Positions 1 to 64,000 of a stretch of DNA of 64,000 bases are shown here, in pieces. Below the pieces are notes generated by a model. The model saw only the letters and a list, made by a program, of their open reading frames with translations. It did no database searches and was not told the DNA's origin. The position numbers were made by a program, and so were the translations under genes. The stretch is from Eledone cirrhosa (Eukaryota). The stretch is from the NCBI GenBank assembly GCA_964016885.1, contig OZ024745.1, forward strand, positions 96,038,001 through 96,102,000. Direction: 5' to 3'. Every line of letters starts with the position of its first letter. The stretch's first letter is position 1.

Positions 1-165
1 TCACATATGTGTTGTCTGAGGGCAACACATGACAACTAATTGCATACATTACAACTAATTTTGCGAAGATAAAACATGCTCGCACTGTAAAAACCTTTGA
101 ATGGGCCGCAGGTATGCTTGTAAAGGGCTGGATGTGGCCCGCAGGCCGCATGTTTGACATGCCTC
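1..165. mobile_element. 3' end of a hAT/Charlie-type non-autonomous DNA transposon (MITE)
   Basis: Repeated GGGCCGCA/GGCCCGC subterminal motifs ending in ...GGCCGCATGTTTGACATGCCT, resembling Charlie-type termini. The other end is outside the window. Confidence 0.5.
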
Positions 166-319
166 CTCTATATAATATATGTGGGCCACCTGCAAATGCT
201 GTTTTCTCTATGTTGTCCATATCTTTAAGTCCTAAGGTAATGATTTCTCTGCATCTCTTTCTAAATAATTCCCTGAGCACCTTATTATTAAAGGAGTTGT
301 TTCTGATTTCACTCTTAAT

Positions 320-769
320 TTCTTCTTCTTCTTCTTCTTCTTCTTCCTGAGAGGGTCGTGGCAGCAGAATCCTCAAACACTCCTTCCAGCGGGTCCTGTG
401 AGAAACAACTATCTCCAACTGATCTGGTTGGATCCCCAAGTGAGACCAGCAAAGCTAATGTATGTTATCCAACCATCTTACTTAGGGTCTACCCCTGAGT
501 CTCCTGCTGGTTGGTTTTTGCTGTAAAATCTGTCCAGCGATTCTTTCCAGAGACAATCTAACGACATACCCATAGTATCGGAACTGTGATCTCTCAATTT
601 TGAGAAGTAGTGGCTCTATCTGGAGTGATACTCTGATCTCAGCTATGTACTTTGTCAAGTAAAATTACTCCGAAGTCCCTTTGAAGGAATCCCATTTTGG
701 CCACTTGTATTCTTTTGATCATTACCCAAGATTCAGTACCATAGGTAAGGGTTGACACAAATACTGAAT
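320..769 (-). mobile_element. 5'-truncated RTE-clade LINE 3' fragment with (GAA)n tail and long TSD
   Basis: Minus-strand 'TLTYGTESWVM..RIQVAKMGFLQR' (RTE RT C-terminus). (TTC)n at 320-348. Flanked by a ~30-bp direct duplication (279-311 / 770-801). Confidence 0.75.
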
Positions 770-1494
770 ACCTATTATCAAAGGAGTTGTTTCTGATTTC
801 AGTCTTTACATATATAATTATATTTATATATTCCAGTGGAAGCATGTGGCCTAAGTTGTAATGGTGTTGAATTCATGATAATAAGGTTGTGTGTTTGATT
901 CCTGGACAAAATACCCCTTTTCATGTTGCTCCTTCCACCAAGAGGTGCGACTGAGATAGTATCAGCAATGGAAAGATCAATAGAAACATTGTTCCCTTGG
1001 TCCAAACTGACGATTGGAAAAAACAAATATCCAGATCTAAATATTTGGATAATTTCTCCATTTCTTTTAAAGATACATTATCTTTAATTGTGGCTTATAC
1101 TTTGATGAGGAGGTAAACTCCTGGGCTCTTCAACAAAAATATCTGGCTAATACGACTTGAGTTCCCTGTCTGTGCAAAATGGCGCATTCCAGAGTAAGGC
1201 TGCATTGTCAATTTCAGAACTTTTCCAGTGTATCTTAAACCCCTACTTTTCAGTAGGTTCTCCCATTTATCATTGGTTCTGTTGTTTCATTATATTTCAT
1301 GACTTTCATATCCTGTTTATTTCAGTTTCAAGGTCCATCTATTTTGACAGTTTTGACTCTTCCTTCCAGGCAATGTTTCAGTCAAGTATTGTACAAGTAT
1401 TTTCATTCCAGTCATTGATCATTATTTTATGTAGTCTGCACTTGATTTGAGCATCTTCTTTCACTAATATATTTTTGTAGTTTCTGCTTTTAGT

Positions 1495-1741
1495 CCACCA
1501 CTTCTGCCGCCACCACCACCACCACCACCATCATCATTACCATCACCATCATCATTACCATCATCATCGCCACCACTACCACCATCATCAGCACTGTCAT
1601 CATCATCATTACCACCACCACCACCATCATCATCATCACCACCACCACTGTCATCATCGTCAACATCATCATTATCATCATCACCATCGTCATCACCACC
1701 ACTACCACCACCACCACCACCACCACCAACAACAACAACAC

Positions 1742-1774
<33 letters not shown>

Positions 1775-1803
1775 AATCATCATCATCATCATCATCATCA
1801 TTA
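1495..1803. repeat. (CAC/CAT)n compound microsatellite
   Basis: Directly visible; explains the poly-M/V ORF. Confidence 0.95.
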
Positions 1804-1814
1804 TTGTTGTTTAA

Positions 1815-2015
1815 GCATTGGACAAATAATTAGCAGTATTTGGTCTGGCTCTTTATGTTGTGAGTTCAAATGTTGCAGAGGTCAACTTTGCCTTTCATCT
1901 TTCTGAGATCGATAAAATAAGATACCAGTCAGATATTGGGGTTAGTATAATCAACCTTCCCTTATCCCTAAAATTGCTGGCCTTGTGCCAACATTATAAA
2001 ACATTATTATTATTA
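1815..2015 (+). mobile_element. degenerate tRNA-derived SINE, (ATT)n-tailed family
   Basis: B-box GAGTTCAAAT, central GCCTTTCATC..GATCGATAAAA, 3' GGCCTTGTGCC..(ATT)n; same family as 30607-30786. Confidence 0.75.
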
Positions 2016-2144
2016 CATAGCATGTGTCGATTAAAGTTCAGAGAAAAATGTGACCTCTTTGGATAAAATAACCTAAATTGAAGCCAATATTTCCATTTTT
2101 GGTTATATTCATAATGTACTGAGACATATCGAATGGAGTTCAGC

Positions 2145-2331
2145 AGGGAGGGGGGGGGTAAGAGAGAGTGCAAGAAGGGGAGAGAGGGTGAGCGAATGAG
2201 AAATATCAAGAGAGAGGAGAGGAGGAAAGAGAGAAGAAAGGGGAAGAGAGAGAGAAAGACCGAGAGAGAGAGAAAGAAGGAAGAGGAGAGTGGGAAACAG
2301 AGAGTGAGAAAGAAAAGAAGAGTGGGAAATG

Positions 2332-2412
<81 letters not shown>
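2145..2412. repeat. purine-rich / (GA)n microsatellite
   Basis: Directly visible. Confidence 0.95.
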
Positions 2413-2415
<3 letters not shown>

Positions 2416-2741
2416 AAAAGCAAAATTATTGATTTTTAATGTGACAGTTTCATCTTGTGTTATTCTTTCTTTTTATATGTGCATGTGTACATATGAGTGT
2501 GTGTCTGTGTGTGTCTGTGTGTGTCTGTGTGTGTCTGGGTGTGTCTGTGTGTGTTTGAGTGTGTGTGTGCATACTTTCACATGTGTATTTACATTCTTAG
2601 TCTAGCAAGGAAAAAGGAAATATATATTTCATGAATGAAATTGTCAGTTTTTGCAAGGTGAAATTCAATAGCCAACTCATGTACAAGTGTGTTTACTTTT
2701 CTGGTGTATAAAAAATATACATGAGTAAAAAAATAAGAGTT

Positions 2742-2779
<38 letters not shown>

Positions 2780-2780
<1 letters not shown>

Positions 2781-3604
2781 TTAAACTAAATATTACGATA
2801 GTAGAAAGACCAGGTACCTCCATAAAAACACTTATTAGTAATACATACCCTTTTCAAAGACCTCCCTGTATAGATAAGAAATGCATAATCTGTAAACTAA
2901 GCCCCCATATTAACTGTAAAACTAGAAACATAGTATATAGCATAAGATGTACTGAAGGACAATGTAAAGATAAGAATATAGTGTACATAGGTGAGACAGC
3001 TCGTAGTATAGGAGAACGGTTAAATGAACACTGGCGAGAGCTTCAAGATAGAAAAGATTCATCAGTACTCCACCAACATGCTAAAATATAAAATAAGGGC
3101 AAATTAGAGAACATAGAAATAAAAATAAAATCTACACACAGAAAAGACGCAATATTTAGACAAATCACAGAAGCAATAAACATAAATGAACTCCAACCAA
3201 ATTTAAATAGAAAACATGAATGGAATAGCAACATCACAACTTACAATGAAGGACAAAATGAAAACACACACACATAGAACAAACAACCAACCAGTAACAT
3301 GTAAATAAACAAATAAAAACACACATGCACAAACAAAACACACAACACACACAAAAACAAGATGGCGTAGGACAGAACAAAGGAGAGGCACAAAACAAAG
3401 AGAAGAATCCCCAGTCACTGAAGAGGTCACAGAATGTGTGACGAAAGAACTTTGACAATATATGAACAACTGTCCGGTTGTGGAACCAACCAACCAACCG
3501 GAAATTTATAAATTCTTAAATTTATAAATTTAATTTATAATAAATTGGAGTGATAGCAACTGGTGCGTGTGTTTCTTATTGGCAACATGACCCTCCCAAA
3601 GCAT

Positions 3605-3610
<6 letters not shown>
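2780..3610 (+). mobile_element. Penelope-like element 3' fragment (Zn-finger + GIY-YIG endonuclease, Neptune-like) in (TA)n
   Basis: 'C..KKC.IC....NCKTRNIVYSIRC...VYIGETARSIGERLNEH...RQITEA.NI....P.LNRKHEW' with a stop at ~3089; flanked by (TA)n on both sides; hammerhead in the 3' UTR. Clade assignment is tentative. Confidence 0.85.
3414..3456 (+). ncRNA. minimal type-I hammerhead ribozyme (PLE-type, slightly degenerate)
   Basis: GUCA-CUGAAGA-g-GUCACA gaaug UGUGAC-GAAA-GAAC-UU-UGAC: helix I GUCA/UGAC, 6-bp helix II, very short helix III. Confidence 0.7.
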
Positions 3611-3639
<29 letters not shown>

Positions 3640-3642
<3 letters not shown>

Positions 3643-4115
3643 TCACCATCACCATCACTGTTTCACTGTTTAAAGTCCATTTTCCATTCTGGCAAGGGTT
3701 ACATGAGTTGCTCCATTGTGAGACAAGCCGTGTCTGGTGACCATGACTTGCTCAAACAGGACTGATTTTGGCTTTGCTTCTAACACCAACCACATTTACA
3801 GAGTGAGCTGGGTGCTTTTTATCATGACACCTACATGACTATTTTAAAGTGTGGGCTGGGTGCCTTTTGTCATGAAACCTACTCGACCACTTTACATTGT
3901 GGGCTGGGTGCCTTTTGACATGAAACCTACACAACCACTTTACATTGCGGGCTGGGTGCCTTTTGACGTGAAACCTACACAACCACTTTATATTGTGGGC
4001 TGGGTGCCTTTTGTCATGAAACCTACACAACCACTTTACATTGTGGGCTGGCTGCCTTTTGTCGTGAAACCTACACGACCACTTTACATTGTGGGCTGGG
4101 TCCTTTTTGTCATAC
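3640..4115 (-). mobile_element. RTE-tailed SINE-like repeat with an internal 48-bp minisatellite (~5.5 copies, 3851-4112)
   Basis: Shares the (GAT)n tail and 3' end of the RTE at 42620-42670. Unit GTGGGCTGGGTGCCTTTTGTCATGAAACCTACACAACCACTTTACATT. Related copies near 6190-6500, 14600-15060, 16870-17120(+), 34380-34750, 35270-35700, 43740-43870. Confidence 0.75.
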
Positions 4116-5379
4116 TATGAATCTTGATAGCTTTTTCTTTATCAGTTTCAAGATGTCCTCACACTCCTTAAACATATCATCATCATCAATTTTACATCTA
4201 TTTTGTAGTACTGCCATGTGTTTGACAAGACTATTTGAGGCAGACATCTACTGTTGAATGCCATTTCTGATGCCAACACTTTTCTTTAGTTTTGTTTTTT
4301 ATTAGGATATGGGTCCTTGCACATCTAACTGCTGAGAAGGAAAAAAAACATGGATATAGAGGGAAAGGGAATTTCAGAGAATCGATGTTCAGGGAAACAA
4401 GAGCTGGGCATAGTTAAGGGTATGTATTGTGGCATCAGATCTCTGTGTGTCCATGGTCAAATTACATAACTCTCAAATGTCAGTTCCACCTAATTCTAAG
4501 TTGTTGATTAATCTCAGTTAACCTGATCCAGCAAACCAATGGTTACAGGTATTTCAAAAATTGTAATCCTCCCATCTTTTTTTCAAACTTACTGTATCTA
4601 AGAGTACATTATTCAATGTGTCACTGTTTCATTTTAAAGATGATAGGCTGTGATTTGTGAGAGATTTAGATGCTATTTCTAGCAGATTGAGCATCCATGT
4701 AGAAGCACAGTCAAGTATCACAGGTGGCATAACTCACTGTTGTTGAACAGAAAAATAATTGTTCATACCAAGAGAGAAGTTACATGTAATACACTAGCAT
4801 CCTCTCCAAGCAAAGATTTAAAGATTTACTCTCATCCTTTTAATGTTATGAATGAATGATATAAACATCAGCTCAAAGAATCTTGGGTTAACTGTATTAT
4901 ATATCAATTGACTATTCAGAACCTCCTAGTTGATTTAAGAGTTCAATGTTCTTGACTTTATTGATCAAGAGTTTAACCCCAGCTGAAACATAGTTGCTGT
5001 TGTTTAACCCTAGCTAAAGCTTGATTGAGTTGACCCATGGTCAAGATCATTATCTCCATGACCATCTTGTATGTTTTTTGTTTAAGATATTGGGGCTTGG
5101 TTTGAATAAATTTCGTTGCTTTTTCTATCATGTTCAATGACCTCATAAAGGCTTCCTTTTGTTTCATCCAGCTTTGACATGTGTATATTTGTGGGTTTAT
5201 AGGATTAAGATACCTGAAGACAACCATATATTAAAACCTTTAACATTTAATGATGAAAAGCAAAGCACTAAATTACATTCCATTTGTAAACTACCTACCA
5301 TTTTATATTCTTTTTTTACTGTTTAGTCAGGCAAAGAACATCAAGATTTTATTAATTTTCCACTGAACACTTCTTTGGT

Positions 5380-5620
5380 CATTCATATTTTTCACTTGAA
5401 TGAAATTTCTTCAAAGAATATTTATCATTTTTTTTTTTTTAAGATCACTCTGCAACTCAAGTCAATACTCAGTTTACAATGCAACAGTCCTATTACTATA
5501 GATTTATTCATTAAAGCTCTTTCAAATGTTCTTCATCATGGAAAATATCCTTTCAGTGAAAGCAGAAGTGTCTGGTAAACTATAATGTGCTTCATAACTT
5601 GCCTGAGTTTAGTTATAGAA
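5380..5620 (-). pseudogene. decayed hAT transposase C-terminal (dimerisation) domain
   Basis: Manual minus-strand translation: 'LPDTSAFTERIFSMMKNI*..MNKSIVIGLLHCKLSIDLSC..NDKYSLKKFHSSEKYE*', matching the hAT motif P.TS...ER.FS; contains a stop and frameshifts. Confidence 0.7.
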
Positions 5621-6499
5621 ATACCTGAAGATTTATAATAATTAGAATAATGTGTAAAAATATATTATTAAAAGTTATAAACATCATATTTCATCATTTA
5701 TTAAAGAGTAATATATTACATACTGACAGCGAAGTTCTTGTCATCATTAGTGGCTTGCCTTACTCAGGCGATGCCTGTGAGGGTACCTAGTTGTTTCAGT
5801 GCCTTAGCCTCGCCATCACCTGTGGTAATGCTGCAAGCATATTGACTTGCCTCAAAATATTCCATTGACCATGTGATATGCAGTTGATTGTCACACTTGG
5901 TGGTGAATTGATGGTCGTTTTTGCTTTTCTTTCCCTTTTTTCCTTCTATCACTTTTATCGTATATTTTGGTGCATTATGTTTGTGGGGTTCCTAGCAATA
6001 GTTAATTGTATTTATTATATATGTTCATATTTGTGTTTATATTTTCACTCTGAAAGTCTTGTCAACAATTTGTAATGTTATTTATATTACATACTACATT
6101 TAATTTTAAGAAGAAGGAATAGCAATTATAAATGAAAATGTAAATAAAAATATTTATAATCAAACTAAACAGTTATCTGTATACAATATCATCATCATCA
6201 CCGTTTTACGTCCATTTTTCCATGCTAGCACAGGTTAGGCAAGTTGTCCTATTGTGGGCAATGCCAAATCAGGTGACCATGTCTTGCTTATACAGAACTG
6301 ATTTTGGCTTGATTTCTACAGCTGGATGCCCTTCCTAATACCAACCTCATTTACAATGAGTACCGGGTGCTTTTTATCATGGCGCTACAAGATCACTTTA
6401 CATTGTAGACTGGGTGCTTTTTGTCATGACATCTACATGACCACTCTAGTGGGAGGGGGTGATACATACTGTCTATATGCTTCAGCTTCGGCGTAATGC

Positions 6500-7270
6500 C
6501 AGAGGTCTCAGTCCTGTGTCATCACCTTTGAGAGGTGCAATTGGGCAAGATCAGCTTTTATTACCTCATCCCAGGTCTTCTTGGGTCTCCCCACTCCAAG
6601 GCTTCCATCCACTTTCAGCGCTCTGCACCTTTTTATGCAGCTGTCATTCTTCATACGTATCACATGTCCATACCAACATAATCTCCTCTCCTGCACACAG
6701 CATTTGATTCCTCTTTAGTCTCTCTCTCTCAATATCATACACAGTTATTTCCTGACATTCAACAGAAATCTGATAAATCCCTTTGATGAATTTTAAAAAA
6801 AGCTCAACACAAATTATACAACAGGCAAAATATCGGAATATCAGCAGCCTGTCTGAGGAAGGACCCCCACAACATGGGATGGCTGTTGCAGCAAGTGTCA
6901 CTGGCCATTGTCTGCAGAAAACCCTTTGCAGATTTGTCTGCAGGGTGTTGCTGAAACACTGCTCCGACCTAGGCATAGAGCCTGTCACCCTCTCCCCTTC
7001 TCCCTCTTTCTTCCATGGCCTAATAGTATTTGCTCTTTCCCTCTTTTTCCTCTCATTTATGGCATTTATAGTCCTTTCCTTTACTTCCTTATACATGCCC
7101 ACAGTATGTTGTCCATGCCTCATATCCATACAGCAAAGCTGTAAGCATACATGCTTGATACACTTCAACTTTCATGTGCATACTGATATCTGACTGTGAC
7201 CACAGGAACTTCTCCAGCTTACCAAAAGCAAAGGAAGCTTCGGACAACTGGTAGCTTCATACATACATAA
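6500..7270 (-). mobile_element. RTE LINE RT C-terminal fragments
   Basis: 'QERRLCWYGHV.RM...GRPKKTW' (6508-6696) and an 'LLYGYETWATY'-type segment near 7100-7200. Confidence 0.7.
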
Positions 7271-7594
7271 TACATGATGGCTGCAAACTCTGCTAAGAAT
7301 ATTGCAATCGTTTGTCAGATTACAGAAAATGGTGCACTTTTAAGCTACGGCCAGCCACATGAACCTGTAACATAACTTGAACAAGCAATGCCTGTACTTT
7401 GAAGGTTTTGCCTTGCACTCGACCATTCCCACTCTCTGAACATTTAAAACACTACCCGTAAAGGAGAACTGGTAAACATCATCCGATGCTTCCAAAGCTG
7501 CAGGTTTTTTTTTCAGAGTTTCCCTCTCTTAGAAAGGTGTTGTGACAACTGGGGGTCTTTCGCTCCCAGGTAAAAAACAAAAAAAATACTATTT

Positions 7595-8312
7595 GAATGG
7601 CCGTTGACTCTGCTGAGTTCCTCCGCCCTTTGCCAAGTCTTGTATTTCATCCTGCAGGGTGTCCAAATATCACCCTCCTCACCAAGCAAGCTTGGTGGGG
7701 TTGCTGGTTTAGTCACTGATGACATGAGACATAATACATACATACATACATGATGGCTGCCCCCTCGTTATCGAGTATGGCCATTGCACGATATACCATT
7801 ATTAATAATTATTAATTAATTCTATCGTGCAATGCCTGTGCGTGAAGATATTTTTTAAAGTGAGGAAAGACTGTGCACTGAGCCAATCCCACTCTCTGAG
7901 CGACAGTAGCTATAATCCGAAAAGAAGAAAAGATCAACATCCTCGGTAACTACTGAGCCGCAGGTTTTATATCGGAGTTATCCCAGTTTCCTGAGTTGCC
8001 TTCTCCTAGAAGAATACCTGACAAAGGCTAGAGGTCCTTCACTCCCAGTGGTTTAACCGTGCGATCGGATGTCAAGCCCGACTATTTCTATGTCCCTGCG
8101 CATATACACACACATGCACCCATGTATATACACATATACATATACATACATATGTACATGTGTATATACATATTTACACACTTTTGGATGGCCGTTGACT
8201 CTTATGAGTTCTTCTGCCCTTTGTCAGGTTTTGTTTTTTGTTCTGCAGGGTGTCCAAAATCACCCTCCTCACCAAGTAAACTTGGTGGGGTTGCCGGTTT
8301 AGTCGCCGATGT
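7595..8312 (-). repeat. two diverged copies of a ~120-bp unit (7598-7720, 8189-8311) next to (CATA)n, probably LINE 5' UTR remnants
   Basis: Direct repeat TGGCCGTTGACTC...CTGCAGGGTGTCCAAA..CACCCTCCTCACCAAG..CTTGGTGGGGTTGC.GGTTTAGTC. The LINE origin is an inference. Confidence 0.5.
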
Positions 8313-9368
8313 ACATACATACATAAATACATACATAAGATTATAGATACTAGTTCAATTACATCCATACATGGTTATTGAGAGGTGGAATTTGTGGTTT
8401 ATATTTTAATAGATAAAATAAAACATGTCATATAAAAAATATGAAATATGAACCAAATAATGATATGATGTTAATATCTAGTTCTCAGATCTTGCAAAAC
8501 TAAATTGAATATATTCACTAAAATAAAACTAATAACATATAAAAAAGATAATAGAAATGTTGATATTATCATGGTAGCATTATGGTTATTGATGTGCCGA
8601 GTGTGACTAAACACCTAGTTAGTAATTCTAGTTGATAGTATGGAAAAAATGGTTTCAGAGGAAAATATTTTCAAAGAGGTCACATATGCAAATGTTAGTT
8701 GCAGCAGAATAATTTTGACACTAGTTCGATCAAATGACTAACAGAATGTGCATAATTTCCTTTGATATTGTATTATTTTTGAATATTTTCATAGTTTGAA
8801 TAAATAATGTAATCAGAATTAATTTTCTAAGAATATAGATAAAAATAAATAGAATTAGATAGAATAAATATAATATAAATTAAAAAATTTACATATGAAA
8901 ATGAAAATATCTTACATTTATGAGATATTGAGTGTGAATTTAAGTATTGTTTTGAGAGTATGTATGTTTGTTTTCATATATATTCTTCAAATCTTCACTG
9001 GATTTTTTCTTTAGGCCTTATGCTATTTAACCTTTGATATTTATCTAATTTCAGGGATTTTAAACTGTTATTTTAAAATGAATCTAATATATCTTTCTCT
9101 CAATTTATTAGATATTCTATTGATTTACATTTTTAATATTTTTAAAATTTTGACAACTTTGAATGTGTAGAAATTTTAGGTTTCTTCTTCTTCTTGGAAA
9201 TGTCATGGGGGCCAAATCCACAAGAACATCTTCCGGCAACTGTCGCCAATTGATCAGGCTGGATCCCCAGTTTCCAATTAGTAATAATCATGCTTTACAC
9301 AAACTTCATTGACTATAGCATTGCCTAAAATAACAAAGAAATTATTAGTAAGTCACATGGTAATAATT

Positions 9369-9554
9369 ATTTCTACTTTTGGCACAAGGCCAGCAATTAT
9401 CCCAATGCATTACTGGTACTTTATTTTATCGACCCCGGAAGGCTGAAAGGCAAAGTTAACCTCGGCAAATTTGAACTCAGAACACAAAGGGCCATAACTC
9501 TAAGCTGCAAAGCATGGTGTCTGATGCTCTACCGATACTGCCAAACCACCGCCC
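9369..9554 (-). mobile_element. tRNA-derived SINE, (ATT)n-tailed family
   Basis: A-box TGGCAGTATCGG, B-box GAGTTCAAAT on the minus strand; flanked by an apparent duplication TCACATGGTAATAAT. Confidence 0.85.
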
Positions 9555-10174
9555 AATATCACATGGTAATAATATTGATAAAATATAGAAAATAATTGAC
9601 TTAACTCTTTGAGTCAGAAACTAGAATTGGATTTGTCAATCATAACAATATCTTATCAGTCACATGACTTACACCTCTAACAGTAAGGTCATAAATGTTT
9701 TATTCAATTAATCTTGAAATATCATTATTGTACACAAGAATGATCTCACATATATCCATTCATATACTGAATCATCACATCAGTGAAGTAACCGCTATGT
9801 GGTTATATAACCTGCAAGAAATAGCAGCCAAATATCTCTAGAATCACACCTTACTGCTGTAAATAAGGAAAGGACATATTTGGTAATGTAGTTTAACATA
9901 CATCCTACAAAGATGGAATATTAATAGTTATAGGTCTTCTTGATCCATTTTAAGCTGGCTCTATCGTTTACTTTCTCTCTCTCTCCACACACACATGCAC
10001 ACACACACACTCACACATGTACACACATACACACACACATGCACACTCAAACACCACTCACATACATAGTGAGCTGGTGTGTATGGAAAATATTTGTTCT
10101 ATATACAAATAAATACATAAATAAATATAACACTGATATAAACATAAACATCTTTTCTCATATATTGTGTAAGC

Positions 10175-10460
10175 ATGCACTCATTCACAAGGTAGAAAGA
10201 ATTTAGTGGTCTGGCAAATCTATTTTGTTTAGTTGAAAAGGTTTAAATTACTGCCTGGATGTCAAATTGATATGCACTGACTAGTGAAGGAATATGAATC
10301 ATAAAATTGAAACTGCACTCAACTCATTATATAATAAAGCAATCTCCCTGGGTTGGTAGCCTAACTTTTGTTCAATATCACCTCTCCTTATTTTGGTAAA
10401 TTAATAGATTTGCCAGCCTACTAAATGTTATCAGTTTGCTGATGAGTGTGCGGATGCATG
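10175..10460. mobile_element. possible MITE with imperfect inverted repeats
   Basis: ATTTAGTGGTCTGGCAAATCTATT (10201-10224) versus AATAGATTTGCCAGCCTACTAAAT (10403-10426); weaker outer matches. Confidence 0.45.
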
Positions 10461-10944
10461 AAATCTGAGAAGTTGGAGAAGAAATGATTGTTTATACAAA
10501 CATTTTATAGAGTTAAGTTCAATGTCGGAATATATGCAGTTTAAATTATAAACTTCTCAGTGAAAACAAACAAATGTAAATACATTTTTTTGTACATAGA
10601 AAATTATTAAGGTTATTTTAATATCTTTTTGTCAGTAGACAAGTGCCTCCAAAGAGAAATATAGCAAATATATATTTATATATCAAACACAATACTACTA
10701 CCTGGCTCTTTGGTGCTTTTAATGCAAGTATTCAGGCCAGGTCTCTTATTTGAGGTTACCATCTTTCCTCCCATTCACCAATCTTGGACGGTGTAACAAG
10801 GCTGGACCTTTAGATTACAGTTACAATCTATCTGACAGACTTCTGCACAGTTCGTACCTACTCAATTTGACCTTCAACACTTGAATCAACCTAATGAACA
10901 AACAAAACACTTGCTCATGATATCATGTAGTGGAATTGCTAGTC

Positions 10945-11620
10945 CCTCCAGGATTTTCCATATGTATATTACTGCGTATCTCTCCTGTCTTCGTTCCAAG
11001 GAGTGGAGTTTCAGTTCTTTTAGCCTCTCCCAGTAGCTCATCTCCTTCATTGTGGCAATCCTCTTAATGTAGCTTCATTGGATTGCCTCAAGCTCTGTGG
11101 TTAGTTTGATACTATGGGGTGACCACAGCTGGGAGGAGCAGTAGTCCAGCCAGCTTAGGACAAATTTCCTCCATTGTATCAACATAGTCTCTCGGTCTCT
11201 TGTCTAGAAAGTCCTCAAGATCCAGCCAGCGAGTTGCCTGCACATCGTTGCCACTGTCATGATGTGTGAAGAAAAAGATGTATCATTGCTCATATCTATC
11301 ACCAGATCTCATATCGATTTCGACATGGGGATTTCGATCCCTCGTGGTCCAGTGTAGCTGTGTTGTATTGTCTTTGTGTTTGCAGATTGGTATTGTAGGG
11401 CTTGAAATTTTCCAGCATTAAACTGCCTGTTGTTGTCCTCAGCCCATTTGTATATGGCATCCAGATCTTGTTGTAAAAGGTCAGTATCAGCTGGGTTTTT
11501 GATCGCCTTTGTGTCATCATCATAGATAATAAGGGATGTTGTATGTACTACAGAGGGCATGTCTGAGGGAGCCACCAAAAACAGTGGTGGTCCCAATACT
11601 GTGCCCTGGGGCACCCCACT
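10945..11620 (-). mobile_element. CR1/L2-group LINE RT fragment
   Basis: 'VPQGTVLGPPLFL...YDDDTK...LQQDLDAIYKWAEDNNRQFNAGKFQ'; frameshifted. Confidence 0.85.
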
Positions 11621-11685
11621 TTTATATATATATATATATATTAATTCAAAATATTAACAAAAATAGACATTCGTGTGATCAAGTA

Positions 11686-11752
11686 TATTTTATTATACAT
11701 ATTTCAGAGGTACTGAGCTAACTTCAACAGTACGTCCTCAGCAGATAAAATA
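11686..11752 (-). ncRNA. mirror copy of hammerhead A1 with a mutated core (CUGCUGA)
   Basis: Reverse complement of 12941-13007 with A6->C. Confidence 0.7.
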
Positions 11753-12940
11753 AGATGATGCATGACATACTCTGACATAGTAGATGGTTAAGATTCAGTC
11801 ATGGTAGTGAATAAGATATGACAAAACGCAATATTTATATACCTTAAGATTGAGACATGAACAAATTTACATATAATACAGAGGGTGCGTGTGAGAAAGC
11901 TTAAAAATACATAATAGCAATTTACATAACTGTTAGAGATTCAAATAATTTAAATTATTGAAGAAAGAAGAAAGAAAGAAGAAAGACAGAGAGAAACAGA
12001 TGAGGAGAAAATATAGTTACTAGAAGTATAGAAAGCAAAAGAGAATTGATCAAGGATAGAGAGACAAGGAGGAATAATTTTTATAGTATAAAGCATAGGG
12101 AGGAAGGTTTGTATTGTCGTGGATAAATAGCGTGTGATTAGATAATGCAAAAATTATATATATCTATACAAACACATGAATATACATTTAGGCATAGCTT
12201 TGTGAAAGAGTAAACTCGAATCTTTGAATTATTGAATTATCTAGAAGTATCCATCAATCTAAATATTAAATATATCTGATACATTTTGATTAATTCATTA
12301 TTCTAAACTAACATAAATGATTTGAAATTTAATGGTCAGCCAGATACGTTTGGATATATATAGTGTATATAATTAATTGTTAGTATATTTCTAATTAACT
12401 AAGGACTCGAAATTAAACCCAGATATATTTAATATTTAGATTGATGGATACTTCTAGATAATTCAATAATTCAAAGATTCGAGTTTACTCTTTCACAAAG
12501 CTATGCCTAAATGTATATTCATGTGTTTGTATAGATATATATAATTTTTGCATTATCTAATCACACCCTATTCATCCAAGACAATACAAACCTCCCTCCC
12601 TATGCTTTATATTATAAAAATTATTCCTCCTTGTCTCTCTATCCTTTATCAATTCTCTTTTGCTTTCTATACTTCTAGTAACTATATTTTCTCCTCATCT
12701 GTTTCTCTCTGCCTTCTTTCTTTCTTCTTTCTTCAATAATTTAAATTATTTGAATCTCTAACAGTTATGTAAATTGCTATTATGTATTTTTAAGCTTTCT
12801 CACACGCACCCTCTGTATTATATGTAAATTTTTTCATGTCTCAATCTTAAGGTATATAAATATTGCGTTTTGTCATATCTTATTCACTACCATGAAGAAT
12901 CTTAACCATCTACTATGTCAGGGTATGTCATGCATCATCT

Positions 12941-13007
12941 TATTTTATCTGATGAGGACGTACTGTTGAAGTTAGCTCAGTACCTCTGAAATATGTATAA
13001 TAAAATA
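12941..13007 (+). ncRNA. minimal type-I hammerhead ribozyme A1
   Basis: UAUUUUAU-CUGAUGA-GGACGUACUG..CAGUACCUCU-GAAA-UAUGUA-UA|AUAAAAUA: perfect 8-bp helix I, 10-bp helix II with one C.C mismatch, self-complementary helix III. Confidence 0.85.
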
Positions 13008-13320
13008 TACTTGATCACACGAATGTTTATTTTTGTTAATATTTTGAATTAATATTAATAACTCCGGAAAACCAATACTGTTGAGTTCTTCCAATCTATT
13101 GTAAAACTCATTCTTTGATTTATTCATTGAACCTTGTTTAACCTTTAAATATATATATATATATCTTTCTTTTTCTCCGTAACCCAACGGCTTATTTTAA
13201 AAATATCCAATACTAATAATATAATTAAAGTTACAACTCCACTATCCGGGAGCTTCCAACAGTAATGGTTGCATTCTTTAAGGGTATGTAAATATTTATT
13301 TATAAAACTGATCTATATTA

Positions 13321-13385
13321 TATTTTATCTGATGAAAGCACACCATAATTTAACTTGGTGTCCTTGAAATATGTGTAATGAAATA
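13321..13385 (+). ncRNA. minimal type-I hammerhead ribozyme A2
   Basis: UAUUUUAU-CUGAUGA-AAGCACACCA..UGGUGUCCUU-GAAA-UAUGUG-UA|AUGAAAUA: helix II sequence differs from A1 but pairing is kept. Confidence 0.85.
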
Positions 13386-13615
13386 AATATGGTTTTATAA
13401 ATATAGTTTCCATTTGTTAATATCGTATTTTTACTCCAAAGTTGAGTGCTTTATATAAGTTATAAAAATATTTGCTTGTTGTATCCCAACAATTTAAATA
13501 GAACTTTTACATATATATATATATATATAAATATATAAATATATATATATAAATATATATATATTAAACTTTAATCTGTTATTTTAATAAATATATATAT
13601 ATATAAATATATTTT

Positions 13616-14406
13616 CTAGGGCGAGTAAAATTCTCGAGATCCATGGACGAGTTCTCTCCAGCGGTCTCTGTCCCTCATTATCGCTGCCATGTCCTGCGTC
13701 TCCAACAGACTAGTGTCTGTCCTTAGGGCATCAACATACGTTAACCTTGGTCTTCCTCTTCCAGTGTGTCCATCTAGGGGCTCCCACAGGAGCACTGAGT
13801 GCAATGTCAACTCTGGATGTCGGTGAGCATGTCCAGCTAACCTCAGTCTCCTCTGTGTCACTTTTGAGCTGACATTTGGGAGCCTCCCATACAGCTTTAC
13901 TGTAGCACCAGCTCAGAGCAGGAGAGTTAAGGCGAAAAAGATATCAGATGCTGAATTTGCCGACGACATAATTTTGGTGACAAATACAGTGAAGGAGGCA
14001 GAGGATTTGATGCAGGAGGTTGAGACTGTGTCGATGAGTGTGTGACTGAGAATGAATGAGACTAAAACAAAATATCTGGTAGAGAATGTTGAGAAGCCAG
14101 AGGGGATCACTAATGTAGGTGGGAAGCCGCGAGAATTGGTGGAGGACTTCCTGTATTTGGGAGCAAAGATGGGAATACGGAAGATGATGTGGTTGAGAGG
14201 AAGAGCAAAGCCTGGACGGCGTGCCACAGCTTGAGATCGGTGTGGAAGTCGGAACTTTGTAAAGACGTGAAAATCCTCCTCTTCATTGCTGTAGTGGAGT
14301 CTGTGCTGCTGTACGGGTCTGAGACTTGGACACTGACCAAGAAACTCACTCAGATGGTGGATGGGTGGTACACGAGAATGCTGAGGATGGCTCTGAACAT
14401 TAATCA

Positions 14407-14408
<2 letters not shown>
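13616..14408 (-). mobile_element. RTE/RTE-X-type LINE fragment with 5' inversion, in (TA)n
   Basis: The minus-strand 3' piece (LYGRLP..RRLRLAGH..GRP..DRDRW, 13616-~13905) is joined to a plus-strand upstream piece (FADDI..YLG..LLYGSETWTL..RMALNI, ~13913-14408). Confidence 0.8.
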
Positions 14409-14462
<54 letters not shown>

Positions 14463-14482
14463 TCTTTGTGTATAATATATAC

Positions 14483-14527
<45 letters not shown>

Positions 14528-15120
14528 TAATAAAAATTATATATATTATATATATATATCATATATAAATCATATATATATATATTATATATTATCATCA
14601 TCATCGTCATCGTTTAACGTCTATCTTCCATGCTAGCATGGGTTTAGACGGGAATTGTCCCACTTGAGGCAAGATTGGTCATCTCGCTCGTATAGGACTG
14701 TCTGGCAGGTTTTCTATGGCTGGATGCCCTTCCTAACACCAACCACATTTACAGTGTGAACTGGGAGGTTTTTACCATGTTACCTACATGGCCACATTAC
14801 AGCGTGGACTGTGTGTTTTTTTTTTGTCGTGACACCTACACAACCTCATTTATTTAGGACTGGATGTTGTGGTACCAACATAACTTTACAGAGAAAGGGG
14901 TGGCGTTGATGGGGTGGGGGTGGGGGAGGTGGGGTAGTGGGATGCGGGTGTATATTTGATTTAGAGGTGCCTACGGACTGTAGGTTTCGCTTTGTACTTA
15001 GGCAAGGCGGGTTTTCTGTATTACTGCGTAGCACCAAAGATCTCGGTCCAGTGACATTGTCTTAGAGAGGTGTAAGTGTGTTATATATATAATATACATA
15101 TATGTATATATGTATATATA

Positions 15121-15358
15121 TATATTAATAAAAGGAATTCCAACTTTGTCTGATTTACTCGTTTTATTTACAATCCTTTAACATTTATAATGGTATTAGA
15201 ATGAAATAGTATGGTAGAATATTAAATGTTAAGTGTCAATTAACACTTAACATTTAATATTCTACCATACTATTTCATTCTAATACCATTATAAATTTTA
15301 AAGGATTGTAAATAAAACGAGTAAATCAGACAAAGTTGGAATTCCTTTTATTAATATA
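15121..15358. repeat. 238-bp near-perfect palindrome without spacer, in (TA)n
   Basis: Axis at 15239/15240 (AAGTGTc AATT aACACTT); few mismatches. Confidence 0.9.
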
Positions 15359-15415
15359 ATCTTCTATACACAATCATACACACCCGTGTATATTTATTTA
15401 TATATATATATATAT

Positions 15416-16400
<985 letters not shown>

Positions 16401-17470
16401 TTATATGTTGGTTTCCTGGATGTTTTGCTATCATTGCTGCTGTTACTATTGCTGTTGTTACTGTATTTCTTGTTGTTGTTTTATACATTTTAACTGTTCT
16501 GAATGAACGAAACTAAAAATATATAAACAGTCAGTATTTGATTAACCAAATTAATTTAACTATTTTCTAAGCAGCAAAAATTTAAACGAAGAAATACATA
16601 AAACAAGAATGAAAGAAGAAAATAAAATGTTAATGAAATGCAGAAATATACATACATACATGCATACTTATATACATACATACATATATGCATACTTATA
16701 TACATACATGCTTACGTACATACATATATACATAAATATATATATATATATATATGTATATGTGTATGTGTATATGTATATATTATATTATATTATTTAT
16801 ATATATATATATATGTATATACACACACAAACACACACACACATATATATAAATGAGATCGAGATTGTGTAGGTGTCACGAGAAAATAAAACACACAGTC
16901 ACGCTGTAATGTGGCCGTGTAGGTAACATGGCAAAAAGTTCCCAGTTCCACACTGTAAATGTGGTTGGTGTTAGGAAGGGCATCCAGCCGTAGAAAACCT
17001 GCCAGATAGTCCTATATGAGCGAGACACGGTCACCCGACCAATCTTGACTCAAATTGGGACAACTACCATCTAACCCATGCTAGCGTGAAAAATGGACGT
17101 TAAACGAAGATGATGATGATATATATATATATACAAAAGAAATTTTTGAATAATAAAATTAGATGCTAATTTGGTTCACTAGTTTGATTTTCAATTTTTT
17201 GTTTACATATTTGTTAATGATTTAATGACCTGAAGCATACTTTTACTAAATTTACTAGTGTTTAGGATTTTAAATACATTTCAGACAGCATGTAGTCGAA
17301 TACATGAATAATGAGGAAATTGTAAGATTTAGAAAGTTGGATGAACATGGTAAGCAAATGGAAACACACTTGTTCTGAATACACTTTGCGGCAGTTAAGT
17401 TGTATTATTGTTAAGGGGTATTGTGATTGGGTATTGAAATGTATTATATAAACTAGTAGAATCTAGTCTA

Positions 17471-17519
<49 letters not shown>

Positions 17520-17762
17520 TTTTCTTTATTAACCACAAGGGTTTACATAAAGTAGACATTAAGGACAGTACAGGACAATACAGGACGGTACAAATGGGCA
17601 TTTCTGCGTGTAAAAAAAACAGAGGTTGAAATAAAATAACAAAGAAAAATTCCCCAATAGGGGGGAGACTTCCGAGGGACATTTGTGGAGAAAGCCCATT
17701 AAAAGACCACAGTGGCCCTGACCACCAGGGCAAGTGCCCTCTCCCAGTTTTCCACCTTTAAT

Positions 17763-20700
17763 TTACAGACACATACTCAGAGTAGGCCCATTCACTCGGG
17801 TCATACTTGCTTCTATCACCCATCTTTCAACAAAATGCTGGGAAGAGAGCACTTCCCTCTCTACCCTGATTTTCGTTTTCAAATGAAATTTGAAAAAGTG
17901 AATCAGTGCATCAGCGAAGAGGTAAGTGCTTGTCTTCAGCCCTTTCAAACGTGTCCACCATACTATCTCTTTCGCCATGGCCACCAGACAGATAAAAACT
18001 GCCTGCCCTTCCCGGCTAAAGGAAGAGTGCGGGGCAATCCTCACGATGGAGTCAGCTGATAGCTGGATCCGTCCTTCACGTGACAGCAGGTGTTCGACAT
18101 AAACCCACAAGTCAGCAATGCTCGGACACTGGACGAGTGCGTGCAGGACGGTTTCGTCGCCCTGCGCGCATCTCGGACATGCCCGGCTGACGGCACCTCC
18201 ATGCCTGTAGAGTTTATGCCGAACTGGCAAAGCTCCTCGGTAGCACTGCCAGGCCAGGGATTTCTGGAAGTTGTCCATAGGCCCTAGCCCGAAAGTCCTT
18301 CCGAAGAGATTGGCTAGTTGATTTTCGTCGACGCCTAGAGTTTCTCCTAGTACGTCGTCGCTCTTCCCCTCCACTAATCCTCTATAGAACGCCAAGGTGG
18401 AGTTTCCACCGATCACATTGCCCGATTGGTCGAGGGCTGTGAGCTCCTGAAGACATTCCAGTCTCCAAGCGCTCCCTCTCGGTCTTCGCTTGACCCAGGA
18501 CTGCAGCTCCGTCAAGGAGACGAGCTGGGGAAAGACGTGTCTAGCAAACGGCGACCACACCTGATCACCGTCGAGGAAGAGGTGGAGATGTCGTAGCCTG
18601 AGTGCGTGTCTGCGCATCATCAGCCACGGCATGCCCAGCCCTCCACGTAGCGGGTGTTGACAGCAGATGGACCGCCTGATCATCGGAGCGCGTCCCTTCC
18701 ACAAAAAGCGAAAGAGCAAACGCTCCAGCGCAGTCAGGCGGGGCTTAGGACAAGGTACGACGGTCAGGCGGTAGTAGATGACGGACGCGGTGTACGCGTT
18801 AGCCACCTCCGCTCGACCTTTCAGGTATAGCTTCCTCTCCGCCCATTTCTGGGTGAGAGAAGCCACCCTGCTCGTCACCTCGTCCCAGTTTTTGTCCGTC
18901 TGGAGGTTCGGACCGAACCAAACCCCTAGCAATTTAACCGGTCCGTCCGTCCAGCGCCCGACGACGCTGTTGGACGGCATGGACCTGCCTCTCCAGGTGC
19001 CGAGCTGCAGGCCCACTGACTTTTCCTGGTTGATCATTGCTCCTGTCACAGCTTCGTATTCTCTTGGTGTAGTGCCGATCGCCTCGATGTGTTTGGCGGT
19101 CTACACCACTACGGTGACATCGTCCGCATATGCTGACACGGATCTTCCGCATCCTAGTTCGTGCGGGACCTCCCTCAACGTCTCCAGTTTGTGCAGTAAT
19201 GGCTCGAGAGTCAATACGTACAAGAGGGACGAGAGGGGACATCCTTGGCGGACCGAGCGCATGATGTTGAACGGTTCCGAAAGGTGACCGTTTACTCTTA
19301 CCACAGAGCAGATGTCGCTGTGCATGAAGACGGGCCCAAAGCCAGCCATCCTCAGGACTGCCGCTAGGTAACGATGGTCGACCCTATCGAAAGCTTTCGA
19401 CTTATCTAAATTGATCAAGGACCCACCCATGCCAGGTTCCCTAGCTACCCTCTCTACGATGTATCGCATGAGGTGGAGGTTGTCGTAGATGGATCTGTCG
19501 GGAATAGCGCATGTCTGTGCCTCTCCCACCAGACCACCAACCACAAGCGCCAACCTCTTTGCTAGCACCTTGGCCAAAATCTTGAACTCTGTGTTTCGCA
19601 GAGTTATGGGCCTGAAATTACTTCGGATCCTGAAATTGTTCGGATCCTTTCACAGCAGCGCCACAGCTCCTCGGCTCACAGAGCTGGGAATTCTCCCGTT
19701 CTGTTGCCAGTTGCAGTAGACGTCCGCCAAGAGGCCTCCGAACAAGTCTGGCATCTGTACGTGAAGTTCATAGGGCAGACCATCCAAACCAGGCGATTTA
19801 CCCCTTGTGCAGCCAGTCATTGCCTCCCGTACTTCAGCGGCTGTTATCAGCTTTTCGCAACACTCCGCCTCAGTGGCCGAGAGCCGCGGCAGATCGTCGA
19901 GGTAGACACTAAAGTCCATCCCTCTATCCGGCCCGCCGCTGCTCCCAAACAGCTGTGCGAAGTGTCGCTGAAAAGCTTCACACATTTGCCCGGGATCGAG
20001 TAGCATGCGCCCGTCGTGGTCCACCAAAGTTCGGATAGTGGCTTTGTTGCCAAGACACGCCTCCGCCACTCGGGCCCATTGACCGGCTTTCGTCCCCTCA
20101 TGTCTGAAAGCACGCACCCTAGCTCTGACAACACAGCCTTCGTGCTTTGCATTGAAGAATTGGGCAAGGGCCAATTTCGCCGCAAGTACGTCGGTCGCGA
20201 TGCCTTTGCTTAGCGCCTCGTCTAATTTTCTAACTAATTTTCCCTCTGCTCTATTTTTCTCTATTGCTAAAGCCTTACTAAACCTAATGGACTCTATTCT
20301 AATTGCTCTTTTCAGAGCAAACCACCACTTGTTGTTGACGATGGCCCCCCGTCAACGCCCGCTTTACTAGTTCGCTAATCCGGTCTCTATATGCCTTGCG
20401 CGCTGGTAAGGACGCGTTTAGCTTCCAGTAGCCGGGTCCTCGTCTATGAAGCCTATCTAAGTCAAGCACACAGATCACGAATTTGTGGTCCGTGTAGCTG
20501 ACTATCTTGAATTGTGGACAGCCTATGCTAGACCTATCTATTTCCCTACAAAATACTCTATCTAGATATGATCTGGATGACCCTATACGATTTGTCCAAG
20601 TCCACATTGGCACATTCGGGAAATCCAATCGGTACCTGTCAGACAGTTCAAAACGCCTGAGCAGGTTGGTGAAACTCTTGGTCCCCTCCTCCCCTATCCG

Positions 20701-21166
20701 CTAATCCCACACAGTCCCAGCGTGCATCTAAGATCCCGTTCCACTCGCCCACTAACACTAAAGCGCCGGACGTTCCAAGAAGGGTCTCCAGACGCCGGAA
20801 GAAATGAAGCCGCCCTGCTCCTGTCGGGGCATAGACGGCCACTAGCCTGAAAGCTTGCCCGTCTCCGCTGGTCACGTCCAGCACCACCAACTTACCTTCT
20901 GGGTCCAGGAAGATGGCCCGTATAGCGAGATCCAAACCTCTCCGAAAAATCACAGCAACTCCTCCCCCCGATCCCGGACGGCTGGGAGATGCGTACACAG
21001 CGTAGCTGCCGAAGATCGGTGCGAAGGCCCGTGCTTCGGAGATTCTGGTCTCGCTGATGGCCACTACAACTATGTTTAGTGACCTGAGGTCGTTGAGCAG
21101 GTGGCCTTGCTTCCATGACGACCCCAAGCTACGCGCATTTATGCTGCCTATTCTGAGTGAGGTCAT
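17763..21166 (-). pseudogene. LINE ORF2 (AP endonuclease + reverse transcriptase + Zn finger), disrupted
   Basis: 'IGSINARSL..ISET..VYAP..SYLDRV..TDHK' (APE); 'KSPGLDGLPYE..LDKSKAFDRVDH..RQGCPLS..YADDV' (RT); 'CPRC...ETVLHALVQC'. Split into at least 5 ORFs by frameshifts. Confidence 0.9.
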
Positions 21167-21172
21167 GTTGAA

Positions 21173-23156
21173 ATGGAGTGGAAAAGATGGGAAAGACCAC
21201 TTACCTTACTTCTCGTAGAGGAAGGACGGTTTTTCCATCCTTTTCACTGCTTGTGGCCTCAGGAAGGATGTCCTTATAAATCCTCCTGGAGAGTGCTTGT
21301 CGGAAGTCTCCGATGTCTTTGGGGAATTTTTGTTTTAGTGTCATGTACGTTTTCTGTGTGATGCGAGTGATTTGTATGTGTGGAGGTGGTGTGAATTTTT
21401 GGGTTGTTGTGTAGTCTTTTTCTGTGATGCTGGTGTTGTGTTGGATGTAGTGTAATAATTGGTTGTTGTTCAAATTTAATGCTGTGTAGTGAGTATCGTT
21501 TTGGTTGTTTTGTTTTGTTGTGGGTTTGTTTCTGTTTCGCTTTTTGGTGACTTTTGTGGTGTAGGTGATGGTGGTGTTGGGGTTAATGATGGTGATGGTG
21601 TTGGTGTTTGGGGTGATGGGGTTGGTGAGGCTGGTGTGGATGGTGGCATATCTGTCCTAACTTTTTGGTTTGATAGTTTATTTGTTTTCCTCTGTATTTT
21701 GTTTTGGGAGGGGGAAGGAAGAGAATTTTTTCTTTTTTGGTTTCTTTTTCTTTTTTTCTTTTTTCCTGATACCGTTTCCCACTCCTCGTCGTCACAATCT
21801 GTCTCCAATTGCGATAGGTCGGGGAGTGGAAAATCCTCCACAGGCGTTGGTTTTGGTTGTGGCGTGGTAGATTGTGTAGGCGCTGGTGCTAGTTCTGGCG
21901 CGTTGGGTGGTGGTGGTGGTGGTTTTGCTACTGTTGCTGGGGTTGTTGCTGTTACAGTTGCTTCTGTTGTTGCTGCTACAGTTGTTGCTGCCATCTCTGC
22001 TGCTGGTGGTGTTGATGGTTGAGTCACTGGGGTGGGTAGGAGAGGTGGCCTCAACCTTTTAGCCTGAGGGAAGAAAGCCCTTAGGTGGGTTCCTTCACCA
22101 CAAACGACACACCTAGGCCTTCTGCCCTCGACAATTACGGTGAGGTGGCTGCCGTCAGTGAGGTCTATTACCTCTGGGATCTCCTCAATGCTTTTTTGGT
22201 CCGCTTGGATCAGGAGCTCCATCCCAGATCCGGACCAGTTCTCCTGCTTTTCTTTCGCTATTTCGATTATCTTGGTGTTCGCTTCGATGCCGGCGAGGAC
22301 GGCAGCTATTAGCCAGGGAATTTCGATAGCCGGTGGAACGTGGGTGACCCTGATCTTTACGAGTCTCTGGCCACAATAGCTTGGGATGAGCATGAAGTTG
22401 TCACTTCTTAATGGGGCCATGGAGTGTTCTCTAGCCTCCTGAGGTGTTTCCAAGAACACGTCCACGGTTCCATACTTCTACCCACGTCTGATGTGGGTTT
22501 TTTTTTCCCACACATGTCCCAAAGCTTTTTGGATTTGGGACTCCGATGCCAGTTCCACTCGGCGCGATTTTATATTAATTGTTCGATAAGACACGGTGCA
22601 TAGGCGTTGATGCTCCACTTTATTAGGTGTGTGTGTGTGGGGGGGGGGTGACCCTGTACCCATCTTTCTTTACCATTTTTTTGGCTTCTTCTAATTCCTT
22701 CTGAGTTACCTGAAATGGTTCGCACTGTTTTGCTACTCTGGCAAAACTCAGGGTGGTTTTCTTAATGTCATTGTTGCTGTTGTTGTTATCGTTATTTTTG
22801 TTATTATTAATTTTAGTTTCAGTTGTGGTGGTGGTGGTGGCGGCAGTGGTGTTCGGTGTAGAAGAGTTCATTTTGGTTGAATTCATTTCGATATCACGAG
22901 TTAATTTATTTTTTTCTTTTGTTTCTGTTGTCGCGCTGGTGGTGGGGGTGGTGGTTGTCGCGGCGGTGGTGGTGGTGGTGGCGGCTTTAACACCTGCAGT
23001 AATTGGTAATGGCGGGAAATGAATGTCTGCCTGAGACAAATTTAAAATATTTCTACTGCTTATATTTTTAGTGTTGGCAAACGTAGTAATATTTACAATG
23101 GTGGTGTCGGTGTGAGGTGTTAGTTTGTGAGAAAGGAGTGACTCTGAGTCAGCCAT
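21173..23156 (-). pseudogene. LINE ORF1 (nucleic-acid-binding, degenerate CCHC knuckle)
   Basis: ORF pieces 22623-23156, 22478-22663, 21476-22465, 21201-21473; 'GRRPRCVVCGEGTHLRAF', basic KKKRKR stretch, Thr/Pro tracts. Confidence 0.8.
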
Positions 23157-23370
23157 GATTTTTCAAAGAAAAATTTTTGTTTGATAATTATAAAAGTTTA
23201 AATTTTGGGCTCAAGGCCCCAATCTTTTTGGGTGTCCTTTTCAGATAACAATGTATGTGCACTTATATACAGTTAACAATAAAATTTTTCCATGAATGGT
23301 AATTTTAAACAACTGAAAATAACAAACCTTTGCGGAGCTCACGATGATACGATTTACTACGTAGGTCGCC

Positions 23371-23419
<49 letters not shown>

Positions 23420-23422
23420 TTA

Positions 23423-24378
23423 ATGTTTTCTTTAATAACCACAAGGGTTTACATAAAGTAGACATTAAGGACAGTGCAGGACAATACAGGACGGTACAAA
23501 TGGGCATTTCTGCGTGTAAAAAACAAAAACAGAGGATGTAACAAAAAATAACAATGAAAAATTCCCCAATAGGGGGAGACTTCGGGGGACATTTGTGGAG
23601 AAAGCCCAGTAAAAGGCCACAGTGACCCTGACCACCAAGGTAAGTGCCCTCTCCCAGTTTTCCACCTTTAATTTACAGATACGTACTCAGAGTAGGCCCA
23701 TTCACTCGGGCCATTCTTGCTTCTCTCACCCATCTTTCAACAAAATGCTGGGAAGAGAGCACTTCCCTCTCTACTCTGATTTTCCTTTTCAAATGAAATT
23801 TGAAAAAGTCAATCAGGGCATCACCGAAGAGGTAAGTGCTCGTCTTCAGCCCTTTCAAACGTGTTCACCATACTATCTCTTTCGCCATGGCCACCAGATA
23901 GATAAAAACTGCCTGCCCTTCCCGGCTAAAGGAAGAGGGCGGGGCAATCCTCACGATGGACTCAGCTGATAGCCGGATCCGTCCTACACGCGACAGCAGG
24001 TGTTCGACATAAACACACAAGTCAGCAATTTTCGGACACTGGACGAGTGCGTGCAGGACGGTTTCGTCGCCCTGCGCGCATCTCGAACATGTACGGCTGA
24101 CGGCACCTCCATGCCTGTAGAGTTTATCCCGAACTGGCAAGGCTCCTCGGTAGCATTGCCAGGCCAGAGATTTCTGGAAATTGTTCATAGGTCCCGGCCC
24201 GAAAGTTCTTCCGAAGAGATTGGCTAGTTCATTTTCGTCGACGCCTAGAGTTTCTCCAAATACGTCGTCGCTCTTCCCCTCCACTAATCCTCAAAAGAAC
24301 GCCGAGGTGGAGTTTCCACCGATCACATTGCCCGATTGGTCGAGGGCTGTAAGCGCCTGAAGACATTCCAGTCTCCAA
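23423..24378 (-). mobile_element. 5'-truncated second copy of the Tx1-like LINE
   Basis: High similarity to 17517-18468; (AAT)n on both sides. Confidence 0.9.
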
Positions 24379-25139
24379 ATAATAATAATAATAATAATAA
24401 TATAGAACAGCCAAATAGAGCAATTTCACCAACACCAGAAACCAGATACACCACCTACCCCATCACCCCGCTGTGTACACTAAATATAACAGCCAGATAA
24501 CGGCAATTTCACCACCACCACCACCAATCCCAGCATCATAATAATAATTACTATTATTATTGTCTCAAGTTTTAACAAAATGTTTAATTCCAATATTAAG
24601 AGAATATGTCAACACATATATTAAACATAGTATCTATGCGACACAAACGCATAGATACTACAGATCAAACAAAACTAGTCTATTCGACAAAACTCAGTAA
24701 CGACAACGCCACCGCCGCCACCACTCCATCCATCATTGCTACCACTATCCCATCACCGCCACCACCACTCCTTCATTGCTACCACCACTATTCCCCTCTT
24801 AATTTAAGAAAGGGGAAGGTGGCGGTATCACTAGACAAGGGAGAGGCTAGCAAAAGATATAAATAGATTGACTTAGTGACCCGGCCACCGGCCAAACGTC
24901 AACAACTATGGCACTGCTGGCTCCCTCCTTCCCCACCAACAATATAAAAAGCCCCAGCACCACCACCGACATAGCCAACAACAATAACAGGCAACTTCAG
25001 CAAAAAGTATATTATATTATTGTAATGCACTGGGTAATTGCTGGCCTTGTGCCTGGAGTGGAGACAATTATTAATAATTTCATTCTTAAGCCACGCAATG
25101 CTCACATTAAGGAACCACTCATGATAATAACAATTTAAA

Positions 25140-28100
25140 AAAACAACAAAAAAGAAAACCCCGTGATCAAGAAAAACCGGGATGGCGGCCGGCGGGGAAT
25201 AGCCGTGTCTCTAGGGGAGAACGACCCCTCTAGTCTTGGTTGACACTCGTTCTAGAAGTGGTAACACGAAATGATTACCCCTTGGCGGATAAGGATAAAA
25301 CGCGACAAAATAAAGTAAATGTCTAATGATAAAATCTCATACCGGATCGGCCGTCACCCGGGTAAAAAAGGGCCGCGTCCCTCAGAGAGGAACCAGACTT
25401 TTGTCGAAAACTCAGCTAATGGTTCAAACCTTCCCATCACTTCGGAGCTGGAGACCTCCCATAACCGGAATACTCCTACTGTTGGCCCTCTATGCTCACC
25501 ACCAAGAAATCCAAAGAAAAAGAGAGAAAAATGGTCAAGGGAAGATAATAAAGAAGTCCTTGAGGCTTTCTACAATGCCATGTACTACCCATCAAATACA
25601 TCGAATACAGAACAGACATATATCAACTGGAAAAAGAAACATCCCGAAAACAGAGGCTATATTGACAGTAACAAACTAGCCAATATACGAAGAAATATTG
25701 TAAAAAAAAAGTTACTAACTGATATAGAAATTGATCAGATCAAGCTATTAGCACAAAGTCAGCGAAGGGAAAATGAAACATGTGTCAGTGAAAACGAGGT
25801 AAATTGTAACACTTCGAATCCCAGGGGTGGGGCGGAATCGCTGGCAACAGAACAAATTAAAGAAAGGATCGAAAAAGTGGAGGGAGTGCATGCTCAAGAT
25901 GAAACTCCAAATGAAAATAATGAGATCGTAAAGGATAAAGAAATGAATGAGAATGAACTTGCCAACTTGAAGGATGAAATTATGATCGAATGGATGAAAA
26001 TGAAAGAATCTGACATGGGGCAACGAGACACCCTCCCTAAGATCCAGAACTCCAAATAGAACCAAAAGATAATACACAAGATTAACATAATTCTCAAAAA
26101 CATTATCATCACAAACAAACTAAACATTACTGATTTAAATCATCTCTATTATGTATCGGCTAAAGTCACCACTCACTTATGTGGAGTGAAGATGAAAAAA
26201 CAAAGGAATTCCCACAAGAAATCTACTTGGCAAGAGAACATCAATCGCCAAATAAACCTTCTCCGATCTGACATAGAAATTTTAACAAACTATAAAGTAG
26301 GTGAACATGTTAAACAAACTAAACTTAGAAAATTGAAAAGAAAGTACAGTATAAAATCAACAAGTGACATAGACATGCTGATAGAAATAATCAAGCAAAA
26401 AGTGTCGGCCAAAGCTGCTCGTATAAGGCGCTTTGAAAAACGATCTAGATTCTATAAGGACAATATGTTCAAAAACAACCAAAGAAACTTCTACAGAAAA
26501 ATTGGTAAGTCAACAATAACTGCTAAATCAATACCACCCAAGGAGGAAGTGCAAGAATTCTGGGAAAAGATCTGGGCCGAAGAAAAAGTTCATTACATAC
26601 ATGCCCCATGGATAGACAGACAAATGAAAGATACAGCTCACCTTGAAGAACAAATATGGGAAAATATAACAGTTGAACAGTTGCGCTTGGCTCTAAGAAA
26701 AACCAGCAAATGGAAATCCCCAGGAAAAGACAAAATACAAAATTTTTGGATAAATGCCTTCACAGAGTCTCATGAGCTGTTAGCCCAACTTTACAATGAA
26801 ATAGTTAAGGAGCCAGAAAAGATACCATCATGGCTAGTTAACGGCATTACATTCCTGCTTCCGAAGAATGATGAGACAAACAATCCCCAAAATTACAGAC
26901 CGATAACCTGCTTGACCACAATGTATAAAATTTTAACATCAGTCCTAACTGAATATACATATGACCACCTGATAACAAATGACCTATTTCCCATTGAGCA
27001 GAAAGGGTGTAAACGAGGCTCATATGGCTGTAAGGATCAGCTTCTGGTTAACACAATGATACTGGAAGATTGTCATAATAGACACAAAAATCTATCAATT
27101 GCTTGGATAGATTATAAAAAAGCATTCGATAGTTTGCCACACAGTTGGATTGAAAAATGTTTAGAGATTTTCAAAATATCCCCCGTTGTCAGGAGGTTTT
27201 TGTCATTCAGTATGAAGACATGGAAAACGACACTCATTTTGAATAGTGAAACAAAATCACTGGAAGCTGGAGAAGTTAATATTAATTGTGGAATTTTTCA
27301 GGGTGACTCTTTATCACCGCTTTTATTCTGCATCGCACTTATACCATTAAGTAAAATGCTCAATGAAACAAAACATGGATATAAAGTCTATGACAAAACC
27401 ATTAATCACTTGTTCTACATGGATGACCTGAAACTATTTGCAAAAAATGATGAGCAATTGCAAGGGCTATTATCCACTATGGAGCAGTTCAGTGATGACA
27501 TTAAAATGGAGTTTGGACTAGATAAATGCGCCAAAGCAACGTTCACCAGAGGAAAGCTGCTGAAGAGTTCAGACATTAATCTTGATCGGGGGAATGTGAT
27601 AAGAGAACTTGATCAAGAAAAAACTTACAAATATCTAGGTGTTTGTGAAGGAGACGGAATCAAGCACTCGACAATGAGGGAAAGGATAAGGTAGGAATGT
27701 TACCGCAGAGTAAGAGCAATCTTAAGAACGGAATTGAATGCAAGGAATAGGATCGATGACATAAACACGCTTGCCATACCAGTAGTAATCTACAGTTACA
27801 ATGTCATCAACTGGTCAAGCACAGAGATCCGTAGGCTCGATACAAAAATTCGAAAATTCTTAACCATGCACAGAATGCATCACCCTAAGGCAGATACAGA
27901 TAGAATATATCTCCCTAGGAAAGAAGATGGACGTGGGTTAATCCAGTTAGACATTGCGTTGAAAACTGCAACAATTGGATTATCTACATATCTAAGGGAA
28001 TCACATGATTGGATGATCAAACTCGTTTTGAAACACGAAAGCATCAAAAGATCATACTCCATTACAAAAGATGCACAAAGATACAGTAATGGACTACACA

Positions 28101-29110
28101 TTCCAGAAGTCCCATTTACTGCTGAAATGGAAAACACAGAAAAAGCAAAGCAGGTAAAAGTAACTGCAAAGAAAGAACTGCTACAGAAACTGGCTAAGAA
28201 ATGGCAAGAAAAGCCTCTGTATGGAAAATACCCAGAGCGAGCTAACAATCCTGATGTTGACAAAACTTTAACCCATCAGTGGTTGGCATCCTCTGGACTG
28301 AAATCGGAGACTAAAGGACTGATTATATCAGCACAAGATCAGTGTCTGCCAACAAAAAATTACCAAGCCAACATAATAAAAAATGGATGCAGCCCATTAT
28401 GCCGTGTATGCAAAAAACAACCAGAGACCATTGACCATATAATTTAAATGTGCAGTCCTATAGCTCCAACCGAATACCTAAACAGGCATGACAGAGCTGC
28501 ACAATACATACATTGGATAATGTGTAAGCATTTTGACCTGCCCCCATCAAAAGAATTGGTGGGAGCATCAACCACCTCCCATACTTGAAAAAGATCACAT
28601 CTCAATCTTGTGGAACTTTAGCATCCAAACAGACCGAAAAATAGATGCAAATAGACCTGATATAATATTGAAGGACTTTAAAAAGAGGGTATGCCTGCTA
28701 ATTGATATGTCCGTTCCAATAGACAAGAATGTATCTATAAAAACATTTGAAAAATTGAGCAAGTATAAGGACCTGGAGATAGAAATTGGAAAAATGTGGA
28801 AATTGAGAACTAAAACAATACCAGTGGTTGTAGGCGCTCTGGGAATGATACCTAAGGGGTCTACTGATTACTTATCGCAAATCCAAGAAACCCGCGTATA
28901 GGAGAAACACAAAAGATAGTACTAATGGGAACTGCCCATATACTAAGGAAGATTCTGTCAATATAAGTACATCACAAGTCTAAACACTAAAGATGCATGT
29001 GTGAGTATGTATGTTCTTTCTTGAACATGGTGGACCTTGTTGTCTCTTGAGGTCACTGGTTGTGACTTGGTGATAACTCGTATGAACATAAAGCAAGATA
29101 AATGCAACTG
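25140..29110 (+). mobile_element. near full-length R4/Dong-clade non-LTR retrotransposon ending in (TAA)n
   Basis: Single ORF with RT, CCHC and restriction-like endonuclease; (TAA)n tail at 29111-29127. The 5' boundary is approximate. Confidence 0.9.
25319..28966 (+). pseudogene. R4/Dong ORF (RT + RLE endonuclease), disrupted
   Basis: 'WKSPGKD..NYRPITCL..IDYKKAFDS..GIFQGDSLSPLLF..YMDDLK'; 'CRVC....ETIDHI', 'RHD', 'NRPDI..LIDMSVP..KLSKYKDL'. In-frame stops at 26059, 27694 and 28447, then frameshifts. Confidence 0.9.
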
Positions 29111-29128
29111 TAATAATAATAATAATAT

Positions 29129-29805
29129 TTACAAGGAGGAGGCTAGCCCACTGTGCAGGATCTGGGGAGAGAGAGAGGAGACTGTGGCACACATTGTATC
29201 CGAGTGTAAACACCTAGCCCAGACTCACTATAAAGGCTGGAGACATGATGTGATGGGCAGGGTGATCCACTGGCACCTATGCAAAGTAAACAATTTACCA
29301 CATTCTGAGAAGTGGTATGAGCATAAGCCAGTGTCGGTGATAGAAAACGATCAGGTGAAGGTGCTGTGAGATTTTAGGATACAGACGGACAAGAAACTGG
29401 AACACAATAGACCTGACCTGGTGGTTTTGGACAAGGAAAAAAGATCGTGCCTGATTGTGGATGTGGCCTGCCCATTGGACATGAGAGTGCAAGAGAAGGA
29501 CAGTGAGAAAATCAACCGATACCAGGACTTAAAGTGGGAGGTAAAAAGGATTTGGAACTGCCATGAAGTCCAAGTGGTCCCGATTGTCATAGGCGCACTA
29601 GGTACTATCTCAAAAAGTTTCCAGGGATGGTTAAAGAAAATTGGCCCCGCCACGCTTATTGGAACGCTTCAAAAGGCATGCTTGCTGGGAACAGCAGGAA
29701 CCCTCCGATACGTCCTGAATATCTGAGGCTGCAGGTAGTGGCTTGATATTCATTTCAACAAACTTTCCAGTTAACTAACATCAATGACTGACACTCAAAG
29801 AACAA
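29129..29805 (+). mobile_element. 5'-truncated R4/Dong element of a second family (RLE domain)
   Basis: 'CRI.GEREETVAHIVSEC..RHD..NRPDL..IVDVACP..KINRYQDL..VPIVIGALG'; lies between two (TAA)n arrays. Further RLE fragments at ~30325-30480(+) and ~33900-34330(-). Confidence 0.85.
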
Positions 29806-29825
29806 TAATAATAATAATAATAATA

Positions 29826-30281
29826 ATTGTTTCTACTTTAGGCACAAGGTCATCAATTACCCAGTGCATTACTGGTACTTTATTTTATCGACCCCATAAG
29901 GATGAAAGGCAAAGTCAACCTCGGCGGGATGTGAACTCAGATCGTAAAGGGACGTAACTATGCTGGAAAGCATGGTGTCCGACCCTCTACCGATACTGCC
30001 AATCCACCAATCAATAATAAATAATCAAATAATAATCCACCAATCAAATAATAATAATAATAATGGTTTCTTTTATAGGTACAAGGCCAGCAATTTTGGG
30101 GCAGGGGAAAGTCGATTAAATCGACCCCAGTGAGCCACTGGTAGTTTATTTTATTGACATTGTAAGGATGAAAGGCAAAGTTAACCCTCGGTGGGATTTG
30201 AACTTAGACCGTAAAGGGACGTAACTCTATGCTGGAAAGCATGGCATCCGACCCTCTACCAATACTGACAATCCACTGCCC
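29826..30281 (-). mobile_element. two tandem tRNA-derived SINEs in (AAT)n
   Basis: Copies at 29826-30009 and 30064-30281 with A/B boxes; same family at 45209-45397, 45408-45608 and 61994-62110. Confidence 0.85.
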
Positions 30282-30606
30282 TAAAGAAGAAGAAGAAGCT
30301 CAGTAACTATAAATATTTATAAATTAAAATTGAGAAAATGTGGCATCTTAAAGCCTGTACAATACCAGTGATAGTTGGTGCACTTGGAATGATAAATATG
30401 TGGACCAGATACCTGGAAAGCCATCTCTGCAAGAAAAACAGAAAATAGTGCTGACTGGCACTGTCAATGTCCTCAGCATTATCAAATGTTTTAGCTCAAA
30501 ACGAGGTAGTGCATATATTATAATTAGGTTGAAAACAAAAGGAAATTGATTTTCTCTGACCCAGGTTAGTTTAGCAAGAAGATACTATATCATCATCGTC
30601 ATCATT

Positions 30607-30786
30607 TGGCAGTATCGGTAGAGGGTTGGATTATGCTTTCCAGCATAGTTACTTCCCTTTACGATCTGAGTTCAATTCCCGCCGAGGTTAACTTTGCCTT
30701 TCATCCTTACGGGGTCGATAAAATAAAGTACCAGTAATACACTGGGTAATTGCTGGCCTTGTGCCTAACGTAGAAACAATTATTAT
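30607..30786 (+). mobile_element. tRNA-derived SINE, (ATT)n-tailed family
   Basis: TGGCAGTATCGG (A box), GAGTTCAATTCC (B box), GCCTTTCATCCTTACGGGGTCGATAAA core, CCTTGTGCC..AGAAACAATTATT end. Confidence 0.9.
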
Positions 30787-31692
30787 CATCAACACCATTT
30801 TTATGTCTGCTTTCCATACTGGTATGGGTTGGACAGGTTGTCATAGTCTGATACAAAATGTATTGGAGTGACCTTATCTCACTCATATATTCAATATTTG
30901 TCATGGGTTCAATAGCTGGATGACCTTAAAAACAACCACCTTATAAGGTGTACTAGGTGCACTTTTTCAGGGCAACAGTAATAACATTTTACAGAGTGGA
31001 CTGGATGGACTGGATGGATTGGGTGGCCTTTATTGTGTCACTAGTACAAGAGAGGTTGTTATACCATTATCTAGACTGTCCATGTTTAATTGCCAAACAC
31101 TGTAACCTCCAAACTCTTACACATTTACGTTTTGAGGTGCAGTTCTTGTATTGGTGAATGGATCTTTTGTATTACTGGGATATTTTTCAACATGCTGACG
31201 CATATGTGTGTATGTGCATATGCATATATTTATATGTATGAGTATATAAATATAAATATATATGTATTTATATGTATGAGTGTATAAATATAAACGTGCA
31301 AACAGAGACACACTTACAAAAATACACACTCAGACATATATTCACACAAACACACACATACATTCACACAAACACACATACATGCATTTAAGCAAACACA
31401 CATATACACATACACTCACACCCAGCATAGTTAATTTCACCACTCTCTGCCTTCCTTTTACACACACATACATTCACGCAGGCAGCAGATGTAAAGAAAG
31501 AGGAGTAGTATGAGGTAATCAAACTACTCCTGTCTCTTTACGTGTTGTGACAGAATCACAGAAATGTATATATAGATGGCATAAAGTCAGTCTGTTAGGT
31601 CCTGTGTCTTCAAATGGTTCAGATTGTTTAGGTAATTTCTCACAACTTTGTCCCATGCTTCCTTGGTCTCTCTCTCTCTCTCCCTCTGTCTC

Positions 31693-31727
<35 letters not shown>

Positions 31728-32094
31728 TCCAATGCTTCTATCCACTTTAAACACTAAACATACATTTATGCAACTCTCACTCTTAGTAACACAATGGTTT
31801 CTCTTACATATTACATTCAATTCCTTTTATACTCAACTTTTCTCTCAGTTCTCTTATGCTCTGTCATTCATGTACACTAATATTGCCTATTCTGTGAAGC
31901 ATGCTTGCCTAATTTCTTTTTAGCCAATGCATATTTTGGCACTTGAGGCCCACATTACACAGAAATGTGTCATTGCAGTTCAAACACATCTAACACGTAA
32001 TCTACCCTTCACTCTGAAAGAAAGACTTTTAGTTGTCAGCAGAGTTAACAGCTCTCTTTAGCTACAACACTTTCACAACGAAAAAATAGAGGAG

Positions 32095-32455
32095 ATGATT
32101 ATGATGGTGATGATGAGGATGATGGTAGTGGTGGTGGTGGCTGTGGTGGTGGTGTTAATGGTGGTGGTTGTGGTGGTGGTATTGGTGGTGGTGGTTGTGG
32201 TGGTGGTATTGGTGGTGGTGGTGGTGGTGTTAGTGGTGGTGGTGGTGATGTTAGTGGTGGTATTGGTGGTGGTGGTGGTGGTGGTGGTATTGGTGGTGTT
32301 GGTGGTGATATTGGTGGTGGTGGTAGTGGTGGTGGTGGTGGTATTGGTGGTGCTGGTGGTGCTGGTGGTGGTATTGGTGGTGGTGGTATTGGTGGTGGTG
32401 GTAGTAGTGGTGGTAGTGGTGGTAGTGGTGGTGGTGGTGGTAGTGGTGGTGATGG
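32095..32455. repeat. (GGT)n microsatellite
   Basis: Directly visible; explains the poly-V/T ORFs. Confidence 0.95.
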
Positions 32456-32644
32456 TATATGTGTACACTATACAGAAAATCCCCCTACTAGGCCACTGTA
32501 CTCATACTACATAAAGTATTTTAAATACAACAAGAAAAAAGAAAAAAATTGTCAATAGAATTTTGTCAAATAGGACCGAGGAAACAATATTTCCGTTGGT
32601 CTTTCCAATTGCTAATGTTAACTATCGGTCGCAACTCCAGGTAG

Positions 32645-33048
32645 AAGAAGCAACGTGAAATAAAGAGTTTTGCTCAAGGACATAACGCATTGTCCAGTCC
32701 AGGAATCAAACTGACGACCTCACGATTGCAAATCCAGTTCTCTAACTAATCAGTCACATGCCTTCACCAATACAATACAATAATTATAATAGACCTTGAT
32801 TTATAATAGATCTTGATTTCGGCTAATATATACTCACCTGTTTGATCCCTCATTAGTGAATCGGACATATTTCTTATTTTGCCCCTACCCCAGTCCCTAT
32901 CATCTCATTTCTACAGCTGAGTAAACTGAAGCAATGTGAAATAAAGTGTCTTGCTCAAGGAAACAACACATCACCCGGTCTGAGAATTGAACTCACAACC
33001 TTTCGATTTCAAGGCCAATGCTCTAACCACTAAGCCATGTGCCTCCAT
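32645..33048 (-). mobile_element. two older tRNA-derived SINE fragments (second family)
   Basis: Minus strand: TGGCTTAGTGG A box, GAGTTCAATTC B box, then CCTTGAGCAAGACACTTT (CORE/V-like central motif). Confidence 0.65.
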
Positions 33049-33527
33049 AGTAGTATTAACTGTACAATAGAGTAATGTAGTATTAAATTTTCAAACCAGC
33101 TCAGGTAATACAGAGAAGATAGAAACTGACTGCATAGCTCCATTGAGTCACTAGCATTACATTAGATGTTTTAATGAAAACCACCTTCAGCTCAGATGTG
33201 TATAACTTTCAATAGACACTTGAAACTATTTTCACCACACTTTGGCTGAAAATATCTTTCAGAAATAATGAATGGTATGACAGCCTGTAATGTCTTACCT
33301 AAATATCTTAGAATACATGCCAACAAAAGATGTCACTTTTCTATATGTTGTCTTGTATTATGACAGTATTATAGCAAGCTACCTCTCAAATTAGCTATGT
33401 CAGAATTATGTGAGACTCACACACTCTCTCTCTCTCTCCCCTCTCTCTTTCTCTTTCTCTCTCACTCTCTATAGATAGATAGATATACACACATACACAT
33501 ACAAACACACACACACACACACACATT

Positions 33528-33564
<37 letters not shown>

Positions 33565-35782
33565 TGTGTGTGTTTATGTATTTTATGAAAATTTGTGTCT
33601 GATACTCCGTCTTATTGGTGCCTTGTCAGCTGTCTGTTGGGACTCATAGAAAAGATTTCATCAATGTAAAGTACACTAAAATGTTGGCAGATATTACCTG
33701 TAGTGGTAAATTCATACACGTCAGTTATTATGTAAAACTATTTTGCTCTATGACAAAAAATCTTAAGGTAGGAAAACACTGGAACACTACATACATATGT
33801 ATGTTCTCTTTCACTTAATTTCGAGTACATTTTTTACTGGCCACGTTCCTGGTGGCAAGGTTGTAAAAGAAAGAAAATTATCATCCCTTGAATCGCAAGA
33901 ATATTTTGCAAATGTTGAAGGTGTCAGATATCGTGGCCATTTGTAGTTAGGGAGCTGCACTCTTTATGCACAAATCCAAGTTCAGCCATACTTTGGTCCA
34001 AGCAGGTTGGTATATAACCTGTAGCTCCAATAATAATGGGTATGAAGCTGAAGGTGTATCTTGGATACTGGATCTGCAAACTCCTCATCAATGGTCCGTA
34101 GATGTCCTCCTTCTCTTGTATTTCTCTTACATCGTTGACATGAAGTGGGTAGCTGATCTCTACAACAGAGCACGTTTTCAATGTGTGGTCCCAAACAACA
34201 ATATCAGCCCGGTTGTGCTTTAATTTGGTGGCAGTTTTTATTTTCAGGTTCCACCAGTATTCTTTAGTGCCATCTATCTCAACATATTCTTTCTCATTCG
34301 TTTTTAATTTTGTTTTCCTTAGTGCATTCCATATGTATGTGTGTGTACATATGTACATGAATACCTGTGTGTGTGTCATCATCATCATCATCACGGTTTT
34401 ACGTCCATTCTTCCACGCTAGCATGGTTTAGGCAGGTTGTCCTGTTGTGGCAGTGCCCGGTCGACTGACCTTGTCTTGCTCATACGGGAACTGATTCTGG
34501 CTTGATTTCTACAGCTGGATGCCCTTCCTAACACCAACCTCATTTACAGTGAGTGCTGGGTGCTTTTTTTCCATGGTGCCTACACGATCATTTTACAGTG
34601 TGGGCTGGGTGCTTTTTTGCCGTGGCACCTCCACAACCACTTTTCAGTGGGAGGAGGTGGGGAAATATTGTCTATATGCTTCAGCTTCGACTTGTACCTG
34701 TGGGAAGTCGGGTCTTCTGTATTACTGCGTGATGCCAGAGGTCACGGTCCTGTGTGTATGTGTAAATGTATGTATATATAAATATATGTATATATAATGA
34801 GAGAGAGAGAAAGAAAATCCAAATGTTAGGAGATTAAGGATTTCTATACAAATTGTGTTATATAGGAAAAACGATAAAGATTTAAAAAAAAAAAACACCT
34901 AATGTGTTTTCATTTTATAAACATGTCACGTGAAATAAAAATGAGAAAAAATTTTTTTTTACATCAAAAAGAATAGTTTATGTACTTTTGTACTTACATG
35001 CTACATGTAGAGTAAACAATAAAAGGATTTATTTACATCAAAAACAATAGTTTTTGTAGTTTTTTTTGTACTTGACCGATTTCACTTAAAAAACAGCTTT
35101 TCAAAACTTTTTCCGTGTTTAATTTACTAGCTTTCCACTTAAAACACAAATGACAATGACATTACAAATGGAAAACTATAAATGTGGCCTGTATATCAGA
35201 TAGAAGCACATTAGGTGTTTTGTTTTGTTTTCAAATCTTTATCATCTTTCCTATATGTGTATATATATAATCATCATCATCGTTTAATGTCCATCTTCCA
35301 CGTTTGCATGGGTTTGGACGGGAGTTTTCCCACTTGAGGCAAGATTGGTATTGGACTGTCTGGCGGGTTTTCTACGGCTGGATGCCCTTCCTAACACCAA
35401 CCACGTTTACAGTGTGGACTGGGAGGTTTTTACCATGTTACTTACACGGCCACATTACAGCGTGGACTGTGTGTTTTTCGTCGTGACACCTACACGTCTG
35501 GCGGGTTTTCTACGGCTGGGTGCCCTTCCCAACACTAACCACGTTTACAGTGTGTACTGGGAGGTTTTTACCATGTTACCTACACGGCCACATTACAGCG
35601 TGGACTGTGTGTTTTTTTTGTCGTGACACCTACACGACCTCATTTGTTTCGGACTGGATGTTGTGGTACCAACATAACTTCACATTTAAGGGGGTGGTGT
35701 GGATGGGGATATATATATATATATATATAGTAATCATAATAAATGTGAAGACTAAAATCCAAAGAGGGCTCAATAAGGATAA

Positions 35783-36421
35783 TCTATATATATAAAACTG
35801 AGGTTGTCTGTCTGTCTATCGATTTTTGGCACACATCTCCTCTTAGAATCTCTCACGGAATTGCACCGAAATTGCTATACTTGTACATTGAGCCCTAGCG
35901 AAGACATCTGAAAAAAAATATTTCAAATTGACCCGCCCTATCTGACGAAATCGAATATAATGTATCGATTTTTGAGCGTAAGTGATCAGTTATTTCCCTT
36001 TGTTCTGTTTACATTGAGCGTCTGCGTGCAAAAATAAAAAAAATTACGCTGGCTTTCTCAGCGTTTAAAATGACATTAACACAATACACGAACAGTTGTC
36101 GAGCCAGCAAAATTTTGACCTGCAAAATTCATCAGTTCGAACACTAAGCTTCCGTTTTGCTTCATTTCCATTTAAAAGCCTTTTAAAACAATATTTTTAC
36201 TTGAAAACAAGTGTATTTAAAGACTACGTAAAACAAGCAAATATTTCGTAAAAAAAAGCAAAAATTATATAAGTTTATTTAAAATATATGTATCTGTAAA
36301 TTTCGTCAGGCGTGCAGACAGACAGTCGTGCAGACAGACTTTAAGCCAAAAAAGAAACTTAACATTGTAACTTTAACACAGCTACTGAGCGACCCCGAGC
36401 AACGCCGGGCTTTACTGCTAG
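35783..36421 (+). mobile_element. non-autonomous Helitron-like element
   Basis: A|TC 5' end, subterminal (GTCT)n, 3' hairpin CCCG-agcaacgc-CGGG followed by CTAG|T; no TSD. Confidence 0.75.
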
Positions 36422-36515
36422 TATATATATAAAAATATATAAAACCGTAAAGCAAATATTTATTAAAATAACAGATTAAAGTTTAAGCAAAGAATTGCTG
36501 CTTCCACCCTTAACG

Positions 36516-36649
<134 letters not shown>

Positions 36650-36848
36650 CACTCTATAGTGCTCGACACAGAAGTGAACCTAAACATCGAGTGCTCACCC
36701 GGGTGAACCTGCTGTAACTCTAAGTTACACTGCCTAGATATATATATATATAGTTGAAGGTTATTGATGAAATAAATGACCTACATGCTTTTTACTTCAT
36801 ATATTCAGATGTCATTTTTCTATTGTCTACATTTGTATGATTTCATCT

Positions 36849-37050
36849 GAAGTATTCTTGTTCCTTGAAATCTGTAGATACGAAACAATAAACCATGAGA
36901 AGTATTCTTGTTCCTTGAAATCTGTAGATACGAAACAATAAACCATGAGAAGTATTCTTGTTCCCTGAAATCTGTAGATACGAAACAATAAACCATGAGA
37001 AGTATTCTTGTTCCTTGAAATCTGTAGATACGAAACAATAAACCATGAGA
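36849..37050. repeat. 50-bp minisatellite, 4 near-identical copies
   Basis: Unit GAAGTATTCTTGTTCCTTGAAATCTGTAGATACGAAACAATAAACCATGA. Confidence 0.95.
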
Positions 37051-38033
37051 GTCAAGACATTTCAGTGAACAATTACAAAACAGGAAAACAAAATAAAAAA
37101 GGGATAGAAAAAGAAACTAAATAGTATAACAGTGTTTCACTACTGGAATACCTCAAAATACTTTGAATTTATTACCTTCAATACCACCTTGAATAGTTTC
37201 AGATAATCTATGAAGTGTAGAGATAGTGGGCAACAGATGAGTTTCAAGAGAAAAAGTGCTTAAGAATCTCCATAGAATAAGTCTGCATATAACATGTTCA
37301 TGTATAATAAACATACATTTATTCTCATTGTATGTTGAAAGCTTATCTACATATAGTGCAAGCTTGCAGTTGTTTACAAAATCTGTAAAATTTTACTGTC
37401 TTTCGTAGCATGGCATCTGGGTGTGATTAAGCCTGAGCAGATGAACAGCAGTGACTGTGAAATACATGTATACACTGCTCTTACTCTGATAAGACTAAAT
37501 GTATATTTATTATACACAGGCATATTGTTTATGTGTCAATATATGCTTTTATTCTGAATTATTTTGTTAGGGCTATTGCTAATTAATATATACTAGATAG
37601 TTCAAAAGTGTTTGCAGTAATGCCAGAGAATTCTGCAGCAATAACGATTTTCTATTGACATCTGACTTTGATTATGATAAAATAAATAAGAAATTTTTTG
37701 GTTTTGACAGTACCTCCAGGAGCATCTCAGAAAAGGATTCTTGACTTCTTTTCTGACAACAGAGATTAATTAACCCACTTCATTAATTGTTATAAATGAA
37801 TGTTTTGTCCTTTGTCTCTTACTTCATTCGACAGCATTTAGCTTGTGTCAGACGCTGTGACACCAGGTATACAAGCAGTACCATTGGTAGGGGTCGAAAC
37901 AGCCAAAGTCCACCTTAACAGCCAATGACCCTGAAGTTCTATGTCCTTCGTTTCTATTTTTATTTCCTTTAATTTTCCCCTTAAACAATTGTTTTTCATT
38001 TGTTGTCTTGTCCTCTATTTGTTAATTTTCTTA

Positions 38034-38087
<54 letters not shown>

Positions 38088-38106
38088 TGAAAAAGAACAA
38101 AGGAAC

Positions 38107-38475
38107 TATAGCGATGATTACTGGTTGTATGAATGTAACAAAACGAGACAATGTTTGTGTATATAATATTTAATTAACGGTAGATAGAATACTTGACATG
38201 TCAAAGATAGATGTTAGAATGAAACAAAGTTAGTAGTTACCGTTTTGATTGCCAGGCAAACGCGGCTGGCAGAGGGCGCCTGGCCTTAGCCAGGCGCCTG
38301 TTGGCCAAATTAATGGCAGAGCCAAATGAGAAGACTCTTGACCTGGTGCCGAAAAGGCAAAGAGAGAGGAAGGAAGCTTAACGTTGTTAGTTTTATAGGG
38401 CTCTGACCGGAAGTTGCAGAAAGGGTTCCACTTCCCGTCTAGATCCCAATCAAAACAAGGGAGACAACCGCTACA
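38107..38475 (-). mobile_element. solo LTR (Gypsy-like) with 4-bp TSD GAAC
   Basis: TATAGCG...CGCTACA termini (TG mutated to TA). The empty site AAAGGAACTATTATG is preserved in the opposite palindrome arm (40848-40865). Strand is tentative, from TTTTATA near 38391. Confidence 0.85.
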
Positions 38476-40784
38476 GAACTATTATGACATTATAACAAGT
38501 TTATTGCCGACAGTCGTTTCGTCCGACCCCATGGTGGGACTTATCAAGGCATATAACATGTGATTGCAAGATCATTGTTTACATCAACGTATCACTCAAG
38601 GCTAACAGTTTGAAATTGTTGTATACATCAGCAACTCCGCTTTAAGGGGGGGCTCTTTTATATTAGTTGTCGGGGTCAGGGATTGAAGTTTAAAAATTAG
38701 ACAAAAATATATAATTCACGCATCAACATTAAACCAAGAGACTTGGGGTCCCGTAGAAGCACCTCAGAAAATCCCTCAATGAGTGCATAAAGCTTACAGG
38801 CTCCAATACACCTATTAGTCTAGAAGAAAATTAAGAGGCTAATAAAATAAGAAAATAAAAATATAAAGTTTCCCTAAAAAATATATAGAGTTCCTATGAA
38901 ATTTCTTCTAGAGAAAAAAAATTTTTTTCCGAAAGAAAAAAACCTTCTTCCCCCGAGATCACGTTTACAAAATTCAGAAAACTGAATTGAAAACTAGGTT
39001 GAAAGAAACTAATCAATTAGAGGTTAATTCAGAGAGCCTTCCATAAATCTCTCAGAAAAGGCCCCTTTACTATTTCCAATAGGAACTTCTTCCGAGAAGA
39101 ATTAAAATTTTAGAGAGCCTTTGAGGATAAATATAAAAACGAATTGAGGAAAATTATACATTAAAAGTTAAAAATTAAAAATTAAAAATTACGGTATTTG
39201 GGATATCCGAGGAATTTTCAAAGGGCTGCTTCAACAGATACAACTTAGGCATAATAGGTACAATAATCTAAGCAATTTAAGCAATTTAATTAGGGAGCAA
39301 CTCAAGGAGTTTATCAAGTTGGGCAAGATTAAAGAAAGTGGTAACTAAGAAAATACATAAGCAAAAAGACAATAATCATAAAATGTATCTCTAAGAAGGT
39401 ACAAGGTAGCTTCAGTGATCTAACCCCGTATTATCACAAAAAAACATTCTAAAGTCATTGATACAGGATTAAAAATTATTACAAAATCATTACAAAATTA
39501 CCACAAAATCATTACAAAATTATCAAATCATCACAAAATTACCACAAAATCATTACAAAACTATCAAATTATCATAAAATTATCGCAAAATTATTACAAA
39601 ATTATCATAAAATTATTGCAAAAATATAACAGGATGAACATTACTGGTGACCGTGTGGGCGCGATATCCATTCTGCCTATGCAGAATGGATATCGCGTAG
39701 GCAGAATGGATATCGCGCCCACACGGTCACCAGTAATGTTCATCCTGTTATATTTTTGCAATAATTTTATGATAATTTTGTAATAATTTTGCGATAATTT
39801 TATGATAATTTGATAATTTTGTAATGATTTTGTGGTAATTTTGTAATGATTTTGTAATAATTTTTAATCCTGTATCAATGACTTTAGAATGTTTTTTTGT
39901 GATAATACGGGGTTAGATCACTGAAGCTACCTTGTACCTTCTTAGAGATACATTTTATGATTATTGTCTTTTTGCTTATGTATTTTCTTAGTTACCACTT
40001 TCTTTAATCTTGCCCAACTTGATAAACTCCTTGAGTTGCTCCCTAATTAAATTGCTTAAATTGCTTAGATTATTGTACCTATTATGCCTAAGTTGTATCT
40101 GTTGAAGCAGCCCTTTGAAAATTCCTCGGATATCCCAAATACCGTAATTTTTAATTTTTAATTTTTAATTTTTAATGTATAATTTTCCTCAATTCGTTTT
40201 TATATTTATCCTCAAAGGCTCTCTAAAATTTTAATTCTTCTCGGAAGAAGTTCCTATTGGAAATAGTAAAGGGGCCTTTTCTGAGAGATTTATGGAAGGC
40301 TCTCTGAATTAACCTCTAATTGATTAGTTTCTTTCAACCTAGTTTTCAATTCAGTTTTCTGAATTTTGTAAACGTGATCTCGGGGGAAGAAGGTTTTTTT
40401 CTTTCGGAAAAAAATTTTTTTTCTCTAGAAGAAATTTCATAGGAACTCTATATATTTTTTAGGGAAACTTTATATTTTTATTTTCTTATTTTATTAGCCT
40501 CTTAATTTACTTCTAGACTAATAGGTGTATTGGAGCCTGTAAGCTTTATGCACTCATTGAGGGATTTTCTGAGGTGCTTCTACGGGACCCCAAGTCTCTT
40601 GGTTTAATGTTGATGCGTGAATTATATATTTTTGTCTAATTTTTAAACTTCAATCCCTGACCCCGACAACTAATATAAAAGAGCCCCCCCTTAAAGCGGA
40701 GTTGCTGATGTATACAACAATTTCAAACTGTTAGCCTTGAGTGATACGTTGATGTAAACAATGATCTTGCAATCACATGTTATA

Positions 40785-40831
40785 TGCCTTGATAAGTCCC
40801 ACCATGGGGTCGGACGAAACGACTGTCGGCA
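40785..40831 (+). ncRNA. minimal hammerhead ribozyme with U3-A8 variant core (mirror copy 38505-38551, - strand)
   Basis: UGCC-UUGAUAA-GUCC..GGAC-GAAAC-GACU-GUC|GGCA; helices I, II and III are all present. Confidence 0.75.
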
Positions 40832-40984
40832 ATAAACTTGTTATAATGTCATAATAGTTCCTTTGTTCTTTTTCACTAATATTTCTGCTCTGCGTATGCG
40901 CATAGAGCTTAACTAGCTACCGTCACATATTTGGTAAGTCAGACGTGATCATCGCGATTCACATACGTCCTACCATACATCTTA

Positions 40985-41028
<44 letters not shown>

Positions 41029-41029
41029 T

Positions 41030-42672
41030 GACAACTTGCTGCAGGCTACTGAAGAAACTTGTGGTTGGGGCAGAGCTTCAGCCAGACAGAGAGTGACCTG
41101 GTGGTGGAACAGCACAGTAGATAGGGCCATTAGAGACAAAAGACTGGCATAAAAGGCTTGGAAAAATGGTGGGAGTAGGGAAGGATACAAAGCCGCTAAG
41201 AGAGAAGCTAGACATCAGATGTACTTAGCACGCAGGGAGGCTGAGAGTAGGAGGTTTGCCAATGTTCTGCGATGGGAAGATCAGAGACGTGTGGTGTTCC
41301 ACATTGCAAGGCAGTGTGTCAGTGCAAATCAGGATGTTGTTGGAGATAAGTGTGTCCGGAATGATGCCGGTGTACTTCGTGCCATGAATGATCAAAAAAA
41401 GGAGGCCTGGAAATGTCATTATGAGAGACTGGTGAATGTGGAGAACGAATGGGAGAGAGAGAAATTACCCCAGTAGACCCGACAGAGGGACCAGCTATTG
41501 AGATTGACGAATATATGGTACAAGAGGCAATTAAGGAAATGAAGAATGGTAAGGCTGCTGGACCGTCAGGGATAGTTGCTGAGATGCTGAAGGCATCAGG
41601 AGAAGTAGGCACTAAACTGGTTGCACGCGTCATCAATCAAGCTATATATGGTGGTGTCATACCCAAAGACTGGTGCAGCAGTATTCTCATAAATTGCTAC
41701 AAAGGTAAAGGGGATGCTCTTGAGAGGAGCAATTATAGGGGCATAAAGCTGATGGATCAGGTTATGAAAGTGGCAGAGAGAATATTAGCACAACTGATTA
41801 GAGAAAGGGTCAAATTAGATGAGATGCAGTTTGGTTTTGTGCCTCGGAAAAGTACAAACAGATGCCCTCTTCTCAGTGAGGCAATACCCTAATCCTAACC
41901 CTAAGGAAACTAGGTGTAGAGGAATGGCTTGTGAGGACAGTGCACACTATGTACAGGGGTGCTGTCAGTAAAGTGAGAGTAGGTATGGAGTTTAGTGATA
42001 ATTTTCAGATACAAGTAGGTGTACATCAGGGTTCGGTCCTCAGCCCATTTTTCTAATGCAGGTGAGTTCTATAGAAGTGGTTGATAGCTTTCGGTACCTA
42101 GGTGATCAGATTAGCATGGGAGGGGGGGGGGTCTTCCGGGACAATAGTATCTAGAATAAGAAGTTGACAAAGAAGGGTTTCTCCCTGCGTACGAAAGGAT
42201 GGTTATATGATGCCTGTGTGAGATGCATGATCCTGCATGGTAGTGAGACATGGGCAGAAATTGCAGAGGATATGCGACAGCTGGAGAGAAATGAAGCAAG
42301 TATGCTCTGTTGGATGTGCAATATCAGAGTGCATGAAAGACCAAGCATAGATGAGTTGAGAAAGAAACTGGGTATAAGAGGGATAAGTTGTGGTGTGCAG
42401 GAGAGAAGGCTGAGATGGTATGGACATGTGATGTGCATGGAGGATGACCGCTAGGTAAAGAAGTGCCAAGAAATCCCAGTAGAAGGAAGACGCAGTAGAG
42501 GTAGACCACGAAAAACATGGGCGCAGGTGGTGAGAGCAGACCTCAGATCACTGAAACTCACCAAGGAGATGACGTAGGACCGTGACAAGTGGAGAGATGC
42601 TGTGCTGAATAGGACCCGTCCAACCCTTGCAAGCAGGGAAAAGCGGACGTAAAATGATGATGATGATGATGA
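41030..42672 (+). mobile_element. internally deleted RTE-clade LINE with (GAT)n tail
   Basis: 'MKNGKAAGPSGI..YKGKGD..SNYRGIKL..QFGF', 'GVHQGSVLSP', 'HGSETW..RRLRWYGHV..GRPRKTW'; stops and deletions. Confidence 0.85.
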
Positions 42673-45600
42673 TATATATATATATATACATATATATAAC
42701 CAAACCTGGTTTATAAACAAAGTTCACTTCCACTGCATTGTCTTAAATTGTTACAAAATGTTTGAATGTTCTATCACAATTTGGCCTGTTCTTTTTCTTA
42801 GAATTTATCCCTTTTGTTTGTGCTATATGCAACTAAAATGATTATGGTATCACTGTTGTTACTGTTGTTGTTATTGCTGCTGCTGCTAATTCTATTAAGT
42901 GGGGTTATCTACTAGCTTCACTAACAGATAACCTCACTAACCGATATTCTTCACAACTACTTGGCAACAACTGCAAAGAATATAAACACAGGCAGACTTT
43001 GTGGAACCAAATCAAGTGAAAACTAATTCACTCACTATTTTCACTTTAGTTTGCCTAATTTAAGCCAATAGTTTAATTTGAGTAGTAGAAATGTGATAAA
43101 TGAATCACCTTATGTAGCTTTCTTGATTATCTAGTACAGTTTCTAGAACACACTATTTCATATTTAGAAGACTGTTTAGAAATGTAATCCACATAATAGA
43201 CAACAATTTGTGTGTTTTTTGTTTATTTTTTTAATCAAAAATGTTAGCCTGTTTGAAAAAATGTATTGAAAGCACAAAGGTACATCTGATTTCCCAGTCT
43301 AAGTACAAAATTGTGTTTAGTTGAAGAGGAAAATGATTAATTAAATTGACCCCAGTATATTTTTGGACCTCCCTCTATTTACACCAGGACGTTTGAAATG
43401 TGATATCAGCCATGGCAAGATTTGAGCTGAGGATTTTAACATTTTGTTATATGGGCAACTATTTTTACAAACTTATTGACTCTCCTGACATTATTTTTGC
43501 TGACCACTAAATGTTTACCAAAAGTTTTAAAAAAAATGAGGAAATATTGTCTAGGATAGGTATGGGCAACCTTACTTATCCTAGAGAAAAATGTCTAATT
43601 AGAGAATTAAACATGTATCACAAGATACTTTTCTTTTCAGCAGCTTCCTTCCTGGGATTTATTCTTATGATGGATATTCCCCCAGTTTCAGCAATGAACT
43701 TTCAACTATTTGAGAAATTGGATGTCCTATTCATCATCACATCATCATCATCACTGTTTTACATCCATTCTTCCATGCTAGCATGGGTTAGACGGGTTGT
43801 TCTGTTGTGGGCACTACCAGCTCAGGTGACCATGTCTTGCTCATACAGAACTGATTTTGGCTTGATACAATCCTCCTGACAGGTTTCCACATAGTTTCTA
43901 TCTACTCAATTTAACTTACAAGGCTTGGGTTGATCCTTCTTCTTCTGTATCAGTGTTTGACGAAACATTATGTTCCATGCTGTTCAATCTTGGGTGAGAT
44001 CCCATACTTCTGAGGCTTTGATGTTGAAATTGTCCAGAAAGGACTTCATTTGACAACCTCTGGCATACTTCCCAGGAATGTTTCCACTAATGGAAAGGTA
44101 TTCCAGCATGCCTTTCCTGATGGGTTGATCCAAGACTATGGTAAAGACAGTTGCCCAAAATCCATGCAGTGGGATCAAACTCAAGACCTGATGATTGTAA
44201 ATCAAACTTCTTAACCACTCAGCTGTACTTGCATTCATAAGATTTGTTCTATAGTACTCATCATAAAGATAGTATACAAACATCTATACATATGCCATTT
44301 ATTCTATGATGTTTAACAGACCATGATTTTCCAATATTTATAAAACAGCCTTGTTTATAGCAATAGTTTGAACTCTAAACTCAGAAAGTCAGGAAATCTG
44401 TACCATTCAGTTATCAAAATAGTGTAGTTCTGAAATATAATCTGAAATGAAAATGCAAGTGAATCAAAACAAAAACAAAGAAATGGTACCAGCATTAGAA
44501 GAGTTGAGAAATCAGCCAATTGTTTAGAACACTTAATAGAAAATAAATTATAAGCTGTTTTATACTTGAATGAATCAATTATTGCACCCTTTCCAAATGA
44601 TTTCACGTGTGTAGTTCATGAAGCTATTTTTCAGTTTTCACTTCTGTAATCTCAATTACATCTTTGAAATATATTCAACCCTTTCTAAACTCCTATATAT
44701 GTCTGTACGTGTGTATTTATGCATCTATGCATGTGTGTGTATGTCTGTGTATGTATGTGTGTGTTTGTGTGTGCAGGTGCATATGTCATCATCATTATCA
44801 TCATTTAACATCCATTTTCCCTGCTACCAAGGAGTATATGTATATATGCGTATATATGTGTGAATGTGTGTATATGAATACATACATGCATGTATGTATG
44901 TATGGATGGCTGCATGGCAGTGGTTAAGATGTTTGCTTCCCAATCATGAGATTGTGTATTTGATGGCATTGTATAAGTATGATATCCATTATTATCATCA
45001 TCACTAATGTCATCCTCATCAATAAACCCCAGCGAGCTTCAATGAGATCAATCGTTCTGCTAGAAATAATACCCCAATCTTCCCTCAAATCATGCCCCAC
45101 TCTTTCAAAATAAGCAAGGCAAATTGGATACTATTAAAGATACTATACTAGAATGACTTTGGTTATATGAAGGGCTGGTCAGAGATTAAAGGACAGTAAT
45201 AATAATAATTGTTTCTACTTTTGGCACAAGGCCAGCAAATACCCAGTAGATTACTGGTACTTTATTTTATCGACCCCATAAGGATGAAAGGCAAAGTTAA
45301 CCTTGGCAGGATTTTAACTCAGAATGGCAAGGGCCGTAACTCTATGCGTCAAAGCATGGCGTCCGGCCCTCTACCGATACTGCCAATTCACCGCCCTATA
45401 ATAATAATTGTTTCTGCTATAGGCACAAGGTGAGCAATTTTGGGGAAGGGAAAGTCGATTAAATCGACCCCAGTGCATTACTGGTGCTTTATTTTATTAA
45501 CCCCGTAAGGATGAAAGGCAAACCTCGGCGGGATTTGAACTCAGAATGTAAAGGGCCGTAACTGTATACCGCGATGCAGGGTGTCTGACACTTTACTGAT

Positions 45601-46377
45601 ATTGCCAATAATAATAATAATAATCTATATCATCATCACCATCCTCATCATCATTATCATCAACATCATTACCATAACCACCACCACCACAATACCCCCA
45701 AGACCAACACCATCACTACCACTACTACCAACCCTTCCTATCATTACATATCACTCACTCCTAAAGTAACCCATACACTGCTTCTTACACCAATTACCTT
45801 TTGTTGGAGAAATGAAATTGAAGCATTTCATATCTCACACAACCACCATCACCACTTACAACAACCAACCACCACCATCAACACCACCACTTCTTACACC
45901 AACCACCCCAATGAAGGAATGAAATAGAAAATGTAAAAGAGATTCAGAGAGACATACAGAAAGGAAGAGAGACAGACAGTTATTTTCTGACAAAAGTATC
46001 ATCTGTACTGTCTAATGTTTTTCCTCTTGTGAGATACGATCATTATATGTTGGCTAGTCTCAATGTTCAACAAGGGAGATTCTACATTATCACTCAACTT
46101 GCTAGAAATAATACTCTAATCTCCCTCATAATACATCCCACCATCTTAAATAAAGGCTATGTTGAACAATGTTGTTCCTGAAAGGACACAACTAACATCC
46201 ATTTCCTATTATGTCTGTCTGAGCAGGGCTAATCAGGAGCTAAACAACAACAAAGTTTATTTCACAGCAATAAGCGAAGACCCCAGTTTAGAAATAACAG
46301 ACAAATTTCCATCAAATTACTACCTGCTATCTTAAATTATGAGAGGATATACTGGAATCAAAAATGAAATGTGTATA

Positions 46378-46716
46378 CAGTGTACTCCCAGCATTCGCAG
46401 TCCCAGCATTCGTGGTTCTGGTTATTCACAGAATATTCCTTAGAACCTAACTAATAATTGCTTGTAGAAACCACCGCATCTTTGCAGGATTGCAAATCTT
46501 TTCTGCAGATCTTTTTTTGGCTTTTTTCATGGCAATATATATTTTTTCATGCTTTTTAAACTATTAATAACAATATACTGTATTTGCCGGTCTATATTTT
46601 ACATTATATTTTGACATTTATAGGTATTTTTTATGGACCACGTCCAATATTTGTGGTTTTTCACTCTTCATGGGTGCTCTAGGAATGTAAACCCTGTGAA
46701 TACTGGGAGACCCCTG
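46378..46716. mobile_element. Tc1/mariner (pogo/Tigger-like) MITE with TA TSD
   Basis: TA|CAGtgtaCTCCCAGcATTCgCAG ... CTGtGAATaCTGGGAGacccCTG|TA. Confidence 0.75.
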
Positions 46717-47859
46717 TATATTACGTAAATGAAGAAAAAACTTTGTGGAAGGTAGTGTTTCTTATAGTATATATGTATAAACATCAGCATCATTATCGTC
46801 ATCATTGTCTTCATCATCATCATTTAATGTCTGCTTTCTCTGCTAACAAGAGTTGGGTGGTATTTATATATACACTCACTTGCTAGCAAGGAAAGTGGAT
46901 GTTAAAATGACAATAACGATGATGATAAAACAATGTATATACACTCACACATACATCACTGACTCATACATACACTCACACATATATACACTCACACATA
47001 TACACACTCACACATATACACACTCACATATAAACATATATACACTCACACATACATTCACACATAAATACACTCACATATACACACACACATACATATT
47101 CTCACATATATATGCACTCACACATACACACACAAATACATACACTCACACATACATACACTCACACATATATACACACATACACACACTCACACATATA
47201 TGCACTCACATATACATATGCTCACACATATATATACACTCACACATATATACACTCATACATACACTCACACATACATACACTCACACATACATACGCT
47301 CACACATAGATTCCCAGCAATTTCTGAGAATGAATCTTCCAGTTGTTTCATGAATAGAACAAACCACTTATTGAATTATTGTGAAAAATGATTGAATATT
47401 CCACACATATTTGTTCCCTTAACAGAATTCTATGACAGAATTAGCATGACATTGTGTGTGACATGGCTCTGCTTACCAAATTACAGGTACAGTCAATTTC
47501 CATAATTTCCACCTGTCCAATTCCATCCTCAGGATTTGGTTAACTATAGAGCTATGTTAGAAGACACTTAAGGTGCTTCAAAGAAGAATTGTATCCAGAA
47601 TCTTTTGAATATAAAGCAAATGTTTTAACCATATGTTAATGTGCCAACACACACACACACATTCTGGTCCACACACATTCAAAATGGCTAACTAAACACA
47701 TACTTTCCTTCAGTAAAAAATGTTTTTCATCCTTCTTTTTCTCACTCTCATGTATCCTTCTATTTCTTCTTCTTTTGCTCAATCTCTCTTCCACTGAAGA
47801 ACTAACATTTGAAACATTAAGTCTCTTTTCCTACAATATCAAGCATTAAAAGCCAAAGC

Positions 47860-49200
47860 ATAAAAACCAAAGTCGCTATCTTCAATTTAGTATTCGTGCC
47901 AACACTTACCTATGATCATGAATCTTGGGTAATGACCGAAAGAATAGGATCGCGAATACAAGCAACTGAAATGGAATTCCTCTGAAGGGTCTTCGAGGTA
48001 ACATTACTCAATAAAGTACGTAACTCAGAGATCAGAGAATTACTTCAGGTAGAGTCGCTACTTCTGTGAATTGAGAGATCACAGCTGCGATACTATAGGC
48101 ATGTGGTTAGAATGTCATAGGAAAAAATTGCTGGACAGATTTTACAGGCAAAACCAACCGGCACGAGGCCCACAGTCGACCACGAGCAAGATGGTTGAAT
48201 AACATCCAAGAGCTTGGCTGATCACACTTGGGGATCCAGTCAGATCAGTTAGAGATGGTTGCTTCTGACAGGACCTGCTGGAAGGAGTGTTTGAGGACTC
48301 TTCCCTCACAACCCTCTCAGGAATAAGTGGGTGAAGAAGATCAAACATTAAATGATGATATATATTAATACATCATCATTATATTATACTGTAAAATAAA
48401 GCACCAGTAATGCACTGGGATAATTGCTGGCCTTGTGCTAAAAATAGAAACAATTATATCATACTGTTCTGACTTGTTTTTCCTAGCTGTCAAGTGCTGC
48501 ATGGCAGGAATGAAAATTAGTGCAGTGAAGACTGAGACATTCTTCCTCTTGAGAAAGCGTGTACAGTGTGCACTGCATGTGAGTGCTATTACACTGAAGC
48601 AGGTGAAGAAGTTCAAGTATCTCGGAACTGTTTTTATGAGTGGTGGATAGCAGGAGGCTGAATTAAATGCAACAATGTCTGGAGCTGATGCAATAATATG
48701 CTAGCTTCTGTACACAGTCATCAGATCAATGGAGGTAGGTGGAAAATCCTAACTAGCTATTTTCAATTCAGTGTTCATGCCTACCCTTACCTATTGTCAT
48801 GAATCCTGTGTAATGACTGAAAGAATATTATTTACGAATACAAGCAGTCATAATAGAGTTCACCTAAAGGGTTTTTGGAGTAACAATACTTGATAGGGTG
48901 TATAGCTCAGAGATCAGGTAATCCCTCCAGGTAGAGCCAATAGTTCTCCACATCAGGTAACCCCAGCTCCAGAACTACAGACAAATGGTAGGACAGTCTA
49001 AATAGAAAGTTGTTGGACAGATTTTCTGAGCAAAGTCAGGTGGCAGGAGATCCAGAGGTAAACCACAAGGAAGATGGTTGGATAACACCCATAAGCTCAG
49101 TTGGTCTTGCTAGAAAATATGGGCTTCTGATAGGACCCTCTGGAAGGTGTTTCTGAGGACTCTTCCTCTGTGACCCTCTCAGTAATAAGTTGGCAAAGAA
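47860..49200 (+). mobile_element. two decayed RTE 3' fragments of the (GAA)n-tailed family
   Basis: 'PTLTY.HESWVMTERI.SRIQA' and 'LKQVKKFKYLG'; ends CTCTCAGGAATAAGTGGG..GAAGAAG. Another copy at 62850-63465(-). Confidence 0.75.
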
Positions 49201-49254
49201 GTAGAAGACTTTTTGCCTATACACACACACATATATATACACACAAACACATAC

Positions 49255-49287
<33 letters not shown>

Positions 49288-49608
49288 AACGGAAAAAATG
49301 AAACGAAATTTCATTTCTCATTCTTAGTATACATACTTATACCCAGCTTATGCTGACCAGGACTATCATGTTGCTTGTTTTTTTCCTTTCTTTGGTTTGC
49401 TTTTATCCTTCTATGTTGTTCACTTGTCCCCGTCGCTTTACGCGATTTATTGGTCCCAATAACTTCTTTTAGTTATTGCTCGCACCAACCTGAGCTATAT
49501 GATTTTTAATGCAATGAAATACCAATGATGGTTGGAAAATCACTGACGAAGGACTATTTTTATCATATGTAACCCATCTGCAACCACGCAGTATTCTTCT
49601 TTCTTCTC

Positions 49609-49659
<51 letters not shown>

Positions 49660-49750
49660 GAAGTATTTCCGTAGGAAAGGTAAAGGAAAAGAGAGTGCTC
49701 TATGTAGGCTACAGAGCTTTTTAGTTATGTAATAAACAACATAAGATAAT

Positions 49751-49816
49751 TATTTCATTTACCAGTGGTTTCTTGAAGACAGATATTTATGTCTGTCTTC
49801 ATTCATCAGAAACAAT
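49751..49816 (-). ncRNA. hammerhead-like motif of element C (mirror copy 59209-59274, + strand)
   Basis: CUGAUGA-a-UGAAGACAGA..UCUGUCUUCA-a-GAAA-CC ACU GG-UA; perfect 10-bp helix II, weak helix I. Confidence 0.65.
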
Positions 49817-49890
49817 ATTTATTTATGAAGTAGTAATATGGATTTGAAAACAGAGTAAAGGGTAAATGAAAGTGAGGCTGAAATAAAATA

Positions 49891-50074
49891 ATTGTTTCTA
49901 CTTTTGGCACAAGGCCAGCAATTACCCAGAGCATTACTGGTACTTTATTTTATCGACCCCGTAAGGATGAAAGGCAAAGTTAACCTCGGCGGGATTTGAA
50001 CTCAGAATGGCAAGGGCCGTAACTCTATACGTCAAAGCATGGCATCCGACTCTCTACCGATACTGCCAATCCAC
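49891..50074 (-). mobile_element. SINE inserted in the left arm of PLE C
   Basis: Absent from the right arm (59120-59150); inserted at AAT with an AAT duplication. Confidence 0.85.
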
Positions 50075-50394
50075 AATGGGCAAAAAATTGAGGGGAAAAA
50101 AATTAATAAATAAATATCTAAATACATAAACATACATAAACTCACTCATATACGTAATAGAACGTAAACATATACATTCACACATAAATATATGTGCGTC
50201 TACATGGAAATACAAATACACACATATGCGTGTGATCTTTCACTCGCATATGCGCACCGATACATTGGGAAGTAGTTGGGGGACCAGATATAAATAAATA
50301 AAATTAAAAATCAAGGAAATAAAATGAAAGCAAAAAGGGACGGGTTGACAACGAAAGGTGGGGTGGGGAGGGGGATAAATAAATATATATATGT

Positions 50395-50433
<39 letters not shown>

Positions 50434-51175
50434 CACACACATATATATATATATATATACATATACATATGTGTAGCGACGCTGGTTGGTCAGTCTAGTC
50501 ACTACTTCTGATCAGATCCGAGAATAGTCCTTAGAAGGACTGTTTTCGCATACGGTCTGATCAGATCTGAAGATAGCTCTTAAAAGGACTGTTGTCGCAT
50601 ATAGCCCTTAAAAGAACTGTTGAGGATGGACAGACGAAAGCACAAGTTGAAAGGACGAAGCAAGGCGAGATGTAAATTCGATCAGTTATTTATTTTCACA
50701 TGAAGCAACGATACGGAGTACAAGGCAATGCGTGTGTGAGTGACAAAGCGTGGCAGAGTAAAGGAACAACGATACGCTAGCTGACTCTGCCAAAAGTCGA
50801 CTAGTGAAAGTGTTAGGAACCACTCTATTTATACAGGAACAATCCTTTGTTGTTTATGTGGGTATGGTGTGGCGTGCGGGGGGGGGGGGGGGGTGGAGTG
50901 CTCGACCGGAAGGGGTCTTTGACCGGAAGGATGCTCGACCGGAAGAGCCAGGAGAGGGCCTCTCTCTAGTGGTGACCAGCATACGGTGAGGACGCGTTTT
51001 GGGGCAGCTCCCGGTGTTAAGCAGTCGGACGCACGTGGAAGAGGAGTACCTGCTGTGGAATTTAGCGGCGCCTGTGAAAAGCGGTAAGTGAGATAGCTTT
51101 TTCTAACCACAAGCTATTTCGGCGACTGAAAAAAAAAAAAAAAAAGAGAACACTTGCCGCAAAACAAATCAGAAG

Positions 51176-51640
51176 ATGGCGACAAGACTACGGATGAACG
51201 AAGCTATCAGGCCATTCACCGGGGAGGGTGATGTTGTCGCTTGGCTGCGGAAGGTTCGGCTGGTCGCAGGCTTGCAGAAGATAGAAGACGTGGCCGGTCT
51301 CATTGCATTGTACCTCGGGGGCGACGCGTTGGTACTCTTCCTAGAGTTGGACGAGCACAGCCAAAGAGATGTGCAGAAGATTGAGAGGCGACTGATGGAT
51401 GCATTCGCCGAGGGACCGTTGGCGGCTTTGGCTAAGCTGGCGAGAATCAGGTGGAATGGTGAGCGCGTCGACATTTTCGCAGCGGAAATAAGGCGGTTGG
51501 CTATGTTGGCCAGTTACCAGGCAGAATGCGAACGCACGGTGCGGTTGGCATTCATCAATGGATTTCCGGACGACATAGCGGTGAAACTGCAGCAAGTCCC
51601 GGGGTACAAGGAGATGGAAATGCGTGGGTGGCGAGGTCAC
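51176..51640 (+). pseudogene. Gypsy gag (truncated)
   Basis: 'IRPFTGEGDVVAWL.KV.LVA.L..LYL.GDAL..AFINGFPD'; fused by a deletion to mid-RT. Confidence 0.75.
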
Positions 51641-51679
51641 GGATGTCTGTGGGGAAACCCTGCGTGAGTGGAGACGCAT

Positions 51680-53700
51680 GACGGGGGGTTCAGCGATCGT
51701 GGATCTAAAGTCGGTTTACTTGCATATAGATGAGAAGCTCTGGCGGTATCAGCTGGTCAGGTATAAGGGCCGGACATATTGCCTGACCAGGCTCGGTTTC
51801 GGGCTGAGCTCCGCACCGAAGATCATGGCGGCGGTCCTCAAGACCGCTCTGGGGAGGGCCGACAAGATAAAGAGGGCTACTAACTCCTACATTGACGACA
51901 TCCTAGTGGACGAGTCGGTGGTGTCGACGGCGGAGGTCACGAGCCATTTGCGGAGGTATGGACTGACTGCGAAGCTATCAGAAGCATTGGAGGGAGGAGC
52001 CGCACTGGGACTTAGGCTACGGCGAGATAAGACGGGCGTTTTGGTGTTCCAAAGGGGAAACGAAGTTCCGGAACTGGGCCCAAGTATGAATAGGCGGGAG
52101 CTTTTCTCGGTGTGTGGAAAGCTGGTGGGTCACTACCCGATCGCTGGGTGGCTCCGGACGGCATGCAGCTATGTCAAGAGACGAGCGGGAGGGGTGACTT
52201 GGAGTGACAGAGTGGGAGAGAGAACGGTGGCCATGATGCAGGAGATCGTGGGGAGGGTGAAGGCCGACGACCCAGTGCGGGGACGCTGGTACGTTCCCAA
52301 ATCACGGAGCGGGACCGTATGGTGCGATGCCAGCAGCATAGCGCTGGGTGTCACGTTGGAGATAGGAGGTGTTGAGGTCGAGGATGCAGCCTGGCTTAGA
52401 AAAAAGGACGACTGCAGCCACATCAATGTGGCCGAGCTGGACGCGGTGTTGAGAGGGGTGAACCTCGCCCTGCGGTGGGGGCTGCGCACCATCGAGATAC
52501 GCACCGACTCGGCTACCGTACTCGGATGGGTAAGATCAGTGCTCACCAGTGAGAAGAGAGTGCGAACGAGAGGCGCGGCGGAGATGCTGATAAAGCGCCG
52601 CCTGGGAACGTTAGGAGAGCTGGCCACCGAGTTCGACCTGAAGCTGAGCGTAGTGTTCGTGCCCTCAGAGAAAAATAGGGCGGACATCTTAACTAGAGTG
52701 AAGAAAGCCTGGATGGAAGCGCCGGAGGAGGTAGAGGATGAGATAGCTGCCGTGTGTCGGCTGACCGAGTTAGACCTGAAGGGGTTGCATGACATGCACC
52801 ACATGGGGGTGGATAGGAGCCTGTTCCTAGCCAGGAGAATCGACTCGGACGTTAGCAGACACAGTGTTCGGGGGGGGGGTTAGAGGCTGCGTCCGATGTC
52901 AGTCCATTGATCCCGCCCCGGGTGCACACGAAACGGGAAGCCTCCCGGTGGATCGCGACTGGAAGCGATTAGCGGTGGATGTGACGCACTACCGGCAGGG
53001 AACGTACCTCTCGATGGTCGACTGTGGACCAGGTCGAATGGCGATATGGAGGGAGATGAAGACTGGAACGGCCGAGGAAATCGTGCGGACGTTGAGAGAG
53101 GTGTTCTTGGAGCGGGGCCCTGTGGATGAACTGCTGATGGACAACAGCGCTCGGAGGCACTGAGGGAGATGCTCGATGGATGGAAGGTGGACCGTTTCTT
53201 CAGAGCGGCGCACAGGCCGAGCGGGAATGGAATCGTGGAGCGACACCACCGGACGATCAAGGCAATGGCGGAGTGGGGCCATATCTCACCAATGGAGGCA
53301 GTGTTCTGGTACAATATGTCCCCTCGGGTTGGACAGGTCGAGGAATCGGTGCCACATAGAGCAGTATTCAAATACGAGTGGCGGCACCCGTGCACGCCAC
53401 CACAACGGCCAGTGGGGAGAGAGAGTGCATTCGTGCAGGTGGGCGAAGAAGTCTGGGTTAAGCCCCCAGATGCACGTTGCACATCTCAATGGGGAAGGGG
53501 AACGGTGACGGCCGTAAATTCAAAGAACAATGTGTCCGTGGACGGGGTACCACGTCATGTCCTGGATGTAAGAAGAATCACTGTGTCGACGGACTCCGAG
53601 GAAGAGGAAACCCAAGATGAGGTGGAAACCCAGAGCCCTGCCCCAATACTACGAAGATCGCAACGAAGTCGTAGACCACCGACCTGGACGGCAGATTTCA
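51680..53700 (+). pseudogene. Gypsy pol remnant (RT, RNase H, integrase), frameshifted, protease missing
   Basis: 'DLKSVY..RLGFGLSSAP..YIDDI'; 'WCDAS..INVAELDA..TDS..NRADILTR'; 'H..H.G..C..C', 'LAVDVTH..MDN..GNGIVERHHRTIK'. Confidence 0.9.
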
Positions 53701-56515
53701 GATGCAGAGGGACGAGGGGGAAATTGATCCTTGAGATCAGGGGGGCGTGTGGGGGGAGGGGGTGCTCGACCGGAAGGGGTCTTTGACCGGAAGGATGCTC
53801 GACCGGAAGGGCCAGGAGAGGGCCTCTCTCTAGTAGTGACCAGCATACGGTGAGGACGCGTTTTGGGGCAGCTCCCGGTGTTAAGCAGTCGGACGCACGT
53901 GGAAGAGGAGTACCTGCAGTGGAATTTAGCGGCGCCTGTGAAAAGCGGTAAGTGAGATAGCTTTTTCTAACCACAGTTTAGTCGATGTGTAGGCGTTTAT
54001 TCTGGTAGGTTCTAATTCTAGTAGGTTCTAATTCTGGTAGGTTCTAAGGGTTCTTTTGTTTCACGTTGAGTAGCTAGCTAACAGGTAGATGGCGCTGTAT
54101 ATTTCACAGCTGTTATTTCCGGTGGCTGTACATTAGCCCCCTGCCAGTTCTTTTGTACAACAAAAGAGCGAAATATCGTATAGGAATGGGCCAGTGGTGC
54201 ATTTGTCATGACAATAGCCCCAGGATTGTCCAGCACGTTGTGAAATTTTGTGATCATCGAGTACAGGACAGAGTCGATGTAGAGATGATATGGCAAGATG
54301 TGTGTGTCAGGAAGAGAAAAAAGAAATAAACTATAAAATGACTTTGACCAGATTTATGCAGGCGTGATGAATGAGCCTGTTGCAATTTCGGTTGAGCTGC
54401 TTGTGAATTGCGTGACAAAAAGTCTAACTGGGCAGTGAAGATAACCGTAATGTGTGAACTGAATGTCCGTAAGCATGCTGCCTAAAGGTAACAGCTTGCT
54501 CCACATCATATGACTTGAGCGAATGCATGTGGTAAAAAAATAGCGAGGCATTCTCGAGCTATTGAGTGAATGTGTACGTGAAAACAGAAGGCCAGTGTTT
54601 TGAGGTTGTGATTTGTGAAATGCGTGATCAAAGAGAAAACATTTTGTAGTGTAAGAGTTAGAGGGACACAAATATCTATTGCTCAGTGTATGAACCAAAA
54701 GGTGAAACAAATGTGGTTTTGTAGTGTGCATGAAAAACAGAATATGTACACGCCTTGTATGTATATAAAAATTATGGCAATTACACAATCAATGTTACAG
54801 AACAAGAAAAATACAAATTTTGCAAAACAAGAGAGAGAAGAAAAAAAATGTTATACACAATGATATACACAATGTTTGTTCTTAAATAGTGTTTGTAATA
54901 AATAATGTTCTTTGTGACATGAGCACATGGTCACTAACAATTGCAATTGTTCAAGCAGAAAGTTCATTGTATTTGAAACTGGAAATAGTAAACACAAGAA
55001 AAATGGAAATGTTTTGCACGAAGAATGATTAAGAAACTCACTTGAGGTTAACGGTAATTCACATATTGTGCCAACTTTGCGGGCCAATGGACGCGTCGTC
55101 CGCTTCTCGTGACTGGAGATGAAACAAGTGGCTCGCTGGGACAGCAATCTGTTGGAGTTTCTGGTGGAGAGACTGCAACAGTATCCATGATGGCTTTTTT
55201 TTAATCTGTCCACGCTGACAGAATTCTGTTTACCATCTAGATCGAGAATAAAATATTTCGGATATTTTTTTAGAACACGATAAGGGCCAGAATATGGAGG
55301 TCGAAGATGAGCTGAGATGGTGTCGTTTCGAACGAAAACGTGTGTCCAATCATCAATGTCTGAAGGTACGTGTGTGGCCGTGTTCTGTTGACGGGTGCTT
55401 GCAGGAGCAAGGTGAGACATATATTGTCGAAGACGGTGTACGTATGATCCTGGGTCTGGAACATCCTGAGGAGAGATGGGAGCAACCATCTGACCAGGTA
55501 GAACCAGACCCAGGATCATACGTACACCGTCTTCGACAATATGTCTCACCTTGCTCCTGCAAGCACCCGTCAACAGAACACGGCCACACACGTACCTTAT
55601 GTATACACATACACACATATATATATACACACACATATACCCACACAAACCTATACACATATATATATATAGAGAGAGAGAGACAGACATATACACATAT
55701 GTAGTATACACTCGTAAAAGTACTCGTAAATATACAAAAACACGTACACACATATAAGCATACATACAATATAAGGAAGAGGACATAACATACGTACATA
55801 CACACACACACGTACATACAACCACACAGTCAGACACGCGCACATGCACATAAGTATATATATATATACATGTGTATGTGTACATCCATACGTATCCGCA
55901 CGTACGTGTACACACACACGCATGCCTACATATGTATGTATAGTTATAGACATACTTAAGACAAACAATATAATGGAACTAAGTGAGGAAACACACTCAA
56001 TTATAAAAATGACATATAAAAATAAAAATAAAAACGTATATATACTTAAAACATGGTGGGTGTGTAAGGACATGGGGGGGGGGGGGTATAACTAAAGTAA
56101 TATAATAAAATTAACAGGTGGGAGAGAAAAGAGTGTATAAATTATTAGTTGTGGTGGAAAGTAAATGTTTGTAAATCGATCTGGATAAAGGTATGTGGTT
56201 ATAAAGATATCGGGGTAAAAGTGGGGGTGGCGTATAATAAGAGGACAGAATGAAGATGGTGGATGTGTATGTGTTAAAAGTATGGTAGAAAAGAAGGGAG
56301 CAGGCAGTATAAATCAAATGACATAAATAAATAAACATGAGGAAGAAAAATGTATATATTGGTAGAAAGTATGTTTATATGATGAACTGGGTAAGGTGTG
56401 GTGTTCGTAAACTGGTGATATTGGTAGTGAGTGGAGGGGTTAATATGTAAAGAGAAAGCTCAGGGTGGTTGAGTAGTCGTTGGTGTATTAATGCAGCTAA
56501 AAAGGAGATGCGATT

Positions 56516-58090
56516 TCAGGTGCGGACAACTTCTGAAGATCTCAGTCTTGAGCAAGTGTGAGGGGTTTTCAGATTTTGAAGAATTCTAAATTTTTCAGTT
56601 ATACACAAAGAACATTTCCTTGTGCCCCTTTGGCATTCGTTTGAGTGGTCTAAAATTGACCAATCAATGGAGTATGGAATGTGTCTGTCTTTAAACTCCC
56701 ACACTTTATATGCCAGCGCCGTTGAAGTTCTTTTCTCAGGGTGTTTGAATGAAGCGACGTGTGCATAATACCTGGTTTTAAATTTGACTTGTGTCATGCC
56801 AACATATCGCTCACTTCTGACTAGCTGGTTATTTATGATCGGTGTCAACTTGGTCTCATATACAATAGATTTGGTATTACATTTGCCCTGTAATGGGCAT
56901 TCTTCAGGTTTCCTGCAGCTGCATCCTGGGTTTCCTCTAGTTACATTTGTGTTGGTGATTTTGGTTTTCATTGATGGGCAGCAAGAGTAGCTGATTTTAA
57001 CTAAATTTCTATTAAATATCTTATTATATCTATGGTTTTGTGGGAAATGTTTGTCTAGGAGTTCGAGGAATTTTCTTACTACGTTAGTTTTAACTGTTAG
57101 AGATAAAGGAGTTGTAAACCATATAATTTTTCTTTTCCTGTTATTGTGCTAGGTAGGTAAATATTTGATTTGTTCGGCGAAGCCGCTGTTTTTGAGGGCC
57201 TTATAATATATTTATTAAAAATATCTATAGACGAAGATAAGGTAGAGATCCTACGACTAATGTTAGGAATAAGATTTTTAAAGACTATAGGGGGATGGAA
57301 AGACTCTTAAATTTTCATTGGGTTTATGATAGGGTTTAAAAGAGGCAGTAAGTAGGTCAAGATTGATATCGAGGAAGTTGGTATTAGTAAGATTCGTATC
57401 TATAGTAATTTTTAGGTTTAAGTTAGCAAAGGTATTAATTAAGTCTTTACGGAATTTATCAAGGTTATGGCCGTTGGTGGTATGAGAAACGGCCAAACCA
57501 TCGTCTCGGTATAAGCCAATATTATGGCAAGGAAATTTCTCTTTAAGGGTGTGGAGGAGGAATAATCCATCTAAATCGCACACATCGGCGCTATCATATG
57601 AGCCCATCGAGACATCAAAAGAGTTTTATGGGCTTGATTTTTTAACCCAAGTACCTTCTTTAGCGAAAAGTAGTGTTTTCCTAGCGTGTAAGATAACATC
57701 TTGCTCTAATTTAGAAATATTAATGAAAAGTCTAGCAAAATCTAGGGCTTTAATTAATAAGGATTCTGTGATAGAGGGATAAAATTCAACAATATCAAAT
57801 TGGGTAAATCTACACTTATTTTTTCCTTGTATATTATTAAACCAAGATATAACAGGAAGTATTTAACCATTGGGACAACTCAGTCATAGTTCTTATTTGA
57901 AGTATTATATTTCTTAGGATTTTTTTACTCGCAAGACCAATTTCAGATTTAGCAGGGTTGATTAGTCTACAACTAGGGCGATTAGTAAAGTCTGATTTAT
58001 GGGTAATATATGCATTACGTTTAGACTTTCAGTTCAGTTATCAATTTTTAAAGTACTAGCTAGGGCTTTAGCTTCATTATTAATGATATT
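56516..58090 (-). pseudogene. PLE ORF remnant: reverse transcriptase + C-terminal GIY-YIG
   Basis: 'RLINPAKSEIG..QFDIVEFYPSI..FDVSMGSYDSADVCDL..GLYRDDGL..FLDI'; 'CSCRKPEECPL.G.C..IVYE..YVGMT..FKTRY..H'; stops and frameshifts. Confidence 0.9.
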
Positions 58091-58276
58091 ATTTACTTTC
58101 CACCACAACTAATAATTTATACACTCTTTTCTCCCCACCTGTTCATTTTATTATATTATTTTAGTTATACTCCCCCATGTCCTTATACACCCACTATGGT
58201 TTAAGTATATATACGTTTTTATTTTTATTTTTTTGTCATTTTTATAATTGAGTGTGTTTCCTCACTTAGTTCCATT

Positions 58277-58386
58277 CAATCCCGCCGAGGTTAACTTTGC
58301 CTTTCATCCTTACGGGGTCGATAAAATAAAGTACCAGTAATGTACTGGGTAATTGCTGGCCTTGTGCCATAAGTAGAAACAATTAT
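58277..58386 (+). mobile_element. 5'-truncated SINE inserted in the right arm of PLE C
   Basis: Absent from the left arm (55960-55990); inserted at ATT. Confidence 0.85.
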
Positions 58387-58664
58387 ATTGTTTGTCTTAA
58401 GTATGTCTATAACTTTACATACATGTATATGCATGCGTATAAGTGTGTGAACACGTACGTGCGGGTACGTATAGATGTACACATACACATGTATATATAT
58501 ATATATACCTACTCGAGTGTCTGACTGTGTGTGGTTGTATGTACGTGTGTTATGTCCTCTTCCTTATATTGTATGTATGCTTATATGTGTGTACGTGTTT
58601 TTGTATATTTACGAGTACTTTTACGTGTGTATACTACATATGTGTATATATGTGTATGTGTCTG

Positions 58665-58695
<31 letters not shown>

Positions 58696-60104
58696 GTGTA
58701 TAGGCTTGTGTGGGTATATGTGTGTGTATATATATATGTGTGTATGTGTATACATATGTATATGTATATATGTGTGTGTGTATGTTTATATATATATATA
58801 TACATATATGTGTACATATATATATTTATTTATCCCCCCCCCCCACCTTTCGTTGTCACCCCATCCCTTTTTGCTTTCATTTTATTTCCTCTCCTTGATT
58901 TTTAATTTTATTTGTTTATATCTGGTCCCCCAACTACTTCCCAATGTATCGGTGCGCATATGTGAATGAAAGATCACCCGCATATGTGTGTATTTGTATT
59001 TCCATGTAGACGCACATATATTTATGTGTGAATGTATATGTTTACGTTCTATTACGTATATGAGTGAGTTTATGTGTGTTTATGTATTTGGATATTTATT
59101 TATTAATTTTTTTTCCCTTCAATTTTTTGCCCATTATTTAATTTCAGCCTCACTTTCATTTACCCTATACTCTGTTTTCAAATCCATACTGCTACTTCAT
59201 AAATAAATATTGTTTCTGATGAATGAAGACAGACATAAATATCTGTCTTCAAGAAACCACTGGTAAATGAAATAATTATCTTATGTTGTTTATTACATAA
59301 CTAAATATATATATATATATACATATATACTTACTTATATACTTATATATGTATATGATTACAATGGATCGGATAACTGTTACATAATGATTTTGATACC
59401 TTTTCATACCATAATGAAATGTACACAATAGGTGTGATGTAATAAACTTAAGTTAATATATATATATAGGCCTTATAAAAACTTAGTAGCTATATAAGTA
59501 TAATACTTATTCTGTCTCTCTGATTTTAACCAGATTATATTGTTCTCAGCAAAATATTAAATGTATTGGTAGTGTGCAAGTGCTCTAAGGTCTTCGATCT
59601 TAGCTTCAGTTCTCTCATTGAGCGATCATAGAGCTACATGATTATTATATTATATATCAATCTCTTTTTAGTATTTAATCTCCTAGTTTAGTAAAGCAGT
59701 TTCTTAGTGTGTGAGCTATTTCTAGCGTTGCCACATACCACTTTCATCTTGTAGAATGTTGAAATTTTATTTCTTCTCTACAATGACTGGCCTCCCATTC
59801 TAATATTTTTCTGGAATTAAAAGACGTCTACTGATGATTGCTGGTTCTTTGCTTCACTATTTGTTGATGTTAACCAACGGTGAATGTTGATGATTTTTGC
59901 TGGCATAAAATGGTAACATACAGGCCATATTAAAACTTTGTGACTGTTTTTTAGCCTGATTATATTTTTCTCTGCAAAATATTAAATATGTAGTTTCCTA
60001 TGAGGTTTTAGATTTTTAGCTTCAATTCTCTCATTGAAAAATCATAGAGCCACATGATCATTATATTATATATCAATGTCTTTTATGATATATATATATC
60101 ATCA

Positions 60105-60640
60105 TAATCGTTTTTACGTCCACTTTTCCATGCTAGCAAGGGTTGGATGAGTCTTTCTCTGCTTGACATCTCTTCACACATTGCAATCCTCTGTCTTTGC
60201 TTCTGCAAGTCTCAGTGGTTTTAGCTCAGCTCTCACAACCTCTGCTTAGGTCTTTCTTGGTTTACCTCTATTGTGATTTCCTTCCACTGTCATTTGCTGG
60301 CACTTCTTCACCCCACGATCATTATCCATGTGCATCACATGTTCAAAAACAAGACAGTTTTCTGTCCACCACACTACCTTGGATTCCTCTTAAATCCAGC
60401 TTCTTCAACTAGTCCAAGCTCTGCCTCTCTCCCTCACTTACATTACACATCCAATGGAGCATGGTTGTTTCATTTCTCTCCAGTCTACATATATGTTCTC
60501 TGCAGTCACAGCCCATGTTTCACTACCATGCAGCATCACACTTTGCACACAGGCATCATACAGTCATCCTTTTGTACATAGTGAGAAACCTTTTGTGGTC
60601 AACAGGGGGAGTAGCTCTCTGAACTATTTCCATCCTATCT
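60105..60640 (-). mobile_element. decayed RTE 3' fragment
   Basis: Reverse-complement similarity to 42160-42660 (KGFSL.TKG.LYDACV..HGSETW). Confidence 0.7.
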
Positions 60641-60689
60641 ATACATACTATACTATATTGTACCATATTATACATAGTCTAATGTAGAA

Positions 60690-61372
60690 AGCTGAGGGTG
60701 TCTGGGCATCACTCAGTATGACCTTTGTCAGTTGCTCTCCAGCTATCTATTTAAAACTGCATACAACTATGGTGCGGCTACACTTATATTTGCATCACCA
60801 GTCTGGAACCCCTATCTTGCTCACAATATTAACCTCCTGGAAACTGTTAAGAGACGTGCAACCAAGCGAATACCCTCCATCAGGCATCTACAATACTCTG
60901 AATGCCTTGCTTCCCTGGGCATAGATACATTGAAGCTCCGACATTTGGCTACTGACTTGATAAACACCCTCAAAATTATAAACCATCTTGCCAACACGAC
61001 TTGAACACCTTTTTGAATTCCATGTGTCTAACACCCATGGGCATGCCTACAAAACCAGAAAGCAGCACAGCTCCGATGATTTCAGAAATATTTTTTCATG
61101 CTCAGAGTTGCTGAAGAATGGAACAAACTACCTGCATCAATTGTTAGCTGCCAGGACACTGCATCCTTTAAAACTTCCATGCTTTCTGAAATTTGCCACC
61201 ACTATATCTGATATTCCCCTCCACACACACACACATGTATATTATGACTCATACACTGTTCACTTTCCTGACATTTTTACATTATTCTATGTACCTTTGA
61301 TGAGTTGTAGTGCTCCTGAGCACTGTACACAATAATTTCATTATTACTATTATTATTACTACTATTGTTGCC
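60690..61372 (+). mobile_element. CR1/L2-group LINE 3' fragment with (ATT)-rich tail
   Basis: 'FASPVWNPYL..NINLLETV.RRATK.IP.I.HL.Y.E.L..L..TL..R..DL..HGH.YK'. Confidence 0.8.
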
Positions 61373-62273
61373 TAATCTAGCAACATATGGAAAACACTGT
61401 TCTTGTTTGGTGTAAGCTCTTTAAAATTGGAAGCCAACTAATCAGATTGTTTGATTATGTAGAATGAAGGAATCCTGAAGTAAACTCTGTAGAGAAATAT
61501 CAGATTGGCAAACAGGACATTGCTCTTCTTCAAAAATAAATTCAAAGTACCAGAGAAGAGAGAAGATACTAGAATTTCTTTTCATTAAGCCAAAATACCT
61601 GGAGACAACTATATTTCATCAGAAATATAATTTTCTTTGGGAATTGGATATAATTATCCCCAGAATTTGATACAAAATGAATGACTTCAGTGATGAGACA
61701 TTCATCAAACCAGTGAAAACCAGCACACACATAACCATATACATTTCTTGGAAGATTGAAAGCTAGGATAGAACCACACCATCAATAAGATGAGACTAAA
61801 AGGGAAGAGAAACATAAAGAGTGGATTAAAGGGAGATAAAGAAGGAAAACTGCAAAAAGAAGACATTTACACATCTGCCTTAAAAACTGGCTGATAATTA
61901 CCTTTAACAGATACACTAGAAAGTCATTGACCTGCTTGGAAATGTAAGATAAACAGCATCGATACTTAATACCTGATATTTTATAAGATAATAATTGTTT
62001 CTACTTTAGGCACAAGGCCAACAATTACCCAGTGCATTACTGGTACTTTATTTTATCGACCCCGTAAGGATGAAAGGCAAAGTCAACCTCGGCGGGATTT
62101 GAACTCTGATATAATAATAAAATTAAAAACTTATTATGTCTGTTTTAAAAGCTACATCAGTTTAGTATCAATAGATTCTCTCAGGTGAAATAATTTGCTG
62201 AACGAGTTCTACTGAAATATATATATACATCTCAATAAATGTAATGAAAATCTAAAACCCTCATCCATTTTAT

Positions 62274-62311
<38 letters not shown>

Positions 62312-64000
62312 GTGTGTGTGTGTGTGTGTGTGCATGTGTACGTGTGTGCATGTGTGTGTGTGTTTGTGTGTGGATATGTGTGAATGTGCATGTTTGTGTG
62401 TGTTTGCGTACGTGTGACTATGTGTATGTATGTGTGCATGCATGTGTGTGTGTATATGTCCATATGTTTGTGTGTGTGTGTGTGTGCATGCTGGTTATGG
62501 GGTTATGGAGCAGGAGAGAGTTGGAAGCTGGGAGGAAAAGATAGTGATTCGGTATCTTTTGCTGTGCCATTGGACACCATCTATCAACATCCCCCTCTTG
62601 GACAAGACTACAATCTCCAGTGAATGTATGTAAGGTGTCTTCTTTAAACCAAAGAGCCATGCATCTTCATACATACAGGCAACAGATAGATTTATAAAAT
62701 AAAGAAAAGTCCTTCAAACAGTAGTATTATTAATAAATTAAGAAAAAGTTCCTTTAAAAACAAAACATAATGTAAAAATCTGTATTTAAAAATATTAAAT
62801 TAAAAGGATAATAAATAAAAAAAACTGTCTTCGTTGTCGTCATCGTCGTTTTCTTCTTCTTCTTCGCCCACTTATTCCTGAGAGGGTCATGGGGGCAGAG
62901 TACTCAAACACTTCTTTCAGCAGATCCTGTCAGAAGCAACTGTCTCCAACTGATCTGGATGGATCCCCAAGGGAAACCAGCCAAGATCATGGATGTTATC
63001 CAACCAACTTACTCAGGGTCTACCCCTGGATCTCCTGTCATTTGGTTTTTCCTGTAAAATCTGTCCAATGATTCTTTCTTGAAACATTCTAACCATATGC
63101 TCATAGTATCAGAGCTGTGATCTCTCAATTCAGAGAAGTAGCTACTCTACCTAGAGTGACTTTCTGATCTCCAAGCTACTGAATTGAATATAGCAAGTTT
63201 GGCTTTTACACCTTTCCCCCTTCTTCTGATTACTGGATGCTGAAGCTGGCATATTACTGCACCAGTTCCTTTAATTCTTGTACTTAATTCAGCCACCTAC
63301 ATTCCATCATTCGTGAACATGGCCCCAAGATACTTGAAATTCTCTACCTGCTTCAGTGGAACTCCATTTCCATGTAGATTGCACTGCGTAGGCTTCCTTA
63401 AGAAGACGAGTGTCTCAGTTTTTGCAACACTAATTTTCATTATAGCCATGCAGCACTTGGCATCAAATAAAAAAGAAATGTAAAATATAAATTTTAATAT
63501 TCCTTTAAATTTATTTTAAACAGATTAATGGTCCTGTAAGCACTTTTAGCTGTCATACTAACTGTTCAGACAGTAAAACTAAATTGAGTGACAAATTAAT
63601 ATAGAAAATATTATGAAAGAGCCAGAGGTGGCTGATTCCATTTAGTATGAGGTAGATGAATGATTTGCTCTCACAACTTGATGACAAAACATTCATGAAC
63701 AAATATTCTATAGCAGTCACTAAGCTTATGAATTGAAATTCTATAGTAACTGTATTGCTAACATGCATTTTCAGTTCAGTTTTGGATTAAAAAAATCTTT
63801 ATGAAATATTCTTCTTTTCCTTTTTATAGATTTTCTTCTTCTACCTTCATTTGAAAAAGGGGGACATTTTGAATCAACAATTTGTACACGTGTCACTTCA
63901 TGGTGTATTCCTTACAGTTGGGTCCTTGATCTGCTGTTTATGTACTCTGCCTGACTCAGTGCACTAACTCCATTCCTGCTTGATTGATATCATTGTCGGT

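Follow-up and report, generated by a model that had tools for sequence, protein, structure and literature searches.

Features of the locus

The 64,000-nt stretch of Eledone cirrhosa DNA analyzed here (the window) holds two intact hammerhead cores of type I, the only ones that a generic type I scan detected on either strand; the same scan of 200 block-wise dinucleotide shuffles of the window returned no hammerhead core. The two motifs, HHR1 and HHR2, lie on the same strand, and their predicted cut sites are 378 nt apart. HHR1 belongs to the 3' end of a Hydra-like family (A) of Penelope-like retrotransposons (PLEs), while HHR2 belongs to a truncated fragment of a second such family (B; Table 1). 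A third, inverted hammerhead upstream, a copy of HHR1, is predicted from its sequence to be inactive. The first-pass annotation, which had taken the pair for a candidate retrozyme-like element, overlooked this inverted copy, the (TA)n tract in the middle of the spacer and the rarity of the GUA variant found in HHR2. The cluster is flanked by broken remnants (10700-11620 on the minus strand and 13620-14410, the right one with both orientations), which their translations suggest to be LINE-like RT.

Table 1 Features of the hammerhead cluster in window coordinates.
Feature	Position	Strand	Remarks
(TA)n target tract, left end of inverted A copy	11623..11637	.	Seen in the sequence; many A copies share this end point, followed by (TA)n
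Inverted, 5'-truncated A end	11638..12278	-	Equals 12420-13055 at 97%; directly precedes the forward A piece
Third hammerhead, inverted HHR1 copy	~11686-11752	-	Core CUGCUGA at 11744-11738
3' end of Hydra-like PLE family A	12279..13146	+	3' UTR, hammerhead, short end at 13055, ~90-nt tail to 13146
HHR1, type I hammerhead of family A	12941..13007	+	Predicted cut after 12999 (AUA)
HHR1 helix I	12941-12948/13000-13007		8 bp
HHR1 core CUGAUGA	12949-12955		Helix II GGACGUACUG/CAGUACCUCU, then GAA, then helix III segment AUAUGUAU
Proposed 378-nt RNA	13000..13377	+	Chimera: 147 nt of A downstream sequence and tail, (TA)n, B upstream of cleavage
(TA)n tract	13146..13164	.	(TA)n in which the A insertion ends and meets the B insertion; mid-spacer
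pLTR fragment of Hydra-like PLE family B, truncated at its 5' end	13162..13511	+	-215 to +134 relative to cleavage
HHR2, type I hammerhead of family B	13321..13385	+	Predicted cut after 13377 (GUA)
HHR2 helix I	13321-13328/13378-13385		8 bp, one G-U
HHR2 core CUGAUGA	13329-13335		Helix II AAGCACACCA/UGGUGUCCUU; GAA; helix III segment AUAUGUGU
(TA)n tract at 3' end of B insertion	13512..13612	.	

Structure and conservation of the hammerheads

Both motifs have the core, the NUH site and helices I-III of the hammerhead class; on sequence grounds they are real type I hammerheads, with cleavage predicted. The first-pass annotation had described two intact CUGAUGA...GAAA cores with an 8-bp helix I, 378 nt apart, and this was confirmed by the scan. 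It had also pointed out that the dissimilar helix II sequences both span ten positions with the same mismatch at position 4, and indeed nine of the ten positions pair in each motif, with C.C at position 4. Similarly, the helix III segments can pair fully with each other as stated there (8/8 between HHR1 and HHR2 when G-U is counted), though weakly (-2.2 kcal/mol). Both segments are 8-nt palindromes, a form that suits dimer folding and agrees with the annotation's assignment of the motifs to the PLE type. The difference between the two segments that it had noted is a rare variant, since the GUA triplet together with AUAUGUGU has 10 exact matches genome-wide, compared with 3,142 exact copies of HHR2 in its AUA form. 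An Rfam scan of the window gave 74 matches at E<=1, all below the gathering score and none to hammerhead families.

Next, we compared 18 copies picked to span the subfamilies (two from the window, one from L002 and 15 from the 30 loci L061-L090). Here, 98.2% of the cells were paired, as against 38-53% in slid controls. Two-sided changes were present in six of the nine helix II pairs, and these represent few independent events because the 18 copies are related to each other. The mismatch at position 4 was kept in all of them (C.C, or C.A in L076). Judged from these copies, the covariation of helix II is real and reflects the divergence between families A and B. Helix II begins with a G-U or A-U pair in place of G-C, and this, as well as the AUA sites, may make for slower cleavage.

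The motifs resemble the minimal PLE hammerheads in the part of Cervera and de la Pena 2014 (PMC4209133) used for comparison: these are of type I with a long helix II and a small palindromic helix III, occur mostly as single motifs from truncated PLEs, and their close pairs are often on opposite strands. Unlike the motifs described there, those of A and B have a helix I of 8 bp and a helix II of ten positions whose position-4 mismatch is conserved across subfamilies, and their first helix II pair departs from G10.1-C11.1, for which strong conservation is reported there.

Two families of PLE contribute to the locus

The family A piece of the window (12279..13146) is 94-95% identical to the A copies L028-L058, with the best 40 of 1,592 candidates scored in the family A genome search. 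In two of these copies (L056 and L057), the same sequence lies ~2.1 kb downstream of an ORF coding for RT and GIY-YIG, and the alignment is unbroken from the ORF to the hammerhead. Copies of A stop at the equivalents of 13055 or 13146 in (TA)n, which is followed by unrelated DNA. PLE insertions with an inverted piece ahead of the forward piece, as seen for A in the window, are described in the consulted part of PMC8557442.

The family B fragment is 94-97% identical to other B copies, which carry more than 1.8 kb of other shared sequence upstream, in the place that family A takes here. Its part from +1 to +134 corresponds to the 5' UTR of full elements. In L112, the stretch matching 13162..13511 lies ahead of the ORF, which has its ATG at +187, and the portion of that stretch as far as about +50 is found again at the 3' end; the B piece of the window is therefore a pLTR fragment whose 'tail' is 5' UTR. 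The fragment stops at an internal ACATATAT, and at the equivalent of 13511 the B copies give way to (TA)n or (CA)n.

Two complete B elements show how the hammerheads are placed in an entire unit. L112 (1990-6434) consists of a 5' pLTR with hammerhead, an ATG 187 nt past the cleavage site, the ORF and a 3' UTR; a second, identical hammerhead follows 3,924 nt after the first, with (TA)n ~50 nt later. Similarly, L117 (449-4872) is framed by identical hammerheads 4,234 nt apart. The hammerhead pair in use is likely to be one such as the two identical motifs 3,924 nt apart around the complete element of L112. An intact same-strand hammerhead was found upstream in 15 of 25 ORF-start loci. The 5' pLTR started between -14 and -1,137 in 23 of these 25 loci and past the cleavage site in two; the long values among these are approximate, as the alignments behind them have low identity.

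The 30 loci L061-L090 gave 34 motif rows, in which four motifs are counted twice where loci overlap. In 31 of these rows, a TA or CA run starts downstream of the cleavage site, at a distance of 49-57 nt in 24 rows and of 139-158 nt in 7. We infer that the RT would prime at TA-like words past the cleavage site, with an uncut precursor or a circle as template; a circular PLE template has already been proposed (PMC4209133, in the portion considered).

Proteins and classification

The ORF frames of family B comprise 743-749 aa in linked copies elsewhere in the genome, and that of family A 477 aa in L056, where the N-terminus was not recovered. The A (L056) and B (L107) proteins share 57% identity over 472 aa. 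Both contain, in a single ORF, the RT motifs YRDD and NFLDV together with a GIY-YIG-type domain at the C-terminus. The linker and endonuclease motifs CxCx5C, CxxC and CxH read CNCRNRPNC, CNLC and CLH in A and CNCRNKSNC, CDLC and CRH in B. Besides that, B has RWR/RWH and SDKTNNLY, and the longest A piece starts at TNNLY. In the protein search with the B piece, the best 150 of 72,245 candidates were scored, all PLE-like families together. Look-alikes in the ESM Atlas scored 0.96-0.99, and some of their members are annotated with HTH_animal, GIY-YIG or RVT_1. Pfam searches with five ORF pieces gave no RT or GIY-YIG family, and a PDB sequence search with the ORF gave nothing significant.

The Hydra clade, as characterized in the relevant part of PMC8557442, combines RT and C-terminal GIY-YIG with RWK, DKT instead of DKG, CxCx5C, CxxC/CxH, hammerheads and (TA)n insertion. 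Families A and B have pLTR hammerheads in direct and inverted arrangement and insert into (TA)n, and the Hydra proteins in the portion of the supplement compared agree with theirs motif by motif when aligned by eye. Based on the motifs, this by-eye comparison and the ESM Atlas look-alikes, A and B are likely Hydra-clade PLEs, and they are additional members of a known PLE type. An assignment of the ORF to the Naiads was ruled out by the C-terminal endonuclease; Naiads are also described, in the same part of PMC8557442, as being without canonical hammerheads.

As in the Hydra clade (Craig et al. 2021, PMC8557442, for the features it gives in the part compared), A and B show copies that are inverted and truncated at the 5' end, and one of their ends carries a tail. 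That clade is generally <3 kb in size, whereas the units of A and B measure 3.9-4.2 kb with 3' UTRs of 1.5-2.1 kb. Their tail of ~85-90 nt compares with 30-40 bp for the Naiads and the PLE scheme of the same paper, and B has RWR/RWH where the clade has RWK. Both protein and hammerhead are visibly unlike those of Hydra-1_Obim in the supplement part compared by eye, and A and B are therefore families other than Hydra-1_Obim. No paper found in our literature search names either of them, and Repbase or Dfam may list them; apparently, they are uncatalogued.

Abundance and arrangement of hammerheads in the genome

We searched the whole assembly (3.0 Gb in 1,796 contigs) for the hammerhead pattern and obtained 24,223 matches, compared with none for the reversed control; HHR1 itself (51 nt) has 335 exact copies. 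Among the first 100 of these motifs, which cover 29 Mb of one contig (C1), pairs within 5 kb were divergent in 15 cases, same-strand in five and convergent in one, with 1.7 expected. The same-strand pairs were spaced by 206, 524, 802, 1,064 and 3,978 nt. Two of 30 anchors, forming one pair, had a same-strand neighbour within 1.5 kb. Clusters mixing families A and B are frequent.

Helix I, the core and AUAUGUAU are common to the subfamilies of the same region (G000:C1, 0-29 Mb), which number at least six by their helix II variants, and a further hammerhead type (AAACGUAC...) occurs beside them. In addition, four head-to-tail copies with a period of 276-308 nt were observed at L093:521-1600 (G000:C5:32484260-32485330). 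The repeat consists of a 13-nt inverted tail, a 158-nt family A end with hammerhead and (TA)n, and the copies have private changes in common, among them damage to the helix III palindrome, which gives them the look of a retrozyme array. A spreading retrozyme was rejected here, as the junction occurs at those four places only; since it is found nowhere else, the array probably arose by duplication on the spot, through (TA)n. Other PLE-like ORF fragments (GIY-YIG or RT) lie beside A or B copies at L024:4956-5711, L040:2752-3345 and L059:4911-5354, which suggests (TA)n hotspots shared by PLE-like elements.

The 378-nt spacer is not a repeated unit

According to the first-pass annotation, the stretch between the cut sites would be a non-autonomous retrozyme, which after excision and circularisation is returned to the genome in trans by a PLE RT. 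Several features fit such an element. In the parts drawn on of the non-LTR retrozyme papers, namely Cervera and de la Pena 2020 (PMC7229834) and Li et al. 2026 (bioRxiv 10.64898/2026.07.22.740005), retrozymes likewise carry a pair of type I hammerheads on the same strand, separated by a few hundred nt. The piece is non-coding, with no ORF of 120 aa, and its GC content of 26% is below the ~45-50% mentioned there; both length and GC fit the metazoan retrozymes in the cited portion of PMC7229834. A PLE origin of retrozymes has also been proposed (bioRxiv 10.64898/2026.07.22.740005, in the portion used).

The comparison with the genome argues strongly against this model. Matches to 12900-13450 (best 40 of 3,144 candidates scored) split at query positions 263-265, which correspond to the (TA)n tract at 13146-13164; among 20 extracted loci, the match runs past this point in the window and L002 alone. 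The motif joining an A end to a B start was found in two places in 3 Gb, again the window and L002, with different junctions, and L002 is without a same-strand A hammerhead. We identified 12 pairs in which an A hammerhead is followed by a B-like one at a gap of 302-362 nt, and all 11 pairs besides that of the window have different spacers, varying in (TA)n length, truncations, inversions and unrelated filler. Outside the hammerhead, the two halves of the piece are unrelated and belong to two families. TRF found no tandem array at 12.9-13.4 kb, and folding was barely better than in shuffles (z -1.85; 5 of 100 equally stable).

The 378-nt piece is not a repeated unit. Unlike the retrozymes in the consulted parts of both papers, it is not a tandem 150-450 bp monomer, its hammerheads come from two autonomous families, and its junction is single-copy. 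The claim that the pair defines a retrozyme-like element does not hold, because it consists of the ends of two PLE families, each present separately in thousands of copies. Copying in trans by a PLE RT fares no better, given the origin of the halves and the lack of any exact genomic match to the circle junction of 13377 with 13000 in an assembly that is possibly incomplete. Altogether, the retrozyme model is largely refuted, and we consider it extremely improbable. Contigs of unrecorded type from three of four sequencing runs (one study) contained, among the listed pieces, none that spans the stretch. A 'go-back' joint from 13360 to 12989 with seven other letters was evaluated as a circle, but the best reading of it is a third subfamily with the same core. 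This common core also makes short-read back-splice calls at 13377|13000 unreliable.

Origin and possible function of the pair

Very probably, the locus represents the ends of two high-copy PLE families, likely of the Hydra clade, with a truncated B copy that likely landed in the (TA)n tail of an A copy; this landing would account for the spacing of 378 nt. As a mechanism, the GIY-YIG endonuclease would nick (TA)n and the RT would start from short words resembling TA that lie 50 or ~135 nt downstream of the cleavage site in the RNA of the element. Every insertion would leave fresh (TA)n that attracts further insertions, and ends would therefore stack at variable spacing. The selected job of the hammerheads is predicted to be the cutting of a unit-length RNA of 3.9-4.2 kb from read-through transcripts, for which they may fold as dimers through the palindromic AUAUGUAU. 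The pair at this locus would be incidental, and any 378-nt product a by-product.

One counterpoint to insertion into (TA)n is provided by L002, where the A tail is joined to B without (TA)n. This older copy (L002:1326-1974) passes from the A tail into the B piece directly via CT-rich sequence, and an inverted A end with shortened helix II lies ahead of the join, possibly as the result of a template switch. The two ends in the window could likewise have been joined in a single retrotransposition event by the RT switching between two PLE RNAs, a scenario that would also be in line with the frequent mixed A/B clusters. In the window, however, (TA)n separates A from B and both stop at the usual end points of their families, and two further loci (L004 and L018) have B cut at the same place behind (TA)n without A. 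We therefore regard template switching at this locus as quite improbable.

An incidental insertion might nevertheless yield a product, and nested insertion is compatible with a read-through transcript in which HHR1 and HHR2 form a cross-family dimer and release a 378-nt RNA that is circularisable and non-propagating. HHR1 and HHR2 have intact cores in the same orientation, their helix III segments complement each other, and their helix I strands can be exchanged for one another. PLE hammerheads have been proposed to act as dimers, with low in vitro activity even in this form (PMC4209133, in the part cited). The energetics, however, are unfavourable: forcing the active fold costs 8.1 kcal/mol (A) and 4.2 kcal/mol (B) locally and 14.1 kcal/mol for both within 12900-13450, in addition to the weakness of the helix III duplex. 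If transcription also covered the inverted copy upstream, 66 of 67 HHR1 bases would pair into a long hairpin, and the locus is without a known promoter, with LINE remnants as flanks. Release of such an RNA is thus improbable.

On a more speculative level, and with only a slim chance of being correct, nested Hydra ends may serve as a nursery of retrozymes, with cross-family heterodimers, chimeric circles and a full unit that circularises as template. Heterodimer activation across families is possible because the palindrome AUAUGUAU is common to all sampled subfamilies. If true, ~1,000 chance same-strand pairs (an extrapolation from four pairs within 1.1 kb among 100 motifs), including the 378-nt one, would release chimeric small circles, and circularisation of the 3.9-4.2 kb unit would provide a more-than-unit template. 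Such a circle would explain ends at +50 and +135 as well as 5' pLTRs reaching back from ~15 to >1,000 nt.

Under the favoured reading of nested insertion, the locus itself is minor, being one among many chance stacks of PLE ends. Two Hydra-like families with ~24,000 hammerhead motifs, long open frames and a clear end geometry, in which insertions stop at TA-like words 50 or ~135 nt past the cleavage site and the tail is 5' UTR, are a useful by-product of the analysis, and the genome is well suited for testing the role of PLE hammerheads, in particular whether they excise the unit RNA as a dimer and whether it then forms a circle. As a warning, where two hammerheads lie close together and their helices seem to covary, they can be the ends of two paralogous transposons and not a single element.

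Other repeats in the window

Besides the hammerhead cluster, long stop-free frames of up to 544 aa, some of them GC-rich, were found at 17395-23672 (minus strand), 25319-28901 (plus strand) and 51107-53786; these are probably other retroelements. An inverted repeat at 38476-40860 has arms of 1,100 nt that are 99% complementary and lie 185 nt apart; it holds 11-nt and 7-nt tandem arrays and is possibly foldback or MITE-like. Finally, a 48-49-nt repeat occurs as tandem arrays and dispersed copies (3787-4113, 34535-34649 and 35358-35636) and is likely part of a SINE-like family.
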